Assembly (NCBI GenBank): GCA_964491395.1
Contig: CAZBGI010000003.1
Coordinates: 39,971 to 103,970, forward strand
Reading direction: 5' to 3'
DNA from: an uncultured Bacteroidales bacterium
GTDB taxonomy: Bacteria > Bacteroidota > Bacteroidia > Bacteroidales > UBA7960
DNA: 64,000 bases
In this document: piece by piece, positions 1 through 64,000 of the stretch
Numbering within the stretch: position 1 is the first letter of the stretch
Layout: every line of letters begins with the position of its first letter
Position numbers and translations under genes: made by a program
The notes under the pieces: generated by a model
The model's input: the letters and a program-made list of their open reading frames with translations, nothing else
What the model was told of the DNA's origin: nothing
Databases searched by the model: none

Positions 1-294
1 AACAGCGTAAATTCTTTCATTTAATTGGGTGCCTCTTTTTATGAGATACGCTGTATTATTGGGTAATGCACCGTTATTACGCAGTCCGTTTATTGTATTG
101 AAAGGGGAGGAGATGCTTCCATTGCCTCCGTTGGAGGCCGAAGGGTCAATATAGACAACATTGTCAAAATCATTGTAATTGGCTATTTCGGGGACTTCAT
201 AAGGTAAACAATTCTCATCTGCCAGCAAGGTTTTTGAGTTTCCTGTAATGATGGCAATGATAACAAGGGTGAATAGAATAATTGATTTTTTCAC
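1..294 (-). CDS. hypothetical secreted protein, N-terminal 98 codons only (gene runs off the left edge)
   Basis: My own minus-strand translation starts at GTG 294-292 and reads KKSIILFTLVIIAIITGNSKTLLADENCLPYEVPEIANYNDFDNVVYIDPSASNGGNGSISSPFNTINGL..., open to base 1. The N-terminus is signal-like. The IDPSASNGGNGS..SPF.TI segment resembles the start of right-handed beta-helix proteins. It is absent from the ORF track because it is truncated. Confidence 0.4.
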   Translation of the reverse strand, partial: MKKSIILFTLVIIAIITGNSKTLLADENCLPYEVPEIANYNDFDNVVYIDPSASNGGNGSISSPFNTINGLRNNGALPNNTAYLIKRGTQLNERIYAV

Positions 295-1184
295 AGTGTG
301 GGTTAGATTTGTGGTTAAATGTTGGTTTTCTGCTGATAGGTTGAATGAGTTTTTATTACCATGAATTGGGAAATTTCTGGTGAAAGCCGGTAATACTTTC
401 TGTCCGTCTTTTGTGGTTAGATAATTAAATTTTTGGTGGTTCATTGATTCGTGGTTTTTTTAATTGTAGACTTTTATTCGTGTTAAGGGTATCGCAATTG
501 ATGATTTTTGTTTTTACTTGTTTGCGAAAACTTTCTCTGCATAGGCATGTGCGCTCAATATTATACTTAAGAATGGGGTTTTTCTAGTGGCAATTGTACT
601 GGTTTTGCTTTGTTGAGCTTCTGTTTTTTTTTAAACCTTTGTTTCGCGATTGCCATAAAAACTGTTTTTTTTAGCACCAGTGTGCACGTTGTTCCTACCA
701 TCGAAATTGCGTCATTCCTTAACATTCACGGGTAAAGATATACAATCACAAATCTCTTTTTTTACGTGATTTTTCTCGATTTTATTAGGTGTTATCTATC
801 GCTTATTGAAAGAGTTAGCAGGCATGTTTCCTTCAAACAATGTCCTATTGTTTTATGTATTTTATTTTTTGTATAGTTTTTCTGCTGTTTGGTGTTAGGA
901 AAAAATGTCTTTGCTTGGTTCAGAAAGGATGATATACTAGTAAATAAGTTTTACAAGTTGCTGAATATCAGTTGCGTATTATTTGCGATAGGGAAGGGTT
1001 TTTGTCAAATATCATTATTTATAAGTAATAATACCTAGTTGACTTAGGTTTTTTTCGTAATTTACGGCATCGATATTCATTCTGCTTAGTAATGAAGATG
1101 AGGTGATGATTTTTGTGGAAATTTTTTAATATACTGTTTATCAGTAATAAAACCTGATAATTGATTTGCAGAAAAACAGCCAAA

Positions 1185-1215
1185 GCCCACCTTAGATTAT
1201 TGCTAAAAGGTGGGC
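1185..1215 (-). terminator. rho-independent terminator after the epimerase gene
   Basis: A 9-bp stem GCCCACCTT / AAGGTGGGC (1185-1193 / 1207-1215). On the minus strand it is followed by a T-rich run (GGCTGTTTTTCTGC). It lies 60 nt downstream of the stop at 1277. Confidence 0.6.
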
Positions 1216-1276
1216 CTTGGCATATGTTTGATTGATTAGGTTGTAACCTGAAGAGAATTGTCTTCCTGGTATGTTT

Positions 1277-2335
1277 TTATTGGTTATAAAATATTTTATA
1301 CCAATCCACAAAATGCTTAATGCCTTTTTTGATGGGCATGATGGGCTTGTATCCAACTGCTTGACTGAGTTTTTCTGTACTGGCCCATGTTTTTACAACA
1401 TCACCCGGCTGGATGGGCATCATGGTTTTTACAGCTTTTTTATCCAAAGCCTCCTCAATAGCAGCAATGAAGTCCATAAGGTACTCTGGTTTAGAATTGC
1501 CGATGTTATAAATCCGGTAGGGTGCATGTGAAATATCTGGTTGAAGAGCATCGCCATGGATTTCCGGATTTGGCCGTGGAGGTTTAACCATAAGTCTGGT
1601 TATTCCTTCTACAATATCATCGATGTAGGTAAAGTCTCGCATCATCTTACCATTATTAAAAACCTGGATGGGTTTACCTTCCTGAATGGCTTTGGTAAAG
1701 AGGAAAATAGCCATGTCAGGCCGTCCCCAGGGCCCGTAAACTGTAAAAAATCGTAATCCTGTTACGGGAATATCGAAAAGATGACTGTACGTGTGTGCCA
1801 TCAATTCGTTGGCTTTCTTGGTGGCAGCATACAGACTTACGGGGTGATCCACATTGTCCTCTTCCGAAAATGGCATTTGGGTGTTGGCACCATACACGGA
1901 ACTGGAACTGGCATATAGAAGATGCCTGGGTTTATGATAGCGACAAGCTTCCAGGATATTGATAAAACCTGTAATATTAGAATCAGCATAGGCTTGCGGA
2001 TTGGTAAGTGAATACCTGACACCGGCCTGTGCCGCCAGGTGGATCACATAATCAAACTTTCTTTCTTCGAAGATTTTGTTTATTTGATCCTTGTTTTCCA
2101 GATGAGTCCGATAAAACACGTAATTAGGATAACGTTCACTTTGAATAGGATGGTTCCATTCTATCTTATCTCTTCTTATTCCACTTTCCTCCAGTCTGCC
2201 GAATTTAAGATTAATGTCATAATAGTCATTGATATTATCAATTCCTGTAATATGGTGTTGCGGGTTTTTTATAAGTTTCAGCACATTATGAAAACCAATA
2301 AATCCTGCGGTACCGGTAATTAAAATATTAGCCAT
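1277..2335 (-). CDS. NAD-dependent epimerase/dehydratase, UDP-glucuronate 4-epimerase-like (CapI/WbnF type)
   Basis: 352-aa ORF with Rossmann motif ITGTAGFIGFH and catalytic YxxxK in SLYAATKKANE. Extended SDR architecture. Confidence 0.85.
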   Translation of the reverse strand: MANILITGTAGFIGFHNVLKLIKNPQHHITGIDNINDYYDINLKFGRLEESGIRRDKIEWNHPIQSERYPNYVFYRTHLENKDQINKIFEERKFDYVIHLAAQAGVRYSLTNPQAYADSNITGFINILEACRYHKPRHLLYASSSSVYGANTQMPFSEEDNVDHPVSLYAATKKANELMAHTYSHLFDIPVTGLRFFTVYGPWGRPDMAIFLFTKAIQEGKPIQVFNNGKMMRDFTYIDDIVEGITRLMVKPPRPNPEIHGDALQPDISHAPYRIYNIGNSKPEYLMDFIAAIEEALDKKAVKTMMPIQPGDVVKTWASTEKLSQAVGYKPIMPIKKGIKHFVDWYKIFYNQ

Positions 2336-2437
2336 ATACTTAAAATTCTTCTAAGGGTTGATTAATGTGCCTTTTAAAAAATATATAGATACATATAAAT
2401 ATTGTTTGCCTGCTTTCCTTGAAGCAGGGTATCTGCC

Positions 2438-3523
2438 TCAGGATACAGTATAATTTTCATAAACACTTCGAATACCTTCTTCGAGTTTTATTTTGTATTG
2501 CCAGTTAAGGCTATTTAATAACGATACATCCAATTGTTTTCTGGGCGTGCCATCAGGTTTTGTTTTATCCCATTGAATTTTACCCTTGAAGCCTGTAATT
2601 TCTTTTACTGTTTCGGCCAGTTGCTTTATAGTCAGGTCGATTCCGGTGCCAATGTTTATATGTGTTTGTTCGAGTTGATTGTAGAGTTTCCCGGCCTGAA
2701 CGTTTTCAACCACATAAATACACGCGTCGGCCATGTCATCAACGTGCAAAAATTCTCTGTAAACCTCGCCCGTTCCCCAAAGCTTAACGGTAATTGGGCC
2801 CATTTCTGGTTTTGAATTTCCGGAAATTCCAAATTCTGCCAAGACAGATAAAATCTCTTGTTCGCTGTTTTGACCCGATATACCTTTTACAGGATTCTTG
2901 TTCAAATCTGCCCTGATCGCGTTCCAATTATGGGTTTCGATACATTTTCCCAGGTGCATTTTTCTGATAAGGGCAGGCAAAACATGCGATTTCTCCAAAT
3001 CATAATTATCGTTGGGCCCATAAAGGTTGGTGGGCATTACCGAAATAAAATTGCTTCCGTATTGTTTAAAATAACTCTCGCACATTTTAATTCCTGCAAT
3101 CTTGGCAATTGCATAGGGCTCATTGGTATATTCAAGAGGGCCTGTCAGCAGGTATTCCTCCTTCATTGGCTGTGGAGCGAGTTTGGGATATATACAGGAG
3201 CTTCCCAAAAACAGGAGTTTTTCAACACCATGCTTTCTTGCTGCATGGATGATGTTGTTCTGGATCATCAGATTTTCGTATATAAATTCTGCCCTGTAAA
3301 TGTTATTGGCCAGAATTCCTCCAACTTTTGCTGCTGCCAGAAATACATAGGCTGGTTTTTCTGCTTCAAAAAATGCATCAACATCGGCCTGAACCCGCAA
3401 ATCAAGCTCATTGGAGGATCGGTAAGTCAGATTGTTGTATCCTCTGTCGGTTAAATTCCGGGCAATTGCAGAACCTACCATACCCTTGTGTCCTGCTATG
3501 TATATTTTTTTGTTTTTTTCCAT
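2438..3523 (-). CDS. fcl: GDP-L-fucose synthase
   Basis: 361-aa ORF with IAGHKGMVGSAI NADP-binding motif and YAIAKIAG (YxxxK). It lies next to gmd and has the long-form insert typical of Bacteroidota Fcl. Confidence 0.9.
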   Translation of the reverse strand: MEKNKKIYIAGHKGMVGSAIARNLTDRGYNNLTYRSSNELDLRVQADVDAFFEAEKPAYVFLAAAKVGGILANNIYRAEFIYENLMIQNNIIHAARKHGVEKLLFLGSSCIYPKLAPQPMKEEYLLTGPLEYTNEPYAIAKIAGIKMCESYFKQYGSNFISVMPTNLYGPNDNYDLEKSHVLPALIRKMHLGKCIETHNWNAIRADLNKNPVKGISGQNSEQEILSVLAEFGISGNSKPEMGPITVKLWGTGEVYREFLHVDDMADACIYVVENVQAGKLYNQLEQTHINIGTGIDLTIKQLAETVKEITGFKGKIQWDKTKPDGTPRKQLDVSLLNSLNWQYKIKLEEGIRSVYENYTVS

Positions 3524-3831
3524 TTGATGTGTATTGTTTTAACCATTACCTTGTTCGTACAACCCCTGACGAACCTCTTTATTCTTGTGAAAGGACTATT
3601 GATTTTTCACAAGACTTGATTATCAATAGATTGATGAATCCTTTCTTTTTTTGGAACGAATCGTCGTACGGTGATGTAATATGTTGATAGGATAGTACCA
3701 TAAAGCCTGCCGGTATGTTTCGGATTATGCTTATGATAGTATCAGTTATCTATCATGAATAGAATACAAAGATGCAGGTGTTTTATAAAAAAAATAATTG
3801 TTAAACCTATTACTGATAATTCTCATCTGTT

Positions 3832-4878
3832 TCAGGAGTTGCGGTCTGTTGCTTTCTGGAAATCTGCTTCAACCATGATTCTTACCAGGTCTTTGAATTT
3901 GGTTTTGGGCTCCCATCCAAGCTTTTGTTTTGCTTTGGAATAATCTCCAATGAGCAGATCAACTTCGGTAGGTCTGAAATATCGAGGGTCTATTCCTACT
4001 ACTTCTTTACCGTCCGATTTACGGATACCTACTTCATTGACTCCTTCCCCTTTCCACTCGATTGCGTCACCCAGTACATCAAAGGCTTCCTCGATATATT
4101 CTCTCACAGTATGCGTTTCATTGGTAGCCAAAACAAAATCTTCGGGTTCATCTACCTGCAACATGCGCCACATTCCTTCCACATATTCAGGTGCATAACC
4201 CCAGTCGCGCTTAGCATCAATATTACCAAAGAGTATTTTATCTTCAAGCCCGGCCATGATCCTTGCCACACCAACACTTGCTTTGCGGGTTACAAAGGTT
4301 TTTCCTCGTCTTTCACTTTCATGATTAAATAAGATTCCGTTGCTTGCGAACAGGTTATAGGCTTCACGGTAGTTCACTACGATCCAGTAGGCATATAATT
4401 TTGCGGCACCATATGGGCTCCTGGGATAAAAAGGGGTCGTTTCTGTTTGGGGCACTTGCTGAACTTTCCCGTATAACTCTGAGGTTGAAGCCTGGTAGAA
4501 TTTTGTTTTAATACCTGTTTCCTTTATGGCATCCAGAAAACGAAGGGTCCCTATACCATCTACTTCAGCGGTATATTCAGGAACCTCGAAAGAGACCTGT
4601 ACATGACTCTGGGCACCCAGATTATAGATTTCATCGGGTTGTATTTTCTCAACAAGTCGGTTGAGGTTACTTGAATCAGTTAAATCACCATAGTGAAGGA
4701 AGAATCTTTCGTTTAATAAATCCTTTTGATTATAGATGTGATCAATCCGAAATGTGTTGAAAGAACTGGCTCTTCTTATGATTCCGTGCACATCATAGCC
4801 TTTCTCAAGTAATAATTCGGTCAGGTAGGAGCCGTCTTGTCCCGTTATTCCTGATATTAATGCAACTTTTTTGTTCAT
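3832..4878 (-). CDS. gmd: GDP-mannose 4,6-dehydratase
   Basis: 348-aa ORF with [22 protein letters not shown] and NHESERRG, all characteristic Gmd motifs. Confidence 0.95.
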
Positions 4879-5163
4879 TATTCGATTTTTTTTAAGATTT
4901 TACAGAAAAGCAAAATTAGACAAAATAATCATGGTACTGACCTATAGGTTGTTATTTACAGTTAACGAATGAGATAATCATGACAAAGTTAAATTTTAAT
5001 AAGAGCTGTATGTTTATTTATCTGTTGAATTAACAATATACCATTGTTTCCTGTTCGATAACTTCTGTTGTTATCAAAATCTTAAGACAGGGACCGGGTT
5101 GAGATTACCTGAAAAACAAGTATATGATTTGGTGGAGAACCGTTTATATAATGAACTAAAAAG

Positions 5164-5199
5164 AAAACCGATTCAGACTTAATCGTATGAATCGGTTTT
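5164..5199 (-). terminator. rho-independent terminator after the sugar transferase gene
   Basis: A 12-bp stem AAAACCGATTCA / TGAATCGGTTTT. On the minus strand it is followed by TTTTCTTTTT. It lies 50 nt downstream of the stop at 5249. Confidence 0.6.
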
Positions 5200-5248
5200 T
5201 AGAACTGCGCTGTACGACCAGACAACAATATTGTTGCCTGTCCTGGCA

Positions 5249-6703
5249 TTATCTGCCGGTTGCAAAAATCATTGTAGATATCGTTTTGAATATCAGTTTA
5301 ATATCCTGGGTAAGAGTCCAGTTATCAATGTAATTGAGATCCATTCTCATCCAATTTTCAAATTTGATATCATTCCTGTGGGGCATTATTTGCCATGTAC
5401 AGGTAATGCCGGGTTTTACTGAAAGTCTTCTTAGCTGCCAACGCTCGTATTGTTTAACTTCCGACTCAAGTGGCGGTCTTGGGCCAATGAGTGACATTTC
5501 TCCTCGTACCACATTGTAAAGTTGAGGAAGTTCATCCAGGCCGGTTTTTCTCAATATTTTACCAATAGGGGTTATCCTGGGGTCGTTTTTTAATTTAAAA
5601 GTAGGACCATCCATTTCATTTTGATCTCTTAGCTTTTCCATCATGGCTTCAGCATTGGTAACCATGGTCCTGAATTTGTAGAGCTTGAACTTTCTTCCTC
5701 TCAGACCCACTCTCTCCTGACCGAAAAACATGGGGCCGTCAGAACTTAGCTTAACCATAATGCCAATCATTAACAAGACCGGGAATAGCAGGATAAGTGC
5801 TACAGAAGAAAACAAAACATCAGTTATAGTTTTAACATCATGAGCCAGTTTCCGGGAGGGTATATCTACCAGGGTAAGTTTTCCTGCTTCATTGAGTGTT
5901 TTGAGCTGAACCTTTTCCGGGGATAATGTTGATACATTGGATTGTACCCTGAATACTACCCCGATTTCATTGGCCAGTCTGGCAATTTGACGAACTTCTG
6001 ATTTGTGAATATGCCTTTTGCAATAAAACACTTCGTCGACAACCTGGCTCTCTAATATGTAAGAAAGGTTTTCAGCACCTGCCATAATAGGTATATCCTG
6101 TCCAAACTTTTCCTTGATGAACCTGGATTGGGTAATAATAGCCCTTATGTTAAAACCCCAGTCTTTTTGGTTAGACAATTTATCGATTATCTGATAAGAA
6201 CAAGAGTCGCCGATAATGACAATATGGCGAAGGTTATATCCATTGATTCGGTACATGCGTAAAAAACGTAAGGTCAGTAAGCGTAAACCCAGGGTTATGA
6301 AAAAGCTAAGATGCACATGAAGGAATATCAGCATCAAGGGTATATCGCTGAGACCAAAAGTATACTTAAGGATAACAAGACTCAGAAAGATAAGAAAATA
6401 CCCCCTGAAAAACAGGAGAACAGCACTGATATAACGCTGTGCACGGGGAAGCATAGCCATGGAAGTAACCTGATAAAACACGAACCAGAAAAAAATAAAG
6501 AAAAAGGTATAAGTAGCGAATTGGTATATGTTGGAATTCCAATTGTTATTCGCAAAAAACAACCATTTGGTTGCTATAAATGAAACAGGGATAATGAGCA
6601 ATACGGTGAAAAACTCAACAATATTAAGCAACCACTTTAAGTCAAGTTTGTATCTTGTCTCAAGATTTTTAAGGTTTTCAAGTATTGTATCTGATTTTAA
6701 CAT
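5249..6703 (-). CDS. polyprenyl-phosphate sugar phosphotransferase (WbaP/EpsB-type priming glycosyltransferase)
   Basis: 484-aa ORF with several N-terminal TM segments. The C-terminal bacterial sugar transferase domain carries KFRTM, DELPQL and LIGPRPP. Confidence 0.85.
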   Translation of the reverse strand: MLKSDTILENLKNLETRYKLDLKWLLNIVEFFTVLLIIPVSFIATKWLFFANNNWNSNIYQFATYTFFFIFFWFVFYQVTSMAMLPRAQRYISAVLLFFRGYFLIFLSLVILKYTFGLSDIPLMLIFLHVHLSFFITLGLRLLTLRFLRMYRINGYNLRHIVIIGDSCSYQIIDKLSNQKDWGFNIRAIITQSRFIKEKFGQDIPIMAGAENLSYILESQVVDEVFYCKRHIHKSEVRQIARLANEIGVVFRVQSNVSTLSPEKVQLKTLNEAGKLTLVDIPSRKLAHDVKTITDVLFSSVALILLFPVLLMIGIMVKLSSDGPMFFGQERVGLRGRKFKLYKFRTMVTNAEAMMEKLRDQNEMDGPTFKLKNDPRITPIGKILRKTGLDELPQLYNVVRGEMSLIGPRPPLESEVKQYERWQLRRLSVKPGITCTWQIMPHRNDIKFENWMRMDLNYIDNWTLTQDIKLIFKTISTMIFATGR

Positions 6704-7035
6704 AATTAAACTAATGTTTGGCGTTTGTCTATTGATTTTACAGCTTTAACCAAATATAATCAAAACTCAGGCAATAAAATATAGCCATATACCCTCATTT
6801 TTGTGTTTCGGTAAACACCTAGAAAACTTAGATGAAAATAGAAATCTGAAAAGTTAAATGACTGATTAAAAACTTTTTTCTGTTCATTATAAGGATAAGT
6901 TCCTTTATAAAGGAAAAAATGCTGGATCGTAATTGAAGTGCAGATTTTATCCAACTAAACTATGATAATATTCGATAGAGTCTAAATGGGAAAGAGTTGT
7001 GCTGATTTTTCAGCCAAATAAATTAACGTTAAATG

Positions 7036-7464
7036 TTAGGATGAAAAATTTCGTATGATATAAACCAGGTAGTCGCCCAGGTATGTAAAGCCTAAGCTTT
7101 TGTAAAGGTTTATTGCAGCTTTATTGTCTTTATGAACCTCCAGTTTAATTTGGATATTTTGTTCTTTGGCAACAGCAATAGACCGTTGTGCCAATAGTCT
7201 GCCAATGCCTTTCCGCTGAAAAGCCGGCATAACGCCGAAGTGATGGAGATGGAATCTGCGACCGTCGAAAGTCATCCATGAGGTAGCTACTATTTCGAGG
7301 TTTTCAGTAAGGGCCACCAGCATTTTACCCCCCAATTCAATACTCTTTTCAATGGTTTGTTGGTTATCTCCTCTCTGAGAGCCTCCCAAACCCGTCCGAT
7401 TCCATAGCTCCGTTATAGCACAATAATCTGATGATTGATATTCTCTGATGAACAAACCTTCCAT
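7036..7464 (-). CDS. GNAT family N-acetyltransferase
   Basis: Acetyl-CoA motif A QRKGIGRLL. I prefer the ATG at 7464 (MEGLFIREYQ...) over the track's start at 7521, which is a TTG. Confidence 0.75.
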   Translation of the reverse strand: MEGLFIREYQSSDYCAITELWNRTGLGGSQRGDNQQTIEKSIELGGKMLVALTENLEIVATSWMTFDGRRFHLHHFGVMPAFQRKGIGRLLAQRSIAVAKEQNIQIKLEVHKDNKAAINLYKSLGFTYLGDYLVYIIRNFSS

Positions 7465-7677
7465 TTTTGAAAAATTTTTTGATACCGGCTTTGTCCGCAA
7501 TTCATAAACCGCACTTTTCAACGCTTTTGTCCCACATGAGCATAATTATTATTTGTCAGTTTCTCAGAAATTATCCGGTATAAAACATGTAACAATTATA
7601 AATCAGGATAGAAAACACATACAATACTATTACAATCTTAAACCGGGGCATTTCTGCTTACTGGTGGCTGAAAGTTT

Positions 7678-8496
7678 TTATGGGCTTTTATAACTGATGG
7701 CTGCTCCAATAGCAGTGCAATGGCGGGCATATTTGGGAGTGTAAAACGTAACATTGTAAAGCCTGGATAGTTCCTGAAATGTTTTTTGTGCCTGGGGAAT
7801 TTTTACCAGATTGCCGGTCATTACGATCTGGTTGTCTTTTTCAACTTTGGAGGCCAGCACAGCCATCATGCCAATGGTTTGAAATACCATATTTAAAATG
7901 GCTTTAACCAAGTCACTTTTAGATGCTTTATCGCTCATTTTTCCAAAATTGGATGCTGTTAGTGTGGCGGGCAGATTCCCGATATCTCCTTTGGTTATAT
8001 CACTGATGCTCAGATCAACCAGGGATAAATCACCACTTTCAGAGAGGGCGACTATATTGTCAAAATCGGAAAGATTGAGCATCGCTTTGGATAATCCCAC
8101 TATGGTGCCTCCTCCCACACCGGTGCCACCAATATGAGAAATACAGTCTCCATGGGCTTTTACAATGGCTGTACCTGTTCCCATACTCACTATCACGGCT
8201 TTCTTAAGTTTCGAAAGGTACAAACCTCCATATCCCAGTGCAATGAATTCTTCTACCTTTTCCACTGGGATACCCAACAGATCTTTGTGGATAAAACTTG
8301 CTCCTGCTCCGGTCATCCTGATGAGTTCAATATCTTGTATGGATAAGTCGTTGGTGTTAAGAAATTTCCCCAATGCACCTGCTGCAGAGGCAATGGGATC
8401 ACTTGCTTCCACTGTAAGGGGCTCATGTAATGTGTTTTCTTTAAAACCCACAATTTTGGTGGTGCTTCCACCTATATCTATACCTATTATCATCAA
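7678..8496 (-). CDS. coaW: type II (Staphylococcus CoaW-like) pantothenate kinase, ASKHA/fumble family
   Basis: 272 aa with IGIDIGGSTTKIV phosphate-1 motif, GTGTAI, GGTGVGGGT, and DLTASNFGK matching S. aureus CoaW DLTAANFGH (recalled from memory). Confidence 0.65.
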   Translation of the reverse strand: MMIIGIDIGGSTTKIVGFKENTLHEPLTVEASDPIASAAGALGKFLNTNDLSIQDIELIRMTGAGASFIHKDLLGIPVEKVEEFIALGYGGLYLSKLKKAVIVSMGTGTAIVKAHGDCISHIGGTGVGGGTIVGLSKAMLNLSDFDNIVALSESGDLSLVDLSISDITKGDIGNLPATLTASNFGKMSDKASKSDLVKAILNMVFQTIGMMAVLASKVEKDNQIVMTGNLVKIPQAQKTFQELSRLYNVTFYTPKYARHCTAIGAAISYKSP

Positions 8497-8723
8497 TCAA
8501 AAGTAAACATTTTTTCATGTAATCGAAAGAGTGTCGAAACAGGCTGTGGGTTTTAAAAAGTGATATATGCCAGACTTATGATACATTTTACACACTGATA
8601 ATAATCGGAGCCTATCTACACATGCAATTGTGATAGGGATGGATGGAAAAAACTTTGCCAATATCCTTTTTTGTTTTACCTTGGCATCGATAAATTGTAA
8701 TTGTATTAATCTAACAAGAAATT

Positions 8724-9701
8724 ATGAGAACACCAGAAGAACAAGTGCAGTATTACTCCGACATGATAAAAAAAAACATAAAGATTGTCGTAGTAGTACT
8801 TGTGGGGGTAATTGTATTATTTACTTCGGTTAAAACTGTTGCCCCGGAAGAAGAAGGGGTGGTTGTACAGTTGGGTAAATTCAACCGAACCTTACAACCC
8901 GGGTTGAACTTTATTCTGCCGTTTGGAATAGAGGTGATGCATAAGATTCCGGTTCAACGGCAATTGAAGCAAGAGTTTGGTTTTCGTACTACCCGGGCCG
9001 ATACCCGCACCCAGTATGCCACTGGTGACTTTTCGCAGGAATCGCTGATGCTTACCGGAGATTTAAATCTGGCTGATGTGGAATGGGTTATCCAGTACAG
9101 GATTGTCAATTCCTTTAATTACTTATTTAGAGTAAAAGATGCTGATGGTGCATTGAGGGATATGTCTGAGGCTGCCATGAGAAAAATCGTTGGAGACAGA
9201 ACTGTCAATGAGGTTTTAACCGTGGGCAGACAGGAGGTTGCATCAACAGTAGAGGCGTTGCTGCAAAAAATGTGCGATGAATATGAAAATGGGATACGGA
9301 TTGATCAGGTAGTACTGCAGGATGTTAATCCGCCTGAATCGGTGAAACCTTCATTCAATGCTGTAAACCAGGCGCAGCAGGAGCGTGAAACATTGATAAA
9401 TCAAGCTGAGTCGGAATATAATCGGGTGATACCGCGGGCCAGAGGTGAAGCCATTGAAACCATCGAGCTCGCCAACGCTTATGCCCTTAAAAGGGTTAAC
9501 AGTGCCAAAGGTGAAGCGGAAAGATTCAATGCAGTTTATACAGAATATGTGAAAGCACCCGAAGTAACCAAAAAAAGATTGTACCTGGAATCAATGGAGC
9601 GGATCATTCCTAAATTAGGAAACAAAATCATTATGGATGAGAAAGGAACCAATTTACTGCCGTTGCTCAATATTGATAAACAAAAAGCACAAACACCCTG
9701 A
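8724..9701 (+). CDS. hflK: FtsH protease modulator HflK (SPFH/band 7)
   Basis: 325 aa with an N-terminal TM segment, an SPFH domain and a C-terminal coiled region. It is followed by hflC 23 nt downstream. Confidence 0.85.
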   Translation: MRTPEEQVQYYSDMIKKNIKIVVVVLVGVIVLFTSVKTVAPEEEGVVVQLGKFNRTLQPGLNFILPFGIEVMHKIPVQRQLKQEFGFRTTRADTRTQYATGDFSQESLMLTGDLNLADVEWVIQYRIVNSFNYLFRVKDADGALRDMSEAAMRKIVGDRTVNEVLTVGRQEVASTVEALLQKMCDEYENGIRIDQVVLQDVNPPESVKPSFNAVNQAQQERETLINQAESEYNRVIPRARGEAIETIELANAYALKRVNSAKGEAERFNAVYTEYVKAPEVTKKRLYLESMERIIPKLGNKIIMDEKGTNLLPLLNIDKQKAQTP

Positions 9702-9724
9702 TTCAAATAAAAAGAAATTTACGT

Positions 9725-10663
9725 ATGAAATCAAAAAATATATTATTAATTGGAATTGTAGTTCTCCTGGCCCTGCTTGGCTTTAATTCTATTTTTATTC
9801 TCAATGAAAAACAGCAAGCAATTGTTACCCAATTTGGGAAACCCATTGGTGGAGCAAGAACAGAACCCGGAATAAATATTAAAATTCCTTTTATTCAAAA
9901 GGTGCAATATTTTGATAAAAGGTACTTAAAATGGGATGGCGATCCCAACCAGGTTCCTACTGAAGACAAGAAATTTATCTTTGTTGATACTTATGCACGT
10001 TGGCAAATAACCGACCCATTGCAGTTTTTTATTCGTTTGCGGGATGAATCCTCCGGTCAATCCAGGCTGGATGATATCCTGGATGGTGAAACACGAAATG
10101 CCATTGCCAGCCATGAATTACTCGATCTGGTGCGCTCAAGCAATCGTACGCCCGAGGTGTATGAAGACTATCTTGAAGATATGGAGGAACTGGAGGAAAT
10201 ATCTGTAGGTAGAGAAGAAGTTGAAGCTATGGTTCTGGAAAAAGCCAATGAGAGAACGGCAGATCTGGGTATCCGAATACTGGATTTCCGCTTTAAGCGC
10301 ATGAATTATGTGGACGAAGTAAGGCGCAATGTGTATGACCGCATGATAAGTGAGCGAAACCGTATTGCTGATCAGTTTCGTTCTGAAGGGCAGGGTGAAG
10401 CCCGTAGAATTGAAGGCGACAAAGAACGTGATTTAGCTCAGATTAAATCTGAGGCATTCCGTGAAGCGGAAATTATCAGGGGTAAGGCGGATGCCGAAGC
10501 CACTACCATCTACGCATCGGCTTACAACAAAAATGCTACATCCCGCGAATTATATACTTTTCTCAGATCGATGGAGACTCTGGAAAAATCTTTCGATGAG
10601 GAAACCAGTATTATTCTTACAACCGATAGCGAATTGTACAAATTTCTGAAAAGCACCCGATAA
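9725..10663 (+). CDS. hflC: FtsH protease modulator HflC (SPFH/band 7)
   Basis: 312 aa with an N-terminal TM segment and an SPFH domain. Paired with hflK. Confidence 0.85.
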   Translation: MKSKNILLIGIVVLLALLGFNSIFILNEKQQAIVTQFGKPIGGARTEPGINIKIPFIQKVQYFDKRYLKWDGDPNQVPTEDKKFIFVDTYARWQITDPLQFFIRLRDESSGQSRLDDILDGETRNAIASHELLDLVRSSNRTPEVYEDYLEDMEELEEISVGREEVEAMVLEKANERTADLGIRILDFRFKRMNYVDEVRRNVYDRMISERNRIADQFRSEGQGEARRIEGDKERDLAQIKSEAFREAEIIRGKADAEATTIYASAYNKNATSRELYTFLRSMETLEKSFDEETSIILTTDSELYKFLKSTR

Positions 10664-10674
10664 AATTGCATCAT

Positions 10675-10716
10675 AAAAAAACAGGTGAGATTCATCAAAT
10701 CTCACCTGTTTTTTTT
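10675..10716. terminator. bidirectional rho-independent terminator (hflC / LutA-like gene)
   Basis: An 11-bp stem ACAGGTGAGAT / ATCTCACCTGT with a 7-nt loop, flanked by an A-run upstream and a T7 run downstream. Confidence 0.75.
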
Positions 10717-10856
10717 GTGGGATAAACACCCTATACATTATTTCCGGATTTGAGTCTGTAATGAATACAAGTTTATAACAAAGCCGGAGAGAACCGGATG
10801 ATCATCCTTCTAGCCATCTTGTGAGAACGATTCGGAAGTGTTAAGATTGCCACCCA

Positions 10857-11579
10857 TTATTCTCTTTTTACCAATACATCGGCAATATGGAGTACTTTCA
10901 GGGGCAGGTTATTTCTGCTTATATAACTTTGTATATGCATCAGACATGATGCTTCTGTGCTGATGATGTATTCAGCACCTGTTTTGAGCGCATTTTCGGC
11001 CTTTTGTTCGGCCATGGCAGTGGCGATGGCTTCATGTTTTACCGAGAAGGTACCTCCGAAGCCACAACAAACATCAACATGTTCCATTTCAATGATTTCA
11101 AGTCCTTTTACCCTGGAAAGTAACCGGCGGGGTTCATCTTTCAGCCCGTATTCCCTGATGGCAGCACATGAATCGTGAATGGTTGCTTTGGCTTGAAAGG
11201 AAGCTCCAAAATCCTCTGTTTTCATGTGGTTTACAAGGAAATCGGTCAATTCAAATATTTTTCGCCCCAACTGCCGGTTGGGATTGTGCCAGGCCGAGTT
11301 GTCAAACATCCCGTTGTAGTAGTTTTTTACCATACCCACGCATGAGGCCGAAGGACCTACTACCAATGGATAATCCATGAAATCTTTGATGAATTTTTCG
11401 GCTACACACCGTGCTTCTTCCCAGTAGCCTCCATTAAAAGCCATTTGACCGCAGCATGTTTGGTTGGGATTGTAATGTACTTTTACCCCAATTTGTTCCA
11501 GCAATTTTACCATATTCATGCCGGTTTGAGGGTAAACCTGGTCAATAAAACAAGGAATAAAAATACCTGCTTCCTTCAT
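10857..11579 (-). CDS. (Fe-S)-binding CCG-domain oxidoreductase, LutA/YkgE family
   Basis: It has two cysteine-rich CCG motifs (CCGQMAFNGGY and CCGFGGTFSVK) and is colinear with B. subtilis LutA as recalled from memory. The ATG at 11579 (MKEAGIF...) is preferred to the TTG at 11588. No lutB or lutC is adjacent. Confidence 0.75.
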   Translation of the reverse strand: MKEAGIFIPCFIDQVYPQTGMNMVKLLEQIGVKVHYNPNQTCCGQMAFNGGYWEEARCVAEKFIKDFMDYPLVVGPSASCVGMVKNYYNGMFDNSAWHNPNRQLGRKIFELTDFLVNHMKTEDFGASFQAKATIHDSCAAIREYGLKDEPRRLLSRVKGLEIIEMEHVDVCCGFGGTFSVKHEAIATAMAEQKAENALKTGAEYIISTEASCLMHIQSYISRNNLPLKVLHIADVLVKRE

Positions 11580-11734
11580 TTTAAACAAAATTAAATTCTT
11601 TTCTGTATTGGGATGGACTCCGTAAGACCAGCAACAAATTTACATTTACTTCATTTGCTTCATCGAAATCCTGTTATAGGGATGTGACAAGCTTATGGGA
11701 ATCAGAATGGCTGCCATTTACCGGGTGATACATA

Positions 11735-12481
11735 TTACTGATTATAAGTCATATATTCTCGCTGTCTGAGTACTTCAAATAACACAATTCCGGTGGCCAC
11801 CGAAACATTTAATGAGCCGATTTGTCCCCGCTGTGGTATAGAGATACTCTTGTCGGCCATGGTAATACATGCTTTTGAAATACCCTTCTCTTCCGATCCC
11901 ATTATAATAGCCAAAGGCCCCTGCAACTTGCTTTCATACAGATTGTGGGCTGCTTTTTCGGTGCAGGCTACGGTATGAATGCCGCTCTCTTTCAAGAAAG
12001 CAATGCTTTCCATTAAATCTCTTTCCTTGCATACCGGAATTCGGGTAAGTGCTCCGGACGATGTTTTGATGGCATCGGCATTTACCGGTGCACTGGATTT
12101 TTCGCCCATAACAATAGCATGGGCTCCGGCACATTCAGCGGAACGGGCTATAGCTCCCAGGTTGCGTACATCTGTAATCTTATCCAGCAATACCAGCAAA
12201 GGCGTTTCTCCTTTTTCATATATTTGAGGAAGAAGCATTTCCAGTTTATGGTATTCTATTTCAGCTGTTTGCGCAATCACTCCCTGGTGATTCTTACGGG
12301 TAATACGATTAAGTTTCTCCTGGGGTACCATCTGGAAAGGAATCTCTTTTTCACGAATCAGTTGAAAGAGTTTTTGGAAGGTAGCCCCTTCAAGGCCTTT
12401 TTGAATAAATACTTTTTCGGGTATTTTTCCTTCTTCCAGAAGTTCTATGATAGGCCTGATGCCAAATATGTAGTTCTCCAA
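11735..12481 (-). CDS. rlmB: 23S rRNA (guanosine-2'-O)-methyltransferase, SpoU/TrmH family (RlmB-like)
   Basis: 248 aa with an N-terminal SpoU substrate-binding region and the methylase motifs LDKITDVRNLGAIARSAECAG, IIMGSEEKG and SLNVSVATGI. Confidence 0.8.
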   Translation of the reverse strand: MENYIFGIRPIIELLEEGKIPEKVFIQKGLEGATFQKLFQLIREKEIPFQMVPQEKLNRITRKNHQGVIAQTAEIEYHKLEMLLPQIYEKGETPLLVLLDKITDVRNLGAIARSAECAGAHAIVMGEKSSAPVNADAIKTSSGALTRIPVCKERDLMESIAFLKESGIHTVACTEKAAHNLYESKLQGPLAIIMGSEEKGISKACITMADKSISIPQRGQIGSLNVSVATGIVLFEVLRQREYMTYNQ

Positions 12482-12519
12482 TTTTTATTGTTTTAAAGTA
12501 AATAGTATAAGGTTGTCGA

Positions 12520-13791
12520 TTATCTTCTCCATCTGTCTACTGCATGGTTCCAGTTTCTGCGGTAATCTGATTTTCTTTCAAGTCTGTAATGATTGTCAGA
12601 CAGGATGTTATCGATTTTTAAAAAATGAAATTCAGCTCCGGGACTGTTAAATCCCTCAATATAATGCCAGGTTTCTCCATCGTTTTGATGAAAAACCATA
12701 TCCGGTGGTCCAAAAATAATATAAATCATGCCTTTGTCTGTCTGCCAGCCAGGTACAAATGAACTGAACAAAGCATTGGCATCCTCAACTCTTTGGTTAT
12801 AGCGTTGCATCAATGTGGTGGCCCGCTCAGGATTACCGGTACTTTTTGCCCAAAACCTTTCAGCAGCCAAATGAGCGTCACCCAGTGAAAACAATGCATC
12901 AAATTCATGGCTTGAAGTGATGTATCTCAGGGGGAATAAGAGTGTGTCATTGTCAGGAAGATGAGGAAATCCTTTCCAGAAGCTTTTGATCGAAAAACCT
13001 AATTCTGGATCGCCGGGTTCTGAGAATCGGTATAATCCATTCCCCGGCAATTGAATGGATGCTGCTCCCCCGGAAAAGTCAACCTGGTATATCGAATCGC
13101 TTGTAAAGTGCAGTTCTTCTGCTTCTTCATCTTTATTTTCGCCGGGAGTGACATACGGTGCACCGGGGGTTTCGTTTATCAAAGAGAAACGCTGCACTTC
13201 CAGGGAGAAATCTTTATCCTGGGCGTGGGTAAGGATAAACTCTTTTTGCGGGTTTAAAAAAAAGGGTGGGTGATGCATACTGCTGTCAGAAACAGCCGAT
13301 AGCGAAAAAAAAGCTTCAGATAAGATGCTTTTCTTGTCTGTTCTGACAAGAAAGTTTTCTGTTAACCTTCTGTTTATATCTTCAAACAAGAAGAGAAGTG
13401 TATACGATTTTCCCGTGGGAACAGCAAGAGTAAACTCATTTTCTACACTCCTGCTCTCATCAAGGTACAAAGTGTCAGTAAAGCTATGTTCTTGTGTGTA
13501 AAGATGTCCTCCTTGATCATAAGAATCATACAGTGAAACTGTGATTTGATAACCGGCCAGGTAAAAATTTTCCCGGGCATCACGTACATACAGAAGCTGG
13601 TCGGCCGGAACTTTAAATTGTACAAGACTCAGTTCTTTGTCAATATGGGAAACAAGATAGGATACATTTATGTTGCTTTTTTTTTCATGATATCCGTGCG
13701 CCATGTTAACATGGCTGATACGGGTAACCTTACTGCAGCCGATGAGCAGCATCATGTTGATAACAAGCAGAGATATAAGCTTTAGCTTCAT
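12520..13791 (-). CDS. GWxTD domain lipoprotein
   Basis: 423 aa with lipobox LIGCS. A literal GWQTD motif sits in FVPGWQTDKGMIYIIFGPPD near the C-terminus. Confidence 0.6.
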   Translation of the reverse strand: MKLKLISLLVINMMLLIGCSKVTRISHVNMAHGYHEKKSNINVSYLVSHIDKELSLVQFKVPADQLLYVRDARENFYLAGYQITVSLYDSYDQGGHLYTQEHSFTDTLYLDESRSVENEFTLAVPTGKSYTLLFLFEDINRRLTENFLVRTDKKSILSEAFFSLSAVSDSSMHHPPFFLNPQKEFILTHAQDKDFSLEVQRFSLINETPGAPYVTPGENKDEEAEELHFTSDSIYQVDFSGGAASIQLPGNGLYRFSEPGDPELGFSIKSFWKGFPHLPDNDTLLFPLRYITSSHEFDALFSLGDAHLAAERFWAKSTGNPERATTLMQRYNQRVEDANALFSSFVPGWQTDKGMIYIIFGPPDMVFHQNDGETWHYIEGFNSPGAEFHFLKIDNILSDNHYRLERKSDYRRNWNHAVDRWRR

Positions 13792-14013
13792 TGTACAAAG
13801 ATAAAGATTATGTTCATCAGATGGTTGTTATCTTGGTTAAATGCAAAATAATTTATTCAATTAACAGAAAAAAAGTGAAGTGAAGCAGCCTGATAAAACG
13901 CTTCCCCTTGATAACAATTCAGGAGGATTTACCTGCTTATAAAACAGGATGCTGAATGAAATCGTCTGTGTTTTTAGTTGAAAATTGCGTAATTTCCGCA
14001 TGGTTTTTTTTGA

Positions 14014-14021
14014 TAGTTTTG
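14014..14021 (+). promoter_or_regulatory. candidate Bacteroidota -7 box (TAnnTTTG)
   Basis: TAGTTTTG matches the TAnnTTTG consensus, 20 nt upstream of ATG 14041. I found no clear -33 TTTG. Confidence 0.3.
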
Positions 14022-14040
14022 GTCAAAATTATTTATAACT

Positions 14041-14949
14041 ATGGACAGAGACGAAGTATTGGAAGCCATTGAACTGGCAAAAGAACAAAAACTAAAGAAG
14101 TTAAGCCTTTCGAACAGGGGGATTACCGAATTGCCTCCTGAAATAAGCAGATTAAGTCATGTGCAGAAGTTGGATCTTTCCTACAACAATATAAAAAAGC
14201 TACCCGATGAGTTTTGTCATCTTACCAATTTGAGTTCACTCTACCTTAATCACAATGAATTGGATTTCCTGCCTGAGTTTTTTGGAAATCTCACTCATCT
14301 GACCAACCTTGACCTTAGCAACAATAAGATTGCTCAATTGCCCGAGAGTATTGGGAATATGAATAATCTTGTTCATCTTGATCTAAGCTTTAATAGCATA
14401 AAAAAGCTTCCGTTGAGCATGGTCAACCTTACCGGACTCAAAAAGCTCTATCTTGAAAATAACCCAAGCGAATTTCCCCCTGAAAAAGTTATCAAGAGGG
14501 GGTTGTATGCCACCATGCATTTTCTTTTCGGGGAAATCCGCAAAAAGGAAAGTGCAAAGGTAATGATGCAGGTTTACAATATGCCAAGGGATTTGATTAC
14601 TCCTTTTACAACGTATATTGAATGTTTTAATGATCTTGTTTCTTCGGCCAATGATCAACTCATTAATTTCGATGTTAAGTATATTAAACAGGATTTTACA
14701 ACCAATGTAGACGTTGACATAGAGATGGAAAAATACCTGCTTGACTTTATGAGCTTTATTAAATCCAACATCGGCCAGAAAACATACAGTGAGTATAAAA
14801 AGGAAGGAAAAGGAATGATGGCTTTGCAATTGGCTGATTTGAGTCAGCAGCTCATGGGGGTAAGCAAATCGCTCAATGAAAAAATGGACGAAATGAAAAG
14901 CCTTCAGGAACGGATTGAAAAACTCACTGCAATTATAGAAAAGGGATAA
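14041..14949 (+). CDS. leucine-rich repeat protein (cytoplasmic, six 23-residue LRRs plus coiled-coil tail)
   Basis: Six in-register repeats of LxxLxLxxNxIxxLPxxhxxLxx span residues about 18-155. No signal peptide. The C-terminal approximately 140 aa have no family I recognise. Confidence 0.85.
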   Translation: MDRDEVLEAIELAKEQKLKKLSLSNRGITELPPEISRLSHVQKLDLSYNNIKKLPDEFCHLTNLSSLYLNHNELDFLPEFFGNLTHLTNLDLSNNKIAQLPESIGNMNNLVHLDLSFNSIKKLPLSMVNLTGLKKLYLENNPSEFPPEKVIKRGLYATMHFLFGEIRKKESAKVMMQVYNMPRDLITPFTTYIECFNDLVSSANDQLINFDVKYIKQDFTTNVDVDIEMEKYLLDFMSFIKSNIGQKTYSEYKKEGKGMMALQLADLSQQLMGVSKSLNEKMDEMKSLQERIEKLTAIIEKG

Positions 14950-14959
14950 GCGGAATTGC

Positions 14960-16684
14960 TCAGAAACTGGAGATGTATCCCACATGAACCTTTGCATTAC
15001 GGAGTTCCGGCGATACATCTTTTTTAAAACCCAGTGCCAGGTTAAGGGAAAAAATACCGGCCCGGGTTTGAAGATTGATACCCGTGCCAAACCCCACGGG
15101 AAAATCGTTGCTTGGGTTATCTGAGCTTGCTTGCCGATACCATCCCCCGGAGGTGAAAAAGCTAAAGTAACTTTGCGGATCGGTAAAAAACCGGAATTCA
15201 ACATCTGCAAAAGAATAAGCTGAAGCAAGAAGAGACAATTCATCAAAACCGCGAAGCGTTTGAAATCCTCCCAGCCGGAATAATTGATTAGGGGGGAGGT
15301 TTTTTCCATTGATAAATCCGGAACGGCTGCCCACCAGTAATGTGGCCCTGCTTCCTGTTTGCCATCTTTTTTCAATATGCGACAACAGGTTCACCCGGGT
15401 GGTTCGCATTTGTGTTTCATCATATACATTGTCGGGCAGGTTATCGTTGCGTTGGATGCTTTTCATGCCGGCCGATGCCGTCAAATTTACCCTGAAGCCT
15501 TCCTGCATTATTTTCCTGAAATATGCGCTTGTGCTGTATCTGTATTCCAATCCATAAAGATTCATTGTGAAATCAAGGTTGGGTGAAGAATTCTCAGGAT
15601 ATTGCCGGATCTGGGTATTGATAAGGTTGTTGGTCGTATTATGCCAAAACACTCCCATTTTGCTGCCGGAGGATAGGGGAAAAAAGAAGGCAGGTTTTAC
15701 CTGTACTTGCAACCAGCTGGAGTCTTGTTTGTGAAGGGCAAACATCATTTCTGTTTCCATGGGAAGCCTGAAAGGGTAGGGGTAGCTGCCCTGAAGGCTG
15801 AGAATCTGGGTCCCTGAGCCCGGGCTTTGCCATTGCATGTCAATTTTCTCTCCCATTCCCATGGCATTTGATAAATAAAGGTTCAGCATCCCGGTAATCT
15901 GAAAGGAAGCTTCTGGATCTGACCCTCCTGAAAATCCGGCAATGCCATCAAACCTGTTGGAGGGGATGTTTGTGAGGGGAACAAGTAATGAAGCTAATCC
16001 TGGCGAGAAACTCAACTGAAGAGGGCCTGTTAATTCTGCATATTCCAATTCCTGAAGTTTTAGTTCGGCTCCCCGGACCCATTCTTCATTATAAAGGTTT
16101 CCTGCTTCAATACCCAGGAAATTTTCTAAAAAATGGCGATTAAGGTTTGCATCTCCGATAATACTGATGGTATCGAAAAGAACTTTCTCCGAAGGATTGA
16201 CTTTCAGGTCCAGCCAGATAACATCTCCTTCAATTTGCACATTTTGTTTTTCTATGCGGGCAAAAGGATGCCCCTTCCGGGCATAATAATCAATGATACG
16301 TTCTGCTTCTGCATCAAATTCTTCAAAGCTTACCGGTTCCGATTGGGCAAGATGGTTAACGGCTGCCCCAAAAAGTGCACGATCGCCGATAACCAGTTCG
16401 TTTATCCTGTAATGATATTGGGTGCCCGGGGAAATATAGATTACAAACTCCTTTGCTTGTCTTACGATGCTGTCTGTGGTTGCCAGCAGATAGCCTTTGT
16501 GCTGAAAATGAGAAATCTTTTCTTTTGCAAATAAACCTGCCTTGCGTGTGTTGATGCTGTCGTTTGCCTGAAGGCGAAAAATTTCCTGCCGTTGCTGACT
16601 CACTGTTTGCTGGCCTTTGCTCTGCAATACTGCTACCAGGCAAAGCAACACCCACAACGCAATATTTGAAAGAAAGCGAATCAT
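14960..16684 (-). CDS. Omp85 (BamA/TamA/ShlB-like) family outer-membrane protein with POTRA region
   Basis: 574 aa with a signal peptide and a POTRA-like N-terminal region. The C-terminal half is beta-rich and ends in the aromatic beta-signal ...VGYISSF. Confidence 0.6.
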   Translation of the reverse strand: MIRFLSNIALWVLLCLVAVLQSKGQQTVSQQRQEIFRLQANDSINTRKAGLFAKEKISHFQHKGYLLATTDSIVRQAKEFVIYISPGTQYHYRINELVIGDRALFGAAVNHLAQSEPVSFEEFDAEAERIIDYYARKGHPFARIEKQNVQIEGDVIWLDLKVNPSEKVLFDTISIIGDANLNRHFLENFLGIEAGNLYNEEWVRGAELKLQELEYAELTGPLQLSFSPGLASLLVPLTNIPSNRFDGIAGFSGGSDPEASFQITGMLNLYLSNAMGMGEKIDMQWQSPGSGTQILSLQGSYPYPFRLPMETEMMFALHKQDSSWLQVQVKPAFFFPLSSGSKMGVFWHNTTNNLINTQIRQYPENSSPNLDFTMNLYGLEYRYSTSAYFRKIMQEGFRVNLTASAGMKSIQRNDNLPDNVYDETQMRTTRVNLLSHIEKRWQTGSRATLLVGSRSGFINGKNLPPNQLFRLGGFQTLRGFDELSLLASAYSFADVEFRFFTDPQSYFSFFTSGGWYRQASSDNPSNDFPVGFGTGINLQTRAGIFSLNLALGFKKDVSPELRNAKVHVGYISSF

Positions 16685-17374
16685 TCAGGGGCTGTTAAGG
16701 TTCCAGTCAATGGGTTCCATATTGTGTTGCATAAGATATTCGTTGGTAGCGGAGAAATGGCGGCAGCCAAAGAATCCTCTTGATGCAGACAAAGGGGAAG
16801 GGTGCACCGCAGTGAGGACTTTGTGCTTTGAAGTATCAATAATTGCGGTCTTTTGCCTGGCATAATTACCCCAAAGGATAAAAACCAGATTCTTCCTTTT
16901 TTCCGACAACAGTTCAATGGCTCTGTCAGTAAAAATTTCCCATCCCTTTTTCTGATGAGAACCGGCATGGTTGGCTCTTACCGTGAGGGTCGCATTCAGA
17001 AGCAATACTCCCTGGCGGGCCCATTTTTCAAGGTTTCCATGGCCGGGAAACGCTATCCCGAGATCAGATTTCAACTCCTTAAAAATATTGATAAGAGATG
17101 GGGGAGGAGCGATGCCCGCTGGAACAGAAAAGCAAAGCCCGTGAGCTTGCCCGGGTCCGTGGTAAGGGTCTTGTCCAAGAATAACAACCTTTACCTTATC
17201 AAAAGGGGTTTGATTTAAAGCGGCAAATATTTGAGGGCCTGGCGGATATACGGTATGTTGGGTTCGTTCTGTTATTAAAAACTCTTTCAACGAAGGGAAA
17301 TAGGATTTTTGAAATTCCTCTTTTAATACCTCTTTCCAACCTGATTCCAGTTGTGGGTTAATCTCCTGAACCAT
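16685..17374 (-). CDS. ung: uracil-DNA glycosylase
   Basis: 229 aa with [18 protein letters not shown] and HPSPLSA, the family 1 UDG motifs. Confidence 0.95.
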
Positions 17375-17376
17375 AA

Positions 17377-18747
17377 TTATTGCTGGTTTTGAGTAAGCTG
17401 TTGGGCCGTTTTTTCAAGATCTAACTGTCCGAAATCTCCACTGCTCATAAACAGGAAGGCAGCATTTGCCTGTTTATGGGAGAGAATTTTTTTCTGCAAT
17501 TTATTGGCATCGATGATTACTTCCAGGTTATCTCCTCCGAATGCGTCTTTTATATCACGGGGATCAACGTATGGAAGTCTTTTTAATTCCAGAGCATGAG
17601 GATTGTAATAAACAATGGCATTATCGGCATCCTGCATGGAGTCTTTGTATTGAACCAGGAAATCTTTGCTTAAACTGCTATAAGTATGCAACTCCATCAC
17701 AGCAATAAGCTTTCTTTCCGGAAACTGCTCTTTAACGGCCCGGGTTGTTGCTTTCAGTTTGGAAGGGGCATGCGCAAAATCTTTGAATACCACGGTGTCT
17801 TCAGAACTGCTTAACAATTGTAATCGATTGCTTGCTCCCTGGAAACTTGTAATTCCCTCCATAAACATCGTATCGGTAACTCCCAGCTGGTTGCAGACTG
17901 CCATGGCTCCTGAAATGTTGAGCAGATTATGTTTTCCGAATACTTTTAACGGATAAGTCAATTCATTCTGATGAATCACTGTTATGCCATTTTTAATTTC
18001 ATGCTGTGGGTATGTATATGGATACAAAAGAATATCTTCCTGGGTTTTTCCCTCACATAACTCTTTTAAAACAATATCTTCCTTGCAATAAATCAGTTTT
18101 CCGTTGGGTTTGATCTTGTCAATAAAAATTCTGAATTGTTCCAGATAATTCTCAAAGGTAGGGAAGACATTGATGTGATCCCAGGCAATACCGCTCAATA
18201 AGGCAATGTGTGGTTTGTATAAATGAAATTTAGGGCGTCTGTCTATGGGCGAACTAAGATATTCATCTCCCTCCAGGATAATAAATGGTGCATCATCAGT
18301 AAGTTTGACCATTACATCAAACCCTTCCAGTTGTGCACCTACCATGTAATCGGTGTCTATGCCATGATACTGAAGTACATGCAAAATAATGGACGTAATA
18401 GTTGTTTTGCCATGACTCCCGCCAATCACTATCCGGGTTTTATTTCTTGACTGGTTATATAAAAATTCGGGGTAAGAAAAAATGGCCAGCCCTAGTTCTT
18501 TGGCTTTAAGCAACTCAGGGTTGTCTGCTTTAGCATGCATGCCAAGAATCACAGCATCCAGTTCGGCATGAATATGCTCAGGGTACCATCCCATTTCGGA
18601 AGGAAGGAGTCCATGATTTTTAAGTCTGCCGCGGGAGGGTTCAAAAATCTGATCATCTGAACCCGTTACCTTGTATCCTTTTTTATGGAGTGCAATGGCC
18701 AGGTTATGCATGGCACTTCCCCCAATGGCAATAAAATGTACGTTCAT
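17377..18747 (-). CDS. mpl: Mur ligase, UDP-N-acetylmuramate:L-alanyl-gamma-D-glutamyl-meso-DAP ligase (Mpl)-like
   Basis: 456 aa with N-terminal [12 protein letters not shown]...VTGSDD and P-loop GGSHGKTT. Length and N-terminus fit Mpl better than MurC. Confidence 0.7.
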
Positions 18748-19029
18748 ATATATTTTGTAGTATCTTTTCTAACGGTTAAAAAAATAAATCATCTTCTGTG
18801 CAACGATTGAATAGGTTTACGATGCAGGAAAAATGAGCCGGATGTAAATTTTTTGTAAAGTTAGTGTAAATTGTAAAAATGTCCTTTGATAATTTTTTAT
18901 TCTGAATAATAACATATTTCAACATGTATAAAAGTTCATTGAAAGAAATTTACCTCTGCATTGTGGCAATCCCTTATAATACAATGATATTTACCGTGAG
19001 ACACTGATTTTATCTTTATCCAATTTTAC

Positions 19030-19037
19030 TAATTTTG
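19030..19037 (+). promoter_or_regulatory. candidate -7 box (TAnnTTTG) inside the 507-bp mpl/MBL spacer
   Basis: TAATTTTG matches the consensus. It lies about 110 nt upstream of the terminator-like hairpin at 19150-19218. Confidence 0.25.
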
Positions 19038-19149
19038 CCCTGAGTTTGATAATTGCTTATCTGAAAACAAGGTATTTGGCATTCCATGTAGCATTGCGAT
19101 GTTGTAATGTGTTTTAATTCAGATACTTATAAAGCAATAAATTCATTGT

Positions 19150-19218
19150 AAACGAGTAAATTCACATAAAAAGGATTCACAACCTTTGGTTGGTTTATGA
19201 TGCCTGTGCTCGTTTTTT
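19150..19218 (+). terminator. terminator-like structured element in the leader of the MBL hydrolase gene (attenuator or end of a small RNA)
   Basis: Outer stem AAACGAG / CTCGTTT, CACA / TGTG, inner hairpin CAACC-TTT-GGTTG, then a T6 run (19213-18). It lies 37 nt before ATG 19255. No plus-strand gene sits upstream. Confidence 0.35.
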
Positions 19219-19254
19219 GAAACATAGGTTGTTAAAATTGAGTATAAACTTACT

Positions 19255-20094
19255 ATGAAAATAATTCCAATAATTCCTGAATGTTTTAAACTTGATGGTG
19301 GAGCTTGTTTTGGAGTTGTGCCCAAATCCATCTGGTCGCAGCATGTACCCAGCGATGAGAATAACATGGTAAATATCACCTCAAGATGTTTGCTGGTTGA
19401 TAAAGGAGACCGGATAATTCTTATTGATACAGGACTTGGTAATAAACAAAGCGATAAGTATTACAAATATTTTTATTTGTTTGAAAGAAAAGGTATTGAA
19501 AAGGCTCTGGCAGAAAACGGTTACATGCCAGAAGATATCACAGATGTTATACTCACACATCTCCACTTTGATCATGTTGGGGGTGCTGTAAAATGGGGAA
19601 ATGATGGAGAAACGCCTGTAGCTGTTTTTCCTAATGCTACCTATTTCTGCTCAAAGGATCAGTGGGATAGTGCACTTAACCCCAATCCAAGAGAAAAAGC
19701 TTCTTTTCACTCCGAAAACTATCAATCTCTTTATGATGAGGGCAGATTAGAGTTTGTTTTTGAAAATATGTCAATATGTGAAGGGATTGAGCTGGAAGTA
19801 AAGAATGGGCATACTCGCGGGCAGATTATTCCGCTTATAAGCTATAAGGATAAAAAAGTAGTTTTTACTGCTGATTTTATCGCAACCGTGCTGAATATTC
19901 CCCTGGCCTATGTGCCCAGCTTCGATGTAGACCCTGTCAAATCTATGGAAGAAAAGGAAGAGTTTCTCAATCGTGCTGCCGATAAAGGATATATTCTTGT
20001 TTTTGAACATGATTACTATCATGAATGCTGCACCCTGGAGAAAACATCCAAAGGAATCAGGGCAGGAGAAATATTGCGACTTCAGGATATATAA
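19255..20094 (+). CDS. MBL-fold metallo-hydrolase
   Basis: 279 aa with the metal motif THLHFDHVGG. Confidence 0.8.
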   Translation: MKIIPIIPECFKLDGGACFGVVPKSIWSQHVPSDENNMVNITSRCLLVDKGDRIILIDTGLGNKQSDKYYKYFYLFERKGIEKALAENGYMPEDITDVILTHLHFDHVGGAVKWGNDGETPVAVFPNATYFCSKDQWDSALNPNPREKASFHSENYQSLYDEGRLEFVFENMSICEGIELEVKNGHTRGQIIPLISYKDKKVVFTADFIATVLNIPLAYVPSFDVDPVKSMEEKEEFLNRAADKGYILVFEHDYYHECCTLEKTSKGIRAGEILRLQDI

Positions 20095-20103
20095 ATTCCA
20101 GGC

Positions 20104-20134
20104 AAAATGATTTTTGGCATATGCCAGTCATTTT
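20104..20134 (+). terminator. weak hairpin after the MBL gene
   Basis: AAAATGA...TGGCATATGCCA...TCATTTT, an imperfect hairpin 10 nt after the stop. Confidence 0.35.
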
Positions 20135-20176
20135 AATTAAAACGAATCAATCAATCATCACATAGCCAATTGATAA

Positions 20177-20881
20177 ATGAACAAAGAAAAAATATCAGTA
20201 CTTAATAGTCAGCTTAAAAACCTTTCAACAGAAGCATTTCTGCAAAAACTCGCGGAAGAATTTTCTGGCAAAATTCGATTTGCTACCAGTCTGGGAGCCG
20301 AAGATCAGGTAATTACCCATATTTTAGCCTCCAGTGGCATTCCCATTGAGATTTTTACCCTTGATACCGGAAGAATGTTTTATGAGTCTTATGAATTGAT
20401 AGAAAAGGTGCAAAACCGCTATGGAGTGAAAATAAAAATTGTATTTCCTGATGCCGGGGAAGTTGAACAGATGGTAAATGAAAAAGGGATCAACCTTTTT
20501 TATCACAGTGTTGAGAATCGCAAATTGTGTTGTGGGATAAGGAAGATAAAACCCTTGCATAAAGCCCTTAAAGGGATGGATGCATGGATTACAGGTTTGA
20601 GACGCGAACAATCACCTACCCGGGTAGATATGCAACTTGTTGAATGGGATACAAATAACCATCTTATTAAAGCCAACCCTCTTCTGGAATGGACAGAAAC
20701 AGATGTTTGGGAGTATATCAAAAAGCATAAAATACCTTATAATACGCTTCATGATAAAGGATTCCCGAGTATTGGCTGTCAGCCTTGTACCCGGGCTGTT
20801 TTACCCGGCGAGGATATCAGGAGCGGCAGATGGTGGTGGGAAAATCCCGAAACCAGGGAATGCGGATTGCATAAAAAATAA
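20177..20881 (+). CDS. cysH: phosphoadenosine phosphosulfate (PAPS/APS) reductase
   Basis: 234 aa with a PP-loop-like SLGAEDQV and the C-terminal catalytic ECGLH motif. Confidence 0.85.
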   Translation: MNKEKISVLNSQLKNLSTEAFLQKLAEEFSGKIRFATSLGAEDQVITHILASSGIPIEIFTLDTGRMFYESYELIEKVQNRYGVKIKIVFPDAGEVEQMVNEKGINLFYHSVENRKLCCGIRKIKPLHKALKGMDAWITGLRREQSPTRVDMQLVEWDTNNHLIKANPLLEWTETDVWEYIKKHKIPYNTLHDKGFPSIGCQPCTRAVLPGEDIRSGRWWWENPETRECGLHKK

Positions 20882-20943
20882 TAATTCTGTTTCCAAGCTT
20901 TTATTATAGCTTATTCATTAAATAAAGCACTTCTTACAATTAC

Positions 20944-23613
20944 ATGGCATTATCAAATCCACATATTCCTATTTCTCTTCAAGGGAACTCTATTCCGGAT
21001 AGCTTGATGCAACTGGCTCATTCTGCGGGTGTCAAGTTTAGTTTGATATCCACTGAAAAAATACCTACCAATGGAATTGCCTTCGATATTAATGTAACCA
21101 GTAATGCCTGGTTAATGGATTATTCAACCTATAAATCAGTTTATAATCAGAAACATCTGAAACCCAGGGATGAATTGCCGGAAATCCTGCTGTTAGTGGA
21201 AGAATCGGAGATCAAAGAGATTGAAGAAGAAACTCTTGCTGACTCTGTGGAGATTCTCACCCTGCCATCCTCTTCTCATTTGTTTACCCTAAAATTCAAT
21301 CAGGCTCATAAAAGGATTTTACGCAGGCATGCAAAATTGGTAGAATTAGAACGTCACAGCAGTTTGTTTATTAATAGTTCGCAGGCAAAATTACTGGTTG
21401 ATCCTACTGATGGTTCAGTTTTGGATGCCAATCCTGCGGCCTCTGTTCTGTACGATAAAAGTGTTGATGCCTTGCTTGAAGGAAACTTCAAAGATTTGCA
21501 TCCTGAAGATTTTGAGGCTTTTATGAGCCAAACACAGCAAGTACTGGGAGGTGAGAAAGTGCTGTTGACCATGAGTTATGCCAAAGATAAAGGCGACGTT
21601 AGAGAACTGGAGTATTTTATCAACCTGATAACTCTCGAGGGGAAAGGACTGATTTATCTCAATGTAGAGGATATTACAGAAAAAGAAATTGCCAACGAAC
21701 TTTTTTATGAGCAGGCAGAAATGCTGCGAAATACACTGGAATCTATTGACGACTTGCTGTTTTCGCTCAATAAAGAAGGTGACTTTATTGATTACTATCA
21801 GCCATCAGGAGGCAATACCCTGGCCTTATCCAGTGATGTTTTTATTGGTAAAAATATTTACGATGTAGGTTTTCCACTTGATGTTGCTCAAAAGTATATC
21901 TATACCATTGAGCAGGTAATTGAAGAAGATAAACCCCAGCAAATAGAGTATCACCTGCAGGCTTTTGGTTCACAATTATGGTACAATGCAAAGATTTCTC
22001 CACGGAAAAATACTTTCGGAGTTATAGAAGGAGTAACTGTTCTTTGCCGCGATGTAACCCTCCAGAAAAAGAGTGAGGAAGCTCTCAAAAAGGCACGTGA
22101 CTACTACCTTACCATGCTGGCTGATTTTCCCACAATGATATGGAAAACCAATAACACCCGCAGGGCCGATTATTTCAACAAAACATGGCTTGAATTTACA
22201 GGGAATGACCTGAATACTGAGATGCGTACCGACTGGCATGGTAAGCTTCCTGCCACTGATGCAAAGATTTTTGCTTCTGTGCTTAGCAATGCCTACAAAA
22301 CCAAAAAGTCTTTCCTCATAGAGCATAAGCTCAAGCACCAATCAGGAGAATACCGATCTGTAATTAATGCAGGACGTCCGTTTTATAACCTGGATGGACA
22401 TTTCGCTGGTTTCATTGGATCTTGTTACGACATTAGTGAAAGGAAAAAAGCCGAGGAAATGTTGTATTTGCAAAAAAGTGCCATGGAATCCGCCCTGGAG
22501 GGAATCCTGATTATTAAAGATGACAAGGACTCTTATCCGGTAATATATGCCAACCAGGAACTCTCGCGACTTACTGAATTGGATGAAAGTGAAATTGTGG
22601 GCAATACTTTTCTGGATGTGTTGGGATGTCCTGTCAGTAATGGTACCCGCAGCGAGATTCTTTACGCCCTGAAAACAAGAACAAGTTTCAAAGGAGAGTT
22701 TGCTTGCCTGATGCCCAATTCTAAAGGTGAAATGCAATGGCGATTGCTGTATATGGCTCCCGTGAAAAAAGACAATCAGCCTACCAACCATTTTGTTGCG
22801 GTTTTGAGTGATATCTCCGATACAAAAACAGTAGAGAAAACCCTGAGAGAGAAAAACCGCCAATTGGAAAAAACCAATCAGGAACTTGATAATTTTGTTT
22901 ATAGTACCTCTCATGAGCTCAGGTCTCCGCTTATGTCTGTTTTAGGTTTGTTGAACTTACTGGAGTCTGATATTGATGATGCTGACAGAACGACTTATCT
23001 GTCCATGATTCGCGAATCCATTTCACGCCTGGATAAAATCATCCATGATATTATTGATTACTCAAGGAATAGCAGAATGGATGTGTTATATGAGAAAATT
23101 GATTTCAATACTCTTATTCAGCAGGCCGTAGAAAACCATCAGTATGTAGAACAATTTGACAAAGTGAAAATTACCACGCAGGTAGAGGATACTGTTCCCT
23201 TTCTCTCTGATGCCAAAAGAATCGGGGTGATTCTTAATAACTTTGTTTCCAATTGCTTCAATTTTCATGATTTCCAGCAAGATAATCCGGTGATGGATAT
23301 CACCGTAAAAACTTCTGCTGATAACGTTTTGATAAAGGTTAAAGATAATGGCCCCGGAATACCGGAAAATCACCTGGAGAGAATTTATGATATGTTTTAC
23401 AGGGGCAGCGAAAAAAGCAAAGGAAGTGGGATAGGGCTATACATCGTAAAAGAGATTGTTGACAAACTGAAAGGAAATATCCAGGTTAATACAAAACCAG
23501 ATACAGGTACGACATTTATTGTTGAACTGCCTAATTCAGAAAACAACAATACCGCGGCAAATGCAGTAGCGAACCTCAAATCGGGTACTGAAAGTCTTTC
23601 CCGCGCAAACTAA
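20944..23613 (+). CDS. cytoplasmic multi-PAS sensor histidine kinase (HisKA + HATPase_c)
   Basis: 889 aa with no TM segment and several PAS/PAC blocks. H-box STSHELRSPL, G1 DNGPGIP, G2 GSGIGLYIV. Confidence 0.85.
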   Translation: MALSNPHIPISLQGNSIPDSLMQLAHSAGVKFSLISTEKIPTNGIAFDINVTSNAWLMDYSTYKSVYNQKHLKPRDELPEILLLVEESEIKEIEEETLADSVEILTLPSSSHLFTLKFNQAHKRILRRHAKLVELERHSSLFINSSQAKLLVDPTDGSVLDANPAASVLYDKSVDALLEGNFKDLHPEDFEAFMSQTQQVLGGEKVLLTMSYAKDKGDVRELEYFINLITLEGKGLIYLNVEDITEKEIANELFYEQAEMLRNTLESIDDLLFSLNKEGDFIDYYQPSGGNTLALSSDVFIGKNIYDVGFPLDVAQKYIYTIEQVIEEDKPQQIEYHLQAFGSQLWYNAKISPRKNTFGVIEGVTVLCRDVTLQKKSEEALKKARDYYLTMLADFPTMIWKTNNTRRADYFNKTWLEFTGNDLNTEMRTDWHGKLPATDAKIFASVLSNAYKTKKSFLIEHKLKHQSGEYRSVINAGRPFYNLDGHFAGFIGSCYDISERKKAEEMLYLQKSAMESALEGILIIKDDKDSYPVIYANQELSRLTELDESEIVGNTFLDVLGCPVSNGTRSEILYALKTRTSFKGEFACLMPNSKGEMQWRLLYMAPVKKDNQPTNHFVAVLSDISDTKTVEKTLREKNRQLEKTNQELDNFVYSTSHELRSPLMSVLGLLNLLESDIDDADRTTYLSMIRESISRLDKIIHDIIDYSRNSRMDVLYEKIDFNTLIQQAVENHQYVEQFDKVKITTQVEDTVPFLSDAKRIGVILNNFVSNCFNFHDFQQDNPVMDITVKTSADNVLIKVKDNGPGIPENHLERIYDMFYRGSEKSKGSGIGLYIVKEIVDKLKGNIQVNTKPDTGTTFIVELPNSENNNTAANAVANLKSGTESLSRAN

Positions 23614-23753
23614 GGGTTTGGTAAGACCTAAGGCAAGGCTATAACTTGTCTGATACGAAAATAATTACGGGTTGGCACCAAAAGATTTAATATCTTTAAC
23701 GTGTTATCTTTCAGGGTAATTTTGGCTCAGAAGCCCATAAAAAAGCAACGATT

Positions 23754-24149
23754 ATGAATCTGGATATAGTTTTATTAATTGATGATAGTGATATTGATAA
23801 TCTGGTCAACAAGAGAGTGGTCCAGAAAGCAGGGCTATCTAATGATATCACCGTTAAGAACTCGGCCCAATCAGCCATCGAATATTTAAAGAACATCGCG
23901 GAAAATGAGGCAGATCGCATCCCCGGAGTTATTTTTCTTGATATCCGGATGCCTCAGATTGATGGTTTTGGGTTTCTCGAGCTATTCGAGGAGCTTCCTT
24001 CCTCTATACATCAAAAGGCTGATATTGTGATGCTTTCATCTTCAATTGATGCAGCTGATTATCAAAAAGCCATGGACAACCGTTTTGTAAAACAATTTCT
24101 CAACAAACCTCTTCAAAAAGAAGCAGTAACCAACCTGGCGGATTTATGA
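23754..24149 (+). CDS. stand-alone receiver-domain response regulator
   Basis: 131 aa with an acidic pocket DDSDID, phospho-acceptor FLDIRMPQIDG and conserved LNKP. Its stop overlaps the next start (ATGA at 24146-24149). Confidence 0.85.
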   Translation: MNLDIVLLIDDSDIDNLVNKRVVQKAGLSNDITVKNSAQSAIEYLKNIAENEADRIPGVIFLDIRMPQIDGFGFLELFEELPSSIHQKADIVMLSSSIDAADYQKAMDNRFVKQFLNKPLQKEAVTNLADL

Positions 24150-26752
24150 GTTCATTGGCAGGGAAACAGCCCAGGGGCGTTGATGATGAGGTTATCTTCA
24201 AGCAACTGGAGGTAATGCGCTCTACCCTTGAATCAATGGACGATCTGGTGTTTGTATTGGACGCCAATTTCCAGTTCTCTGATCTATTTAGTTATCAGAG
24301 CAACTCTTCCGGCTTGAAGGGCATTGCAACCACTTTTAATGTAGGTAGCCATTTTTCAGAAGCCGGATTTCCCGATGAAGTATATTTTTTGTTTTTTGAA
24401 GCCTTTCAAAAGACTCAAAAACACCAACAAACAGAACGAATCCGTTTTTCTGTAAAAGCTTTTGGCAGTGAATTTTTCTACCAGGCAAAACTCGCTCCGC
24501 GTTTTACTTTGCAAAATGAATTTGATGGAGTAACTGTTGTTTTGCGCGATATTTCTTCCTCGGTAAGAACAGAAGAGAAGTTGAAATCCTCACTGGAATA
24601 TTATCTTACGGTATTACTCAATTTTCCCAATCCTATATGGAGAGTAAATGCCAGCAAGGAGTTTGATTATTTCAATAATAAGTGGGTGGATTTTACTGGA
24701 ATTGATGTAGAAAAAGTTTCAGAGAGAGGGTGGAAAACAGGAATCCATCCCCACGATCAGGCCAGAGTACTTGAGCAATTCCAGAAAAGTTTTATAGGTA
24801 AGAAACCTTTTACGATTGAGTATAGGTTGAGCCATCGGAGTGGAGCGTATCGCTGGGTGAAGAATTTTTGTCAGCCCCTTTTTGATCACAAAAATCGTTT
24901 TACAGGCTATATGGGAAGTTGCTTTGATATTGATGATATCAGAACCACCCAGCAACTTTTGCAGGAGAGTGAATCACGATACAGAACCATGGTGCAGGAG
25001 CAAAGCGACCTGATTGTGAGGTGGAAAGGGCAGTTTTCTATCGTTTTTGCCAACAAAAGCTTTTGCAGTTTTGTAGGAAAACCATTGGAAAGTATTGTGG
25101 GGGAAAACTGGTTAACTTTGTTAGAATCAGAAAAGAGCAAGATTAATCAGGACGAACTCTCGCAGTTTATTTATAAAACTAAATCATCGGTGTTTGGAAC
25201 AGAATTGCTTAATAAAAACAAGCAATCTGTTATTGTGCAATGGCTAACCAGTTCAGTTAGTAATCAGGAAGGAAAGGTGATTGAATACCAGTCATCAGGC
25301 AGGGATATCACCGAAATCCTGGAGAAAGAAAAGGAGAACCAGTTACTTTTACTTCGACTCAATGAGAAAGTAAAAGAGTTGAGTCTTTTAAACAGAGTTT
25401 CCCGGTATATTAATGATGAAATTTCTGAAGAACAATTCTTTAAGTATCTGGCCAACGATATTTCCAAAAGCTTTTTACATCCCGAAGGAACGTTTACACA
25501 AATCAGCTACAAAGGAAACTATTATCGCTGCGATAAATTTAACCTTCCAGGATCTTACGCGGATATTTCCTATTCCTTTGGGCTTGATCAAGAGGGAAGC
25601 ATAACCGTTTACAGGGATAAGGGTATTTTACGGAGTGACCATGTTGATTTCATTGAGAAAAATGAAAAAGTCCTGCTTAAGACTGTCTGCGAACTTACTG
25701 GTTCTTATTTGCAGAAGCTGGATTCAGAAAGGAAATTGCAGCAAAGTGAAACCCGGTACACAGAATTGTTTGAAAGTGTGCCTGATATTGTTTTTAGTAT
25801 CGATGACAAGGGGAACATATTGAAAATTAACTCGGCAGCAACAACCATACTGGGCTATTCCTCTTTTGACGGGAAAAACCTTTTAAGCCTGATGGCCCCT
25901 ACACAAAGAAAAGAAATTATGATGGTTTTGCATAAAACCCTGTCTGCACAAGAGCATTCCTTTGCTTTTGAAACCAAAGCACTGTCAAAAACCGGGGACA
26001 TGGTATTTTTACAGGTGAAAGGGAGGATAAAATACAAACAGCAAGGTCGGCCGTTTGAAATATTTGGGGTAGCAAGAGATATTACAGAGCAAAAACATCT
26101 GGAGCAGGATATTATGAAAACTGTAATAACCACGCAAGAGAGAGAGAGAAAACGTTTTGCCGAGGATTTGCATGACGGGATCGGCCCCCTTTTATCAGGG
26201 CTTAAAATGTATCTAATGCAGGATACATTGGATAAAGGTCTGAATGAAAAACAAAAAAGAGTACTGAAATATTGCAGGGAACTGGTTGATGATGCCATTG
26301 GTCAAACCCGCAGTATAGCCAATAATCTGACACCGGGAGTTTTGAATGACTTTGGTCTTGAAAAAGCATTAAAGTCGCATGTTGTGAAAATAAACACCAT
26401 TGGAAAATTTGGCGTAAAATTAAACTTGCTCACAACGCTTGATGAGGTTAACAATGAAATAGCCCTTGCTGTATACAGAGTGATAACAGAATTGATAAAT
26501 AATACCCTCAAACACGCAGATTGCAAACAAGTTGAAATAACCCTGGATATAAAAAAAAGTATCCTCTCCCTGGTATATACCGACGATGGAAAAGGTTTTG
26601 AAACTTTGAAAAGTGAACAACCTGAAAAAGGCACACATATGGGATTAAAAAGTATTCATAACCGGATTCACTCCTTAGATGGTAGCGTGGCGATTTCAAG
26701 TGGCGCAGGAAAAGGAGTTTTTGTAAAGATTTTTATCCCTCTGAAAAGTTGA
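24146..26752 (+). CDS. cytoplasmic multi-PAS/GAF-like sensor histidine kinase, HisKA_3 (NarL-partner) type
   Basis: 868 aa with H-box FAEDLHDGIGPLL (HisKA_3) and an HATPase carrying TDDGKGF and GMGLKSIHNRI. Confidence 0.85.
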   Translation: MSSLAGKQPRGVDDEVIFKQLEVMRSTLESMDDLVFVLDANFQFSDLFSYQSNSSGLKGIATTFNVGSHFSEAGFPDEVYFLFFEAFQKTQKHQQTERIRFSVKAFGSEFFYQAKLAPRFTLQNEFDGVTVVLRDISSSVRTEEKLKSSLEYYLTVLLNFPNPIWRVNASKEFDYFNNKWVDFTGIDVEKVSERGWKTGIHPHDQARVLEQFQKSFIGKKPFTIEYRLSHRSGAYRWVKNFCQPLFDHKNRFTGYMGSCFDIDDIRTTQQLLQESESRYRTMVQEQSDLIVRWKGQFSIVFANKSFCSFVGKPLESIVGENWLTLLESEKSKINQDELSQFIYKTKSSVFGTELLNKNKQSVIVQWLTSSVSNQEGKVIEYQSSGRDITEILEKEKENQLLLLRLNEKVKELSLLNRVSRYINDEISEEQFFKYLANDISKSFLHPEGTFTQISYKGNYYRCDKFNLPGSYADISYSFGLDQEGSITVYRDKGILRSDHVDFIEKNEKVLLKTVCELTGSYLQKLDSERKLQQSETRYTELFESVPDIVFSIDDKGNILKINSAATTILGYSSFDGKNLLSLMAPTQRKEIMMVLHKTLSAQEHSFAFETKALSKTGDMVFLQVKGRIKYKQQGRPFEIFGVARDITEQKHLEQDIMKTVITTQERERKRFAEDLHDGIGPLLSGLKMYLMQDTLDKGLNEKQKRVLKYCRELVDDAIGQTRSIANNLTPGVLNDFGLEKALKSHVVKINTIGKFGVKLNLLTTLDEVNNEIALAVYRVITELINNTLKHADCKQVEITLDIKKSILSLVYTDDGKGFETLKSEQPEKGTHMGLKSIHNRIHSLDGSVAISSGAGKGVFVKIFIPLKS

Positions 26753-26993
26753 ACCATTCAATGATTTGATAATCAGCATCAATGAAATGGTTGAAATGGT
26801 GAAAATAAATGTTGAAATATATTTTTTTTACATAAAAATACGGATGTTTTGCTGCAAAGGATTACGTATTTTTGACCCCTATAAGAATGGTTTAAAGGCG
26901 TGTAAGGTTACTGTTATTATACCAGGCAGATTGAATTCAGAGAGCCATTTTTTATGAACACTTATTTTAGTAATTAATTAAAACAAAATTGAT

Positions 26994-27644
26994 ATGGCAC
27001 AGAAGATAGTAATTGTGGACGATCATTTTATTTTCAGAAATGGTCTGAAAGATTTGCTGGCTGAAATACCCGAAGTAGAAGTGATAGCAGAGGCAGAGTC
27101 AGGAGAGAAATTTTTAGAAATGTTACCTGATATTGAACCAGATATGGTGTTTATGGATATAAAAATGCCAGGTTTAAATGGTATTGAAACCACCCGGAAA
27201 GCTATCGAAATGAAGCCAGATTTAAGAATTCTTGCTTTGAGCATGTTTGGTGAAAATGAATATGTTGAAGAGATGTTGCAGGCAGGAGCACTGGGCTACC
27301 TCTTGAAAAATATTGGTAAAGAAGAACTGGTAAAAGCCATTGAAAATATCTCACAGGAGAAAGGTTATTTCAGTGATGAAATCTTGGTTATGGTAACCCG
27401 AAAGGTATTTAATGCCAGGCAGGAAAACAAGGAAAAAACAATCCTGGATAGTTTTACCAAGCGTGAGCTGGAAGTGCTTCAACTTGTAAGTCAGGGACAT
27501 TCTAACGCGGATATTGCAGAAAAACTTAAAATCAGTCCGCGCACGGTTGGAGGGCACCGCAACAACATGCTCTCAAAGTCTGGGTTGAAAAATACAGCAG
27601 CCCTGGTAAGTTTTGCATTAAAAAACAATGTTATTCATTCCTGA
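26994..27644 (+). CDS. NarL/LuxR-family response regulator
   Basis: 216 aa with receiver FMDIKMPGLNG and a C-terminal LuxR HTH TKRELEVLQLVSQGHSNADIAEKLKISPRTV. Confidence 0.9.
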   Translation: MAQKIVIVDDHFIFRNGLKDLLAEIPEVEVIAEAESGEKFLEMLPDIEPDMVFMDIKMPGLNGIETTRKAIEMKPDLRILALSMFGENEYVEEMLQAGALGYLLKNIGKEELVKAIENISQEKGYFSDEILVMVTRKVFNARQENKEKTILDSFTKRELEVLQLVSQGHSNADIAEKLKISPRTVGGHRNNMLSKSGLKNTAALVSFALKNNVIHS

Positions 27645-27680
27645 GGGGTTGGGGAGCAATAGCATGCATGCAATAAAAAA

Positions 27681-27708
27681 AGGGTTGTCTTTTCACAAAG
27701 ACAACCCT
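27681..27708 (-). terminator. strong hairpin with T-run on the minus strand
   Basis: A 12-bp stem AGGGTTGTCTTT / AAAGACAACCCT with tetraloop TCAC. It is preceded on plus by A7, which is a T7 tail on minus. Confidence 0.6.
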
Positions 27709-27746
27709 CACACCACTAACACTGTAAAACAATAAAACCAAAAACA

Positions 27747-27774
27747 TGGATTTCCATTGGAAATCCAATTTTTT
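27747..27774. terminator. bidirectional hairpin terminator
   Basis: TGGATTTCC-ATT-GGAAATCCA, followed by ATTTTTT on plus and TGTTTTTGGTTTT on minus. Confidence 0.6.
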
Positions 27775-28305
27775 CAGCAGCTGTTTCAGCAGCTGTATCA
27801 GTCATAAAAAAAATAAGCAACCTGCCATCAATAGAAAAACTCTGATACCTCCCCATTCAGAGAGAAATAAGTATAGCGATTTTCACAATGTATCCGACAA
27901 CACTTGAAAACTATTACTATTTCTCCGACACGCCTTGGAAAAAACTATCCTTCAACTACCATCATCGTATCAACGCTGATTCATCATCTTTGCTTAATCC
28001 TTGGCAATGCCTCACTATTTCAGGCAGGTTGCTGTTTGTATATATCGAAAAAAAATACAGTCAAATCTTTAAAGAACAATTACAAATCAAATATAGTATT
28101 CCCTTAGAGTTTAATCAATTCGTTTATTCACTAAAATTTTTTTAAGGGTTTACCACAGTATTAGAAAGCTTATTTGGTGGCGAAAAAGTAGCATGTTTTA
28201 TTTGTAAGTTTCAGGTAAACAGGTGTTTGCATTTTTATAGTATCGACAAAAAAGGACAAATTTAAGAGAAATAAGGGGTAAAACTTGTTAAAAAAAATTA
28301 GGGCC

Positions 28306-29307
28306 TTAAGATATTTTTATGACAATTTTTCCAAACTGCTCTTGATTTTCCATATGTTTGAAGGCAATTTCTGTATCTTCAAAAGGAAAAATTTTGTCTA
28401 TCTCAGGTTGTATTTTATGTTTTTGAACAAACTCAACCATATTGGCGAAGTCTTCAGGGCTTCCCATGGTAGTTCCTAAAATAGAAGCCTGTTTGTAAAA
28501 TATTTTTGCAGCGGTCATTTCCGGAATTTTGCCTGCTGTCCCTCCAAAGTTTACAATTCGGCCCCCGATTTTGAGAAGTGAAGGAAATCGCCCGAAGTTT
28601 TCTCCTGCCGCACTGTCCACTATGAGCTCAAAACCTTCTGGGTTCTTTTCAAGCAGCATTTTGTCCCAATTTGCATCGGTATAGAGTACTCCATCTTCTG
28701 CCCCCAGCTGGGTGGCTTTCTTAATTTTCTTTTCTGAGCTGCTTGTCACCCATACTTTTGCTTTAGATGCCAGCGCAAATTTCAGCAAATACATCGAAAC
28801 TCCACCGCCAATACCCGTGATGAGTATTCTTTCTCTACCCTTGAGCCCGCCCCGGGTAAACAATGCCCGGTAGGCTGTAAGACCGGCAAGAGGTAGAGAT
28901 GAGGCTTGCTCAAAGGTCAGGTTAGTGGGTTTGTCCCAAATATTCCCGGCAGGAACACAAATATATTCTGCAAATGTACCCTGATCGGGAAGTCCTAAAA
29001 TCTTGAAGTTCTTTCCATGAAAATCAGGATTGTTACCCCAGTTAAGGGCTGGGTTGATTATCACTTCTTTGTTGATAAGATTAGGGTCTGCTCCTGAACC
29101 TGCTTCCTCAACAATACCTGCGCCATCCGATCCAATAATACAAGGAAAATTGCTCCCCTGATATATTCCTTTTTTTATCCAGTAGTCTCTCCTGTTCAGC
29201 GAACTGGCTATGAGTTTTATTCTTACCTCTCCTTTTTCTGGCTTGGGTTTCTCCGTTTCCATTATTTTGGCCGGAGTTCCTGCACTTTCAAATACAATAG
29301 CTTTCAT
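28306..29307 (-). CDS. zinc-type alcohol dehydrogenase / quinone oxidoreductase (MDR family)
   Basis: 333 aa with GroES-like N-terminal and Rossmann domains and ITGIGGGVSMY. Confidence 0.85.
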   Translation of the reverse strand: MKAIVFESAGTPAKIMETEKPKPEKGEVRIKLIASSLNRRDYWIKKGIYQGSNFPCIIGSDGAGIVEEAGSGADPNLINKEVIINPALNWGNNPDFHGKNFKILGLPDQGTFAEYICVPAGNIWDKPTNLTFEQASSLPLAGLTAYRALFTRGGLKGRERILITGIGGGVSMYLLKFALASKAKVWVTSSSEKKIKKATQLGAEDGVLYTDANWDKMLLEKNPEGFELIVDSAAGENFGRFPSLLKIGGRIVNFGGTAGKIPEMTAAKIFYKQASILGTTMGSPEDFANMVEFVQKHKIQPEIDKIFPFEDTEIAFKHMENQEQFGKIVIKIS

Positions 29308-29704
29308 AATATGGGGTTTAAATTAATGCATGTGTTTTTTGTTGCAATTTTCTTTAGTCTGATAATCCTTCGTTTTCAGTATAGTTTTGTGAAATTATAT
29401 ACGAAAGTTTTATTTAATACACGAAAAACCTTCAGTTGTCAAGATGATTGCAACAGGTTTTAGCCAATTGATGGATGGTTGTTTCAAATCAGTTGATTAA
29501 GTCCTGTTTCGATGTTATTTGACAGAGTAAAACTTGCAGATAAACTTAATTTTAATGGTAAAATATGCTTAATTCAAAGGATATTACATTTACTTTTACA
29601 GCAAAAGATAATTATAAACAGAACATTTTAAGTTTTATAATGTTTGATGATATTATCCTTTTCATATTCAAATGCAAATTATTTTTCACATAAAAATTGT
29701 AGAA

Positions 29705-30607
29705 ATGAAAAATTTAACCGTGATAATTGTTGTTTTGTTTATTACCATGGGTAACTCTTTTGGTCAGGATACCATCACAGACGAAGGGAACTGGGAGTTT
29801 TCAGGTTTTTTCCAACAAAATCTTAACCAGGTAAGTTTTACCAATTGGGCTGCCGGAGGAGAAAATTCCTTTTCCTCAACTTCCAACGCAAGAATAGACG
29901 CAAATTTTACGGAAGGGAAAATCAGCTGGGAGAATTACCTGGACATGTCTTATGGGATTGTTAAACTTGAAAATTCTCCAACCCGAAAAAATACCGATAA
30001 AATTGATTTGTTTTCCAAATTTGGTAGAAAAATCAATGAAAAGTTATTGTATTCAGCTATTTTCAACTTCCAGTCACAATTTGACAAGGGTTACAACCCT
30101 TCAGAACCCAACGAGGTCGTTTCCCGTTTTATGGCACCTGGCTACCTGACCATTGCCCTGGGGTTGGACTACAAACCTACTGATTATCTGTCCCTTTTAT
30201 TTTCTCCTGCTACTGGTAAGTTCACTTTTGTAATGGATGATATGCTTGCTGCTCAAGGGGCATATGGGGTTAAAGAAGATGAAAACTTAAATTCAGAATT
30301 TGGTGCTTTGTTGCGCTTGGAGTTTGAGAAGGAAGTAATAACCAATGTAAATGTGAATTCAAGAATCATTCTTTTCAACAATTACACCGATTCCGATGTC
30401 AGCAACCGCAAGAATACTGATGTGGATTGGGTGATGGGAATTAACATGCCTGTAAATAAATTTATAACCGCTACCGTAGGTTTTCATTTGTTATACGACC
30501 ATGATGTTAAAATAGAGAGAGATACAACAGATAATGGAGAGCCGATCGTGGGGCCTGCAACACAGTTTAAACAGCAATTCGGGCTGGGAGTTGTTTATGA
30601 TTTCTGA
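29705..30607 (+). CDS. putative outer-membrane beta-barrel protein (DUF3078-like)
   Basis: ATG at 29705 gives MKNLTVIIVVLFITMGNSFGQD, a signal peptide. The body shows alternating beta-strand character and ends in a terminal Phe (GLGVVYDF). The DUF assignment is from memory. Confidence 0.45.
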   Translation: MKNLTVIIVVLFITMGNSFGQDTITDEGNWEFSGFFQQNLNQVSFTNWAAGGENSFSSTSNARIDANFTEGKISWENYLDMSYGIVKLENSPTRKNTDKIDLFSKFGRKINEKLLYSAIFNFQSQFDKGYNPSEPNEVVSRFMAPGYLTIALGLDYKPTDYLSLLFSPATGKFTFVMDDMLAAQGAYGVKEDENLNSEFGALLRLEFEKEVITNVNVNSRIILFNNYTDSDVSNRKNTDVDWVMGINMPVNKFITATVGFHLLYDHDVKIERDTTDNGEPIVGPATQFKQQFGLGVVYDF

Positions 30608-30674
30608 TGAGTATGATATGGTTTTAAAGGACATGGCCTGAGAAATATATGAGAAAGTGGCCATAGAAAGAAGG

Positions 30675-30718
30675 AAAAGGGTTGCTGAAGAAACCTGCAG
30701 GTTTTCAGCGACCCTTTT
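30675..30718. terminator. bidirectional terminator between the beta-barrel gene and glnN
   Basis: An approximately 19-bp imperfect stem AAAAGGGTTGCTGAAGAAACC-TGCA-GGTTTTCAGCGACCCTTTT, A-rich before and T-rich after. Confidence 0.65.
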
Positions 30719-30743
30719 CTGTCGTCAATTTTATAAATGAAAC

Positions 30744-32933
30744 TTATTTGATAAACAGCATTTCCCTGTATTTGGGAAGTGTCCACATTTCGTCATCCAC
30801 GAGAATTTCGAGTTTATCAACATGGTAGCGAATTTGCTCTAAAAAAGGTTTTACTTCGTTACAGTAAAATCTCGATTTCAGATGAACCTCTTCGATGGCA
30901 TTGGCTTGTTTCCTTTTCTCTATCATTTCCTTCACAAATTTGCGAATAGCTGAAATATGTTCAGAAATTTTTCCGATAATGTAAATTTGCAATTCAGCCT
31001 GTTGTTTAAACTGCTCATCGCTGAGTATCTCTTTGAGTCCTTTAACATTGTCAACCAGAAGCTTCTGATACCTGATTGCCGTTGGAATGATATGATTTCC
31101 GGCCATGTCGGCCATTACCCTGGACTCTATCTGGATCACTTTTGCGTAATTCTCATGTCTTATTTCCCATCGCGCTTCCAGTTCTTTTGCTGAAAATATC
31201 CGGGTCTCCGTAAAAAGTTTCAGGGTCTTTTCAGAAATGTATGCTTCAAGAGCTTCGGGAGTGTTTCTCAAATTCGACAAACCTCGCTTCTGCGCTTCTT
31301 TTACCCAATCTTCGCTATAGCCATTGCCTTCATATAAAATGGGTTTAGATTGTGTAATGTAAGTTCTGAGTAGTTTAAATATGGCCTCATCCTTTTCTTC
31401 TCCATTTTCCATGGCCTTGTCAAGCTCTTTTCTGAATTCTCTAAGCTGCTGCCCTATGGCCGTATTAAGGGCAATCATTGCCGGTCCGCAGTTGGCCGCA
31501 GAACCCACGGCTCTGAATTCAAACTTATTGCCGGTAAATGCCAGGGGAGAGGTTCGGTTTCTGTCGGTATTATCCAGAATTATCTGGGGTATTTTTCCAA
31601 TATTGAGCTTCAATTCTGTTTTTTCTTCCGGTGTCATTTTTCTGTTTTTCACCATTTCCTCTAATTCATTGAGTACTTTGGTCAATTGAGATCCGATAAA
31701 AACTGAGATGATAGCAGGAGGAGCTTCATTGGCTCCAAGACGGTGATCATTCCCGGCAGAGGAGATAACGGCCCGAAACAAATCAGCATGCGTGTAGACG
31801 GCTTTTATGAAATTGACAAAAAAGGTTAGAAACAACAAATTCGTTTTGGGTGTATGACCGGGGCTAAGCAGGTTTTTGCCTGTGTTGGTGGCCAGTGACC
31901 AGTTGTTGTGCTTCCCACTGCCGTTTATTCCGGCAAAAGGTTTTTCGTGGAATAAGATCCTGAACTTGTGTTTACGGGCTATTTTTTCCATCACTACCAT
32001 TACCAGTTGGTTGTGATCAATGGCAATATTGGCTTCCTCATACACGGGGGCAAGCTCAAACTGGTTGGGTGCCACTTCATTATGCCGCGTTTTGACCGGA
32101 ATGCCGAGTTTCCATGCTTCGTATTCAAATTCTTTCATAAATGCCATGGCCCTGGGAGCAATGGCACCAAAATAATGATCTTCCAGCTGTTGCCCTTTCG
32201 CAGGAGCGTGACCCAAAAGGGTTCGTCCGGTCATTACCAGATCCGGCCGGGCGTAATACAGGGCCTCGTCAACCAGAAAATATTCCTGCTCCCAGCCCAG
32301 TGTAGATATTACCTTGGTAATACTTCGATCGAAAAGTTGACATACCTCCGTCGCTTCACGGTCAATAAAGGAAAGGGTCTTGAGCAAGGGAGTTTTAAAA
32401 TCCAGGGCTTCCCCGGTATAGGCCACAAAAATGGTAGGGATGCAGAGGGTGTTTTCCATGATAAAAGCAGGGGAGGAGGGATCCCATGCAGAGTAGCCCC
32501 GTGCTTCAAAGGTATTGCGCAATCCACCGCTGGGAAAACTGCTGGCATCGGGCTCCTGCTGCACCAGCTTACTACCGTCGAATTGTTCGATGCTGCGATT
32601 GTCAGCTGAGGGACTGAAAAATGCGTCGTGCTTTTCTGCCGTTGCACCATTGAGAGGTAAAAACCAATGTGTGTAGTGGGTTGCTCCCTTGCTGATGGAC
32701 CATGCACGCATGGCCGAAGCTACCTGATCCGCTATTTTTTTGTCTATTTTTTCCGACTTCTCAATGTTTTCTGTAATACTGCGGTAAACATCATCCGGCA
32801 GGTATTCTCTCATCGCCCGATCGTTAAATACATTAATGCCAAAATATTCTGATACTTTTGGTGGCAAATCGTTACTTTCTTCAGGCCGGTGAGAAAGAGC
32901 TTCGTTTAAAGCAGTGAATCTTCGGTTGGTCAT
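30744..32933 (-). CDS. glnN: glutamine synthetase type III
   Basis: 729 aa, the characteristic GSIII length. It has the conserved N-terminal region (FGINVFNDRAMREYLP) and the catalytic-domain blocks NGSGKHNNWS and NDHRLGANEAPPAIIS. Confidence 0.9.
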   Translation of the reverse strand: MTNRRFTALNEALSHRPEESNDLPPKVSEYFGINVFNDRAMREYLPDDVYRSITENIEKSEKIDKKIADQVASAMRAWSISKGATHYTHWFLPLNGATAEKHDAFFSPSADNRSIEQFDGSKLVQQEPDASSFPSGGLRNTFEARGYSAWDPSSPAFIMENTLCIPTIFVAYTGEALDFKTPLLKTLSFIDREATEVCQLFDRSITKVISTLGWEQEYFLVDEALYYARPDLVMTGRTLLGHAPAKGQQLEDHYFGAIAPRAMAFMKEFEYEAWKLGIPVKTRHNEVAPNQFELAPVYEEANIAIDHNQLVMVVMEKIARKHKFRILFHEKPFAGINGSGKHNNWSLATNTGKNLLSPGHTPKTNLLFLTFFVNFIKAVYTHADLFRAVISSAGNDHRLGANEAPPAIISVFIGSQLTKVLNELEEMVKNRKMTPEEKTELKLNIGKIPQIILDNTDRNRTSPLAFTGNKFEFRAVGSAANCGPAMIALNTAIGQQLREFRKELDKAMENGEEKDEAIFKLLRTYITQSKPILYEGNGYSEDWVKEAQKRGLSNLRNTPEALEAYISEKTLKLFTETRIFSAKELEARWEIRHENYAKVIQIESRVMADMAGNHIIPTAIRYQKLLVDNVKGLKEILSDEQFKQQAELQIYIIGKISEHISAIRKFVKEMIEKRKQANAIEEVHLKSRFYCNEVKPFLEQIRYHVDKLEILVDDEMWTLPKYREMLFIK

Positions 32934-32969
32934 AGTGTATTAATTTTAGATAATAATCAAATATTTTTG

Positions 32970-32977
32970 CAAAGGTA
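32970..32977 (-). promoter_or_regulatory. candidate -7 box for glnN
   Basis: The minus strand reads TACCTTTG (TAnnTTTG), 37-44 nt upstream of ATG 32933. Confidence 0.3.
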
Positions 32978-33060
32978 TGTAAAAATTGGGGGTATGTTGA
33001 AAAATAGTAAACAAATTAACGAAATGATATGGAAAAATGAAGGGGGTGTATGGAAAAATG
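32976..33060. repeat. four TATG..AAAAAT-type direct repeats upstream of glnN
   Basis: TATGTAAAAAT (32976), TATGTTGAAAAAT (32993), TATGGAAAAATG (33028) and TATGGAAAAATG (33049). The last two are identical 12-mers 21 bp apart. Copies 2 and 4 are each preceded by GGGGGT. Confidence 0.5.
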
Positions 33061-33368
33061 TGTGTTATATTGCAATAATAATATGATAGGGTAGATTAAG
33101 GCATATCTACATAAAGATGCAATTAACCAACACACTGCACTTTAAACCCGGCATTTTTAGTGAATTTACTGTACTGCTTTAGGGAAAGATTCAGTAGTAT
33201 TTCTGATATTCGACCTTTTGCATTTGATTAATTTTGTAGTTTGATGGCATGATAAATCGAAACATGGATTTATTTAAGATTTAATTATGGGCAACATTTT
33301 ATCATTTTTTGCGTAGAGTAATATTATTATCGGTATACAAGAATTACTAAGCAACACAGACACAGATA

Positions 33369-34757
33369 TTGAAAACAAATAGGATAATAACACTTTTATG
33401 TATAGGCTTGGCAATTTTGTCCAATGCAGTGATGGGACAGGGACAACAGACTGAAGAAAAAGAACCTCCCACCACCCGCATCCTGTTTATTTTCGATGCG
33501 TCCCAAAGTATGTTTGCCCGTTGGCAGAGTGATATGAGAATTAATATTGCCCGTGGGTTACTCATTGAATTGTTGGATAGTCTCGAGCACACCCCCCATA
33601 CCCAACTAGCGCTTAGAGTATACGGACATCAAAAACGTTTCCCTCCGCAGGATTGTGACGATTCCAAACTTGAAATACCTTTTTCTGATGATAATATTTT
33701 CAGCATCAAACAACGATTGCGAAGCATAACCCCCAGGGGAACAACTCCTATAGCCATGTCTCTGGAGAGAGCGCAGCATGATTTCCCTCCCTGCGACAAC
33801 TGCCGGAATATTATCGTTTTGATAACGGATGGCATAGAAGAATGTGGGGGTGATCCCTGTGCGGTATCCCGCGAATTGCAAAAAAAAGGAATTGTTCTCA
33901 AACCTTTTATCATAGGTATTGGTCGCGATTTTAAAGAAGATTTTGAATGCGTTGGGCAATATTTTGATGCTACCAGCGAAACAGAATTCCGGCAAAGCCT
34001 CAACATTGTCATTTCCCAGGCTTTGGATAACACCACTGCCCAAATCAATTTGCTGGATGTTTATGGTCTTCCAACCGAAACCAATGTACCTGTGACTTTG
34101 CATGACCATGTTAGCGGAAGGATCATGGATAATTTTGTGCATACCTTTAATCATAGGGGGAAGCCGGATACACTTTACTATATGGATCCGTTAGTTACGT
34201 ATGACGTAAAAGTTCATACAACACCTCCTGTAATCATTGAGGATGTGAAGATTAATCCAGGCAACCATAATATTATCCCGGTAGATGCTCCACAAGGTAG
34301 TTTAACACTCCTGGTAGGAGGGACCACCCAGGTGGCTTATGAGGCCATTGTAAGAAAAGCCGGAGAAATGGAAACATTAACCACGCAGGCTTTTGGTTAT
34401 ACCGAAAAATACCTTGTGGGAGAATATGATCTTGAAGTACTCTCGTTGCCACGTATACATGTGAAAAATGTAGATATAAAGCAAAGCCACAACACAACTG
34501 TCGAGGTTCCTCAGCCTGGAATCGCAATTATCAGGCTGCCTGCTCAGGGTTATGCGAAAGTATTGCATGAAGAAGGAAACAAGCTGGATGTGGTACATGT
34601 ATTGCGCGAAAATGTACAGAGTGAAACCATCTATTTGCAACCCGGAAATTACAGGGTTGTTTACAGGCCGCGGTTTTCCACTCAAACCACCTTTTCCATA
34701 GAAAGAACCTTTAGAATTGATTCCGGAGTTTCCACCCCGGTTAATCTGAATTTCTGA
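33369..34757 (+). CDS. secreted von Willebrand factor type A (VWA) domain protein
   Basis: 462 aa with a TTG start and signal peptide MKTNRIITLLCIGLAILSNAVMG. MIDAS motif DASQSM in LFIFDASQSM. The C-terminal half is beta-rich. Confidence 0.75.
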   Translation: MKTNRIITLLCIGLAILSNAVMGQGQQTEEKEPPTTRILFIFDASQSMFARWQSDMRINIARGLLIELLDSLEHTPHTQLALRVYGHQKRFPPQDCDDSKLEIPFSDDNIFSIKQRLRSITPRGTTPIAMSLERAQHDFPPCDNCRNIIVLITDGIEECGGDPCAVSRELQKKGIVLKPFIIGIGRDFKEDFECVGQYFDATSETEFRQSLNIVISQALDNTTAQINLLDVYGLPTETNVPVTLHDHVSGRIMDNFVHTFNHRGKPDTLYYMDPLVTYDVKVHTTPPVIIEDVKINPGNHNIIPVDAPQGSLTLLVGGTTQVAYEAIVRKAGEMETLTTQAFGYTEKYLVGEYDLEVLSLPRIHVKNVDIKQSHNTTVEVPQPGIAIIRLPAQGYAKVLHEEGNKLDVVHVLRENVQSETIYLQPGNYRVVYRPRFSTQTTFSIERTFRIDSGVSTPVNLNF

Positions 34758-34918
34758 TAATTATTCTGCTGGTCTTTATTGGTTCGTCTTTTTAACAGAC
34801 CGATACTTGCAGACACTTTTCCATAAAAGAGCAAAAGTTTTTATGCCTATTTGTCTGGTTTCATTAAACCTTTTCCGTTCAGGTTAGTCTCATCTACTGA
34901 AAAAACATTGCAGGTTAT

Positions 34919-35467
34919 ATGGTGCACTACTCCGATGAAAAATTACTGGAATGGGTTCAGGATTCTGATAATCCCGATTATGCTTTTAATTTAATCGTGC
35001 GCAAATACCAGGAGAAGTTATACTGGCATGTAAGAAGACTTGTATTTGATCATGAAGATGCCAACGATGTAATTCAGGAAGTTTTTATCAAAGCATGGAA
35101 AGCACTGGAAAGCTTCAGGGGAGAATCAGGTTTATTTACCTGGTTATATCGTATAGCAACCAATGAGGCGCTTAGTTTTATTAAACGGAAAAAGAGAAGG
35201 TATTTCTTGCCCTGGCAGGATGTAGAAAATACTATGGCTGAGAAACTGGAATCAGACCCTTATTTTAGTAGCAATGAAATACAGAGAAAGCTTCAAAAAG
35301 CCATTCTCCAACTTCCTGAAAAGCAGCGGGTAGTTTTTAATTTGAGGTATTACGATGAAATGAAATATGAAGATATGGCCCGGGTTTTGGATACTTCTGT
35401 GGGAGCATTAAAGGCTTCCTATCATCATGCAGCAAAGAAAATTGAAGAATCTGTAAAAGACATTTAA
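34919..35467 (+). CDS. ECF-type RNA polymerase sigma-70 factor
   Basis: 182 aa with region 2 (DANDVIQEVFIKAW) and a region 4 HTH (YEDMARVLDTSVGALKASYHHAAKKI). Confidence 0.9.
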   Translation: MVHYSDEKLLEWVQDSDNPDYAFNLIVRKYQEKLYWHVRRLVFDHEDANDVIQEVFIKAWKALESFRGESGLFTWLYRIATNEALSFIKRKKRRYFLPWQDVENTMAEKLESDPYFSSNEIQRKLQKAILQLPEKQRVVFNLRYYDEMKYEDMARVLDTSVGALKASYHHAAKKIEESVKDI

Positions 35468-35510
35468 ACTATTGATGGGTTTTGGTGTCTAATACAATAA
35501 TTGCTATACC

Positions 35511-35990
35511 ATGGAAAATAATATAATAAAAAAGGAATTGCAGGAAATAGCCCCTGAACTGGGAAAATTAGAGAAAGAAAATCCTTTTTCTGTTCCCGTT
35601 GATTACTTTGAAAATTTGCCTTCCCAGGTTCAGGAAAGGATAGTGGTAAGCCGGAAAAAAAGTCTTTCACCCGGATTTTACAGCCTGCCCCGATTGGCAT
35701 TTGCAGGCTTTACAGCTGTAATGCTGCTGCTTGCCGGTTATTTGTTCCTGCTCAGAAATCCTTCTGAAACCACAAATGGCTTTGCCGATGAGATCTATAT
35801 GTCTCCGCAGATGGAATGGTATGCCGAATATCAGTCTGATGTATACTATGAAATTATTCTGGATGAATATGAAACCCATGAAATACCGGTGGAAGATAGT
35901 TTTGAGGAGGATCCGGTTATGATGGATTACCTGATTGATTATGGTAATTTTTTTATGGATGCACCCTATGAAGACGATACAATTGATTAG
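35511..35990 (+). CDS. single-pass membrane protein, probable anti-sigma factor
   Basis: 159 aa with one TM segment (LAFAGFTAVMLLLAGYLFLL), immediately downstream of the ECF sigma gene. Confidence 0.4.
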   Translation: MENNIIKKELQEIAPELGKLEKENPFSVPVDYFENLPSQVQERIVVSRKKSLSPGFYSLPRLAFAGFTAVMLLLAGYLFLLRNPSETTNGFADEIYMSPQMEWYAEYQSDVYYEIILDEYETHEIPVEDSFEEDPVMMDYLIDYGNFFMDAPYEDDTID

Positions 35991-36017
35991 AAAAAACTCA
36001 CAAAAGAATACATTGCT

Positions 36018-36488
36018 ATGAAAACATTACAATTCTCCCGTTTTACAGTTTTTATGACCTTGCTGTTTCTAATCCCTGCCATGAGTTATGCCCAACAGAG
36101 AATGGGACAACGACAGGATCGTTACAAGAAAATGGAAGCTCAAAGGATTGCTTTTATAACCCAGGAACTCTCTCTTACTCCTGAAGAAGCCAAGGTTTTT
36201 TGGCCTGTATACATTGAGTACAACCAAAAGAGAAATCAAATGATGATTCGACATCGCGAAGAACGAAGAAGTACTGTCAATATTGACGATCTTTCAGAAC
36301 AGGAATTGATAGAACTGGCTGACGCAGATATCCGAAACATGGAAGAAATGGTTGCTTTACGAAGGGAATATCATCAAAGATTTAAAGAAATCCTTCCTGT
36401 AAAAAAAGTAGTTCAACTCTATGATGCAGAAAGAGATTTTAACCGGAGATTGTATCGGTCAGGAGCTCCCGGCAGAGGTCGGAATTAA
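36018..36488 (+). CDS. secreted helical protein (Spy/CpxP-like periplasmic protein)
   Basis: 156 aa with a signal peptide, charged and helical. It is the third gene of the sigma module. Confidence 0.35.
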   Translation: MKTLQFSRFTVFMTLLFLIPAMSYAQQRMGQRQDRYKKMEAQRIAFITQELSLTPEEAKVFWPVYIEYNQKRNQMMIRHREERRSTVNIDDLSEQELIELADADIRNMEEMVALRREYHQRFKEILPVKKVVQLYDAERDFNRRLYRSGAPGRGRN

Positions 36489-36504
36489 TCTTCAGGTGAA
36501 ACAG

Positions 36505-38856
36505 TCAGAAAATTTCTTCAAGCCAGCGACGCAGGCGGCTTCGGGGTTTCTCATCCGGCTCTCTCTCTCTTCTGCGTTGTTTTTGTTCCTTATCGGAAGG
36601 TCCAAAGACAGACTCCCACCAGTTTCGGACGGGAAGTTCTTCAACATACATGGCACAGGTGAGTTTTGCAGCCAGTGAATCGGGAAGCGAACTGAAATTG
36701 CCACGGGTATATTTGCGAACTTCTGGATGATGTTGTATCCTGCGGTGGTAATCTCCCCATAATGGCACCGCGCTGCGGTTGGATCCCAGGGGTGCTCCGT
36801 AAATTTTGGCAAAAGCAGGATTTTGCAACCCTGTCCATACACCCGTAATGAGACTGGGAGTAAACCCGATAAACCAGGTGTCAGCATTGTTTTGGGTAGT
36901 ACCGGTTTTTCCGGCCAAAGCTCCACGCAGCCCTGAATGATAACGCAATGAACCTGCAGTACCACTATCAACAACGGCCTGAAGCATGTACCTCGTCATA
37001 ACGGAAGCATCATAGGGAAGGACCGGTTCATAAGGCTGTTGTTTTTTGTTTTCAAAAAGAATCTTTCCGTTTTTATCTTCTATTTTTAGCAGCCAGATGG
37101 GTTCAACCGGTACCCCTTCTTTTAAAAATACACCATAAGAAGCGGTTAATTCCATCAGGCTAACACTGGCTGTCCCTAAAGCCAATGAAGGCAACCTGGG
37201 CATTTGAGAATGAATACCGCATTTAGCTGCAGTTTCGATTACAGGTAGTACACCTGTGAGGCTGATATAGTGAGCGGAAACTGTATTGACTGATTGGGCA
37301 AGTGCACCTGTCATGCTATAATAACCTTCATATTCTCCATGACTGTTTACAGGGCTCCAGTTGTCATATTCTTCATAAATGGTTTGTTCGTTTGATACAT
37401 ATTCGCACGGGTCAATACCCTGTTGTATAGCTGTGGCATACAAAAAAGGCTTAAATGTAGAGCCTGCTTGTCTTTGGGTTAAAATGTGCTCATACTGAAA
37501 AAAACGAAAATCGTTTCCACCCACCCAGGCTTTAACGTGTCCATTGGTAGCATCCATGGAAATGAGAGCACCATGCAGCATTTGCTGCATTCTGAATATG
37601 GAATCAATCGGCGATATTTCTACAGGTACAGGGCCTTGCCAACTAAACAGCTCCATGGCTGTTGGTTTGTTGAAAGCAGCTTTGATGGCTGATGCTTCCG
37701 TCTGGGCTTTGCTGAGCGACTCATACCGGTCACTTTTTTGCATGAGTTTGTTTAGCAATGCGGATGCTTTTTGGGGTGAGAGGTTTTTGTAATACGCATC
37801 CATTACCTTTTGTTGTTTGCTAAGTTGCGATTTTACAGCTGCCTCAGCCAGCAATTGAAGGTCGTAATTGAGGGTAGTGTAAATGCGAAGGCCATCCGTG
37901 TATAAATCGTAGTCTGTTTGGTTTTGTTGGTTATAGTGCTCAAGAATACGACCTGCCTCCTGCCTGAGATTTTCTCTGAAATAAGGGGCCGGGCCCTGGT
38001 TGTGAGTTATAGGGTTATAGTCAAGCATGATAGACATAGCTCGCAACGAATCTGCCCGAGGTGTATCTATATAACCGTATTTCTGCAATTGCCCAATCAC
38101 GGTATTTCTGCGTTGTAATGCTTTTTCAGGATGCAAGCGGGGATTATAGCTGGAAGTGGCTTTTAGCATGCCAATAAGCACCGCTGCCTCTTCCATGGCC
38201 AGATCTCCGGGGTTTTTATTGAAAAAACGTAAAGATGCAGCGCTGATGCCAAAAACATTTTCGCCGAAAGGAACCGTATTGAGATACAAGACCAAAATTT
38301 CATTTTTGGAATATATCTTTTCTAATCTCCTGGCCACAATCATTTCTCTTGCTTTGTTAACAGGCATGGAAAAAAAGCCGTTGTCCTGTCTGACGAAAAG
38401 GTTTTTGGCCAGTTGCTGACTAATGGTGCTACCGCCCCCGGCAGAACGTTGCTGAAGGAGCAGACTTTTAATCAATACCCGGCCAAGGCTGCGGTAATCT
38501 ATTCCGTTATGCTGATAAAACCTTGCATCTTCGGTGGCAATGAGAGCGTGATAAACATGCTGGGAAATCTGATCATAATTGGCGTGTGTTCTGTCTAAAA
38601 TAAAATATTTTCCAAGCAACTGACCATCTTCGGCCAGTATTTCTGAAGATAAATAGTTTTCTACAGATGCCAGTTCCTTATGAGTAGGGATCTTTCCGAA
38701 TATACCCATTCTTACACTGATAAAAAGCAAGCCCACCAGCAGGAAAATCAACATTATTGCTGATGCAAGAATGAGAAGGGTTTTGCGAAGAATGATTTTG
38801 CGGTATTGCGGGTCGTTTTTTAAACCGCTAAAGAAGTGTTTGTTTTTTCTGAACAA
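36505..38856 (-). CDS. class A penicillin-binding protein (PBP1A family, transglycosylase + transpeptidase)
   Basis: 783 aa. GT51 motifs EDARFYQHNGID and GGSTISQQLAKN. Transpeptidase motifs STFKPF, SVN and KTGTT. Confidence 0.9.
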   Translation of the reverse strand: MFRKNKHFFSGLKNDPQYRKIILRKTLLILASAIMLIFLLVGLLFISVRMGIFGKIPTHKELASVENYLSSEILAEDGQLLGKYFILDRTHANYDQISQHVYHALIATEDARFYQHNGIDYRSLGRVLIKSLLLQQRSAGGGSTISQQLAKNLFVRQDNGFFSMPVNKAREMIVARRLEKIYSKNEILVLYLNTVPFGENVFGISAASLRFFNKNPGDLAMEEAAVLIGMLKATSSYNPRLHPEKALQRRNTVIGQLQKYGYIDTPRADSLRAMSIMLDYNPITHNQGPAPYFRENLRQEAGRILEHYNQQNQTDYDLYTDGLRIYTTLNYDLQLLAEAAVKSQLSKQQKVMDAYYKNLSPQKASALLNKLMQKSDRYESLSKAQTEASAIKAAFNKPTAMELFSWQGPVPVEISPIDSIFRMQQMLHGALISMDATNGHVKAWVGGNDFRFFQYEHILTQRQAGSTFKPFLYATAIQQGIDPCEYVSNEQTIYEEYDNWSPVNSHGEYEGYYSMTGALAQSVNTVSAHYISLTGVLPVIETAAKCGIHSQMPRLPSLALGTASVSLMELTASYGVFLKEGVPVEPIWLLKIEDKNGKILFENKKQQPYEPVLPYDASVMTRYMLQAVVDSGTAGSLRYHSGLRGALAGKTGTTQNNADTWFIGFTPSLITGVWTGLQNPAFAKIYGAPLGSNRSAVPLWGDYHRRIQHHPEVRKYTRGNFSSLPDSLAAKLTCAMYVEELPVRNWWESVFGPSDKEQKQRRREREPDEKPRSRLRRWLEEIF

Positions 38857-38962
38857 AACAAATATAAATTGAGGTTCTCTTTTTTATTCTATGTATACCA
38901 CCAATGGATTTGAATCCTTGCAGAGCAGCTTATTGAGACTTTCTTGAAAGGCATTCGCCTTA

Positions 38963-39859
38963 TCAAAAGATAAAGAATAACGAAACACCAGCTACGCTTA
39001 TTGCCGCACCTGCAATTTCTTTCCAGCTTACAGATTGTTTAAAAAATATCATGGTGGGAGGAATGATAAGTATTGGAGTGATGGCCATAATGGTTGCAGC
39101 AATGCCTGTATTGGTGTTCTGGGCTGCCAGCAGTGAGAGAGAAACGCCAATGAAAGGGCCAAAGGTTGCCCCCAGCAACATCAAAAACATGGGTTTGGGC
39201 TGTTTTACAGCATAGAAAACAGCTCGCCACCGACGGAAAAAACTTACCAGGATACCAAACCCGAAAATACCTGCAATCACTCTGATTTGGGTAGCGGCAA
39301 ACGGGTCATAATCGCCCATGCCGTATTTGCTTAATGCATAACCCGTGGCTTGACCGGCGGCCCCAAGGAAGGCAAAGAACAGCCCTTTGACCGGATATTT
39401 TATCCGTGAACTCCCAGGCTTGTGCTTTTGGAAGATTACCAGAGCGATACCTGACATCGTCATAAGCATTCCTGCTATGTTTATATAGGTCAATTGCTCT
39501 CCCATAAGCAGCCACCCCTGAATAGCCGTTATAGGGGGTACAAGCGTCATAATAAGCATGGAAAGTCTTGAACCTATTAGGGTGAAAGCCTCAAAAAGAA
39601 ATAGGTCTCCGATCACAAAGCCTACCAGTCCTGACAGAATCAGCCAGAACCAGGAGTAACTTGATGCATCCAGGGGTAAAAACAAACCCCGGTTAAACCA
39701 GGAAAATAACCCCAGTAATACAAAAGCCATTATCAGGCGTATAATGTTAACAGCTACGCTTCCAACTTTCCGACTCGCTGTTTCAAAAGCAAGAGCAGTA
39801 ATAGTCCAGCAAAAAGCAGTGGCCAGGGCGGCAAGTTCCCCAATTCTTGATTCTAACAT
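38963..39859 (-). CDS. DMT superfamily (EamA) transporter
   Basis: 298 aa with about ten TM helices in two EamA-like halves. Confidence 0.8.
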   Translation of the reverse strand: MLESRIGELAALATAFCWTITALAFETASRKVGSVAVNIIRLIMAFVLLGLFSWFNRGLFLPLDASSYSWFWLILSGLVGFVIGDLFLFEAFTLIGSRLSMLIMTLVPPITAIQGWLLMGEQLTYINIAGMLMTMSGIALVIFQKHKPGSSRIKYPVKGLFFAFLGAAGQATGYALSKYGMGDYDPFAATQIRVIAGIFGFGILVSFFRRWRAVFYAVKQPKPMFLMLLGATFGPFIGVSLSLLAAQNTNTGIAATIMAITPILIIPPTMIFFKQSVSWKEIAGAAISVAGVSLFFIF

Positions 39860-40318
39860 AAGTATAAAATTTTGACGCGCAAAGGTAAGCTTTTAGCGCA
39901 ATCTCACGGGGAAAAATATCTTAACGCCTGGAAGTAATTTACATTTATGTTTAGTAGGTCTATGATTCATTGATTATTTACCACATCCATCCACGGGGTG
40001 TGGAACGAATTCCTCACTAATGTTTGGGCAAATGCAAATGAACGTTTTTATTGCTTAAAGAATGTGCTTACCTGAAATATAAATAAATGGAGGATCCCCC
40101 AAAATAAACCACTGATACTGCTTTGATTGGAAAAAGAGAATACACTTTTGTACCGGGAAGAAGTTCAGTGTACAGGCAGTTTTTTCTTCAGAAGAAAAGA
40201 AGAATAATCCAATGGCACGATATTGTATAATTATGAGCATACCGGACAGAAATATAAAACAGCGGTAATAAAAGTAGACAAAAGAGGTATTTTTAACAGA
40301 AAAGAAAACAACCAAAGG

Positions 40319-41179
40319 ATGAGAACGATAATTTTAAGTGACATTACTGAAGAAACCCCGAGTATAATTCCGTATGGCCTTAATGTGGCTAAATATGCAG
40401 AAACAAGGGTAGAAATCCTTCAATATTCAGATCCTAAGCTGGTTCAGGGAACTTATAGCCCGATTTCTGATTCACAAAGCATAACCCCAGGAGAAAAATT
40501 ATCATACGAACAAATATTGCATCGTGAAACCGAAATTGCCAAAGAAAAACTGGACCGCTTACTAAGCAGGGAAGCCTCCCGATTGAACTATCCCTTAAGA
40601 ATAAATACCATCGCTGAGATTACCGATCCTGAAAAAGCTATTGCTGATAAACTTGATGAGTTTGAAAATGTGATGGTGATAACTTCCACCAATCCTTCTC
40701 ATTCGATGGCCAGCGGACTTGATGATGTATTAACTGTACTGCAGAAACTAAATACCAGGATATTGATCATCCCCGCAGGGAAAAAATTTATAAAACCAGC
40801 CAAATGTTGCCTGGTAACAGATTTATCTAAAGAGGCAAGCCAAAACCTTGAAAACCTGTTTTCATGGATAAATCCCCTGGCTGAGAGAATCTATACATCG
40901 GCTGTGATTCATAATGAATCCGGTTCTAACAGCAGCCAGCAAATTGAGCAATGGCAACAAGCCCTAAAGGCTTATTCCCAATTCCTTGCATCAGATTCCA
41001 CTGAAGTTGTTCGGATTGACGAACCGGATGTTGCGTTTGAAAACATTTGCAGACATAAAAGACCCGATATGGTTGTGTACCCCAAAAATGGTAAATCCTA
41101 TTTTTCTCGTTTGTTGTTTTCAGAAGGATATCTCAGGAACTTTTCTGAAATGCTTAACATTCCGGTATTATTGTATTAA
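40319..41179 (+). CDS. tandem universal-stress-protein-like protein (degenerate)
   Basis: ATG at 40319 (MRTIILSD...); the track's extension to 40223 starts at a TTG. Two approximately 140-aa halves each begin with a beta-strand (ILSD / CLVTDLS) and end like USP (ILIIPAG / NIPVLLY). Confidence 0.5.
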   Translation: MRTIILSDITEETPSIIPYGLNVAKYAETRVEILQYSDPKLVQGTYSPISDSQSITPGEKLSYEQILHRETEIAKEKLDRLLSREASRLNYPLRINTIAEITDPEKAIADKLDEFENVMVITSTNPSHSMASGLDDVLTVLQKLNTRILIIPAGKKFIKPAKCCLVTDLSKEASQNLENLFSWINPLAERIYTSAVIHNESGSNSSQQIEQWQQALKAYSQFLASDSTEVVRIDEPDVAFENICRHKRPDMVVYPKNGKSYFSRLLFSEGYLRNFSEMLNIPVLLY

Positions 41180-41233
41180 AAAATTCCCTGCTGACAATGC
41201 AGCAAATTAACAGCTGCCCCCTGAAGGTTGAAT

Positions 41234-41266
41234 ACTGTTGTAGAAATTAATCTACACCACCTGTTG
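41234..41266 (+). repeat. ACTGTTG-N19-CCTGTTG direct repeat (26-bp period)
   Basis: CTGTTG at 41235 and 41261, and again at 41365 (104 = 4 x 26 bp further on). All lie in the spacer upstream of the eRF1-like gene. Confidence 0.5.
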
Positions 41267-41322
41267 GCCCGCTGTATAGCCTGATTCATTGGTTTTTGTA
41301 ACTGCATAATATACCCTGAAAA

Positions 41323-41338
41323 CGGGTTGATTTTTGCC
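41323..41338 (+). promoter_or_regulatory. candidate sigma-54 -24/-12 promoter upstream of the eRF1-like gene
   Basis: CGGGTTGATTTTTGCC: GG (41324-25) and TTGC (41334-37) sit at the spacing of TGGCACG-N4-TTGCW. The -24 half matches only at GG..G. It is about 80 nt from ATG 41418. Confidence 0.3.
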
Positions 41339-41417
41339 CTGATGATTTGCTATAAGTGTTTTATCTGTTGGGTTTTAAACCTACAATCGAGTATTAATTC
41401 ATAAAAATATTATTAAG

Positions 41418-42578
41418 ATGCGTAATTTTTCAGAACATACCTTTAAAGAATTGGCGCAGGTAAGAGCGCCCCATTGTATCTCCATTTTTATACCTACCCA
41501 CCGTGCAGGAAAGGAGGTAAACGAAAAATTAGATAGGATTAATTTTAAGAATCAAGTGCAAAAGGTTGCTGCTGAATTACAATCCTGGCAATTGGACAAT
41601 AAGGAAATAGCGCATTTACTGGAACCTTTAAATGCATTGATAAACGATACGGACTTTTGGAACAATCAGTCTGATGGCCTGGTAGCCTTCAGAAATAGGG
41701 AGCAATTTGAGTATTTTTCATTACCCGTCCATTTTCAGGAGTTTGTATTTGTTTCTGACCATTATTACTTAAAACCCCTGGTGCCCTATTTAAACGATGA
41801 TGGAAAGTATTACCTGCTGGCCCTTACCTTGTCAGGTGTAAAGTTTTATGAGGGTTTTCCTCATCATATCAATGAAGTCGTATTGGATGATTTGCTACCT
41901 GAGAAGCTTCAGGACGTGGTAGGTTATGACTACAAAGACAAGAACCTGCAGATTCGTTCGGGCCAAACCTCTGCCAATGAGGGAGAAGGAATGTATCATG
42001 GTCATGGTAAAGGAAGTGAAGAAGAAAAAACAGAGATTCTTAAGTTTTTCAGGGCCATAAATGACGGATTGATGCAGTTTATTAAGAATCGCAAGCGTCC
42101 TCTTGTATTGGCAGCAGTTGATTACCTGGTTCCTCTATATAAGGAAGTAAATGATTACCAGAATCTGCATGACCATTTCATTGCAGGAAATCCCGAGCAT
42201 GAAGACCCGGTTTTGTTGCATGAGAAAGCCAGGGATTTGCTGGGAGATTATTTTGATAAAGACAGAAAGCAGGCATTATCGGCCTTTGAACAGGCATTGT
42301 CTAATGGAAGAGCCTCTTTTAAAGAAGAGGAGGTGATTGCCGCAGCCTATAATAAGCGTGTGGATACATTGTTTATTAGAAATAATGAAGAGCTGTGGGG
42401 AATTTTTGACGTAGAGAAAAATGCCGTCATTCCCCGGGAGGTTCAACCCGAATTCAAAACCTGCCTGTTGAATTTTGCGGCCATACATACAATTTTAAAC
42501 AATGGAAAAGTCTATTTGCTGGAGGCCGATCAAATGCCTGAACCCAATTCACGCACCAATGCCATTTTCAGATATTGA
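41418..42578 (+). CDS. eRF1/Pelota-like protein (bacterial archaeo-eukaryotic release-factor-like, baeRF-type), GGQ-less
   Basis: 386 aa with no signal or TM segment. N-terminal CISIFIPTHRAG. The central HGHGKGSEEEKTEILKFFRAI aligns by eye with eRF1 HGRGGQSALRFARL. The C-terminal third (VDTLFI...) fits an eRF1 domain-3-like block. Confidence 0.5.
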   Translation: MRNFSEHTFKELAQVRAPHCISIFIPTHRAGKEVNEKLDRINFKNQVQKVAAELQSWQLDNKEIAHLLEPLNALINDTDFWNNQSDGLVAFRNREQFEYFSLPVHFQEFVFVSDHYYLKPLVPYLNDDGKYYLLALTLSGVKFYEGFPHHINEVVLDDLLPEKLQDVVGYDYKDKNLQIRSGQTSANEGEGMYHGHGKGSEEEKTEILKFFRAINDGLMQFIKNRKRPLVLAAVDYLVPLYKEVNDYQNLHDHFIAGNPEHEDPVLLHEKARDLLGDYFDKDRKQALSAFEQALSNGRASFKEEEVIAAAYNKRVDTLFIRNNEELWGIFDVEKNAVIPREVQPEFKTCLLNFAAIHTILNNGKVYLLEADQMPEPNSRTNAIFRY

Positions 42579-42586
42579 TTGCCATG

Positions 42587-42619
42587 ACTGTTGAACGAAA
42601 TACCTGAACGAAACTGTTG
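42587..42619 (+). repeat. ACTGTTG-N19-ACTGTTG direct repeat (26-bp period) enclosing TGAACGAAA x2
   Basis: ACTGTTGAACGAAA-TACC-TGAACGAAACTGTTG. CTGTTG at 42588 and 42614; TGAACGAAA at 42592 and 42605. Confidence 0.55.
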
Positions 42620-42656
42620 TGGTAAGTAACAGGAATTCTTCAGTAGTGGTTGAGAC

Positions 42657-42672
42657 TGGCACGACTCCAGCA
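42657..42672 (+). promoter_or_regulatory. candidate sigma-54 -24/-12 promoter upstream of the small membrane protein
   Basis: TGGCACGACTCCAGCA: a perfect TGGCACG heptamer, with GC of the -12 element at the exact consensus spacing (42670-71). CA replaces TT before it. It lies 75-90 nt upstream of ATG 42746. Confidence 0.4.
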
Positions 42673-42745
42673 TTGATTGATTTCTTGATTATTTCATCCC
42701 TCTTTCAAATTGACAGAAATATTTATCAACCCAAAAAATCAAGTC

Positions 42746-43138
42746 ATGATCTTATTATATCAGATTTTTTTCGCTATATTACTATCTTTATTGGTAGGGA
42801 GTTTTTTTTATTATGTTTTTAAGTATACCGGCCCGTGGGGAAGTTACTGGACTTTTGTTGCCACATTGTTCCTGGCTGGTATGGTAGCCGCAGTCTGGAT
42901 TGAACCTTTGGGCCCTATGATTTACAATTTCGCATGGGCTCCCATTCTGATAGTAATTTTGATTTTTGCCTTGTTTTTGGCTGCTGCTTCGCCTACACGG
43001 TATCGAACCCGAAATCCGGCAAGGAAGAATATGCCTGACCCGGCGCAACAAAATATCCCAGCATTGGCTGTTTCTACTGTATTCTGGGTTTTTATGACCG
43101 CTTTATTAATCACTTTTCTGATTGGTGTTTTCAGATAG
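42746..43138 (+). CDS. small integral membrane protein (about 4 TM), unknown family
   Basis: ATG at 42746 (MILLYQIFFAILL...); the track's start at 42710 is a TTG. Four hydrophobic helices, with a basic loop (RYRTRNPARKN) between the third and fourth. Confidence 0.5.
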   Translation: MILLYQIFFAILLSLLVGSFFYYVFKYTGPWGSYWTFVATLFLAGMVAAVWIEPLGPMIYNFAWAPILIVILIFALFLAAASPTRYRTRNPARKNMPDPAQQNIPALAVSTVFWVFMTALLITFLIGVFR

Positions 43139-43239
43139 CAGGTGAGTAACGCAGCAAAAACCAATGCGTATTCTACTCCCAAAGTGAACTGTCTATAACC
43201 TATCACAGGCTGTTTTGCTCCTGGGCCATGCAGTCCTTT

Positions 43240-44577
43240 TCAGGTATCCATGTCCAGTTCATTGAGTTTATTGTACAAAGTTTTTCTGTCTATTCTCAAT
43301 ATCCTGGCTGCTTCCGATTTGTTTTGCCGTGCTTGCTGCAATGCATTTTCAATAATTTTTCTTTCGGCTTGCCGGGCGGCAATTTTAAGGCTCAGTTCGC
43401 TGGAAGCATCATCAATGAATGATATTTCGGGTGCACTTTTTTGTCGTATCTCTTCAGGGAGGCAGTTGGGGGTTATCTCATGGTCCCGGGCAACAAGAGT
43501 GCTGCGTTTTATTACGTTACGCATCTCACGCAAGTTTCCGTACCATTGGTAAGCATAAAAAGCACTTTCTACTTCCGGCGAGAATTGTTGTACATCTTTT
43601 TGGAGTTCTTTGTTGGCTTGCTGCAAAAAATGGTATGCGAAAAGCATAATGTCCTGGCCTCTTTCGCGCAAAGGAGGAATCTCCAGTTTAAATTCATTGA
43701 TTCTGTGGTAAAGGTCCTCTCTGAATGTACCTTCACGAGCCTGATTGGTTAAATTGCTGTTGGTTGCAGAAATGATGCGTACATCAATATTTATTGTCCG
43801 CGTATCGCCCACACGGGTAATAACTTTCTGTTGAATGGCCCTGAGTAATTTAACTTGTGTCTCATAGGATAGGTTGCCTATTTCGTCCATAAATATAGTT
43901 CCTCCGTTGGCTTGTTCAAAATATCCTTTTTTGTCGCCCACAGCCCCGGTGAAAGCACCTTTTACATGTCCGAACAATTCACTTGCTGCCAGCTCTTTGG
44001 GAATAGCCCCACAATCAATGGCTACAAATTTTTTGGATTTCCGCTCGCTATGCTGATGAATCAGGCGTGCAATGTACTCTTTACCTGAACCGGTTTCTCC
44101 CTGTATGAGTACCGCCATGTTGGTAGGAGCTACCAGCTTTGACTGTTCAATAACATTCTGCATGGCAGTATGCTGCCCCGTAATAAATTCTTGAACATCT
44201 GGATCTTCTCCCGGCTTTTTCTCTATAGCATTTTTTACAATGCTTTTGATATTGTCAGGATGGATAGGCTTGGTTATGTAATCGTATGCACCTGCTTTAA
44301 TACTCTCGACGGCTACCTTAATTTCGGCGTATGCCGTCATCATAACTACTGCTGTCTGGGGCGAAAGCTGATGGATTTTTCTTAGCAAATCCATCCCATC
44401 CATATCTGGCAACCGGATATCGCACAGCACAACATCAAATTCTTCCTTTTTAAGTAGCAACAAAGCAGGTTTGCCTTTATTGGCGGTTTGTGTATTGTAT
44501 CCTTCTTTCTTGAAAAAATTATCCAGCAAACTGGTAATGTAAATATCGTCGTCAATGATCAAAATTTTCTTGCCCAT
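43240..44577 (-). CDS. sigma-54-dependent response regulator (NtrC family enhancer-binding protein)
   Basis: 445 aa with receiver (VLCDIRLPDMDG), an AAA+ domain carrying Walker A GETGSGKE and the sigma-54 contact loop GAFTGA, and a C-terminal Fis-type HTH (EAARILRIDRKTLYNKL). Confidence 0.9.
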   Translation of the reverse strand: MGKKILIIDDDIYITSLLDNFFKKEGYNTQTANKGKPALLLLKKEEFDVVLCDIRLPDMDGMDLLRKIHQLSPQTAVVMMTAYAEIKVAVESIKAGAYDYITKPIHPDNIKSIVKNAIEKKPGEDPDVQEFITGQHTAMQNVIEQSKLVAPTNMAVLIQGETGSGKEYIARLIHQHSERKSKKFVAIDCGAIPKELAASELFGHVKGAFTGAVGDKKGYFEQANGGTIFMDEIGNLSYETQVKLLRAIQQKVITRVGDTRTINIDVRIISATNSNLTNQAREGTFREDLYHRINEFKLEIPPLRERGQDIMLFAYHFLQQANKELQKDVQQFSPEVESAFYAYQWYGNLREMRNVIKRSTLVARDHEITPNCLPEEIRQKSAPEISFIDDASSELSLKIAARQAERKIIENALQQARQNKSEAARILRIDRKTLYNKLNELDMDT

Positions 44578-44725
44578 AGTTCCTGTTTTGTTTTTACGAA
44601 TAATTCCAAATAATTCTGAATAATTTGTTTGAATCTTTCCTTTTTAGACATGTATTATGAAGTAGATCCCCATTCGATTGCTAAATTATATGATTTTTTT
44701 ATCTAAATTCACTCATCTTTAATAA

Positions 44726-47020
44726 TTATAAATCCTTAAGAGCTGTCCGTATAGCCAGAAGGCTTTTATCAATCTCCTCAAGTGCATTATTGATAAGTTC
44801 AGCATCAGGAGCAAAGGATTCTTTTCTGAGGTATTTTTTGTCAATTTTTTTCAGGAGTTTCGTGGCTTTGGCTACTCCCAGCTGTTCCATCGATGGATGA
44901 AGCCTGTGGGCTGCTTCTGCAATACTGCCATAGTCTTCATTTAAGAGCCCTTCCTTTATTTTTTCCTGCATTTGCTGTCCGTTTTCAATGAAGGAATTTA
45001 ACATCAACATCATAAACTCTGTATCTCCGCGGGTTATTTGCCTGAGTTGTGATAAATCATAGGAGCTCATTTCTTTCCCGGATAGTTCTTGTTGCCCGTT
45101 TTTTGCAGGTACATCCTCTTGTAAATCCAGTCCGGAGGTATAAGCAAAAATATGCTTTATCAATGCTTCTTCTTTGTAAGGTTTTAGTATTACCGAATCC
45201 ATGCCGGCTTTAAGATACTCCCTTATTTGTTTTCTTACAGTATTGGCAGTCATGGCAATTACCCTGCTTATGGGTTTATGTGGATTTTTTTTCTCCTTGT
45301 TCCGTATAGAATTTAATACTTCCATGCCATTCATTTCGGGCATGTTGATGTCGAGAAAAATAACCTGATATTTTCCGGGTCGGAATTTTTTTAGCGCTTC
45401 GGCTCCTGAGGCTGCAAAATCTGATTTGATATTGTGCTTTTTTAAAATAATTGAGCCTAGTGTTCTGTTAAGCGGATCATCGTCAACGAAGAGAATTTTA
45501 CCTGCTTTTTTATTCCTGGATGACAGGATAGGTTTGCTTCTTTTGGGAAGGGTTGGATAATTTTTTTCAAATGAAAGGGTGAAGAAAAATTTAGATCCTT
45601 TGCCAGGTGTGCTCTTCACCTGCAACTTACTGTCCATTGCCTCCAGGAGTTCTTTGCTGATGGCAAGTCCCAGGCCACAGCCGGTAAAGCTCCTGTCGAT
45701 CCGGTTGTCTACCTGGTGAAAAGGTTGAAAAATCCGGGTGATCTCCTCTTCTGATATACCAATGCCTGTATCCGAAACTTCAAAGCAGATATCCTGGGTC
45801 GATTGAGTTTGTTTTACAGGAAAACAACGAATGCTTACATTGCCTTTTCGGGTAAATTTTATGGCATTGCCGCCAAGATTGATAAGTATCTGTCGCAATT
45901 TGGGCGCATCGCCCGAGAATGTTCTTTCGTGTAAAGTATCTTCTGCATGAATATAGAAATCAAGCCCCTTTTCTTTATGTTTATGTCTAAGTACCTGGCT
46001 TACAGAATCAAAAACCTCTTGCAAATTAAAAGGGTTGTGTTCTATTTCAATTTTTTCGGCTTCTATCTTAGACAACACAAGGATATCATCAATAATGGAT
46101 AACAAATGATGAGATGCATTGTCAATAATGGTAAGATAATCAGATTGTTTTTTCGTAAGTCGTGTCTGATGGAGTTGGTCAGAGAAACCAATTACGGCAT
46201 TAAGGGGAGTGCGAATTTCATGCGACATCTTGGCTACAAACCGGTCTTTGGCATCACTGGCATCTTCCGCTTTTTCTTTGGATTGCCTGAGCTGCTCCTG
46301 CACCCGTTTTGCATCTGTAATATTTTGTAAAATAACCACGCATTTATGTGTCTTATCCTTTTCGTTCAAGGGAAACATGCGGATAGAAAAGTGATGATTT
46401 TCAGAATGGAATTCTGTACTGACAGGAGTTTCTTCAAATACAATTTTAGCCAGGGATAAAATCATATCTTTTTGTTTGGCCGGAAAATATTCAGTTAGCA
46501 GGGGTGAGGTTACAGAATCTTTAACCCATCCTTGCTTGTGAGATTCACTACCCATTCTGCAATGCACTTGTAGATTTTTATCCACAAGAAACATTTCCAG
46601 GCCGGGCAGGTTTTTGGCCAAAATAGAAAAGTTGCCGGGGGTTAATTGCTCATGGCCCATGTTGCTTGGGAAGGAATCGGAAACGATAGCAGATTGAATA
46701 TAATAAAATGTCTCTTGGGAGGAATCGGGATGGATTTTCCCAAAATTTGAATCAAACGTAATGGCATGGCCTGAAGCATGAATATGATAGATTCTCTTAA
46801 TAATCGGTTGGGGGTTATTGGATTTTAACTCATTTACGATCAAGTTAATATCGTCTTGTTCAATGTTAGAAGTAATAGAATAAATGTCCTTGTTTGCAGG
46901 TAAGGTTTTGGTTTTATAACCCAGCGCCTGCTTTGCAGAGGAATTCATCCACGCAATTTCCCACTTTTCATTGTAAAGAATAACAGGATTGGGAAGCCAT
47001 TCAAGGTTGGTATTATTCAT
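44726..47020 (-). CDS. hybrid sensor histidine kinase (PAS - HisKA - HATPase - receiver - HPt)
   Basis: 764 aa, cytoplasmic. H-box MSHEIRTPLN, HATPase (DTGIGIS, GCGLGLAI), receiver FLDINMPEMNG and an HPt-like AAHRLHPSMEQLG. Confidence 0.9.
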   Translation of the reverse strand: MNNTNLEWLPNPVILYNEKWEIAWMNSSAKQALGYKTKTLPANKDIYSITSNIEQDDINLIVNELKSNNPQPIIKRIYHIHASGHAITFDSNFGKIHPDSSQETFYYIQSAIVSDSFPSNMGHEQLTPGNFSILAKNLPGLEMFLVDKNLQVHCRMGSESHKQGWVKDSVTSPLLTEYFPAKQKDMILSLAKIVFEETPVSTEFHSENHHFSIRMFPLNEKDKTHKCVVILQNITDAKRVQEQLRQSKEKAEDASDAKDRFVAKMSHEIRTPLNAVIGFSDQLHQTRLTKKQSDYLTIIDNASHHLLSIIDDILVLSKIEAEKIEIEHNPFNLQEVFDSVSQVLRHKHKEKGLDFYIHAEDTLHERTFSGDAPKLRQILINLGGNAIKFTRKGNVSIRCFPVKQTQSTQDICFEVSDTGIGISEEEITRIFQPFHQVDNRIDRSFTGCGLGLAISKELLEAMDSKLQVKSTPGKGSKFFFTLSFEKNYPTLPKRSKPILSSRNKKAGKILFVDDDPLNRTLGSIILKKHNIKSDFAASGAEALKKFRPGKYQVIFLDINMPEMNGMEVLNSIRNKEKKNPHKPISRVIAMTANTVRKQIREYLKAGMDSVILKPYKEEALIKHIFAYTSGLDLQEDVPAKNGQQELSGKEMSSYDLSQLRQITRGDTEFMMLMLNSFIENGQQMQEKIKEGLLNEDYGSIAEAAHRLHPSMEQLGVAKATKLLKKIDKKYLRKESFAPDAELINNALEEIDKSLLAIRTALKDL

Positions 47021-47410
47021 GCAATAGAATTTATTAGTATAATTATTTAAAGTAAAAAAATTTACTAACTGTTGTTTGTCGAAAAAATGTGTTGAAATCC
47101 TTCCACATATTTTTCGTATATGTCATTTAAAGCCTTTTGATAAGTGCTAACAATCAGTTTTGTACAGCAAATTTAATTGTTTAGTGAAAAATGGTATGAA
47201 AATCGAAGCTCAAATATTCAAACACATTTAAACACATTAACCTCGTAATTTTTAATTGTTAAATAAATTGAGCGAAGAAAAAACAACATGAATGACAATG
47301 ATTCTATCTTGCACTGAATTACGGCTTTTATACTGATCAAAAAGCCTTTATAAAGAAACGCAAAATGTATTTATTATTATGAGGTGAAAATTAAGCAAAA
47401 TTCTCCGTAT

Positions 47411-48265
47411 ATGCAAATGAAAAGAATGTTAGTTTTATCCGAGCTGAACCAGGTTTCTGAAATTTCGCTTGAGTTTGCTGTTGATCTTGCTGCACATCTG
47501 CGCATAAAGGAGGTTGTGGTACTTAATCTGCTGCTTTCAGCTAACCAACAGGCTCGTGAAATTAGCAATGTTCTGAATCTTGCCATTCCTCCTTACCTGC
47601 AAGAGAAAATAAATATTGATGTTAAGGAAAAACACACAACACTGGTGAAGAAACAAGCCCAAGAGATTGCCCATGAGAATGTGGAAATTTTACCAAGGGT
47701 GGAATACAAAAATGATAATCATTGCATCAATCATTACATGCGTAAATATGAAGCGGGTTTACTCATTTGTGGTAGTCAGGAAAAACCTGCATTTCTGGAA
47801 ATATCCTTTGGGTCGGCGGCAAAAGAAATGTCTGGAAAGATTCATTATCCAATGATAATCCTTACCGATGAACCCGCGAAATCGGAGATTAAATCTATCG
47901 CATTGGCCATTGACTGGAATGACAAGAAACAAGAGGGTATTGATGAAGTCATTGCATTTTCCCGTAAACTCAATGCCTATTTACAGTTGATTCATGTGAT
48001 GGAAACTCCTGCTGACCGTCATCAAGCTCTGGATGCGATGCAAAAACTCGCAAAAAATAAAAATCTCCGTAATTATTCGATCAATTTGCTCGACAATCAA
48101 AATCTTCAGGATGGTTTGGAAAGTTTCGCCCGTAAAACTGGTTCGGATATGATTGCTTTATTAAACCCGGGGAACGGAAAGCTGCACAAAATGATTTTTG
48201 GGGAAGAAATATCACCTTCTGATAGTGGCACCAGGCTTCCAATTTTTATCTGTAAAAGTTGCTGA
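47411..48265 (+). CDS. tandem universal-stress-protein-like protein (degenerate)
   Basis: ATG at 47411 or 47417 (MQMKRMLVLSE...); the track's start at 47384 is a GTG. Two USP-like halves (MLVLSEL... and IALAIDW...), each ending in a strand-rich tail (PMIILT / PIFICK). Confidence 0.5.
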   Translation: MQMKRMLVLSELNQVSEISLEFAVDLAAHLRIKEVVVLNLLLSANQQAREISNVLNLAIPPYLQEKINIDVKEKHTTLVKKQAQEIAHENVEILPRVEYKNDNHCINHYMRKYEAGLLICGSQEKPAFLEISFGSAAKEMSGKIHYPMIILTDEPAKSEIKSIALAIDWNDKKQEGIDEVIAFSRKLNAYLQLIHVMETPADRHQALDAMQKLAKNKNLRNYSINLLDNQNLQDGLESFARKTGSDMIALLNPGNGKLHKMIFGEEISPSDSGTRLPIFICKSC

Positions 48266-48549
48266 GAAATTTTCATGGCTTACATTTCAGCATAAAAGCT
48301 TGCGGGTAAAGTTAATTTATTGCTCAAATACTTCTATATTTGACCCTTGAATCGAATCCTTTTCATGGGAATTCATCTCCATGTCTCTCCGACAGACAGG
48401 AATTTCTTTTTAGGTAATTATTCTATTTTCGGAAATGATTGATTTTCTGTACAATGTTTACGTTTACCAGCCGATAAACCAATAACGATCCTTCGCAGGA
48501 TTTTAATAAACTGATGGCCTTGGCCAGGGTTAAACACAATTTGAAACAC

Positions 48550-51500
48550 ATGAAAAAACTTACCTTTTTTGTCCTGCTGTTTTGGGGGGGAATTCAACTT
48601 TTAATTGCTCAGCTGGTAATTGTTCCAACATCCAGCTTCCGGGAAACAGAAAGTCTTTTTCGAAATCCGGATTTTACTGTTCATTTTTACCGGGATGAGT
48701 TTGTCATTGCAACAGCTAAGGGAGATTTGCCCAAACAAAACTATGTTGTTCTGGATGAGAATCCCTGGGAGAACGATGTGAGCTACTATATTGTTTATGT
48801 TGACGGCAATGTGGACAAAGCAGCATGGAGGAGCCAAAATGAAAAACAGGCTGAGGTTCTTTACGATGGCGAATGGTTTATGATAGTAAGTTCTTGTGAA
48901 ACCCTCCATGGTCCGTTGCAGCCTGCCAAAAATGACGGTATGGTGAAAGTTTTTGAAAGGGGTGCAGCCTTGCCAAAAAATAGGATAAATACTCCCAATA
49001 AAAACCTTGAACCTGATGCATGGGTGGAGGATTTGCTGGATGAAATTGAAGGCGATTCTATAACAAGCTGGGTTCAGCATCTTGAGAACTACGGCACCCG
49101 CGATGCATATTCACCTGAAAGTGTACAGGCACAACAATGGATAGCCGAGAAGTTTCTCTCCTGGGGCCTTGATGTGGAAATCATGGATTTTGACATGTCA
49201 GGGGGGCCTGCCAGTGACAATATTATAGCTACGCTGACAGGGACAAAATACCCCGATGAATATGTGGTGCTGGGCGGCCATTCTGATTCTTATTCCAGTT
49301 CAGCGATGGCCCCCGGAGCTGATGATAATGCCTCGGGAACTGCCGGTGTTATGGAAATTGCGCGCATTCTCAGCCAGTATGAATTTGACAGGAGCATTGT
49401 TTTTTGTGCTTTTTCGGGCGAAGAATATGGGCTGCATGGTAGTGCAGCTTATGCCAGCAGAAGTGCACAGCAGGGTATGGAAATTCTGGGATATTTCAAT
49501 ATGGATATGATTGGATATCTGGAACCGGGCAACACCACCATTATGACTTCCTTGATTTATCCTCAGTCTGCCAAAGAACTTGCCGATTTTTATACCGATG
49601 TGGCAGCAGTTTACCTTCCCGATTTTATGATTACTACATCTACGATGATCGGGGGCGACAGTGATCATACCTCTTTTAACAACAATGGCTATATGGGTAT
49701 ATTTCCTTTCGAAGATAGTGAAAATTACAGCCCTTATATCCACACCGCCAATGATTTGGTTGGTCCCAGTTACAATAATCAGGAGCAAGCCGTTGTTTTT
49801 TCAAAAGCTACCATGGCCTCGGTTGTAACGCTGTCCGACCTTTTAACTCCGCCCCGCAATCTGTTGGCCATTCCCGGTGATGGTATGGTGGAATTGCACT
49901 GGGACGAAATGTACGATGTGGATTATTTTAATATATACCGGGATGGAATTTTCCTGAGCTCTTCTGCTAACAGTATGTTTACAGACACAGAAGTGGAAAA
50001 TGGTGTGCAGTATGAATACTACGTTACAGCCGTTTATTCCGATAGTGAAGAAGAATCGGCACCATCCAACAGGGTGTGGGTTACACCTATGCCCCCCATA
50101 TCATTTCCTCTTTTCATTGATTTTGAAAACGGTTTTCCTTACTGGGAGTTAAGTCCCCAGTGGGGACTTACTTCCAATGAATCTTTTTCCCCTTCTTATT
50201 CGCTTTCTGAAAGTCCCGACGGTGCCTATGAAAATGACAGAGAAGATTATGCCACGCTTTTTCCCGTCAATCTTGAGGGATATACAGACGCGACACTGTC
50301 TTTTTATACCCGGTATGACATTGAAAACAACTATGATTTTATGTATCTGCAGATTTCTTCGGACGGAAATAACTGGAATACACTTGATACCTATTCAGGC
50401 ACCCAAAGTCAATGGACTGAAAAAGTATATTCTTTGAATGATTATCTGGACGAACCCTATGTTGCTATCCGTTTTTATTTCTCCAGTGATTATACGGTGA
50501 CCAAAGATGGAATGTATATTGACGATTTTTCTCTGGTAACAGAAGGTGGTTATGAAACACAAACGCTTGAGCTCCCCTCCGGCTGGAGTGGTGTGTCGAG
50601 CTATTTAGTTCCCGCCCAGGACCAAATGGCAGATTTGTTACAACCTCTGACGGGTGAAATGGAACTAATTCAGGATATGACCTACACATGGTGGCCTTCA
50701 GAAAATGTGAACACCCTTACCACATGGGACAGTCAATCGGGTTATAAAATCAAAGTTCATGACAATACTTCTTTGGAAATACAGGGAGATTGGCCTGAAA
50801 ACAACACTATTTCAATCGATGAAGGATGGAATCTGATTCCTGTTGCGAGTGAGTGCCCGGTAGATATCTCCGTGTTATTGGATGATTCAGAGGTAATAAT
50901 GGTTAAGGAAGTTGGGGGAGAAGGGGTGTATTGGCCATCGCAGAATGTCTTTTCTCTGAACCAGTTATTGCCAGGTAAAGCTTATATGTTGAAAGCGTCT
51001 GAAGATTCAGAAATTACATTTCCTGAATGTGAAATGAATCTTTTGACAAACCTGCATCAGCCCCAACAGGGGCCCTGGGAAAGGGTTTCTCCAACAGCTA
51101 GCTCTCATGTTATTGCTTTACCTTACTTTCCGGAAAATAGCTTCCAGGAAGGTGATTTTGTGGGGGTTTTTACTTCTGATGGTTTATGTGCCGGATATAC
51201 ACAGATTGCTGAACCTGCAGCAAATCAGGCTTTAATGGTTTATGCCGATGATATCACCACTCCTGAAATTGATGGTTTCTCCGAAGGTGAATCCATGAAC
51301 TTCAGGCTTTTTTCGGTAGAAGAACAAAAAGAATACGAACTTGTGGCTGATTTTAACAATGGCTTTCCCCAGGAGGACCAATTCCAAAGTGAAGGTATTT
51401 CAGGGTTGCTGTCTCTTGAATTGGCTACTTCTGTTTTTCACTTTGCTGAAAACACTTTCCTGCTTTATCCTAATCCTGCAGAGGAATTGTTGAAAATTGA

Positions 51501-51678
51501 GACTGGAAAAACATCACAATGGACGTTGGATATATACAGCATGGATGGACAACATCTTTTCAGCAAAGTTATGACGGGTGATGCAGAAATCGATTTAACT
51601 GCTTTTTCAGCAGGAGTTTACTTCTTCAAAACCGAAGGATTGGATAGAATTGAAGTTCATAAAGTAGTCATCCAATAA
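48550..51678 (+). CDS. M28-family zinc aminopeptidase with FN3-like and extra beta domains and a T9SS C-terminal sorting domain
   Basis: Signal peptide MKKLTFFVLLFWGGIQLLIAQ. M28 metal ligand blocks GGHSDSY, GADDNASG and GEEYGLHGS. The C-terminal approximately 80 aa (LYPNPAEELLKIE...GVYFFKTEG...) form a Por/T9SS CTD. Confidence 0.85.
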   Translation: MKKLTFFVLLFWGGIQLLIAQLVIVPTSSFRETESLFRNPDFTVHFYRDEFVIATAKGDLPKQNYVVLDENPWENDVSYYIVYVDGNVDKAAWRSQNEKQAEVLYDGEWFMIVSSCETLHGPLQPAKNDGMVKVFERGAALPKNRINTPNKNLEPDAWVEDLLDEIEGDSITSWVQHLENYGTRDAYSPESVQAQQWIAEKFLSWGLDVEIMDFDMSGGPASDNIIATLTGTKYPDEYVVLGGHSDSYSSSAMAPGADDNASGTAGVMEIARILSQYEFDRSIVFCAFSGEEYGLHGSAAYASRSAQQGMEILGYFNMDMIGYLEPGNTTIMTSLIYPQSAKELADFYTDVAAVYLPDFMITTSTMIGGDSDHTSFNNNGYMGIFPFEDSENYSPYIHTANDLVGPSYNNQEQAVVFSKATMASVVTLSDLLTPPRNLLAIPGDGMVELHWDEMYDVDYFNIYRDGIFLSSSANSMFTDTEVENGVQYEYYVTAVYSDSEEESAPSNRVWVTPMPPISFPLFIDFENGFPYWELSPQWGLTSNESFSPSYSLSESPDGAYENDREDYATLFPVNLEGYTDATLSFYTRYDIENNYDFMYLQISSDGNNWNTLDTYSGTQSQWTEKVYSLNDYLDEPYVAIRFYFSSDYTVTKDGMYIDDFSLVTEGGYETQTLELPSGWSGVSSYLVPAQDQMADLLQPLTGEMELIQDMTYTWWPSENVNTLTTWDSQSGYKIKVHDNTSLEIQGDWPENNTISIDEGWNLIPVASECPVDISVLLDDSEVIMVKEVGGEGVYWPSQNVFSLNQLLPGKAYMLKASEDSEITFPECEMNLLTNLHQPQQGPWERVSPTASSHVIALPYFPENSFQEGDFVGVFTSDGLCAGYTQIAEPAANQALMVYADDITTPEIDGFSEGESMNFRLFSVEEQKEYELVADFNNGFPQEDQFQSEGISGLLSLELATSVFHFAENTFLLYPNPAEELLKIETGKTSQWTLDIYSMDGQHLFSKVMTGDAEIDLTAFSAGVYFFKTEGLDRIEVHKVVIQ

Positions 51679-51680
51679 TT

Positions 51681-51705
51681 GACTGTAAAAACTGGTTTTA
51701 CTGTC
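51681..51705 (+). terminator. hairpin after the peptidase gene
   Basis: GACTGTAAAA(A)-CTGG-TTTTACTGTC, 9 of 10 bp paired, 3 nt after the stop. No clean T-run. Confidence 0.35.
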
Positions 51706-51728
51706 CGCCGTTTATTGAGGGGTTTTAT

Positions 51729-52733
51729 ATGCGTCATTTCAATATTCCTGTTTTTATTCCCGAACTTGCATGTCCTTTTCGGTGCGTGTATTGCAATCAG
51801 TTCTCTATTACCGGTAATTGTAAAGCTCCCGATATTGATGAAGTAAAATCGATTATCGAAACCCATCTTTCCACTTTACATTCTGGCAGGGGAAGGATAG
51901 AAGTGGCCTTTTTCGGGGGAAGTTTCACGGGTTTGGAATGGGATGTGCAAATGCGATACCTCGAAACAGTACAACCCTATCTTCAGGAGGGAAAAGTTGA
52001 GGGCATTCGTTTATCTACGCGTCCGGATTACATTGACGAAAAAGGACTTGTCCTGTTGAAAGAAATGGGAGTAGTGGCCATAGAGCTGGGTGCTCAGTCA
52101 CTTGATGATGAAGTATTGCAAAGAAGTGGAAGAGGGCATACTGTGGAAGAGGTAGAAATTGCTTCCGAACTGATTAAATCCGTTGGTTTTGAGCTGGGTT
52201 TACAGATGATGACGGGTTTGCCCGGTGATAGTGAAGAAAAGGCTTTGCATACTGCCAGGAAAATTGTAAAGCTTAAGGCAGATACAACAAGGATTTATCC
52301 CACCCTGGTTATCAGGGATACACCCCTGGCAGAGCTTTTCAAGAAAAAGATATATTCTCCTCAAACACTCGAGGAGTCAGTTGAGTTGTGCGCCCGGCTC
52401 TATGATATATTCGCTCATGAGGGTGTGAAAATTCTGCGCATGGGACTTCACCCTTCAGAAGGGTTTTTTAGTGGAGAATCTCTATTGGCAGGACCCTTTC
52501 ATCCGGCTTTTGGAGAATTAGTTCTTAGTGAGGTTTGGTTCCATAAATTGAAACATTTACCCAAAACCATATCAGGCCAGATGCTCACCTTAATAGTGAA
52601 TCCATCGGAGATAAATACAGTTATAGGACACAAAGCCCGCAACAAGATATTTCTGCAAAAACATTTCAGAAAATTAAAAATCATTGCCGGCAGGGAAGTT
52701 CCCAAAGGAGATTATCATGTTGATACTTGTTGA
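51729..52733 (+). CDS. ELP3-type radical SAM protein without the C-terminal acetyltransferase domain
   Basis: 334 aa with the cluster motif CPFRCVYCNQ. The blocks RLSTRPDYI, IELGAQSLDDEVL..SGRGHT and YPTLVIRDTPLAELFKKKIY are colinear with the Elp3 radical SAM domain (TRPDY, EIGVQS, NRGHT, YPTLVIRGTGLYELW). Confidence 0.8.
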   Translation: MRHFNIPVFIPELACPFRCVYCNQFSITGNCKAPDIDEVKSIIETHLSTLHSGRGRIEVAFFGGSFTGLEWDVQMRYLETVQPYLQEGKVEGIRLSTRPDYIDEKGLVLLKEMGVVAIELGAQSLDDEVLQRSGRGHTVEEVEIASELIKSVGFELGLQMMTGLPGDSEEKALHTARKIVKLKADTTRIYPTLVIRDTPLAELFKKKIYSPQTLEESVELCARLYDIFAHEGVKILRMGLHPSEGFFSGESLLAGPFHPAFGELVLSEVWFHKLKHLPKTISGQMLTLIVNPSEINTVIGHKARNKIFLQKHFRKLKIIAGREVPKGDYHVDTC

Positions 52734-53412
52734 TAAAAAAGCACCGGAAGCAGCCAAAGCATCTTTACAAAATGAGGGAGAGGTGGTGGAATTTTCCACC
52801 ACGGGAATTTGCTATGAGGCCATTTCCGGACATCCGGATATTTTCTTTTTTCAACATCCCAAAGGGCTGGTAGTTGCTCCCAATACTCCTGTAAAGTATG
52901 TTAATATTATGAAGGACAAAGGAGTATCTTTTACCATGGGACATTTACCCGTGGGTAGCCATTACCCCCATACCGCTCACTATAACGCCTTGTATACCCA
53001 TCGGGGAATTTTGCACAATGCCGGCATAACTGACCCAAAAGTGAAAATATGTCATCAAAATATTTTGCAATGTAAGCAGGGTTATGTTCGCTGCAATGCT
53101 ATTGAAGTTGGTCGCTGGTTACTAACTTCCGACAAAGGAATTGAACACACAATGCTGAAAGAATCCCGAGATGTGCTCTATGTGTCTCCGCAAAATATTG
53201 TTTTGCAAGGTTTTAAAAATGGTTTTTTGGGGGGTTGTTGTGGCATTCATCAGAAAAAAGTTTATTTTTGTGGAAGTATAGACAATATACCTCAATTCGA
53301 CATAATCGAAAAAATAATAAGAGATGAGGGAGGGGAAGTCATTGAACTTTATGAAGGTCCCTTGCAGGATGTTGGAACCATATTGTTTCTCAATACAAGG
53401 TCAGAACAATAA
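52717..53412 (+). CDS. conserved hypothetical protein, overlaps the radical SAM gene by 17 nt
   Basis: ATG at 52717 (MLILVDKKAPEAAK...), 231 aa, with no TM or signal. Motifs seen: GHPDIFFFQ, QGYVRCNAI, GFLGGCCGIH. I cannot place it in a named family. Confidence 0.5.
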   Translation: MLILVDKKAPEAAKASLQNEGEVVEFSTTGICYEAISGHPDIFFFQHPKGLVVAPNTPVKYVNIMKDKGVSFTMGHLPVGSHYPHTAHYNALYTHRGILHNAGITDPKVKICHQNILQCKQGYVRCNAIEVGRWLLTSDKGIEHTMLKESRDVLYVSPQNIVLQGFKNGFLGGCCGIHQKKVYFCGSIDNIPQFDIIEKIIRDEGGEVIELYEGPLQDVGTILFLNTRSEQ

Positions 53413-53424
53413 AACACCACCATA

Positions 53425-56400
53425 TTGAAAAGACTTTTATCCATATTATCTTTGCTTGTTTTTCTGGGGTGCAATCCTGACAAGCAACCCGCGAAATCTT
53501 CATATTCCTCTGTTCCTGAAAAAGAAATCATCCGGGGCAACAAAATTTTATTGCAAAACCAATCATTTCCTGATACTTTTCCCAAACCCTCTTTCAAAGT
53601 AAAAAAAGCGGCCACAGCCCAAATTATCCCTTTTCGTGATAAGCAACCCTTGCTCATTGACCCTCTTGTTTTGCCATTGAAATCCGATCCTGTTGTTATA
53701 AGGGTAGGCGAAAATAATTATGCAGATCCGATGAAGTTAACGGTTGTACCTGACACCATCCGTACCCGGTTGCCAAAAATCATACAAGCCAAGGATCCTT
53801 ATATGATGGCTCATAATCCTTTCAGTTTTTCTTTCTATTCGCGCTCTCAGGGGTTGCCCAATGATGATATCAGTTCAATAGTGACAGATAATCGGGGATT
53901 TTTGTGGATTAGCACCTATGGTGCGGGGCTGGTAAGGTTCGATGGAAAATACTTTGCTCACTATACCTCCCAAAGCGGTTTTTCTGACAATTTTTTGCTT
54001 CATCTGACCTCTGATAGTCAGGATCGGTTAATTTTTGGGATGCGAACAGGAGGACTGGCTATTTTTGACGGGGAGCAGTACCTGGTTTTTGATAAAACCA
54101 ATGGATTTCCCAACAACAGAGTAGAAAACATATTTGAAGACAGCAAGGGGAACTTATGGATTGGTACTTTTGGTGCAGGTGTTTTAAAATATGATGGGAA
54201 AGAATTTGTACAATATGATAGTTCCTGCGGCTTACCGGGGAATGTGGTTTATGCTATAACTGAGGACAATGCAGGAAATATATGGCTGGGAACAAGGAGT
54301 ACGGGTCTTTCCAGATTCAACGGGAAAGATTTCACAAACTATTCCACCCTGCAGGGCCTCTCCAGTGATTTTGTCAGATTCCTGGAATTTGATCACGATG
54401 GAAAACTTTGGATAGGAACAGAGGGAGGCGGAATCTCGGTTTTAGACGGAGATTCATTGATTTACTACAATAAAGCCAATGGTTTTCCTGATAACGAGAT
54501 TTCTGCAATGCATATGGCAAGCGATGGTCAGATCTGGCTGGGAACCCGGAAAAATGGATTGTTACAATTTGATGGACATAGCTTTAAGCAGTTTACCGAA
54601 AATGATGGATTGGTAAATAATAATATAACAACCATTCATGAGGATTTAACCCATAAAATATGGGTGGGTACTTATGGAGGGGGAGTAGGATATTACAATG
54701 GCCATATTTTCAGACACTATGCCAAAGAAGAAGGAGCTCCCGAATCTTTTATAAGGGCTCTTGTGGAGGATCGTAATGAGAATAAATGGTTGGGAATGAA
54801 CAGTGAAGGGTTGCTGATGTTGCCCAAAGATGCTGATTCTCTGCAATGGTTTACCCAGGACCAAGGCCTTGAAGATAACAGAATCAGAAGTCTTTATGAA
54901 GATAAAAGCGGAAATATCTGGATAGGTTTTTTGTTTGAAGGTGTTTCCGTTTTTGATGGAGATAATTTCTTGTCATTTGAAGATGACAATCTGCTGTCTG
55001 ACATTTCAGTTGTTTCAGTTCTTGAGCAAAATAACGGTACAATCTGGATTGGCAGCTATGGGGATGGTTTGTTCAGACTGGAAGAAGATATTGTTATCCA
55101 ATATACCACAGAAAACGGGCTTACTGACAATTATATCCGGAAAATACTGGAAGACGAAAAAGGCAATTTATGGATAGCCACGCGCGATGGTGGTGTTAAT
55201 TATTTCGATGGAAGAAGTTTTACGCACTATACTACCGATGTAGGTTTGCCAACCAATGATATCTTTGATATATTCCTTGATCGGATGGGCGTTCTTTGGA
55301 TTGGGACTAATGGCTCGGGCTTGCTCATGCTCGATGATGATATGCTTACCATTTTCAAACAGGAGCATGGAATAGGCAGTGATTTTGTGTATTCTATACT
55401 GCAAGATCAACAGGGTAATATGTGGTTTGGTACTCGCTGGGGAATCAGTCTGTTTCTGGGAAGAAGTTTTTTGATTGTGGATAAGGAAAGGAATCAACAA
55501 ATCTCCAATGCGCATGAAAGAGGCATTTTTTTTAAAACTTTTACCCGCGATAATGGCTTCATGGGAGTAGGGGTAAATTCAAAGGCCATGATCCAAACCA
55601 CCGATGACAATATTTGGATCGGAGCCAATGATTTGCTAACTAAATTTGATCCCGATAACATCGTCCTTGATTCCCGGACTCCTTTTATCTATTTGAGTTG
55701 GATGGGTCTTTTTAATGAGCAAATACCCTGGGCTGAGTTGGTGCAGAACCAGGATTCTGCATTTGTTCTTCCCAGTGGAGTAGAAATTGACAATTACTCG
55801 TTTGATAGGGTAAACCGATGGTTTGGTATTCCGGAAAATTTAACACTTGCACACGATAATAATTATGTGGTTTTTAGTTTCGCGGGTGTTTCTTCTGGTA
55901 TTACGGGTTTGCTTCGCTATCAGCACATGCTGGAAGGGATGGAGGGAAACTGGAGTCCTCTTTCTGAAAACACTGAAGCACACTATGGCAACCTGCAGCC
56001 CGGAAAATACAATTTTAGGCTGCGGGCAATGAATAAGGAAGGGTATTTTAGTGATGAACTGCAATTTGGTTTTGAAATTGCTCCCCCATGGTGGTTAACC
56101 TGGTGGGCTTATTTATTGTATGCCCTGATCTTTCTTGGTTTGGCAGGAGCGAGTTACTTATATCTGAAAAAACTTAAAATTATTCGCGAGCGTAAAAAAC
56201 TGGAGGAGATGGAACTGCAGCAAAAAGTTCAGATAGCTCAAAAATCAGTAGAATTCAAACAGAACTTCCTGGCCAATATGAGCCATGAAATACGGACTCC
56301 ATTAACTGGTGTGTTGGGAATGGCGGATTTACTTCTCAAGACACCCCTGAATGAAAAGCAGCTTGACTATTTGAGAACCCTGGTTCTTTCCGGGGAGAAC

Positions 56401-57372
56401 CTTAGGGAGATAATCAACCTGGTGCTGGATTATTCCAAAATTGAGGCCGGGAAGGTAAAGTTACATGAGGAGATTTTTTCCATCGAAAAACTCCTTGCGG
56501 ATGCCGAAAAACTTTTTTTCTCTATTTGCCGCAAGGATATCGTTTTCATCAAAGATACGGCACCACAGGAAACGGGTTATCTGAAAGGAGATTATAGCCG
56601 TATTTTTCAGATTATCAGCAATTTATTGTCCAATGCGGTAAAGTTTACTGAAAAAGGGAGCATTAGTATCAAAATAAAAAACGAAGTTGATTCCAGCCTG
56701 CCCGATGAAGTAAAGAAAATAAGAGTGCTAATCAGCGATACGGGGAGAGGGGTTCCTTCTGATGAGGTAGAAAACCTGTTTAAGCCTTTCTATCAGACGG
56801 ATCAGTCTTACAACCGAAATTCTGATGGAACAGGCCTGGGTTTGGCTATTTGCAAAGAACTTTCAGAAATTCTCGGAGGTTCAATAGGTTACGAACGAAA
56901 CAAAAACAAAGGAAGTACTTTCTGGTTTAGCTTTGTGGCACATAAAGAAACTGAACCGGTTGCAATTGCCACAGAAATCAGCCGTACCGAAGATACCACC
57001 AATGGCAGTCTTGATATCTTGCTGGTTGAAGACAAAGCAATCAATCAGAAAGTTATCACCCTGATGCTGGAGTCTATGAACCACAGGGTATCTTTGGCTG
57101 TCAATGGGCAAAAAGCCATCCAGATTTGCGAAAAGCGTAATTTTGATCTTATCCTGATGGACATTCAAATGCCCGTGATGGATGGAATAACCGCTACTCA
57201 AATCATGAAAACTCGCTTCACTAATCTTCCGCCTATTGTAGGTTTGAGTGCTAATGCATTTGAAGGAGATCGTGAGAAGTACATGAAAATGGGGATGGAT
57301 GAATATCTGACCAAACCCGTAAAAGAGAGTGATTTTTCAAATATGATAAAGAAGCTGAACCTGAAATCCTGA
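53425..57372 (+). CDS. hybrid sensor histidine kinase with periplasmic two-component-regulator propeller repeats and Y_Y_Y domain
   Basis: 1315 aa with a TTG start and a lipoprotein-like signal (LVFLGCN). It has many repeats of the type G.LWIGT..GL..FDG, one TM segment (WWAYLLYALIFLGLAGASYLYL), H-box MSHEIRTPLTG, an HATPase and receiver LMDIQMPVMDG. No AraC HTH. Confidence 0.85.
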   Translation: MKRLLSILSLLVFLGCNPDKQPAKSSYSSVPEKEIIRGNKILLQNQSFPDTFPKPSFKVKKAATAQIIPFRDKQPLLIDPLVLPLKSDPVVIRVGENNYADPMKLTVVPDTIRTRLPKIIQAKDPYMMAHNPFSFSFYSRSQGLPNDDISSIVTDNRGFLWISTYGAGLVRFDGKYFAHYTSQSGFSDNFLLHLTSDSQDRLIFGMRTGGLAIFDGEQYLVFDKTNGFPNNRVENIFEDSKGNLWIGTFGAGVLKYDGKEFVQYDSSCGLPGNVVYAITEDNAGNIWLGTRSTGLSRFNGKDFTNYSTLQGLSSDFVRFLEFDHDGKLWIGTEGGGISVLDGDSLIYYNKANGFPDNEISAMHMASDGQIWLGTRKNGLLQFDGHSFKQFTENDGLVNNNITTIHEDLTHKIWVGTYGGGVGYYNGHIFRHYAKEEGAPESFIRALVEDRNENKWLGMNSEGLLMLPKDADSLQWFTQDQGLEDNRIRSLYEDKSGNIWIGFLFEGVSVFDGDNFLSFEDDNLLSDISVVSVLEQNNGTIWIGSYGDGLFRLEEDIVIQYTTENGLTDNYIRKILEDEKGNLWIATRDGGVNYFDGRSFTHYTTDVGLPTNDIFDIFLDRMGVLWIGTNGSGLLMLDDDMLTIFKQEHGIGSDFVYSILQDQQGNMWFGTRWGISLFLGRSFLIVDKERNQQISNAHERGIFFKTFTRDNGFMGVGVNSKAMIQTTDDNIWIGANDLLTKFDPDNIVLDSRTPFIYLSWMGLFNEQIPWAELVQNQDSAFVLPSGVEIDNYSFDRVNRWFGIPENLTLAHDNNYVVFSFAGVSSGITGLLRYQHMLEGMEGNWSPLSENTEAHYGNLQPGKYNFRLRAMNKEGYFSDELQFGFEIAPPWWLTWWAYLLYALIFLGLAGASYLYLKKLKIIRERKKLEEMELQQKVQIAQKSVEFKQNFLANMSHEIRTPLTGVLGMADLLLKTPLNEKQLDYLRTLVLSGENLREIINLVLDYSKIEAGKVKLHEEIFSIEKLLADAEKLFFSICRKDIVFIKDTAPQETGYLKGDYSRIFQIISNLLSNAVKFTEKGSISIKIKNEVDSSLPDEVKKIRVLISDTGRGVPSDEVENLFKPFYQTDQSYNRNSDGTGLGLAICKELSEILGGSIGYERNKNKGSTFWFSFVAHKETEPVAIATEISRTEDTTNGSLDILLVEDKAINQKVITLMLESMNHRVSLAVNGQKAIQICEKRNFDLILMDIQMPVMDGITATQIMKTRFTNLPPIVGLSANAFEGDREKYMKMGMDEYLTKPVKESDFSNMIKKLNLKS

Positions 57373-57385
57373 CCGGGTATCCTGA

Positions 57386-58186
57386 TTAGTGAATCTTTTC
57401 ATTGGCCGGGGTTACCCTCACTTTAATTTCCCGTGCAATATCCAGCGCCGTGGTAAGGGTACTTAAATCGTTAAATAGCTCACCGGAAGCACCTGACCAG
57501 TGACTATGTCCAATAGGTTGCATGATGTATTCATCTTGCAGATTATTCAAATCTACGGTGACTTTGTATACCAATGCCGGCTGGCTTGAAGTCTTGTAAT
57601 GCAAATCTTCAGGATATTTATTGTTGTGCCAATGTTGGTTCCAGTCCCACGACTGATTGATTTCCATCAGAATATTAAAAACCCTGGGTTCTCTGTGCCG
57701 GGTGGAAGAATGTAATACAAAGGCTGCTTTGGGTGTAGCCCCCGTTACTGCGTCGGGCATCGGGTCTTCCCTGGTGGGCAAATAAAAACCATCAGGAGCT
57801 TTTACTCCTCTTTTATGGCCCCAGTAGGGCAAGGCCGCAGGTCTTCGCAGGGGGCCGGGCTGCCAGCGACCCGATGAAGCATCTCCATGCCGGAAATAGC
57901 CTTCAGCAATCGATTGAGCCACAAATAAACTCTGGATGTAAATCCCTGAAGTATCTTCTATCCAAAAGGCCATTAGGGGATGATTATGGCGACGCCCGGG
58001 TTCAAAGATGATCTCCAGTTGATGGCCTTCTGCATGTTCCAGGGTTGTTATTTTTTCCGGAGGATCCTGTTTTCGTAATTTTTGCCACCAACCTCGCTGC
58101 GCATATGTTTCAGTTGTAAATACACCTGAAATCATAAAAAGTAGTGCACTACATAAACCAATTACTGAGCTTTTTCTTGAGATCAT
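57386..58186 (-). CDS. secreted DUF2271-like protein
   Basis: 266 aa with a signal peptide. MAFWIEDTSGIYIQSLFV and PDAVTGATP resemble DUF2271 signatures (from memory). Confidence 0.4.
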   Translation of the reverse strand: MISRKSSVIGLCSALLFMISGVFTTETYAQRGWWQKLRKQDPPEKITTLEHAEGHQLEIIFEPGRRHNHPLMAFWIEDTSGIYIQSLFVAQSIAEGYFRHGDASSGRWQPGPLRRPAALPYWGHKRGVKAPDGFYLPTREDPMPDAVTGATPKAAFVLHSSTRHREPRVFNILMEINQSWDWNQHWHNNKYPEDLHYKTSSQPALVYKVTVDLNNLQDEYIMQPIGHSHWSGASGELFNDLSTLTTALDIAREIKVRVTPANEKIH

Positions 58187-58198
58187 AATACCTTGCTT

Positions 58199-60589
58199 TT
58201 AAAATTCAAACATAATACCAATACTGGGCAATACAGTACCGGATTCGTTGCGCAGTTCTTTCAACTGATACACACCATCATTTGCCGGCAGCGGAGAACC
58301 GTTTTCATCTGTTTCCCGCAACAGGTTGGGCGACAATTCAGCCTGGAAGTTATACACATTCTGTATGTCGAGATAAAACATTAACGAAAAATTATTGAAA
58401 AAGTATTGTTTATCGACCCTTAAATCCAGTTGATGAAAAGACTTTAGCCTGTTTTCGTTAAACCGTGAGTAATCAAGATATCCCTGGCGCTGGGTATCCC
58501 AGGCCTCCTGCCTGCTCGAGGTTTCCAGGTCGAAAGGGGTGTAGGGGGCTCCACCCGAAAACCGCCATTTGGCACCAATATCCCAGTTGCGGGGCAACTT
58601 ACGGGTAGCTGTTAGATTCACAATGTGTCGGTTATCCCACGATGAAGGAATGAACCCTGCGTCCGGATCTTCAAATTCACTCCTTACAAAGGTGTAAGAA
58701 AGTATAATGTTGAGATTATCGAATCGCTGCTCCCTGTAAAGCAGTTCTGCACCGTATGCTCTTCCATCGCTGGTGGAAGTCACTTCTTCATCTCCAAAAA
58801 TTCCAAATTCTACTGATTTACTGCTGAGAGGAACGCCATCTACCACAGAAAAAGGGTAATTGTTATAGTCTTTAAAGAAACCTTCCAGGGTAACTTTGGT
58901 TTGAGGCGTTGGGAGCAATTCCAATCCTGCCACATAATGATCTACACTAATATAGGTGAGATTGTTTTCGCGGTTTCGCAGTACTCCCTCATTATCACGA
59001 TATCCGAGAGTTGTGTAAGAAGGTAGTTGAAAAAACCTTCCTGTACTGGCATTGAGGGTAAGATTATCCCTGAGTTGATAGGAAACAGAAATTCGGGGCG
59101 AAAGTTGATTCAGGGGATTAGACATATTGGATGAATAGTTATTGGCATCGGTTCTGATTCCAAAAGAGAGAGACAATGCTTCATCCAGAAAACTTCGGGT
59201 AACCTGTCCGAACAGGTTCCATTTGTATATTTCCAGAAAAGAGTTGTATTCAATAATAAAAGGTTCTTCAAAAAACACTTCCTGGTAGGTATTGTTGAGA
59301 TATTTGGCATATTCTCCCCCTGCTCCGTATATAAAACGGTATTTTCCCATCTCTGTCGTACGCTCATATCGGATTTTGTTTTCTATCTCATCCGATTCAT
59401 AGTCGAAGGTACGGGGCTGAGACTCATCATTGTCGGGATGTTTGTAGGAAAAATTGCGCAGCATGTTGCGGCTGACCACCAGACGGTCAAATCCATTGTC
59501 GCGAAAGCGGCGGTATACTGCCCCGATGGTGTAGTTCCATTGCTCGTTTACCGGTAAATAATCCAGGATATATCGTTGATCTTCAGTTTCATTGGCTTCC
59601 AGGTTAAGCCTGAACTGGTCGAGTGCTCCAATACCAATAAAGGTAAGTTCTGATTTATCATTAAGGCGGGTATCGGTTTTAAATTGAAAATCGTTGTAGG
59701 TAGGAAGGAAGGGCAAACCAATAACACTGAACAAAAATTGCAGGTAGGAGCGCCTAACTGAGAAGATCATGGTTGTATTCTGAGAGAGCGGTCCATCAAG
59801 GGTAAGGGCAAGGTCGCTGGCGCCCACGGCGCCTCTGAAATTCATCTTTTCGCTGTTGCCGCGTACCTGCCTGAATTCAAATACAGAACTAAGGGCATTA
59901 CCCCGGTTGGCGGGGAATGCAGAGGAGTACATCTCCACTTCTCGCACAAAATCCACGTTAATGATTCCTACAGGGCCACCGCTGGCACCCTGGGTTGCAA
60001 AATGATTCAGGTTGGGGATTTCAACCCCGTCAAGAAAAAAACGGTTTTCATTGGGGCCACCTCCACGGATAATCACATCGTTTCGAAAAGCGGGAGTGAA
60101 GGCAACGCCAGGCAAAGACTGAATTACCCTGGAAATATCACGGTTGCTGCCCGGGCTGCGCTCAATTTCTGAAATTCCCAGTCGCCTGAGCGATACAGGA
60201 CTTTCTTCCCTTCGTTGAAAAGGAGAAGCTTCCACCACAACTTCCTCCAGTTGAAGGTCAACTTCGCGCATGCCTATATCTATATTGGCAACACGGGCGT
60301 TGGTAACGAGAAACTCTTCGGTTACTTTCTTTTCAAATCCTACGGCTGAGACCTGCAACCTTACAAAGCCCGGTTCTATGCCTGTAAAAAGAAAATTCCC
60401 ATCAAGATCTGTAGTACTACCTATATTGGTGCCAAAAATTACCAGATTGGTAAAGGGAAGGGGTTCATTGTTTTTTTCATTGTAAACCCTTCCCCGGATG
60501 GTCCCGCTTTGAGCAAATATCTCCAGACTAATGACCAACAAGAGTATGACAAAAAAATATCGATTCAGCAATGTTTTAACACTTTTCAT
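58199..60589 (-). CDS. TonB-dependent receptor with N-terminal carboxypeptidase-regulatory-like domain
   Basis: 796 aa with a signal peptide, CarboxypepD_reg (GTIRGRVYNEKNNEPLPFTNLVI), a plug (RSPGSNRDISRVIQSLPGV) and a beta-barrel ending in ...IGIMFEF. Confidence 0.85.
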   Translation of the reverse strand: MKSVKTLLNRYFFVILLLVISLEIFAQSGTIRGRVYNEKNNEPLPFTNLVIFGTNIGSTTDLDGNFLFTGIEPGFVRLQVSAVGFEKKVTEEFLVTNARVANIDIGMREVDLQLEEVVVEASPFQRREESPVSLRRLGISEIERSPGSNRDISRVIQSLPGVAFTPAFRNDVIIRGGGPNENRFFLDGVEIPNLNHFATQGASGGPVGIINVDFVREVEMYSSAFPANRGNALSSVFEFRQVRGNSEKMNFRGAVGASDLALTLDGPLSQNTTMIFSVRRSYLQFLFSVIGLPFLPTYNDFQFKTDTRLNDKSELTFIGIGALDQFRLNLEANETEDQRYILDYLPVNEQWNYTIGAVYRRFRDNGFDRLVVSRNMLRNFSYKHPDNDESQPRTFDYESDEIENKIRYERTTEMGKYRFIYGAGGEYAKYLNNTYQEVFFEEPFIIEYNSFLEIYKWNLFGQVTRSFLDEALSLSFGIRTDANNYSSNMSNPLNQLSPRISVSYQLRDNLTLNASTGRFFQLPSYTTLGYRDNEGVLRNRENNLTYISVDHYVAGLELLPTPQTKVTLEGFFKDYNNYPFSVVDGVPLSSKSVEFGIFGDEEVTSTSDGRAYGAELLYREQRFDNLNIILSYTFVRSEFEDPDAGFIPSSWDNRHIVNLTATRKLPRNWDIGAKWRFSGGAPYTPFDLETSSRQEAWDTQRQGYLDYSRFNENRLKSFHQLDLRVDKQYFFNNFSLMFYLDIQNVYNFQAELSPNLLRETDENGSPLPANDGVYQLKELRNESGTVLPSIGIMFEF

Positions 60590-60733
60590 TGTTGTTTTTT
60601 TTATTGTATTTTTCTCAACAACAGATGTTGTTGTAATGTTTTGTGAATATGTAAAAATAATCTGTATCAGGAAATCCTGAATGTCAAAACATTTATGATT
60701 ACTTTCGCAAAGGAAAATATAATACTCAACGCC

Positions 60734-61144
60734 ATGGAACCTTTGACCCTCACCACACCAGCCTTGTTATTCTCTGCTATTTCATTGATTCTGCTGGCTT
60801 ACACCAATCGTTTTCTTACCATTGCACAACTTGTACGCAACCTGCATGCACAATATAAATCCGATCCTTCACATATTCTCTACGGACAGATTGATAATTT
60901 GCGCAGAAGAATCTATCTTATCAAAAGTATGCAGGTATATGGAGTGGGCAGCCTGTTGTTATGTGTGGTCAGTATGTTTTTGATTTACGTGGGAAAAAAC
61001 CTGGCAGCAGAAATCATTTTCGGCCTTGGTTTGCTGATGTTAATTATCTCTCTTACCATCAGTATCTGGGAAATTGTTATCAGTGTGAAAGCCCTGAATT
61101 TGCATATTAGCGACTGGGAAAAGAATCGTGCCGGGCGGGATTAA
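60734..61144 (+). CDS. DUF2721-like membrane protein
   Basis: ATG at 60734 (MEPLTLTTPALLFSAISLILLAYTNRFLTIAQLVRNLH...). Three TM helices. The family call is from memory. Confidence 0.45.
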   Translation: MEPLTLTTPALLFSAISLILLAYTNRFLTIAQLVRNLHAQYKSDPSHILYGQIDNLRRRIYLIKSMQVYGVGSLLLCVVSMFLIYVGKNLAAEIIFGLGLLMLIISLTISIWEIVISVKALNLHISDWEKNRAGRD

Positions 61145-61335
61145 GAGGGTATTACCGACCCAAAAAGGCCAGTTACCGATTTGTTATGGAAACAAAGCGC
61201 AGAGAAATAATATTTTTGTGTCACGTTTTAACAATAATCATGAAGCCTTCTCCTTTTACCAGGTTAATCCATTTTCCTCATTTACAAAAAAGGCTGGCTT
61301 TCAACAAATCAGTGTAACTTAAAAATTGATAGAAA

Positions 61336-62043
61336 ATGAAAAATCATTCAGAAAAACGGTATGTCTTAGGTGTCATATTGCTCTTTGCAGGTTTGGCTTT
61401 ATTGCTTAGGTTTTGGGACTTGCTTCCCTGGCATATTCCTTCTTATGTATTTTCCTGGAAATCTCTCCTTGTTTTTTTAGGTCTGGTATTTATGGCATCT
61501 CATAAAGATAAGAGTACAGGGCTCATCTTATTTACCATAGGCGCCATCTTCCTGGGAGCCGATATAACGGGTTTTAGCATAAGAGATGTTTTCCGGTTTG
61601 TTTTTCCTGTGGTATTAATAATTGCCGGATTGGCCATCATCATAAAAAGGCAGAGTTTTACCCCCAACAAAATCAACGTTACGGAAGGGGCAGAGATCAA
61701 CGATTATATCAATGAAATAAATATTTTTGGAGGAGGGGAGCGAATAATTAATACCCGCAACTTTTTGGGAGGTAAGATTACAGCGATATTTGGTGGCGCA
61801 GAGCTCGATATGCGAAAAGCCGATATGGCTCCCGGAGTAAATGCCGTGGATATGCTTTGTATTTTTGGAGGTGTTTCAATGCGTCTGCCTGAAGACTGGA
61901 TTGTAAAGAACGACGTTACTGCCATTTTTGGGGGCTTTTCTGACGAAAGAAATAATGATAAGGATATACCCACTGATGAAAACAAAAAAATTCTCTACCT
62001 GAAAGGATTGGTAATGTTTGGAGGAGGAGAGTTAAAATCCTGA
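61336..62043 (+). CDS. LiaF-like membrane protein (cell-envelope stress family)
   Basis: 235 aa with an N-terminal multi-TM region. The C-terminal Gly-rich beta repeats IFGGGE...AIFGGAELD...CIFGGVSM...AIFGGFSD...VMFGGGELK are typical of the LiaF C-terminal domain. Confidence 0.5.
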   Translation: MKNHSEKRYVLGVILLFAGLALLLRFWDLLPWHIPSYVFSWKSLLVFLGLVFMASHKDKSTGLILFTIGAIFLGADITGFSIRDVFRFVFPVVLIIAGLAIIIKRQSFTPNKINVTEGAEINDYINEINIFGGGERIINTRNFLGGKITAIFGGAELDMRKADMAPGVNAVDMLCIFGGVSMRLPEDWIVKNDVTAIFGGFSDERNNDKDIPTDENKKILYLKGLVMFGGGELKS

Positions 62044-62197
62044 TTATAAAGGTTGTATTGTTGATTGGAAAACTCTGTCGAAAACATTTAGGCAGGGTTT
62101 TCCTGTTTAATGCACTCAATTGCTGATAGTGCAGTAAATCTCTTAAAAACGATTAAAAAAGTATTGTTATTTTTACTCCCCAAAATATTCAACTAAT

Positions 62198-63829
62198 ATG
62201 CAAAGTAAATCTACTTCTTTTTTTGTTTTCATTCTCCTTATCAGCTTATTAATGATGGGTTGTGCAACCCGCAGGATGGCTAAACAAGCCGCTGAATATG
62301 AACATGCCGGTATGTTCAGGGAAGCTGCGGAACTATATTACCAGGCAGCTGTTCGTAAACCCAGAGAAGTTGAATTGAAACTGGGATTGAAACGTGCCGG
62401 ACAAATGTACCTTGAAGGTCTTGCCGGTGAAGTTTCCGAGGCTCATACAAGGGGAAATCATGAGAAAGCTGTTTATGATTTTCTGGAAATGCAAAATTTT
62501 GCAGATAAAGTGCAGAAAACCGGGGTGAATCTTAAAATTGAACATGCCACCCTCAGAACTTTTGAGAACGCAAAGGAACTATTTCTTGAAGAGCGGTATC
62601 AGCTGGGACAAAGACTTATAGACGAACAAAATTTTGATGAAGCCAAAAAGATTTTTACAGAAATATATGATATAAGTCCTGATTTCAGGGACACGCACTC
62701 CTATTTAAATACAGCTACTTTGGAACCGTTGTATCAGAATGGTTCCCGCTTTTTCAGCCAGAAAAAATACATGCTGGCCTACCGCGAATGGGAAAAAATA
62801 GCCGCCAGGGATACGGGGTATAAGGATGTTAGACGGCGCATGCAACAAGCCTTAAATGAACGGTACAAAGAGGGCACTGTGTTTCTGATAAATGAAGATT
62901 TCTCTGCGGCAGAAAACGCATTGGGAGATGTTTATAATATAAACCCGGGCTACATGGATGTAAAATCTCAATATATTGAAGCCCGCAATGAACCTGTCTA
63001 CAGAGCCGCTATTCAAAACCTGGGTTCAGGACGATGCAGGGCTGCATTCAGAGGATTTGAGGTTGTTATGGGTGATACAGGAGGAAACTACAAGGATGCA
63101 GCCTCTCTTCATGATGAAGCCCTGGAGTGCGCAAGTTTTCCTGTGGCTTTGCTGGCCAATCCCTTACCCGGCAATACACAGGATGATGAAGAATTTGAAA
63201 ATATTCTTATTCAGATGATACTGGATGCCCGGGATCCGTTCATTAAAATTCATAATCTGGGTGATATCAACCGAAGGGTTCAGCGTTCCTTTATTGGGGC
63301 AACCGGCGCATTAAACCGAACAATGCTCAGGGAATTGCATAATAGAAACCGTATTGCTGCAGTGCTAGTTGTGAATTTCTTAGACTACGATAAAACTCGT
63401 GGTTCAGTGCGACGAAAAGAGAAAAACGGTTTTGAAAGAGTGGCTATTGAGGACCAGGAAGGACAGACAACTTATCGTGACCGGCAGGTTACCTATATGG
63501 AATATACACGCACAAGCCGGGTGCGACTTAATGTAAATATTCAGCTCATATCTACCCTTACCGGTGAAATTCTGCTCTCGCAGCGTTTCAATCAATCAGA
63601 AAGTGATGAAATGAAATATGCTGTCTATCGTGGCGAAACCAAAAACCTGTATCCTGCCATCCTGAGAAACAATGTGTGGCAGATTGATGAACGAAACTAT
63701 TCCTCTTTGCAAAAACTGCTCAATGCTGAGCAGTCTATAGCATCGGCTGACCAGTTGCGCGACATTTTGTTTAGTGATATTAACGCTCAAATCACTACAG
63801 CTTTGATTAATTTTGATCCTGAAAGATGA
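62198..63829 (+). CDS. lipoprotein with TPR-like helical N-terminal half and CsgG/LpoB-like C-terminal half
   Basis: 543 aa with lipobox LMMGCA and helical repeats. In the C-terminal region, FPVALLANPLPGN...AAVLVVNFLDY...LNVNIQLISTLTGEILLSQRF resembles the CsgG/LpoB-type fold pattern. This is a by-eye inference. Confidence 0.4.
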   Translation: MQSKSTSFFVFILLISLLMMGCATRRMAKQAAEYEHAGMFREAAELYYQAAVRKPREVELKLGLKRAGQMYLEGLAGEVSEAHTRGNHEKAVYDFLEMQNFADKVQKTGVNLKIEHATLRTFENAKELFLEERYQLGQRLIDEQNFDEAKKIFTEIYDISPDFRDTHSYLNTATLEPLYQNGSRFFSQKKYMLAYREWEKIAARDTGYKDVRRRMQQALNERYKEGTVFLINEDFSAAENALGDVYNINPGYMDVKSQYIEARNEPVYRAAIQNLGSGRCRAAFRGFEVVMGDTGGNYKDAASLHDEALECASFPVALLANPLPGNTQDDEEFENILIQMILDARDPFIKIHNLGDINRRVQRSFIGATGALNRTMLRELHNRNRIAAVLVVNFLDYDKTRGSVRRKEKNGFERVAIEDQEGQTTYRDRQVTYMEYTRTSRVRLNVNIQLISTLTGEILLSQRFNQSESDEMKYAVYRGETKNLYPAILRNNVWQIDERNYSSLQKLLNAEQSIASADQLRDILFSDINAQITTALINFDPER

Positions 63830-63946
63830 CACTACTGAATTTTGGTGAAGGTACCCATTTGTTTATCCAACATCTTTATCGCCCGCTACAGTAATCTAAA
63901 GGGCAAAGAACAAAGAATCACAAGTACCAAAATAAGCTATAAAAGA

Positions 63947-64000
63947 ATGAACAAGGGTATCATTTATCTGATGTTAATAACGGTTTTGACAGGATGTTTT
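63947..64000 (+). CDS. lipoprotein, first 18 codons only (runs off the right edge)
   Basis: My own translation gives ATG at 63947 followed by MNKGIIYLMLITVLTGCF, a lipobox-type signal peptide. Confidence 0.35.
   Translation, partial: MNKGIIYLMLITVLTGCF

Follow-up and report, generated by a model that had tools for sequence, protein, structure and literature searches.

The DNA region analyzed here originates from an uncultured Bacteroidales-like bacterium and comprises a six-gene island of ~8.5 kb, which is situated inside the 64-kb stretch of DNA that was analyzed as a whole and is called the window in the following. When the open reading frames were checked, the six genes and their order were reproduced exactly as given in the original prediction, and the same figures of 459, 238, 167 and 390 bp were obtained for the spacers upstream of the four plus-strand genes. 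The island consists of the following genes:

40319-41179, plus strand: USP1, 286 aa, tandem-USP fold without the ATP-binding glycine motif
41418-42578, plus strand: Balon/baeRF-1 family protein (initially described as eRF1-like), 386 aa, predicted ribosome hibernation factor
42746-43138, plus strand: small membrane protein, 130 aa, four predicted TM segments
43240-44577, minus strand: NtrC-type sigma-54 activator with REC, AAA+ and HTH_8 domains
44726-47020, minus strand: soluble hybrid histidine kinase with two PAS-like domains, HisKA, HATPase, REC and HPt
47411-48265, plus strand: USP2, tandem USP, 284 aa

The eRF1-like protein is a member of the Balon/baeRF-1 family according to Pfam, a full-length profile match and its fold. 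Hence, the earlier statement that no described system fits this gene set has to be revised for this protein, for which the Balon/baeRF-1 family does fit. Pfam baeRF_family7 matched with an E-value of 1.3e-43 (149 bits, cutoff 27.2), and the baeRF families 3, 6, 8 and 11 matched as well. The NCBIfam model NF052287, "AOC03_06830 family ribosome hibernation factor", aligned over its full length (9-386 to 1-361) with 146.1 bits, which misses the equivalog cutoff of 330 bits; the protein is therefore regarded as a distant family member and not as an equivalog. The family profile also gave a full-length match to Balon in the PDB (8rd8_B, E 6.5e-25). The AF2 model (pLDDT 85) predicts a three-domain aeRF1-like fold that is nearest to the solved Balon structures: the best Foldseek matches were Balon 8rdv_B (E 7e-23, TM 0.70/0.74), Msmeg1130 and Rv2629 (8v9l_z, 8v9k_z), compared to TM values of 0.25-0.44 for aRF1, eRF1 and Pelota. 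The island protein thus shares its predicted three-domain fold with Balon from P. urativorans (AOC03_06830), Msmeg1130 from M. smegmatis and Rv2629 from M. tuberculosis, it likewise lacks GGQ and NIKS motifs, and it is likewise encoded among stress genes. However, it is only ~19% identical to Balon, it has a family-specific loop, and no RaiA/HPF, Hsp20 or RtcB gene is found as neighbour at the island, in contrast to Balon loci. Balon genes have been reported in stress operons, and Rv2629 is induced by hypoxia (PMC10901736). We found no mention of a sigma-54 activator and hybrid kinase as Balon context in the Balon/baeRF papers that were consulted. By homology, the island protein is predicted to occupy the ribosomal A-site and to park ribosomes during growth arrest; the A-site binding described for the family takes place together with EF-Tu-GDP under stress.

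The family-specific loop deserves attention with regard to another possible function. Where aeRF1 has its GGQ loop, R-[ST]-G-Q is found in 27 of 37 family members and an invariant YHGHG follows; our protein has SGQ at residues 181-183, and the catalytic Gln is known to be kept in a few baeRF-1 families (Burroughs and Aravind, PMC6514570). These features would suit a stress-induced, active ribosome-rescue or peptidyl-tRNA-release factor rather than a passive hibernation factor. However, the motif is SGQ and not the GGQ needed for peptide release, the stop-codon motif NIKS was not found in the protein, and Q183 is exchanged for K, N or H in two family members each. Moreover, the nearest structures, Balon, Msmeg1130 and Rv2629, bind without peptide release, and the loop itself is modelled with low confidence. 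A release function is thus regarded as highly improbable, and a predicted role as hibernation factor is preferred.

The two USP-like proteins were described as tandem proteins with degenerate glycine motifs, which is in agreement with their folds, Pfam matches and alignments. USP1 was only marginally recognized by Pfam Usp (E 0.037), but its AF2 model (pLDDT 86, pTM 0.87) found tandem USPs as best Foldseek matches, namely UspE 3olq, TTHA0350 3ab7 and Rv2623 3cis. Its family comprises 116 homologues, mostly of 286 aa; it lacks the G-x2-G-x9-G-(S/T) motif throughout, and its profile matches MJ0577 without consensus glycines at this place. USP2 exceeded the Pfam Usp cutoff with its N-terminal domain (1.9e-10), and the family alignment spans both halves, indicating two USP domains. 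Alignment to TeaD and the orthologues revealed G-x2-E-x9-G-S (GSQEKPAFLEISFGS) in the N-domain, in which the middle Gly is replaced by E, and a degenerate glycine motif in the C-domain (PGNGKLHKMIFGEE), whereas the USP2 orthologues of loci L026 and L027 retain the canonical G-x2-G-x9-G-T in the N-domain. USP1 and USP2 thus resemble UspE, TTHA0350 and Rv2623 in having two USP alpha/beta domains per chain; because of the missing or degenerate G-x2-G-x9-G-(S/T) motif, however, they are closer to the non-ATP-binding UspA-like class than to Rv2623 or MJ0577. The small membrane protein shows four hydrophobic segments in the hydropathy profile, and no family was found for it in Pfam, NCBIfam or PADLOC. 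Its orthologues follow baeRF or PyrRedox in nine loci (L001, L003, L007, L009, L011, L088, L089, L091 and L096). The membrane protein and the two tandem USPs lacking the ATP motif are predicted to be accessory stress proteins.

The regulator is a complete NtrC-type sigma-54 activator. Its Pfam architecture comprises REC, Sigma54_activat, AAA_lid and HTH_8 (E 1.8e-69, 3.7e-33 and 1.4e-10 for the REC/AAA+/HTH_8 architecture), and it carries GAFTGA at residue 207, the Walker A motif GETGSGKE, the Walker B motif IFMDE and the receiver Asp motif VLCDIRLP. The adjacent kinase matched HisKA, HATPase_c and REC strongly and displays the H-box SHEIRTP at 266, the REC motif IFLDINMP at 554 and the HPt motif HRLHPS at 705. 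Its HPt domain reached 22.8 bits against a Pfam cutoff of 24.6, while the L001 orthologue scored 26.7; similarly, its PAS matches are below threshold, while the L026 orthologue matched PAS_9 with 30 bits (cutoff 27). The PAS domain beside HisKA is kept in all kinase orthologues, whereas the N-terminal PAS-like domain is confined to the window protein and L009. No TM segment was predicted in the kinase. The proposed cytoplasmic hybrid PAS kinase with HPt is supported by the lack of such segments and by orthologues that pass the PAS and HPt cutoffs. No ORF with an RpoN box was found within the 64-kb window; therefore, the presence of rpoN in the host genome is our assumption, which we take from knowledge of the phylum.

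A lack of joint conservation of the six genes in relatives had been named as an outcome that would refute the original prediction. Joint conservation was found for the trio of USP2, kinase and activator, which usually has the Balon cluster beside it, whereas USP1 and the membrane protein are variable. Among close relatives (baeRF identity of at least 50%, at least 9 kb of flank), 8 of 11 baeRF loci have an activator orthologue within 10 kb, compared to 0 of 37 distant ones. The activator orthologues adjoining baeRF clusters show 50-69% identity. Searching from the activator side, the trio was present in all nine loci and the Balon cluster was found alongside in 5 of about 7 (L091, L092, L093, L096 and L097). 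The gene order baeRF-(PyrRedox)-TM4-(SpoIIAA-like)-dodecin, then activator (minus strand), kinase (minus strand) and USP (plus strand), occurs in L001, L007 and L009 and is partly present in L017, L025, L026 and L027. The relatives' islands also carry genes for ferredoxin, a ferredoxin-reductase-like flavoprotein, dodecin, OsmC and encapsulated ferritin. The baeRF genes of Flavobacteriia have different neighbours, e.g. LigD and an AI-2E transporter. The invariance is thus limited to the trio, which in L099 and L100 occurs without baeRF nearby, and USP1 adjoins baeRF in no more than 3 of the 19 close loci. These observations speak for a partial regulon, in which the pair would control only USP2 and perhaps USP1 and the membrane protein, while the Balon gene would have escaped to a housekeeping-type or read-through promoter. 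This alternative is weighed below together with the upstream region of the Balon gene.

Regarding cis elements, the original prediction had proposed a shared repeat as well as sigma-54-like elements in two of the spacers. The repeat TGATTCATTGATTATT is real in the window, but it is not conserved in relatives. The shared element instead appears to be a palindrome, TGTRGA-N6-TCYACA; in the wider form TGT(A/G/T)GA-N6-TC(A/C/T)ACA it is found 100-220 bp upstream of TGGYAY (-24-like) elements before island genes. Sigma-54-like elements were recovered in front of the membrane-protein gene and USP1. TTGGTTTTTGTAACTGC, probably the element meant in the original prediction for the eRF1-like gene, has a spacing of GG-N11-GC and is unconserved. 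The following enhancer-like palindromes (UAS) and candidate promoters are located in the island:

39999..40016, no strand: UAS of USP1, TGTGGAACGAATTCCTCA, 11/12 positions, 214 bp upstream of TGGCAC at 40213
40213..40228, plus strand: candidate USP1 promoter, TGGCACGATATTGTAT, perfect -24 (TGGCACG) and off-consensus -12, 106 bp upstream of the ATG
41239..41256, no strand: UAS of the Balon-family gene, TGTAGAAATTAATCTACA, perfect 12/12, 179 bp upstream of the ATG
41346..41362, plus strand: probable remnant of a decayed baeRF promoter, TTTGCTATAAGTGTTTT, with GG changed to GC compared to TTTGGCATATTCTTTTC in relatives
42657..42672, plus strand: candidate promoter of the membrane-protein gene, TGGCACGACTCCAGCA, canonical GG-N10-GC, 89 bp upstream of the ATG at 42746
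46569..46586, no strand: palindrome copy inside the kinase coding region, TGTAGATTTTTATCCACA, 12/12
47090..47107, no strand: UAS in the divergent kinase/USP2 spacer, TGTTGAAATCCTTCCACA, 12/12
47192..47208, plus strand: candidate USP2 promoter, TGGTATGAAAATCGAAG, -24-like with weak -12, 102 bp downstream of the UAS

All five strong palindromes (at least 11/12) of the 64-kb window fall inside the 8.5-kb island, compared to a null expectation of 1.55 per 64 kb, a statistic that is partly circular because the palindrome model was refined once the window and the relatives had been inspected. Palindromes of at least 11/12 were present in 20 of 45 upstream regions versus 47 of 900 random pieces. Orthologous sites of the USP1 UAS are TGTAGAACAATTTCCTCA in L006 and TGTAGAACAAATTCCTCA in L089, at distances of 201 and about 204 bp, and the USP1 promoter corresponds to TGGCACGGTATTGCAT in L006, TGGCATGGTATTGTAG in L089 and TGGCATGATGTACATT in L001. 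All kinase/USP2 spacers that were examined contain the palindrome (L001, L007, L009, L026, L027, L092-L096, L098-L100 and L102), and sequences orthologous to the USP2 promoter include TGGCACAGAAATAGTT and TGGTATAGTAATAGAT. Upstream of baeRF the UAS is situated at -171 to -217 in relatives, and a near-identical copy, TGTAGAAATTATTCTACA, occurs in Mangrovivirga (L068). Between UAS and TGGYAY, the relatives have 113-138 bp at baeRF. At the dodecin gene the distance is 205-221 bp in the close relatives, compared to 122 bp in L025 and 134 bp in L032. At USP2, 13 loci share a spacing of 102-105 bp, and L026 and L027 have 163-170 bp; the 103 bp of L001 were counted from the spacer and the N-terminus and not taken from the scan. 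The corresponding values in the window are 214 bp for USP1, 102 bp for USP2 and about 109 bp for the baeRF remnant. The copy inside the kinase coding region has a plus-strand TGGCAT at 46762, 193 bp downstream.

A 16-nt block, TTGGCATATTCTTTTC, precedes baeRF by 45-100 nt in over 12 loci, the proteins of which are only 50-76% identical, and Cytophagales (~41% identity) carry TGGCAYAATTWTTCC. In the relatives TGGYAY is invariant, and the -12 element is T-rich and ends in C. The -12 elements are non-canonical, and the canonical GC is mostly missing at the right spacing, with the exception of the membrane-protein gene in the window. The latter spacer contains the best match to the sigma-54 PWM of the whole 64-kb window on both strands (42656-42674), and L089 has TGGTAT in the equivalent spacer between baeRF and the membrane-protein gene. 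No UAS of at least 10/12 was detected within 350 bp upstream of the membrane-protein promoter.

It might be argued that the cis elements are misassigned, i.e., that a different dimeric regulator, such as a Crp/Fnr-family protein, binds the palindrome, that TGGYAY is no sigma-54 promoter, and that the activator has its targets elsewhere. The half-sites do resemble Crp-family sites, the comparable Crp/Fnr-type site being TGTGA-N6-TCACA, the -12 GC is usually missing or one base off, and no conserved site was obtained in the relatives with a strict sigma-54 PWM. Moreover, many motif-bearing baeRF loci show no activator inside the available flank, and it is therefore by co-location that the palindrome is tied to this particular activator. 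However, the palindromes precede TGGYAY by 100-220 bp and the start codons by 170-330 bp, which corresponds to enhancer geometry and differs from the -41.5 or -61.5 of Crp/Fnr sites, and the outer bases are spaced as TGT-N12-ACA here versus TGT-N10-ACA of Crp. The conserved block of 16-17 nt has the size of a -24/-12 promoter with an invariant GG and nothing conserved downstream, and palindrome and TGGYAY keep their fixed distances in every kinase/USP2 spacer adjoining the activator. Furthermore, canonical GG-N10-GC sites do exist at the membrane-protein gene of the window, the USP genes of L026 and L027, and the ferredoxin gene of L009. Misassignment is thus considered improbable, and we infer that the palindromes are bound by the activator upstream of sigma-54-dependent promoters.

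The upstream region of the Balon gene is more complicated. No TGGYAY was found in the baeRF spacer of the window, and MAFFT placed TTTGCTATAAGTGTTTT opposite the conserved baeRF motif TTTGGCATATTCTTTTC. This sequence, which is identical in an independent Logan assembly, is situated at -71 from the ATG, inside the promoter range of relatives (-49 to -88), and its distance to the UAS is just under that of the relatives. The Balon gene of the host therefore appears to have kept its enhancer, while the GG of the -24 element seems to be mutated to GC. The lacking TGGYAY and the mutated GG, the latter confirmed by the second assembly, are further points for the above-mentioned partial regulon without the Balon gene. 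On the other hand, a perfect palindrome has been kept at the canonical site 179 bp upstream of baeRF, which one would not expect after an early departure of the gene from the regulon, and both the enhancer and TTTGGCATATTCTTTTC are still present in L006 and L089, two close relatives. Hence, we regard the partial regulon as unlikely, albeit less so than the misassignment of the cis elements. In the host itself, the Balon gene probably depends weakly on sigma-54, is transcribed by read-through from USP1, or uses another promoter.

Collectively, we consider it fairly probable that the locus represents a stress/dormancy island with the Balon-family hibernation factor as its core cargo, which would be run by the adjacent sigma-54 pair. 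The growth-arrest or hibernation regulon proposed initially gains support from the Balon identity, the co-conservation and the shared palindrome plus TGGYAY. In such a regulon, the soluble hybrid kinase would sense an intracellular cue via its PAS domain(s); redox or energy state is our guess because of the ferredoxin, flavoprotein, dodecin, OsmC and ferritin genes in the relatives' islands. A phosphorelay running from His over Asp to the HPt His would pass the phosphate on to the receiver domain of the neighbouring NtrC-type activator. The activator would then bind the palindromic enhancers 100-220 bp upstream of sigma-54-type promoters (TGGYAY as -24, a variable T-rich -12), and its GAFTGA-containing AAA+ domain would open each promoter individually, which would explain the long private spacers. 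The suggested individual activation of the promoters agrees with these private upstream regions, in which palindrome and TGGYAY are found at conserved distances. Predicted targets in the window are USP1, the small membrane protein and USP2, and ancestrally also the Balon gene. Other genes with the motifs in relatives encode another tandem USP, a CsbD-like protein and an LEA/apolipoprotein-like protein, which would fit a general-stress regulon.

In this regard, the DosR/DevR dormancy regulon of Mycobacterium tuberculosis provides a functional analogy. There, a two-component system is located among its targets in a growth-arrest context, and these targets include the Balon homologue Rv2629, several tandem USPs (e.g. 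Rv2623) and a ferredoxin. The island likewise places a two-component pair beside a Balon homologue and tandem USPs, and in the relative L001 an M50-CBS peptidase adjoins the USP, as at Rv2625c. However, DosR is of the NarL type, depends on sigma-70 and has a DNA box of its own, and DosS and DosT are haem-GAF kinases, whereas the island encodes an NtrC-type AAA+ sigma-54 activator and a PAS hybrid kinase with HPt relay. These differences speak against a DosR-type regulon, and the resemblance is functional only, with no homology implied for regulators or sites. Precedents for maintenance or silencing of the translation apparatus by sigma-54 circuits under stress are known from Proteobacteria, namely RtcR-RtcBA (RNA repair) and the rpoN-hpf linkage. 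RtcR is a CARF-domain activator, while hpf is co-transcribed with rpoN and not activated by an enhancer-binding protein. The AAA+ domain of the island activator matches RtcR models, but it is combined with a phospho-receiver rather than a CARF domain, and no RtcB or HPF gene is present in the island.

More tentatively, it might be possible that the island belongs to a phylum-wide dormancy or general-stress regulon of Bacteroidota. In this regulon, a phosphorelay-fed sigma-54 activator, acting via TGTRGA-N6-TCYACA enhancers and a lineage-specific variant of the -24/-12 promoter, TGGCAT-N5-TTTC (-13 G to T), would directly switch on a Balon-type factor, tandem USPs without ATP motif, dodecin, ferredoxin and its reductase, and CsbD- and LEA-like proteins. 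If true, the mycobacterial DosR regulon would have a counterpart based on sigma-54, and a signalling input to Balon expression would be defined for the first time. Balon was reportedly first described in 2024, and to our knowledge its trigger is known only as "stress", or as hypoxia in mycobacteria. Hibernation strategies of Bacteroidetes have been called unappreciated in a 2025 preprint. The island and about 30 related loci would offer a concrete circuit of sensor kinase, activator, enhancer sequence and promoters, which would connect ribosome hibernation to a signal in one of the major phyla. Moreover, the data suggest a non-canonical -12 element for sigma-54 promoters of Bacteroidota, which would sharpen regulon prediction in the phylum. 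Finally, a recurrent USP-Balon-ferredoxin module seems to be common to the mycobacterial dormancy regulon and the island loci, where it would be wired to an entirely different regulator.

The six open reading frames of the island keep the order and orientation of the original prediction, in which a sigma-54 two-component pair is bracketed by genes for USP-like, eRF1-like and small membrane proteins. Alignment with the N-termini of homologues places the start codons at 40319 (USP1), 41418 (the eRF1-like gene, baeRF), 42746 (membrane protein) and 47411 (USP2), and because of these starts the predicted spacers of 459, 238, 167 and 390 bp are matched exactly. The island is flanked upstream by EamA and PBP1-type transglycosylase genes and downstream by the gene for a large peptidase-like secreted protein; these are unrelated housekeeping or envelope genes, therefore the island spans approximately 39860 to 48400. 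Over 16,793 positions, an independent second assembly shows 4 differences, and the spacers under discussion contain none of them. The PADLOC scan gave no defence-system membership, the Rfam scan of the spacers returned nothing meaningful, and consensus scans for sigma-70 promoters and terminators remained at background level. An ECF-type sigma factor gene (Sigma70_r2/r4_2) and, after it, two small unannotated open reading frames, possibly an anti-sigma pair, lie at window 34919-36488, about 4 kb before the island.

The eRF1-like protein (386 aa) belongs to the baeRF-1/Balon family. It matches Pfam baeRF_family7 (1.3e-43) and aligns end to end with the NCBIfam model "AOC03_06830 family ribosome hibernation factor", at 146 bits against an equivalog cutoff of 330 bits. 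A profile of 37 family members retrieved the Balon chain 8rd8_B over its full length (E 6.5e-25), and the AlphaFold model (pLDDT 85) is structurally closest to Balon (E 7e-23, TM 0.70-0.74), followed by Msmeg1130 and Rv2629, with the scores of aRF1, eRF1 and Pelota well under those of these three. Neither GGQ nor NIKS is present in the protein; a GGQ tripeptide occurs at some point in the sequence of two family members. The loop 174-199, modelled with low confidence, is positioned like the GGQ loop of aeRF1 and the lasso loop of Balon, and residues 177-199 carry the family motif LQFR-[ST]-G-Q ... [YF]HGHG, in which H194 and G195 are invariant (37/37 family sequences) and Q183 is found in 27/37. 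Among the 424 detectable homologues the closest all come from Bacteroidales-type MAGs. Within its known family, the predicted hibernation factor represents a new and distant member. Balon together with EF-Tu-GDP binds to vacant or stalled ribosomes at the A site, its genes sit in stress operons, and the mycobacterial homologue is hypoxia-induced (PMC10901736).

Judged by their motifs, the tandem USPs are of the class without the ATP-binding motif. USP1 is barely visible to Pfam (E 0.037), its model (pLDDT 86, pTM 0.87) matches the tandem USPs UspE, TTHA0350 and Rv2623, and its family profile aligns to MJ0577 with none of the G-x2-G-x9-G-S glycines kept. USP2 scores above the Pfam Usp cutoff; the motif is degenerate in its C-terminal domain and reads G-x2-E-x9-G-S in its N-terminal domain, for which the orthologues in the related loci L026 and L027 have the canonical form. 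The membrane protein (130 aa) has four hydrophobic segments and was placed in no family by Pfam, NCBIfam or PADLOC. The regulator is a complete NtrC-type enhancer-binding protein with GAFTGA, Walker A and Walker B motifs. Its partner is a soluble kinase with HisKA, HATPase, REC and HPt domains, the HPt and PAS matches being sub-threshold in the window and above cutoff in orthologues. A PAS-like domain adjoining HisKA is kept in all orthologues, and an additional N-terminal one is found in the window and L009 only. The homologue search with the sensor region gave no matches, and no invariant Cys or His occurs in its alignment of five orthologues. The rpoN gene was not observed within the 64-kb window.

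Co-conservation of these genes was seen in searches from baeRF and from the activator. In 85 loci around baeRF genes (numbered with L), with neighbours annotated by BLAST, a recurring order was found: baeRF, a ferredoxin-reductase-like flavoprotein gene (PyrRedox), the 130-aa membrane protein, in some cases a SpoIIAA-like gene, and dodecin, then activator and kinase on the minus strand and a tandem USP on the plus strand. It is complete in L001, L007 and L009 and partial in L017, L025, L026 and L027. At a threshold of at least 300 bits, an activator orthologue was present in 8 of the 11 loci with baeRF of at least 50% identity and at least 9 kb of downstream flank, and in 0/37 more distant loci (Flavobacteriia, Cytophagia, others). 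The reciprocal search from the activator, in a different collection, recovered the USP-kinase-activator trio in 9/9 loci with enough flank; the baeRF cluster adjoins the trio in L091, L092, L093, L096 and L097 and is missing in L099 and L100. Membership of USP1 and of the membrane protein varies: a USP1-type gene stands ahead of baeRF in L001, L006, L010 and L089, and another tandem USP forms one operon with baeRF in L025, L026 and L032. The island of the window is a reduced version without the flavoprotein, ferredoxin, dodecin and SpoIIAA-like genes of its relatives, none of which was found in the 64 kb. L089 (USP1, PRC-barrel, baeRF, membrane protein) resembles this island most in gene order; there, the gene for a double PRC-barrel protein (2013-2759) separates USP1 from baeRF. 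Domains of the PRC-barrel type are known in RimM and further ribosome- or stress-associated proteins. Further cargo of the relatives' islands comprises ferredoxin, OsmC, encapsulin with encapsulated ferritin (the latter two at L088 7603-8752) and an M50-CBS peptidase. A set of OsmC, short-chain dehydrogenase and methyltransferase recurs in L004 and L088, and in Psychroflexus (L087 4291-6703) a LigD NHEJ module lies directly upstream of baeRF. The Peptidase_M50 + CBS gene of L001 (5050-7220) is directly upstream of a USP1-like gene, a placement that matches the USP / M50-CBS / ... / Rv2629 neighbourhood of M. tuberculosis.

An enhancer-like palindrome, TGT(A/G/T)GA-N6-TC(A/C/T)ACA, scored out of 12, reaches at least 11 in 20 of the 45 regions upstream of relatives' island genes and in 47 of 900 random 340-nt pieces from the same loci, and it is present in every kinase/USP spacer adjoining an activator orthologue. 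It lies upstream of a -24-like element, TGGYAY, at fixed distances. For dodecin these are 205-221 bp in close relatives, with 122 bp in L025 and 134 bp in L032; baeRF has 113-138 bp and USP1 ~200 bp. Where the USP and the kinase are divergent, the distance is 102-105 bp in 13 loci, the window included, and 163-170 bp in L026 and L027. The pair also precedes another tandem USP and genes for LEA/apolipoprotein-like and CsbD-like proteins in relatives. This layout matches classic enhancer/sigma-54 geometry. The window contains five palindromes of at least 11/12, against a null expectation of 1.55 per 64 kb, and all lie within the island, where two are paired with putative promoters:

Palindromes and paired putative promoters in the island
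39999: palindrome paired with the putative USP1 promoter
40213, plus strand: putative USP1 promoter, TGGCACGATATTGTAT
41239: perfect palindrome retained at -179 of baeRF
46569-46586: palindrome inside the kinase N-terminal coding region, with TGGCAT 193 bp downstream at 46762, antisense to the kinase
47090: palindrome paired with the putative USP2 promoter
47192, plus strand: putative USP2 promoter, TGGTATGAAAATCGAAG
47479-47496: palindrome inside the 5' end of the USP2 coding sequence

The chance that five random palindromes all fall into 13% of the sequence is ~4e-5, a value that is indicative only, as the model was refined knowing the window. The two palindromes in coding sequence (46569 and 47479) could reflect feedback or antisense control, or chance. 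By co-location, the activator is the putative ligand of the palindrome.

Side-by-side reading of aligned upstream regions revealed a 16-nt block, TTGGCATATTCTTTTC, 45-100 nt before the start codon of baeRF or before the USP-baeRF operon (L003, L004, L006, L007, L008, L015, L020, L024, L025, L027, L029, L030, L089). In size, in its invariant GG and its -12 C, and in the lack of conserved sequence downstream, the block fits a putative -24/-12 promoter with -13 G replaced by T. A strict sigma-54 PWM over the related loci found no conserved site, since the -12 element reads TTTC, not TTGC. In Cytophagales, at only ~41% protein identity, TGGCAYAATTWTTCC lies upstream of baeRF; TGGCAY precedes baeRF in Fulvivirga spp. 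and in Mangrovivirga halotolerans, the latter also having TGTAGAAATTATTCTACA. The -12 elements of the putative promoters are heterogeneous. At the aligned baeRF site (41346-41362) relatives have TTTGGCATATTCTTTTC and the window TTTGCTATAAGTGTTTT, in which the critical GG is changed to GC. Therefore, direct sigma-54 control of the Balon gene of this genome may be weakened or lost, and its promoter looks decayed. This decayed site takes the place of the sigma-54-like element before baeRF that the original prediction probably had in view, TTGGTTTTTGTAACTGC; that element has GG-N11-GC, stands only ~50 bp away from the enhancer and lacks a counterpart in relatives. TGGGTT at 41368 lies at a suitable distance, yet the alignment lends it no support, and it is left as an alternative. 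The window's best sigma-54 match (PWM, 64 kb), TGGCACGACTCCAGCA with a proper GG-N10-GC, belongs to the membrane-protein gene, and no recognisable enhancer was found upstream of it. In L001, an element TGGCATACATTTTTC at 2903 precedes the gene for an iron-containing alcohol dehydrogenase (2961-4052) by 58 nt; this promoter type may also serve metabolic genes close to the island.

The repeat TGATTCATTGATTATT, which the original prediction had described as shared among spacers, is over-represented in the window (12 matches at up to 3 mismatches vs 2.6 expected), with its best copies in three plus-strand spacers:

Best copies of TGATTCATTGATTATT
39963-39978: 0 mismatches
41282-41297: 2 mismatches
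42678-42693: 2 mismatches

However, relatives show no copy of it in their orthologous spacers, and it was not adopted as the regulon element; it may be a site particular to this lineage or a product of chance in AT-rich DNA.

We infer the regulation of the island from its sequence, and the best-supported reading is a phosphorelay in which the PAS hybrid kinase passes phosphate via HPt to the activator of NtrC type. This protein would then open sigma-54-type promoters, each with an enhancer of its own, across a dormancy/general-stress regulon whose probable translation-directed effector is the Balon-family factor. The redox and flavin cargo of the relatives' islands suggests that the kinase signal may be the redox or energy state, although the sensor alignment has no invariant Cys or His. 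In overall logic the proposed circuit resembles the mycobacterial DosR regulon, where a two-component system is likewise combined with Rv2629/Balon, tandem USPs and ferredoxin, but the two differ entirely in regulator, sigma factor and sensor. For control of translation-apparatus maintenance by sigma-54, RtcR-RtcBA and the rpoN-hpf linkage are precedents. The Balon and baeRF-1 papers, a 2025 survey of sigma-54 regulons, a 2025 preprint on the evolution of hibernation factors and a full-text search gave no Bacteroidota sigma-54 two-component circuit upstream of Balon. The island makes Balon's trigger directly testable.

Furthermore, many of the closest relatives (L019-L024, L028, L069, L092-L098) stem from contigs labelled CSSed, T3Sed or SL_*KL_*_SED, which we take to be metagenomes of soda-lake sediment; in that case, the island is typical for Bacteroidales from haloalkaline, anoxic sediments.

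Follow-up and report, generated by a model that had tools for sequence, protein, structure and literature searches.

A Balon-like baeRF_family7 protein, a putative ribosome hibernation factor, encoded beside a divergent tandem USP gene in an uncultured Bacteroidales bacterium

Three bacterial proteins related to archaeal and eukaryotic release factors were solved on 70S ribosomes in 2024 and described as hibernation factors, namely Balon (AOC03_06830) of Psychrobacter urativorans and the mycobacterial proteins Rv2629 and Msmeg1130 (Helena-Bueno et al., Nature, PMC10901736). All three bind the ribosomal A site experimentally (PMC10901736). The functional definition of the Balon family adds that this binding occurs in stress, needs no mRNA, involves EF-Tu(GDP) and inhibits translation. 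Balon contacts the decoding centre through an HP motif, which lies in an extended N-domain loop on the face opposite the NIKS site (PMC10901736, Suppl. Fig. 5). It lacks GGQ and carries at that site a flexible 'lasso' loop that wraps A2602 and is disordered when no P-site tRNA is bound; Balon-type relatives keep the peptidyl-transferase centre (PTC) inert (PMC10901736). The C domain of the Balon family contacts EF-Tu through a beta-loop (PMC10901736 supplement), a beta-hairpin feature also described in PMC6514570. A bL27 trap loop is a further structural trait of the family (PMC10901736). Pelota/Dom34 likewise binds the A site and is brought there by a GTPase that resembles EF-Tu; its loop A probes the empty mRNA channel and it splits ribosomes together with ABCE1, whereas Balon-type proteins avoid the mRNA channel and stabilise ribosomes (PMC10901736). 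Balon has been reported among stress-response genes, often adjoining HPF/RaiA (PMC10901736), and a similar stress context applies to baeRF families in general (PMC6514570). An earlier note on the DNA studied here, which held that no baeRF protein had been characterised experimentally, is therefore outdated, and our literature search found no experimental study of any baeRF7 or Bacteroidota member.

The protein compared with these systems is encoded at 41418..42578 on the plus strand of the window, the whole 64-kb stretch of Bacteroidales DNA that was analysed. Its open reading frame runs from an ATG to a stop codon, comprises 386 amino acids, faces no competing long reading frame on the opposite strand and shares the GC content of its surroundings. 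The peptide MYHGHGKGSEEEKTEILKFFRAINDGL is present in the protein, with YHGHGKG at residues 193-199. Because neither a signal peptide nor a membrane segment is evident on reading the sequence by eye rather than with a predictor, the protein is consistent with a cytoplasmic location. Searching Pfam with it returned five models at E<=1, all of them baeRF, among which baeRF_family7 (PF18849) scored best with 149.1 bits (E 1.3e-43; gathering cutoff 27.2), followed by baeRF_family3 (129.8 bits, E 1.7e-37) and baeRF_family6 (119.5 bits). The earlier note had proposed a baeRF family member and had named both the baeRF and the eRF1 profiles; the former match, while eRF1_1, eRF1_2 and eRF1_3 gave no match at that threshold. 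Within the bacterial aeRF1 clade, baeRF_family7 is a sister family to baeRF_family3, which holds Balon, and two homologues of the window protein (P0115 and P0120) are recorded at source as 'baeRF7 domain-containing protein'.

Sequence comparison also connects the protein to Balon directly. Residues 9-386 align with positions 1-361 of the NCBIfam model NF052287 (AOC03_06830 family ribosome hibernation factor; E 1.9e-42), although the score of 146.1 bits stays below the NCBI equivalog cutoff of 330 despite the full-length alignment. In a search of PDB sequences, Balon (8rd8_B) was the sole relative, aligned end to end with E 3e-11 from the single sequence and 1.5e-24 from the family profile. The same profile did not detect Rv2629 or Msmeg1130 among the PDB sequences, so the links to these two proteins are structural only. 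Altogether, the family comprises 6,908 cluster representatives (50% clustering) at E<=1e-3.

AlphaFold2 modelled the window protein with a mean pLDDT of 86 and a pTM of 0.78, as three domains spanning residues ~1-127 (N), ~128-280 (middle) and ~281-386 (C). Residues 172-199, which form a flexible middle-domain loop, have a pLDDT below 50. Foldseek ranked ribosome-bound Balon of Psychrobacter first (8rdv_B, E 5.9e-24, TM 0.73/0.77; also 8rdw_B and 8rd8_B), with full-length matches at TM 0.73-0.78 across the Balon chains. A second tier consisted of Msmeg1130 (E 3.9e-18) and Rv2629 (E 9.6e-14), again over the full length, at TM 0.63-0.71. The third comprised aRF1 and eRF1 at TM ~0.4, with E values from 4.5e-14 to 1e-10 (aRF1 4af1, 4.5e-14; eRF1 5lzv, 4.9e-12), and Pelota formed the weakest (3wxm, E 2.8e-7 or worse, TM ~0.25); alignments to aRF1, eRF1 and Pelota covered ~330-450 aligned columns. 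Structures used for comparison were PDB 8RD8, 8RDV and 8RDW for Balon, 8V9K, 8V9J and 8V9L for Rv2629 and Msmeg1130, and 4AF1 and 1DT9 for aRF1/eRF1. Judged by the model, the protein belongs to the aeRF1 superfamily with its N/M/C architecture, and full-length homology together with the predicted fold places it in the Balon family (Balon, Msmeg1130, Rv2629). The similarity in family and fold is far beyond chance. The three-block eRF1/Pelota-like protein that the earlier note had recognised in this bacterium, a member of the Bacteroidota, is thereby borne out, with significant structural matches to both eRF1 and Pelota and the best match to Balon.

Neither GGQ nor NIKS occurs anywhere in the window protein. 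At the GGQ site, within the flexible middle-domain loop (residues 172-199), lies YHGHGKGS (41994..42017, plus strand; residues 193-200), in which K198-G199 occupy the G-Q positions of the eRF1 GGQ. The register of HGHGKGS over eRF1 HGRGGQS, previously drawn by eye, was reproduced twice: by a profile alignment to human eRF1 in hhalign, at a low probability of 9% (E 0.0036; human sequence verified against 1dt9_A), and by a gapless BLASTP alignment to the family member P0372 (35% identity), which sets an intact HGQGGQS over the window's HGHGKGS. On this sequence evidence, the loop is what remains of the catalytic HGRGGQS loop of aeRF1, as the earlier note had suggested in pointing to its missing catalytic Gln. 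A complete HGxGGQS still occurs in rare family members, P0372 among them. Among 81 relatives, H194 and G195 are invariant (81/81), G197 is kept in 62, a constant loop length of 12 is shared by 61, and residue 198 varies between E, K, A, D and S. In a broader alignment of 151 rows, made up of the window protein and 150 distant representatives, H194 was found in 129, G195 in 144 and G197 in 127, so that the conservation persists at 32-44% identity.

The segment that hhalign aligned to NIKS(R) of eRF1 is a conserved (L/F)KNQ, which reads NFKNQ in the window protein and which the model places in a long helix. Among the N-domain loops, PTHRAG (41493..41510, plus strand; residues 26-31) is the most conserved. 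It follows strand 1, is of similar length and aligns with T23-H24-R25...H27-P28 of the KTHREHP stretch in Balon, the HP dipeptide not being conserved here. In one alignment (A1), P26 and G31 were invariant and T27, H28 and R29 at least 90% conserved; counted over the 81 relatives, P26 is present in 80, T27, R29 and G31 in 79 each, and H28 in 63. Conservation is also marked in the C-terminal strand NAIFRY (42558..42575, plus strand; residues 381-386), which holds up to the last residue: N381 is found in 77/81 relatives, A382 in 79/81, and R385 and Y/F386 in 80/81 each, with R385 kept in 149/151 rows of the distant-representative alignment. By inspection, it is similar to a strand of eRF1, (G)ILRY (GGILRY in the verified sequence). 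In the C domain, which is Pelota/eRF1_3-like, a predicted beta-hairpin insertion (42396..42434, plus strand; residues 327-339, with DSSP strands at 327-331 and 336-339 of the model) aligns with a C-domain segment of Balon and corresponds to its EF-Tu-contacting beta-loop. Overall, the three putative contact loops are under strong purifying selection.

We consider it probable, by analogy with the solved relatives, that the window gene encodes a catalytically inactive A-site ribosome hibernation factor of the Balon type. Modelled on the complexes of Balon, Msmeg1130 and Rv2629, the protein would enter the A site of 70S ribosomes that are vacant or have stalled under starvation or stress, with the mRNA not being read. 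Its PTHRxG loop would sit at the decoding centre in place of the HP-motif loop of Balon, and the (F/Y)HGxG loop of the middle domain would reach the rim of the PTC, where we propose that it cannot hydrolyse peptidyl-tRNA because the GQ is lost. The C domain with its hairpin insertion would, in turn, present a surface to EF-Tu(GDP), and the outcome would be silent, protected ribosomes that are open to reactivation. Ribosome binding, a dependence on EF-Tu, the inducing condition and the regulation of the window copy are proposed parts of this picture. A-site binding appears to be general to three-domain baeRF proteins, since Balon, Rv2629 and Msmeg1130 all bind there at 12-19% identity to the window protein. 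Because bacteria terminate translation with RF1/RF2, the protein is not the primary release factor.

The genomic surroundings of the family fit this proposal in kind. Across 80 related loci, the neighbourhood of the baeRF gene features HPF/RaiA, Hsp20, OsmC, YtxH, BON, encapsulin, PCMT, trehalose phosphatase and USP genes, a stress and dormancy context of the same kind as that published for Balon. The earlier note had singled out the pairing of a USP with an eRF1-like gene, which does recur but is minor: a USP gene lies within two genes of the baeRF gene in 10/80 loci, and Pfam counts of immediate neighbours gave USP in 7/141 and Ribosomal_S30AE (HPF/RaiA) in 5/141. USP ranks below an MDHAR-like oxidoreductase and an M50-CBS protease and level with HPF/RaiA, Hsp20, OsmC and others. 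The mycobacterial parallel drawn in support of that pairing stands in part: Rv2629 is eRF1-like and belongs to the DevR/DosR dormancy regulon, but the USP Rv2623, although part of that gene cluster, does not adjoin it. The Rv2628 promoter drives co-transcription of Rv2628-Rv2631, Rv2629 included. The regulon also holds hspX, otsB, ctpF, USPs and Rv0079. We infer a parallel between this set and the Hsp20, trehalose-phosphatase, P-type ATPase, USP and HPF neighbours of baeRF7 relatives.

Within the window, the Balon-type stress context consists of USP-like genes only. Family profiles searched against the six-frame translated 64-kb window found no HPF, Hsp20, YtxH, OsmC, MDHAR-like oxidoreductase, encapsulin or BON gene. 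The gene 238 nt upstream of the baeRF gene (40319..41179, plus strand) encodes a divergent 286-aa protein that scored 14.6 bits against Pfam Usp (E 0.049), below the cutoff of 24, and gave no Pfam Usp match with its trimmed reading frame; likewise, a narrow subfamily profile found no USP in the PDB. Its AlphaFold model (pLDDT 86, pTM 0.87), in turn, shows two alpha/beta Rossmann-like domains that Foldseek matched over the full length to UspE (4r2j, E 4.2e-9), TTHA0350 (3ab7, TM 0.64/0.74) and Rv2623 (2jax, E 6.3e-5). The neighbour is therefore, by predicted fold, the tandem USP that had been suspected there, though sub-cutoff in Pfam. The ATP-binding motif G-2x-G-9x-G(S/T), a definition taken from MJ0577-type USPs, was not visible in either half of the subfamily alignment. 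A second tandem USP gene (47384..48265, plus strand) matched Pfam Usp in two stretches (1.9e-10) and lies divergent from a histidine kinase gene.

Downstream of the baeRF gene, a multi-pass membrane protein of 130 aa (42746..43138, plus strand) has no Pfam or NCBIfam match. It is encoded at +1 to +3 in seven of the eight loci that carry it, the window included, and upstream of baeRF7 in the eighth, so that close relatives conserve it as a partner of baeRF7. In relatives, the two are separated by a gene for an MDHAR-like oxidoreductase, which is missing from the window. Convergent with this cluster lies a gene for an NtrC-type sigma-54-dependent response regulator (43240..44577, minus strand) of REC, AAA+ and HTH_8 domains (Sigma54_activat 1.8e-69, Response_reg 3.7e-33, HTH_8 1.4e-10), which takes the same position in three related loci (L003, L005 and L007). 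The hybrid histidine kinase gene upstream of it (44726..47020, minus strand) carries HisKA, HATPase_c and Response_reg domains, as assigned on an identical gene of contig L081, and is presumably co-transcribed with the regulator gene. The window also carries T9SS, TonB and hybrid two-component features.

The earlier note had placed the pairing under a regulator type different from the mycobacterial one, which overstates the case: the sigma-54 regulator is conserved as a neighbour in some close relatives only, and no sigma-54-type promoter is detectable before the window copy. Twelve relatives carry a sigma-54-like TGGCAT-N5-TTTC at 43-187 nt upstream of the baeRF gene, an element not found upstream of the window copy. 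The canonical TGGCAC-N5-TTGC, allowing up to two mismatches, occurs 56 times in the window against 53.7 expected and so is not enriched, and none of these matches lies upstream of the baeRF gene. A scan of 350 nt upstream that kept GG and GC returned no match in front of the window gene and, across 28 relatives, none that was convincing. With a weight matrix built from the relatives' variant sites, the best window matches (8660 and 52486) lie away from the gene and within the range of shuffled sequence, so sigma-54 control of the window copy is unsupported. Our literature search on sigma-54 promoters in Bacteroidetes returned nothing. The Bacteroidetes sigma-A -7 motif TAnnTTTG is absent upstream of the gene in the window and in nearly all relatives, and a scan for E. 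coli-type promoters and terminators was uninformative. An Rfam search of 39000-48500 (E<=0.1) returned no RNA family and thus no riboswitch or leader in that interval. The USP-like gene, in turn, is preceded at ~92 nt by a candidate -24/-12-like element of the form TGGCAY-N4-TTGY, TGGCACGATATTGTA (40213..40227, plus strand), whose spacing is one base below the sigma-54 consensus. Its orthologues in two related loci have TGGCACGGTATTGCA (L001) and TGGCATGGTATTGTA (L002) at 122-123 nt upstream, with diverged flanks.

Several of these results count against the Balon-type reading. Identity to Balon is 18-19%, the NF052287 score is 146 against a cutoff of 330, the best Pfam family is a different one, the HP dipeptide is absent and the PTC loop differs. 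In addition, no stress genes such as HPF, Hsp20 or OsmC lie near the window copy, and neither a promoter nor an inducing signal is assigned to it. Other explanations were weighed alongside.

The most novel of them, which we regard as unlikely, treats baeRF7 proteins as a branch of the Balon superfamily with a mechanism of its own, in which (F/Y)HGxG, as the retained half of an ancestral HGxGGQS, would engage the PTC or the CCA end in a manner unlike the lasso. In Bacteroidales, the factor may belong to a dormancy regulon under sigma-54 and two-component control, marked by the variant -24/-12 element TGGCAT-N5-TTTC. Encapsulin/ferritin and YtxH genes share this element.

Also unlikely is a non-catalytic rescue or splitting factor like Pelota/Dom34, which would recognise ribosomes stalled with their A site empty or damaged and promote recycling over storage. 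The superfamily, the three-domain layout and the missing Gln are all as in Pelota, and relief of stalled ribosomes was considered for baeRF proteins by Burroughs and Aravind (PMC6514570). This analogy, favoured in the earlier note, is weaker than that to Balon, as Pelota matched at E ~3e-7 and TM ~0.25, compared with TM 0.73-0.78 for Balon, and thus also below aRF1. To our knowledge, ABCE1, the splitting partner of Pelota, is missing from bacteria. The family context, moreover, is one of storage and stress (HPF, Hsp20, trehalose), not of RNA repair or quality control, and the solved bacterial relatives are found in the A site of ribosomes in hibernation, where they preserve peptidyl-tRNA (PMC10901736).

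More improbable is a specialised release factor or peptidyl-tRNA hydrolase that would use the constant His-Gly pair of (F/Y)HGxG as a functional substitute for GGQ. The constraint on this loop (H194/G195 invariant, length 12 in 61/81) is unusually strong for a Gln-less baeRF family, given that broadly disseminated families such as 1, 2 and 6 show poor loop conservation (Burroughs and Aravind, PMC6514570). Catalysis may also survive somewhere in family 7, because at least one member, P0372, keeps the complete HGQGGQS. In the window protein, however, K198 and G199 stand where GGQ has its second Gly and its Gln, and position 198 is variable. We know of no release factor that functions without the GGQ backbone geometry. 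Balon-type relatives, for their part, leave the PTC inert, as outlined above. Finally, we rejected a conflict or defence component acting as a translation blocker or as an antidote to ribosome-targeting toxins or phage, a very improbable reading that draws on the proposal that biological conflicts shaped the baeRF-1 pathways and lateral transfer disseminated them (Burroughs and Aravind, PMC6514570), since PADLOC models run on the protein and its neighbours gave a 15-bit Cas13a match as the sole and not meaningful result, the flanks of the baeRF gene in the window hold no toxin, nuclease, integrase or mobile-element genes, the GC content is that of the surroundings, and the neighbouring genes are physiological stress genes.

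Should the assignment to Balon-type hibernation factors hold, A-site hibernation of this type would extend to the Bacteroidota, a phylum for which a 2025 preprint suggested possibly unappreciated hibernation strategies (10.1101/2025.11.04.686544). The family is directly testable because several carriers are cultured (Maribacter sp. ACAM166, Psychroflexus, Arenibacter certesii). The retained HGxG half-loop and the relative with HGQGGQS would further offer a natural series for the conversion of a release factor into a hibernation factor. For annotation, the outcome is a change from 'hypothetical protein' to putative Balon-like (baeRF7) ribosome hibernation factor, beside a divergent tandem USP.

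Set against the known systems, the window protein shares with Pelota/Dom34 the superfamily and the missing catalytic Gln, at a far weaker structural match than with Balon. With aRF1/eRF1, it shares the three domains, a first strand that aligns as ISIFIP over ISLIIP, the HGHGKGS loop over HGRGGQS, after which comes a helix whose basic and aromatic residues are conserved, and FRY over LRY at the C terminus, but it lacks GGQ and NIKS, matches at an overall TM of ~0.4 and has a C-domain beta-hairpin that replaces the insertion of aRF1/eRF1 C domains (PMC6514570). Rv2629 and Msmeg1130, which bind the A site experimentally (PMC10901736), share the full-length fold with it; they differ in their identity of 12-15% and in larger mycobacterial C-domain insertions, and the regulator of Rv2629 is DosR, whereas a sigma-54 activator is encoded near the window gene.

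The closest likeness is to Balon. Both proteins are of similar length (369 aa in Balon, 386 aa here), have three domains without NIKS or GGQ, carry T-H-R in the loop after the first N-domain strand and a beta-hairpin in the C domain, and have at the GGQ site a loop that is flexible in Balon and disordered in the free model of the window protein. Their family contexts also agree in HPF/RaiA, Hsp20 and OsmC. They differ in sequence, at 18-19% identity, in host phylum (Bacteroidota here, Proteobacteria for Balon) and in family, Balon being a baeRF_family3 protein (105.6 bits) with a marginal family7 score (27.7 bits), against 149.1 bits for family7 and 129.8 for family3 in the window protein. In place of the HP dipeptide of Balon, it has (A/S)G, and unlike Balon it retains the eRF1-like C-terminal (I/L)(F/L)RY strand. 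In the profile alignment, its PTC loop exceeds that of Balon by 8 residues, and it retains the invariant HG and a mostly conserved second Gly that Balon has lost; because of this greater length and the invariant HG, its PTC contacts may differ from those of Balon. All in all, the window protein is a credible Balon relative and represents no new kind of system.

The gene at 41418..42578 (+) is an intact open reading frame of 386 aa from ATG to stop, with a stop-rich opposite strand and a GC content (0.38-0.40) equal to that of its surroundings, and the identical protein with the same neighbours is recorded on a metagenomic contig. Both the ORF and the central peptide described in the earlier note were present (YHGHGKG, residues 193-199), and neither GGQ nor NIKS occurs anywhere in the protein. 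Pfam searches, which that note had proposed for the baeRF and eRF1 families alike, matched five baeRF families, led by baeRF_family7 (E = 1.3e-43, 149 bits) ahead of family3 (1.7e-37) and then family6, but none of the eRF1_1/2/3 models at E ≤ 1. The best NCBIfam model, NF052287 'AOC03_06830 family ribosome hibernation factor' (E = 1.9e-42), aligned over its full length (residues 9-386 versus model positions 1-361) with a score of 146 bits, below the equivalog cutoff of 330. The sole sequence relative in the PDB was chain B of 8RD8/8RDV/8RDW, found at E = 3e-11 by a single-sequence phmmer query and end to end at E = 1.5e-24 with a 46-sequence family profile; this chain, wrongly named 'methyl-accepting chemotaxis protein' on deposition, is Balon from Psychrobacter urativorans (Helena-Bueno et al., Nature 2024, PMC10901736). 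Balon itself scored 105.6 bits against baeRF_family3 and a marginal 27.7 bits against family7, so the window protein belongs to a sister family rather than to Balon's own.

A confident AlphaFold2 model built from the family alignment (mean pLDDT 86, pTM 0.78) contained one disordered stretch, residues 172-199, that includes the Gly-rich motif. Foldseek against the PDB placed ribosome-bound Balon first (8rdv_B, 8rdw_B, 8rd8_B; E = 5.9e-24 to 5.2e-23, TM 0.71-0.78, full length), followed by Msmeg1130 (8v9l_z, 8v9j_z; E = 3.9e-18 and 1.7e-17, TM about 0.67-0.71), Rv2629 (8v9k_z; E = 9.6e-14, TM 0.63-0.66), aRF1/eRF1 (for example, 4af1; E = 4.5e-14 to about 1e-10, TM about 0.4) and Pelota/Dom34 (E = 2.8e-7 and weaker, TM about 0.25). 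This ranking bears out the eRF1/Pelota fold claimed earlier and, judged by the model, makes the Balon proteins the nearest characterised relatives. We consider the window protein to be, with good probability, a Balon-type, non-catalytic A-site hibernation factor. A Pelota-like rescue or splitting factor is an unlikely reading, as its structural match is weaker, ABCE1 is, as is generally known, absent from bacteria, and the gene context is of a storage type.

Three results support the register, drawn by eye in the earlier note, of HGHGKGS against eRF1 HGRGGQS. First, hhalign of the family profile with human eRF1 (template sequence identical to 1dt9_A) aligned all three domains and set H194-G195-H196-G197-K198-G199-S200 over H180-G181-R182-G183-G184-Q185-S186, at a low probability (9%, E = 0.0036) because the template was a single sequence. 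Second, P0372, a family-7 member with 35% identity (BLASTP E = 3e-78; Pfam family7 1e-41), carries VHGQGGQSADEK at residues about 190-200, which aligns gap-free over the window's YHGHGKGSEEEK. Third, the HGHGKGS segment forms a flexible middle-domain loop in the model. The G-Q positions are thus taken by K198-G199, with loss of the catalytic Gln, as had been proposed. That the protein is a catalytic hydrolase working through the HG loop is very improbable, since these positions hold a variable residue and a Gly.

Elsewhere the loop is under strong constraint: in 81/81 relatives (39-100% identity) both H194 and G195 were invariant, G197 was kept in 62/81 and a loop length of 12 in 61/81. Across 151 rows (the window protein and 150 representatives sharing 32-44% identity), the His was found in 129, G195 in 144 and G197 in 127. 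The VHGQGGQSADEK of P0372 follows the same pattern as eRF1 HGRGGQS, and a further homologue, P0375, carries HGHGSGGQ. GGQ in or beside the loop is rare among baeRF7 members, and these two proteins may still be capable of catalysis, or may represent steps on the way to losing release activity.

Upstream of the gene, on the same strand and across a 238-nt gap, lies a 286-aa ORF (40319..41179, +) that had been taken for a USP. Its AlphaFold model (pLDDT 86, pTM 0.87) matched tandem USPs, among them UspE, TTHA0350 and M. tuberculosis Rv2623, over the full length, so the assignment holds by modelled fold, but the Pfam Usp hit was below cutoff (E = 0.049), a narrow subfamily profile run against the PDB found no USP, and the canonical USP ATP motif is not visible. 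Downstream, a gene for a 130-aa multi-pass membrane protein (42746..43138, +), without Pfam or NCBIfam family, recurs beside baeRF7 in 8 loci, window included; its product is an uncharacterised conserved partner of baeRF7 and carries the motif FFYYVFKYTGPWGS(F/Y)W. A sigma-54-dependent response regulator (43240..44577), convergent with the baeRF7 cluster, and a hybrid kinase (44726..47020) come next. A second tandem USP (47384..48265, +; Pfam Usp 1.9e-10) is divergent from this pair, so that USP-type genes flank the two-component system on both sides. In close relatives, a 410-aa MDHAR-like FAD/NAD oxidoreductase gene stands between baeRF7 and the membrane-protein gene (L003:6818-8047, L005:4217-5446, L007:7250-8479); in the window these two genes are separated by no more than a short intergenic stretch (42579-42745), so its lineage either lost the oxidoreductase gene or never acquired it. 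No HPF, Hsp20, YtxH, OsmC, MDHAR-like, encapsulin or BON genes were found in the 64-kb window. Farther along are Bacteroidota-typical genes for an M28 peptidase with a T9SS C-terminal sorting domain (48514-51678), a Reg_prop/Y_Y_Y hybrid two-component sensor (53425-57372) and a CarboxypepD_reg TonB-dependent receptor (58199-60589), in support of assigning the window to that phylum.

Neighbours were clustered and annotated at 80 related loci from reference genomes, picked among 509 confirmed relatives and nearly all from Bacteroidota (Bacteroidales MAGs, Saprospiraceae and Flavobacteriia such as Maribacter, Psychroflexus and Arenibacter), with a few Ignavibacteriota. A USP-like gene lay at most two genes from baeRF7 in 10/80 loci, plus the window. 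Among 141 immediate neighbours in the Pfam census, USP (7) was less common than the MDHAR-like FAD oxidoreductase (11) and an M50-CBS protease (8); comparable or rarer were an AI-2E transporter (6), HPF/RaiA (Pfam Ribosomal_S30AE; 5), LigD primase-polymerase (4), and encapsulin, BON, trehalose phosphatase, YtxH and OsmC (3 each). Hsp20, P-type ATPase and PCMT recurred within ±4 genes. The recurrent USP pairing suggested earlier therefore reflects a real and enriched linkage, but a minor variant of a general stress/dormancy neighbourhood rather than a conserved pairing. Rv2629, placed next to USP genes in the earlier note, shares a cluster with the USP Rv2623 but is not adjacent to it; it is transcribed with Rv2630-Rv2631 from the DevR-dependent Rv2628 promoter (PMC3177182). 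A conflict or defence role has hardly any likelihood, given no meaningful PADLOC match and no mobile-element context.

Short HPF/RaiA genes (99 aa, Ribosomal_S30AE) adjoin baeRF7 at +1 or -1 in L031, L039, L042, L044 and L063, and one sits at -2 in L034; these loci are from Flavobacteriia and one Ignavibacteriota MAG. Genes for a 229-aa lipoprotein, Hsp20 and a P-type ATPase often come next, and the whole set resembles the mycobacterial DosR regulon (hspX, ctpF, otsB, USPs, Rv0079). In Psychroflexus (L036, L040, L043), genes -4 to -1 comprise PCMT (protein repair) and then ~198-, 335- and 270-aa genes, the last probably LigD, with an AI-2E transporter after; these neighbours have a dormancy and repair character that differs from the Bacteroidales arrangement. 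L028 (SABY01000144.1), binned as 'Clostridia bacterium', holds a 50%-identical baeRF7 gene with a Bacteroidales-type upstream element and is probably a mis-binned Bacteroidota contig.

The canonical sigma-54 consensus was neither enriched in the window nor present upstream of its baeRF7 gene. In relatives, TTGGCAT-N5-TTTTC was conserved 43-187 nt upstream of the baeRF7 start at 12 loci, against about 0.2 expected from composition, within otherwise diverged flanks (all +; L001:4512, L002:3146, L003:5533, L004:5904, L007:5921, L012:5897, L013:3030, L016:5944, L024:6, L027:469, L028:348, L062:5926). It has a sigma-54-like -24/-12 spacing, with TC replacing GC at -12. L003 and L007 combine it with an adjoining sigma-54 activator, L005 has the activator and a one-mismatch version only, and the window copy lacks the element. 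The same TGGCAAGGTTTTTTC element precedes neighbouring genes at L009:4631(+)/3906(-), L011:2977(+)/2599(-), L012:5640(-) and L016:5684(-); where a gene is called, its targets are a ferritin-like gene and then encapsulin (L009, L011) and, on the other strand, YtxH-like genes (L009, L011, L016). This suggests a small regulon around baeRF7 with a common TGGCAAGGTTTTTTC element in some Bacteroidales. TGGCAY-N4-TTGY, one base short of sigma-54 spacing, is conserved at three orthologous loci with diverged flanks, 92-123 nt ahead of the tandem USP-like gene (window 40213-40227 (+), L001:3291, L002:875). Both this motif and TTGGCAT-N5-TTTTC are candidate promoters only. About 75 nt upstream of the membrane-protein ATG, TGGCACGACTCCAGC (42657-42671, +) keeps GG and GC at the canonical spacing for sigma-54 but has 2 mismatches in the TT; it is one weak site, no more frequent than expected by chance. 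Nothing on Bacteroidetes sigma-54 promoters turned up in the literature searched, and there was no Rfam match around the baeRF7 gene.

The family is already catalogued, as Pfam baeRF_family7 from the 2019 analysis, and the homologues P0115 and P0120 are named 'baeRF7 domain-containing protein' at source. Iterative HMMER searches had found Balon homologues in 23/27 phyla (PMC10901736), and the phmmer hit to Balon (E = 3e-11) would put window-like proteins within their reach. We found no experimental studies of Bacteroidota or family-7 members in the literature searched; a 2025 preprint (10.1101/2025.11.04.686544) names Bacteroidetes as one of the phyla in which hibernation strategies may have gone unrecognised. 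The invariant HGxG half-motif, the baeRF7 relative with an intact HGxGGQS loop and the sigma-54-like element in relatives go beyond the literature found and leave the category of the finding unchanged.

Compared with known systems, baeRF7 relatives share Balon's kind of stress-gene context, itself already published (PMC10901736), as was the HPF linkage of baeRF families in 2019 (PMC6514570). The well-conserved loop of the window protein differs from the poorly conserved one of broadly disseminated baeRF families such as 1, 2 and 6 (Burroughs and Aravind, PMC6514570), and from Balon, which has an 8-residue gap exactly at the HG-loop site in the profile alignment. The C-terminal NAxFRY, conserved through the last residue (81 relatives; 151-row alignment), resembles the ILRY strand of eRF1. 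With low confidence, hhalign also set a conserved (L/F)-K-N-Q (residues 42-46, nt 41541-41555) over eRF1 NIKS(R); K44 and N45 are at least 90% conserved, Balon also has LKNQ, and the segment, today part of a long helix, may be what is left of the stop-codon motif. Balon, Msmeg1130 and Rv2629 have three features in common (Nature supplement, PMC10901736): no NIKS, with an extended loop on the opposite face of the N-domain (the HP motif in Balon); no GGQ; and a C-domain beta-hairpin insertion. Like them, the window protein lacks NIKS and GGQ, and a predicted hairpin (strands 327-331/336-339) aligns with the Balon C-domain segment, so the model reproduces the third feature. The best-conserved N-domain segment is the loop following strand 1. 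In the family alignment it shows invariant P26 and G31 and at least 90% conservation of T27, H28 and R29, and H28 is kept in 63/81 relatives; its T-H-R is common to Balon's KTHREHP, whose HP dipeptide is replaced here by (A/S)G.
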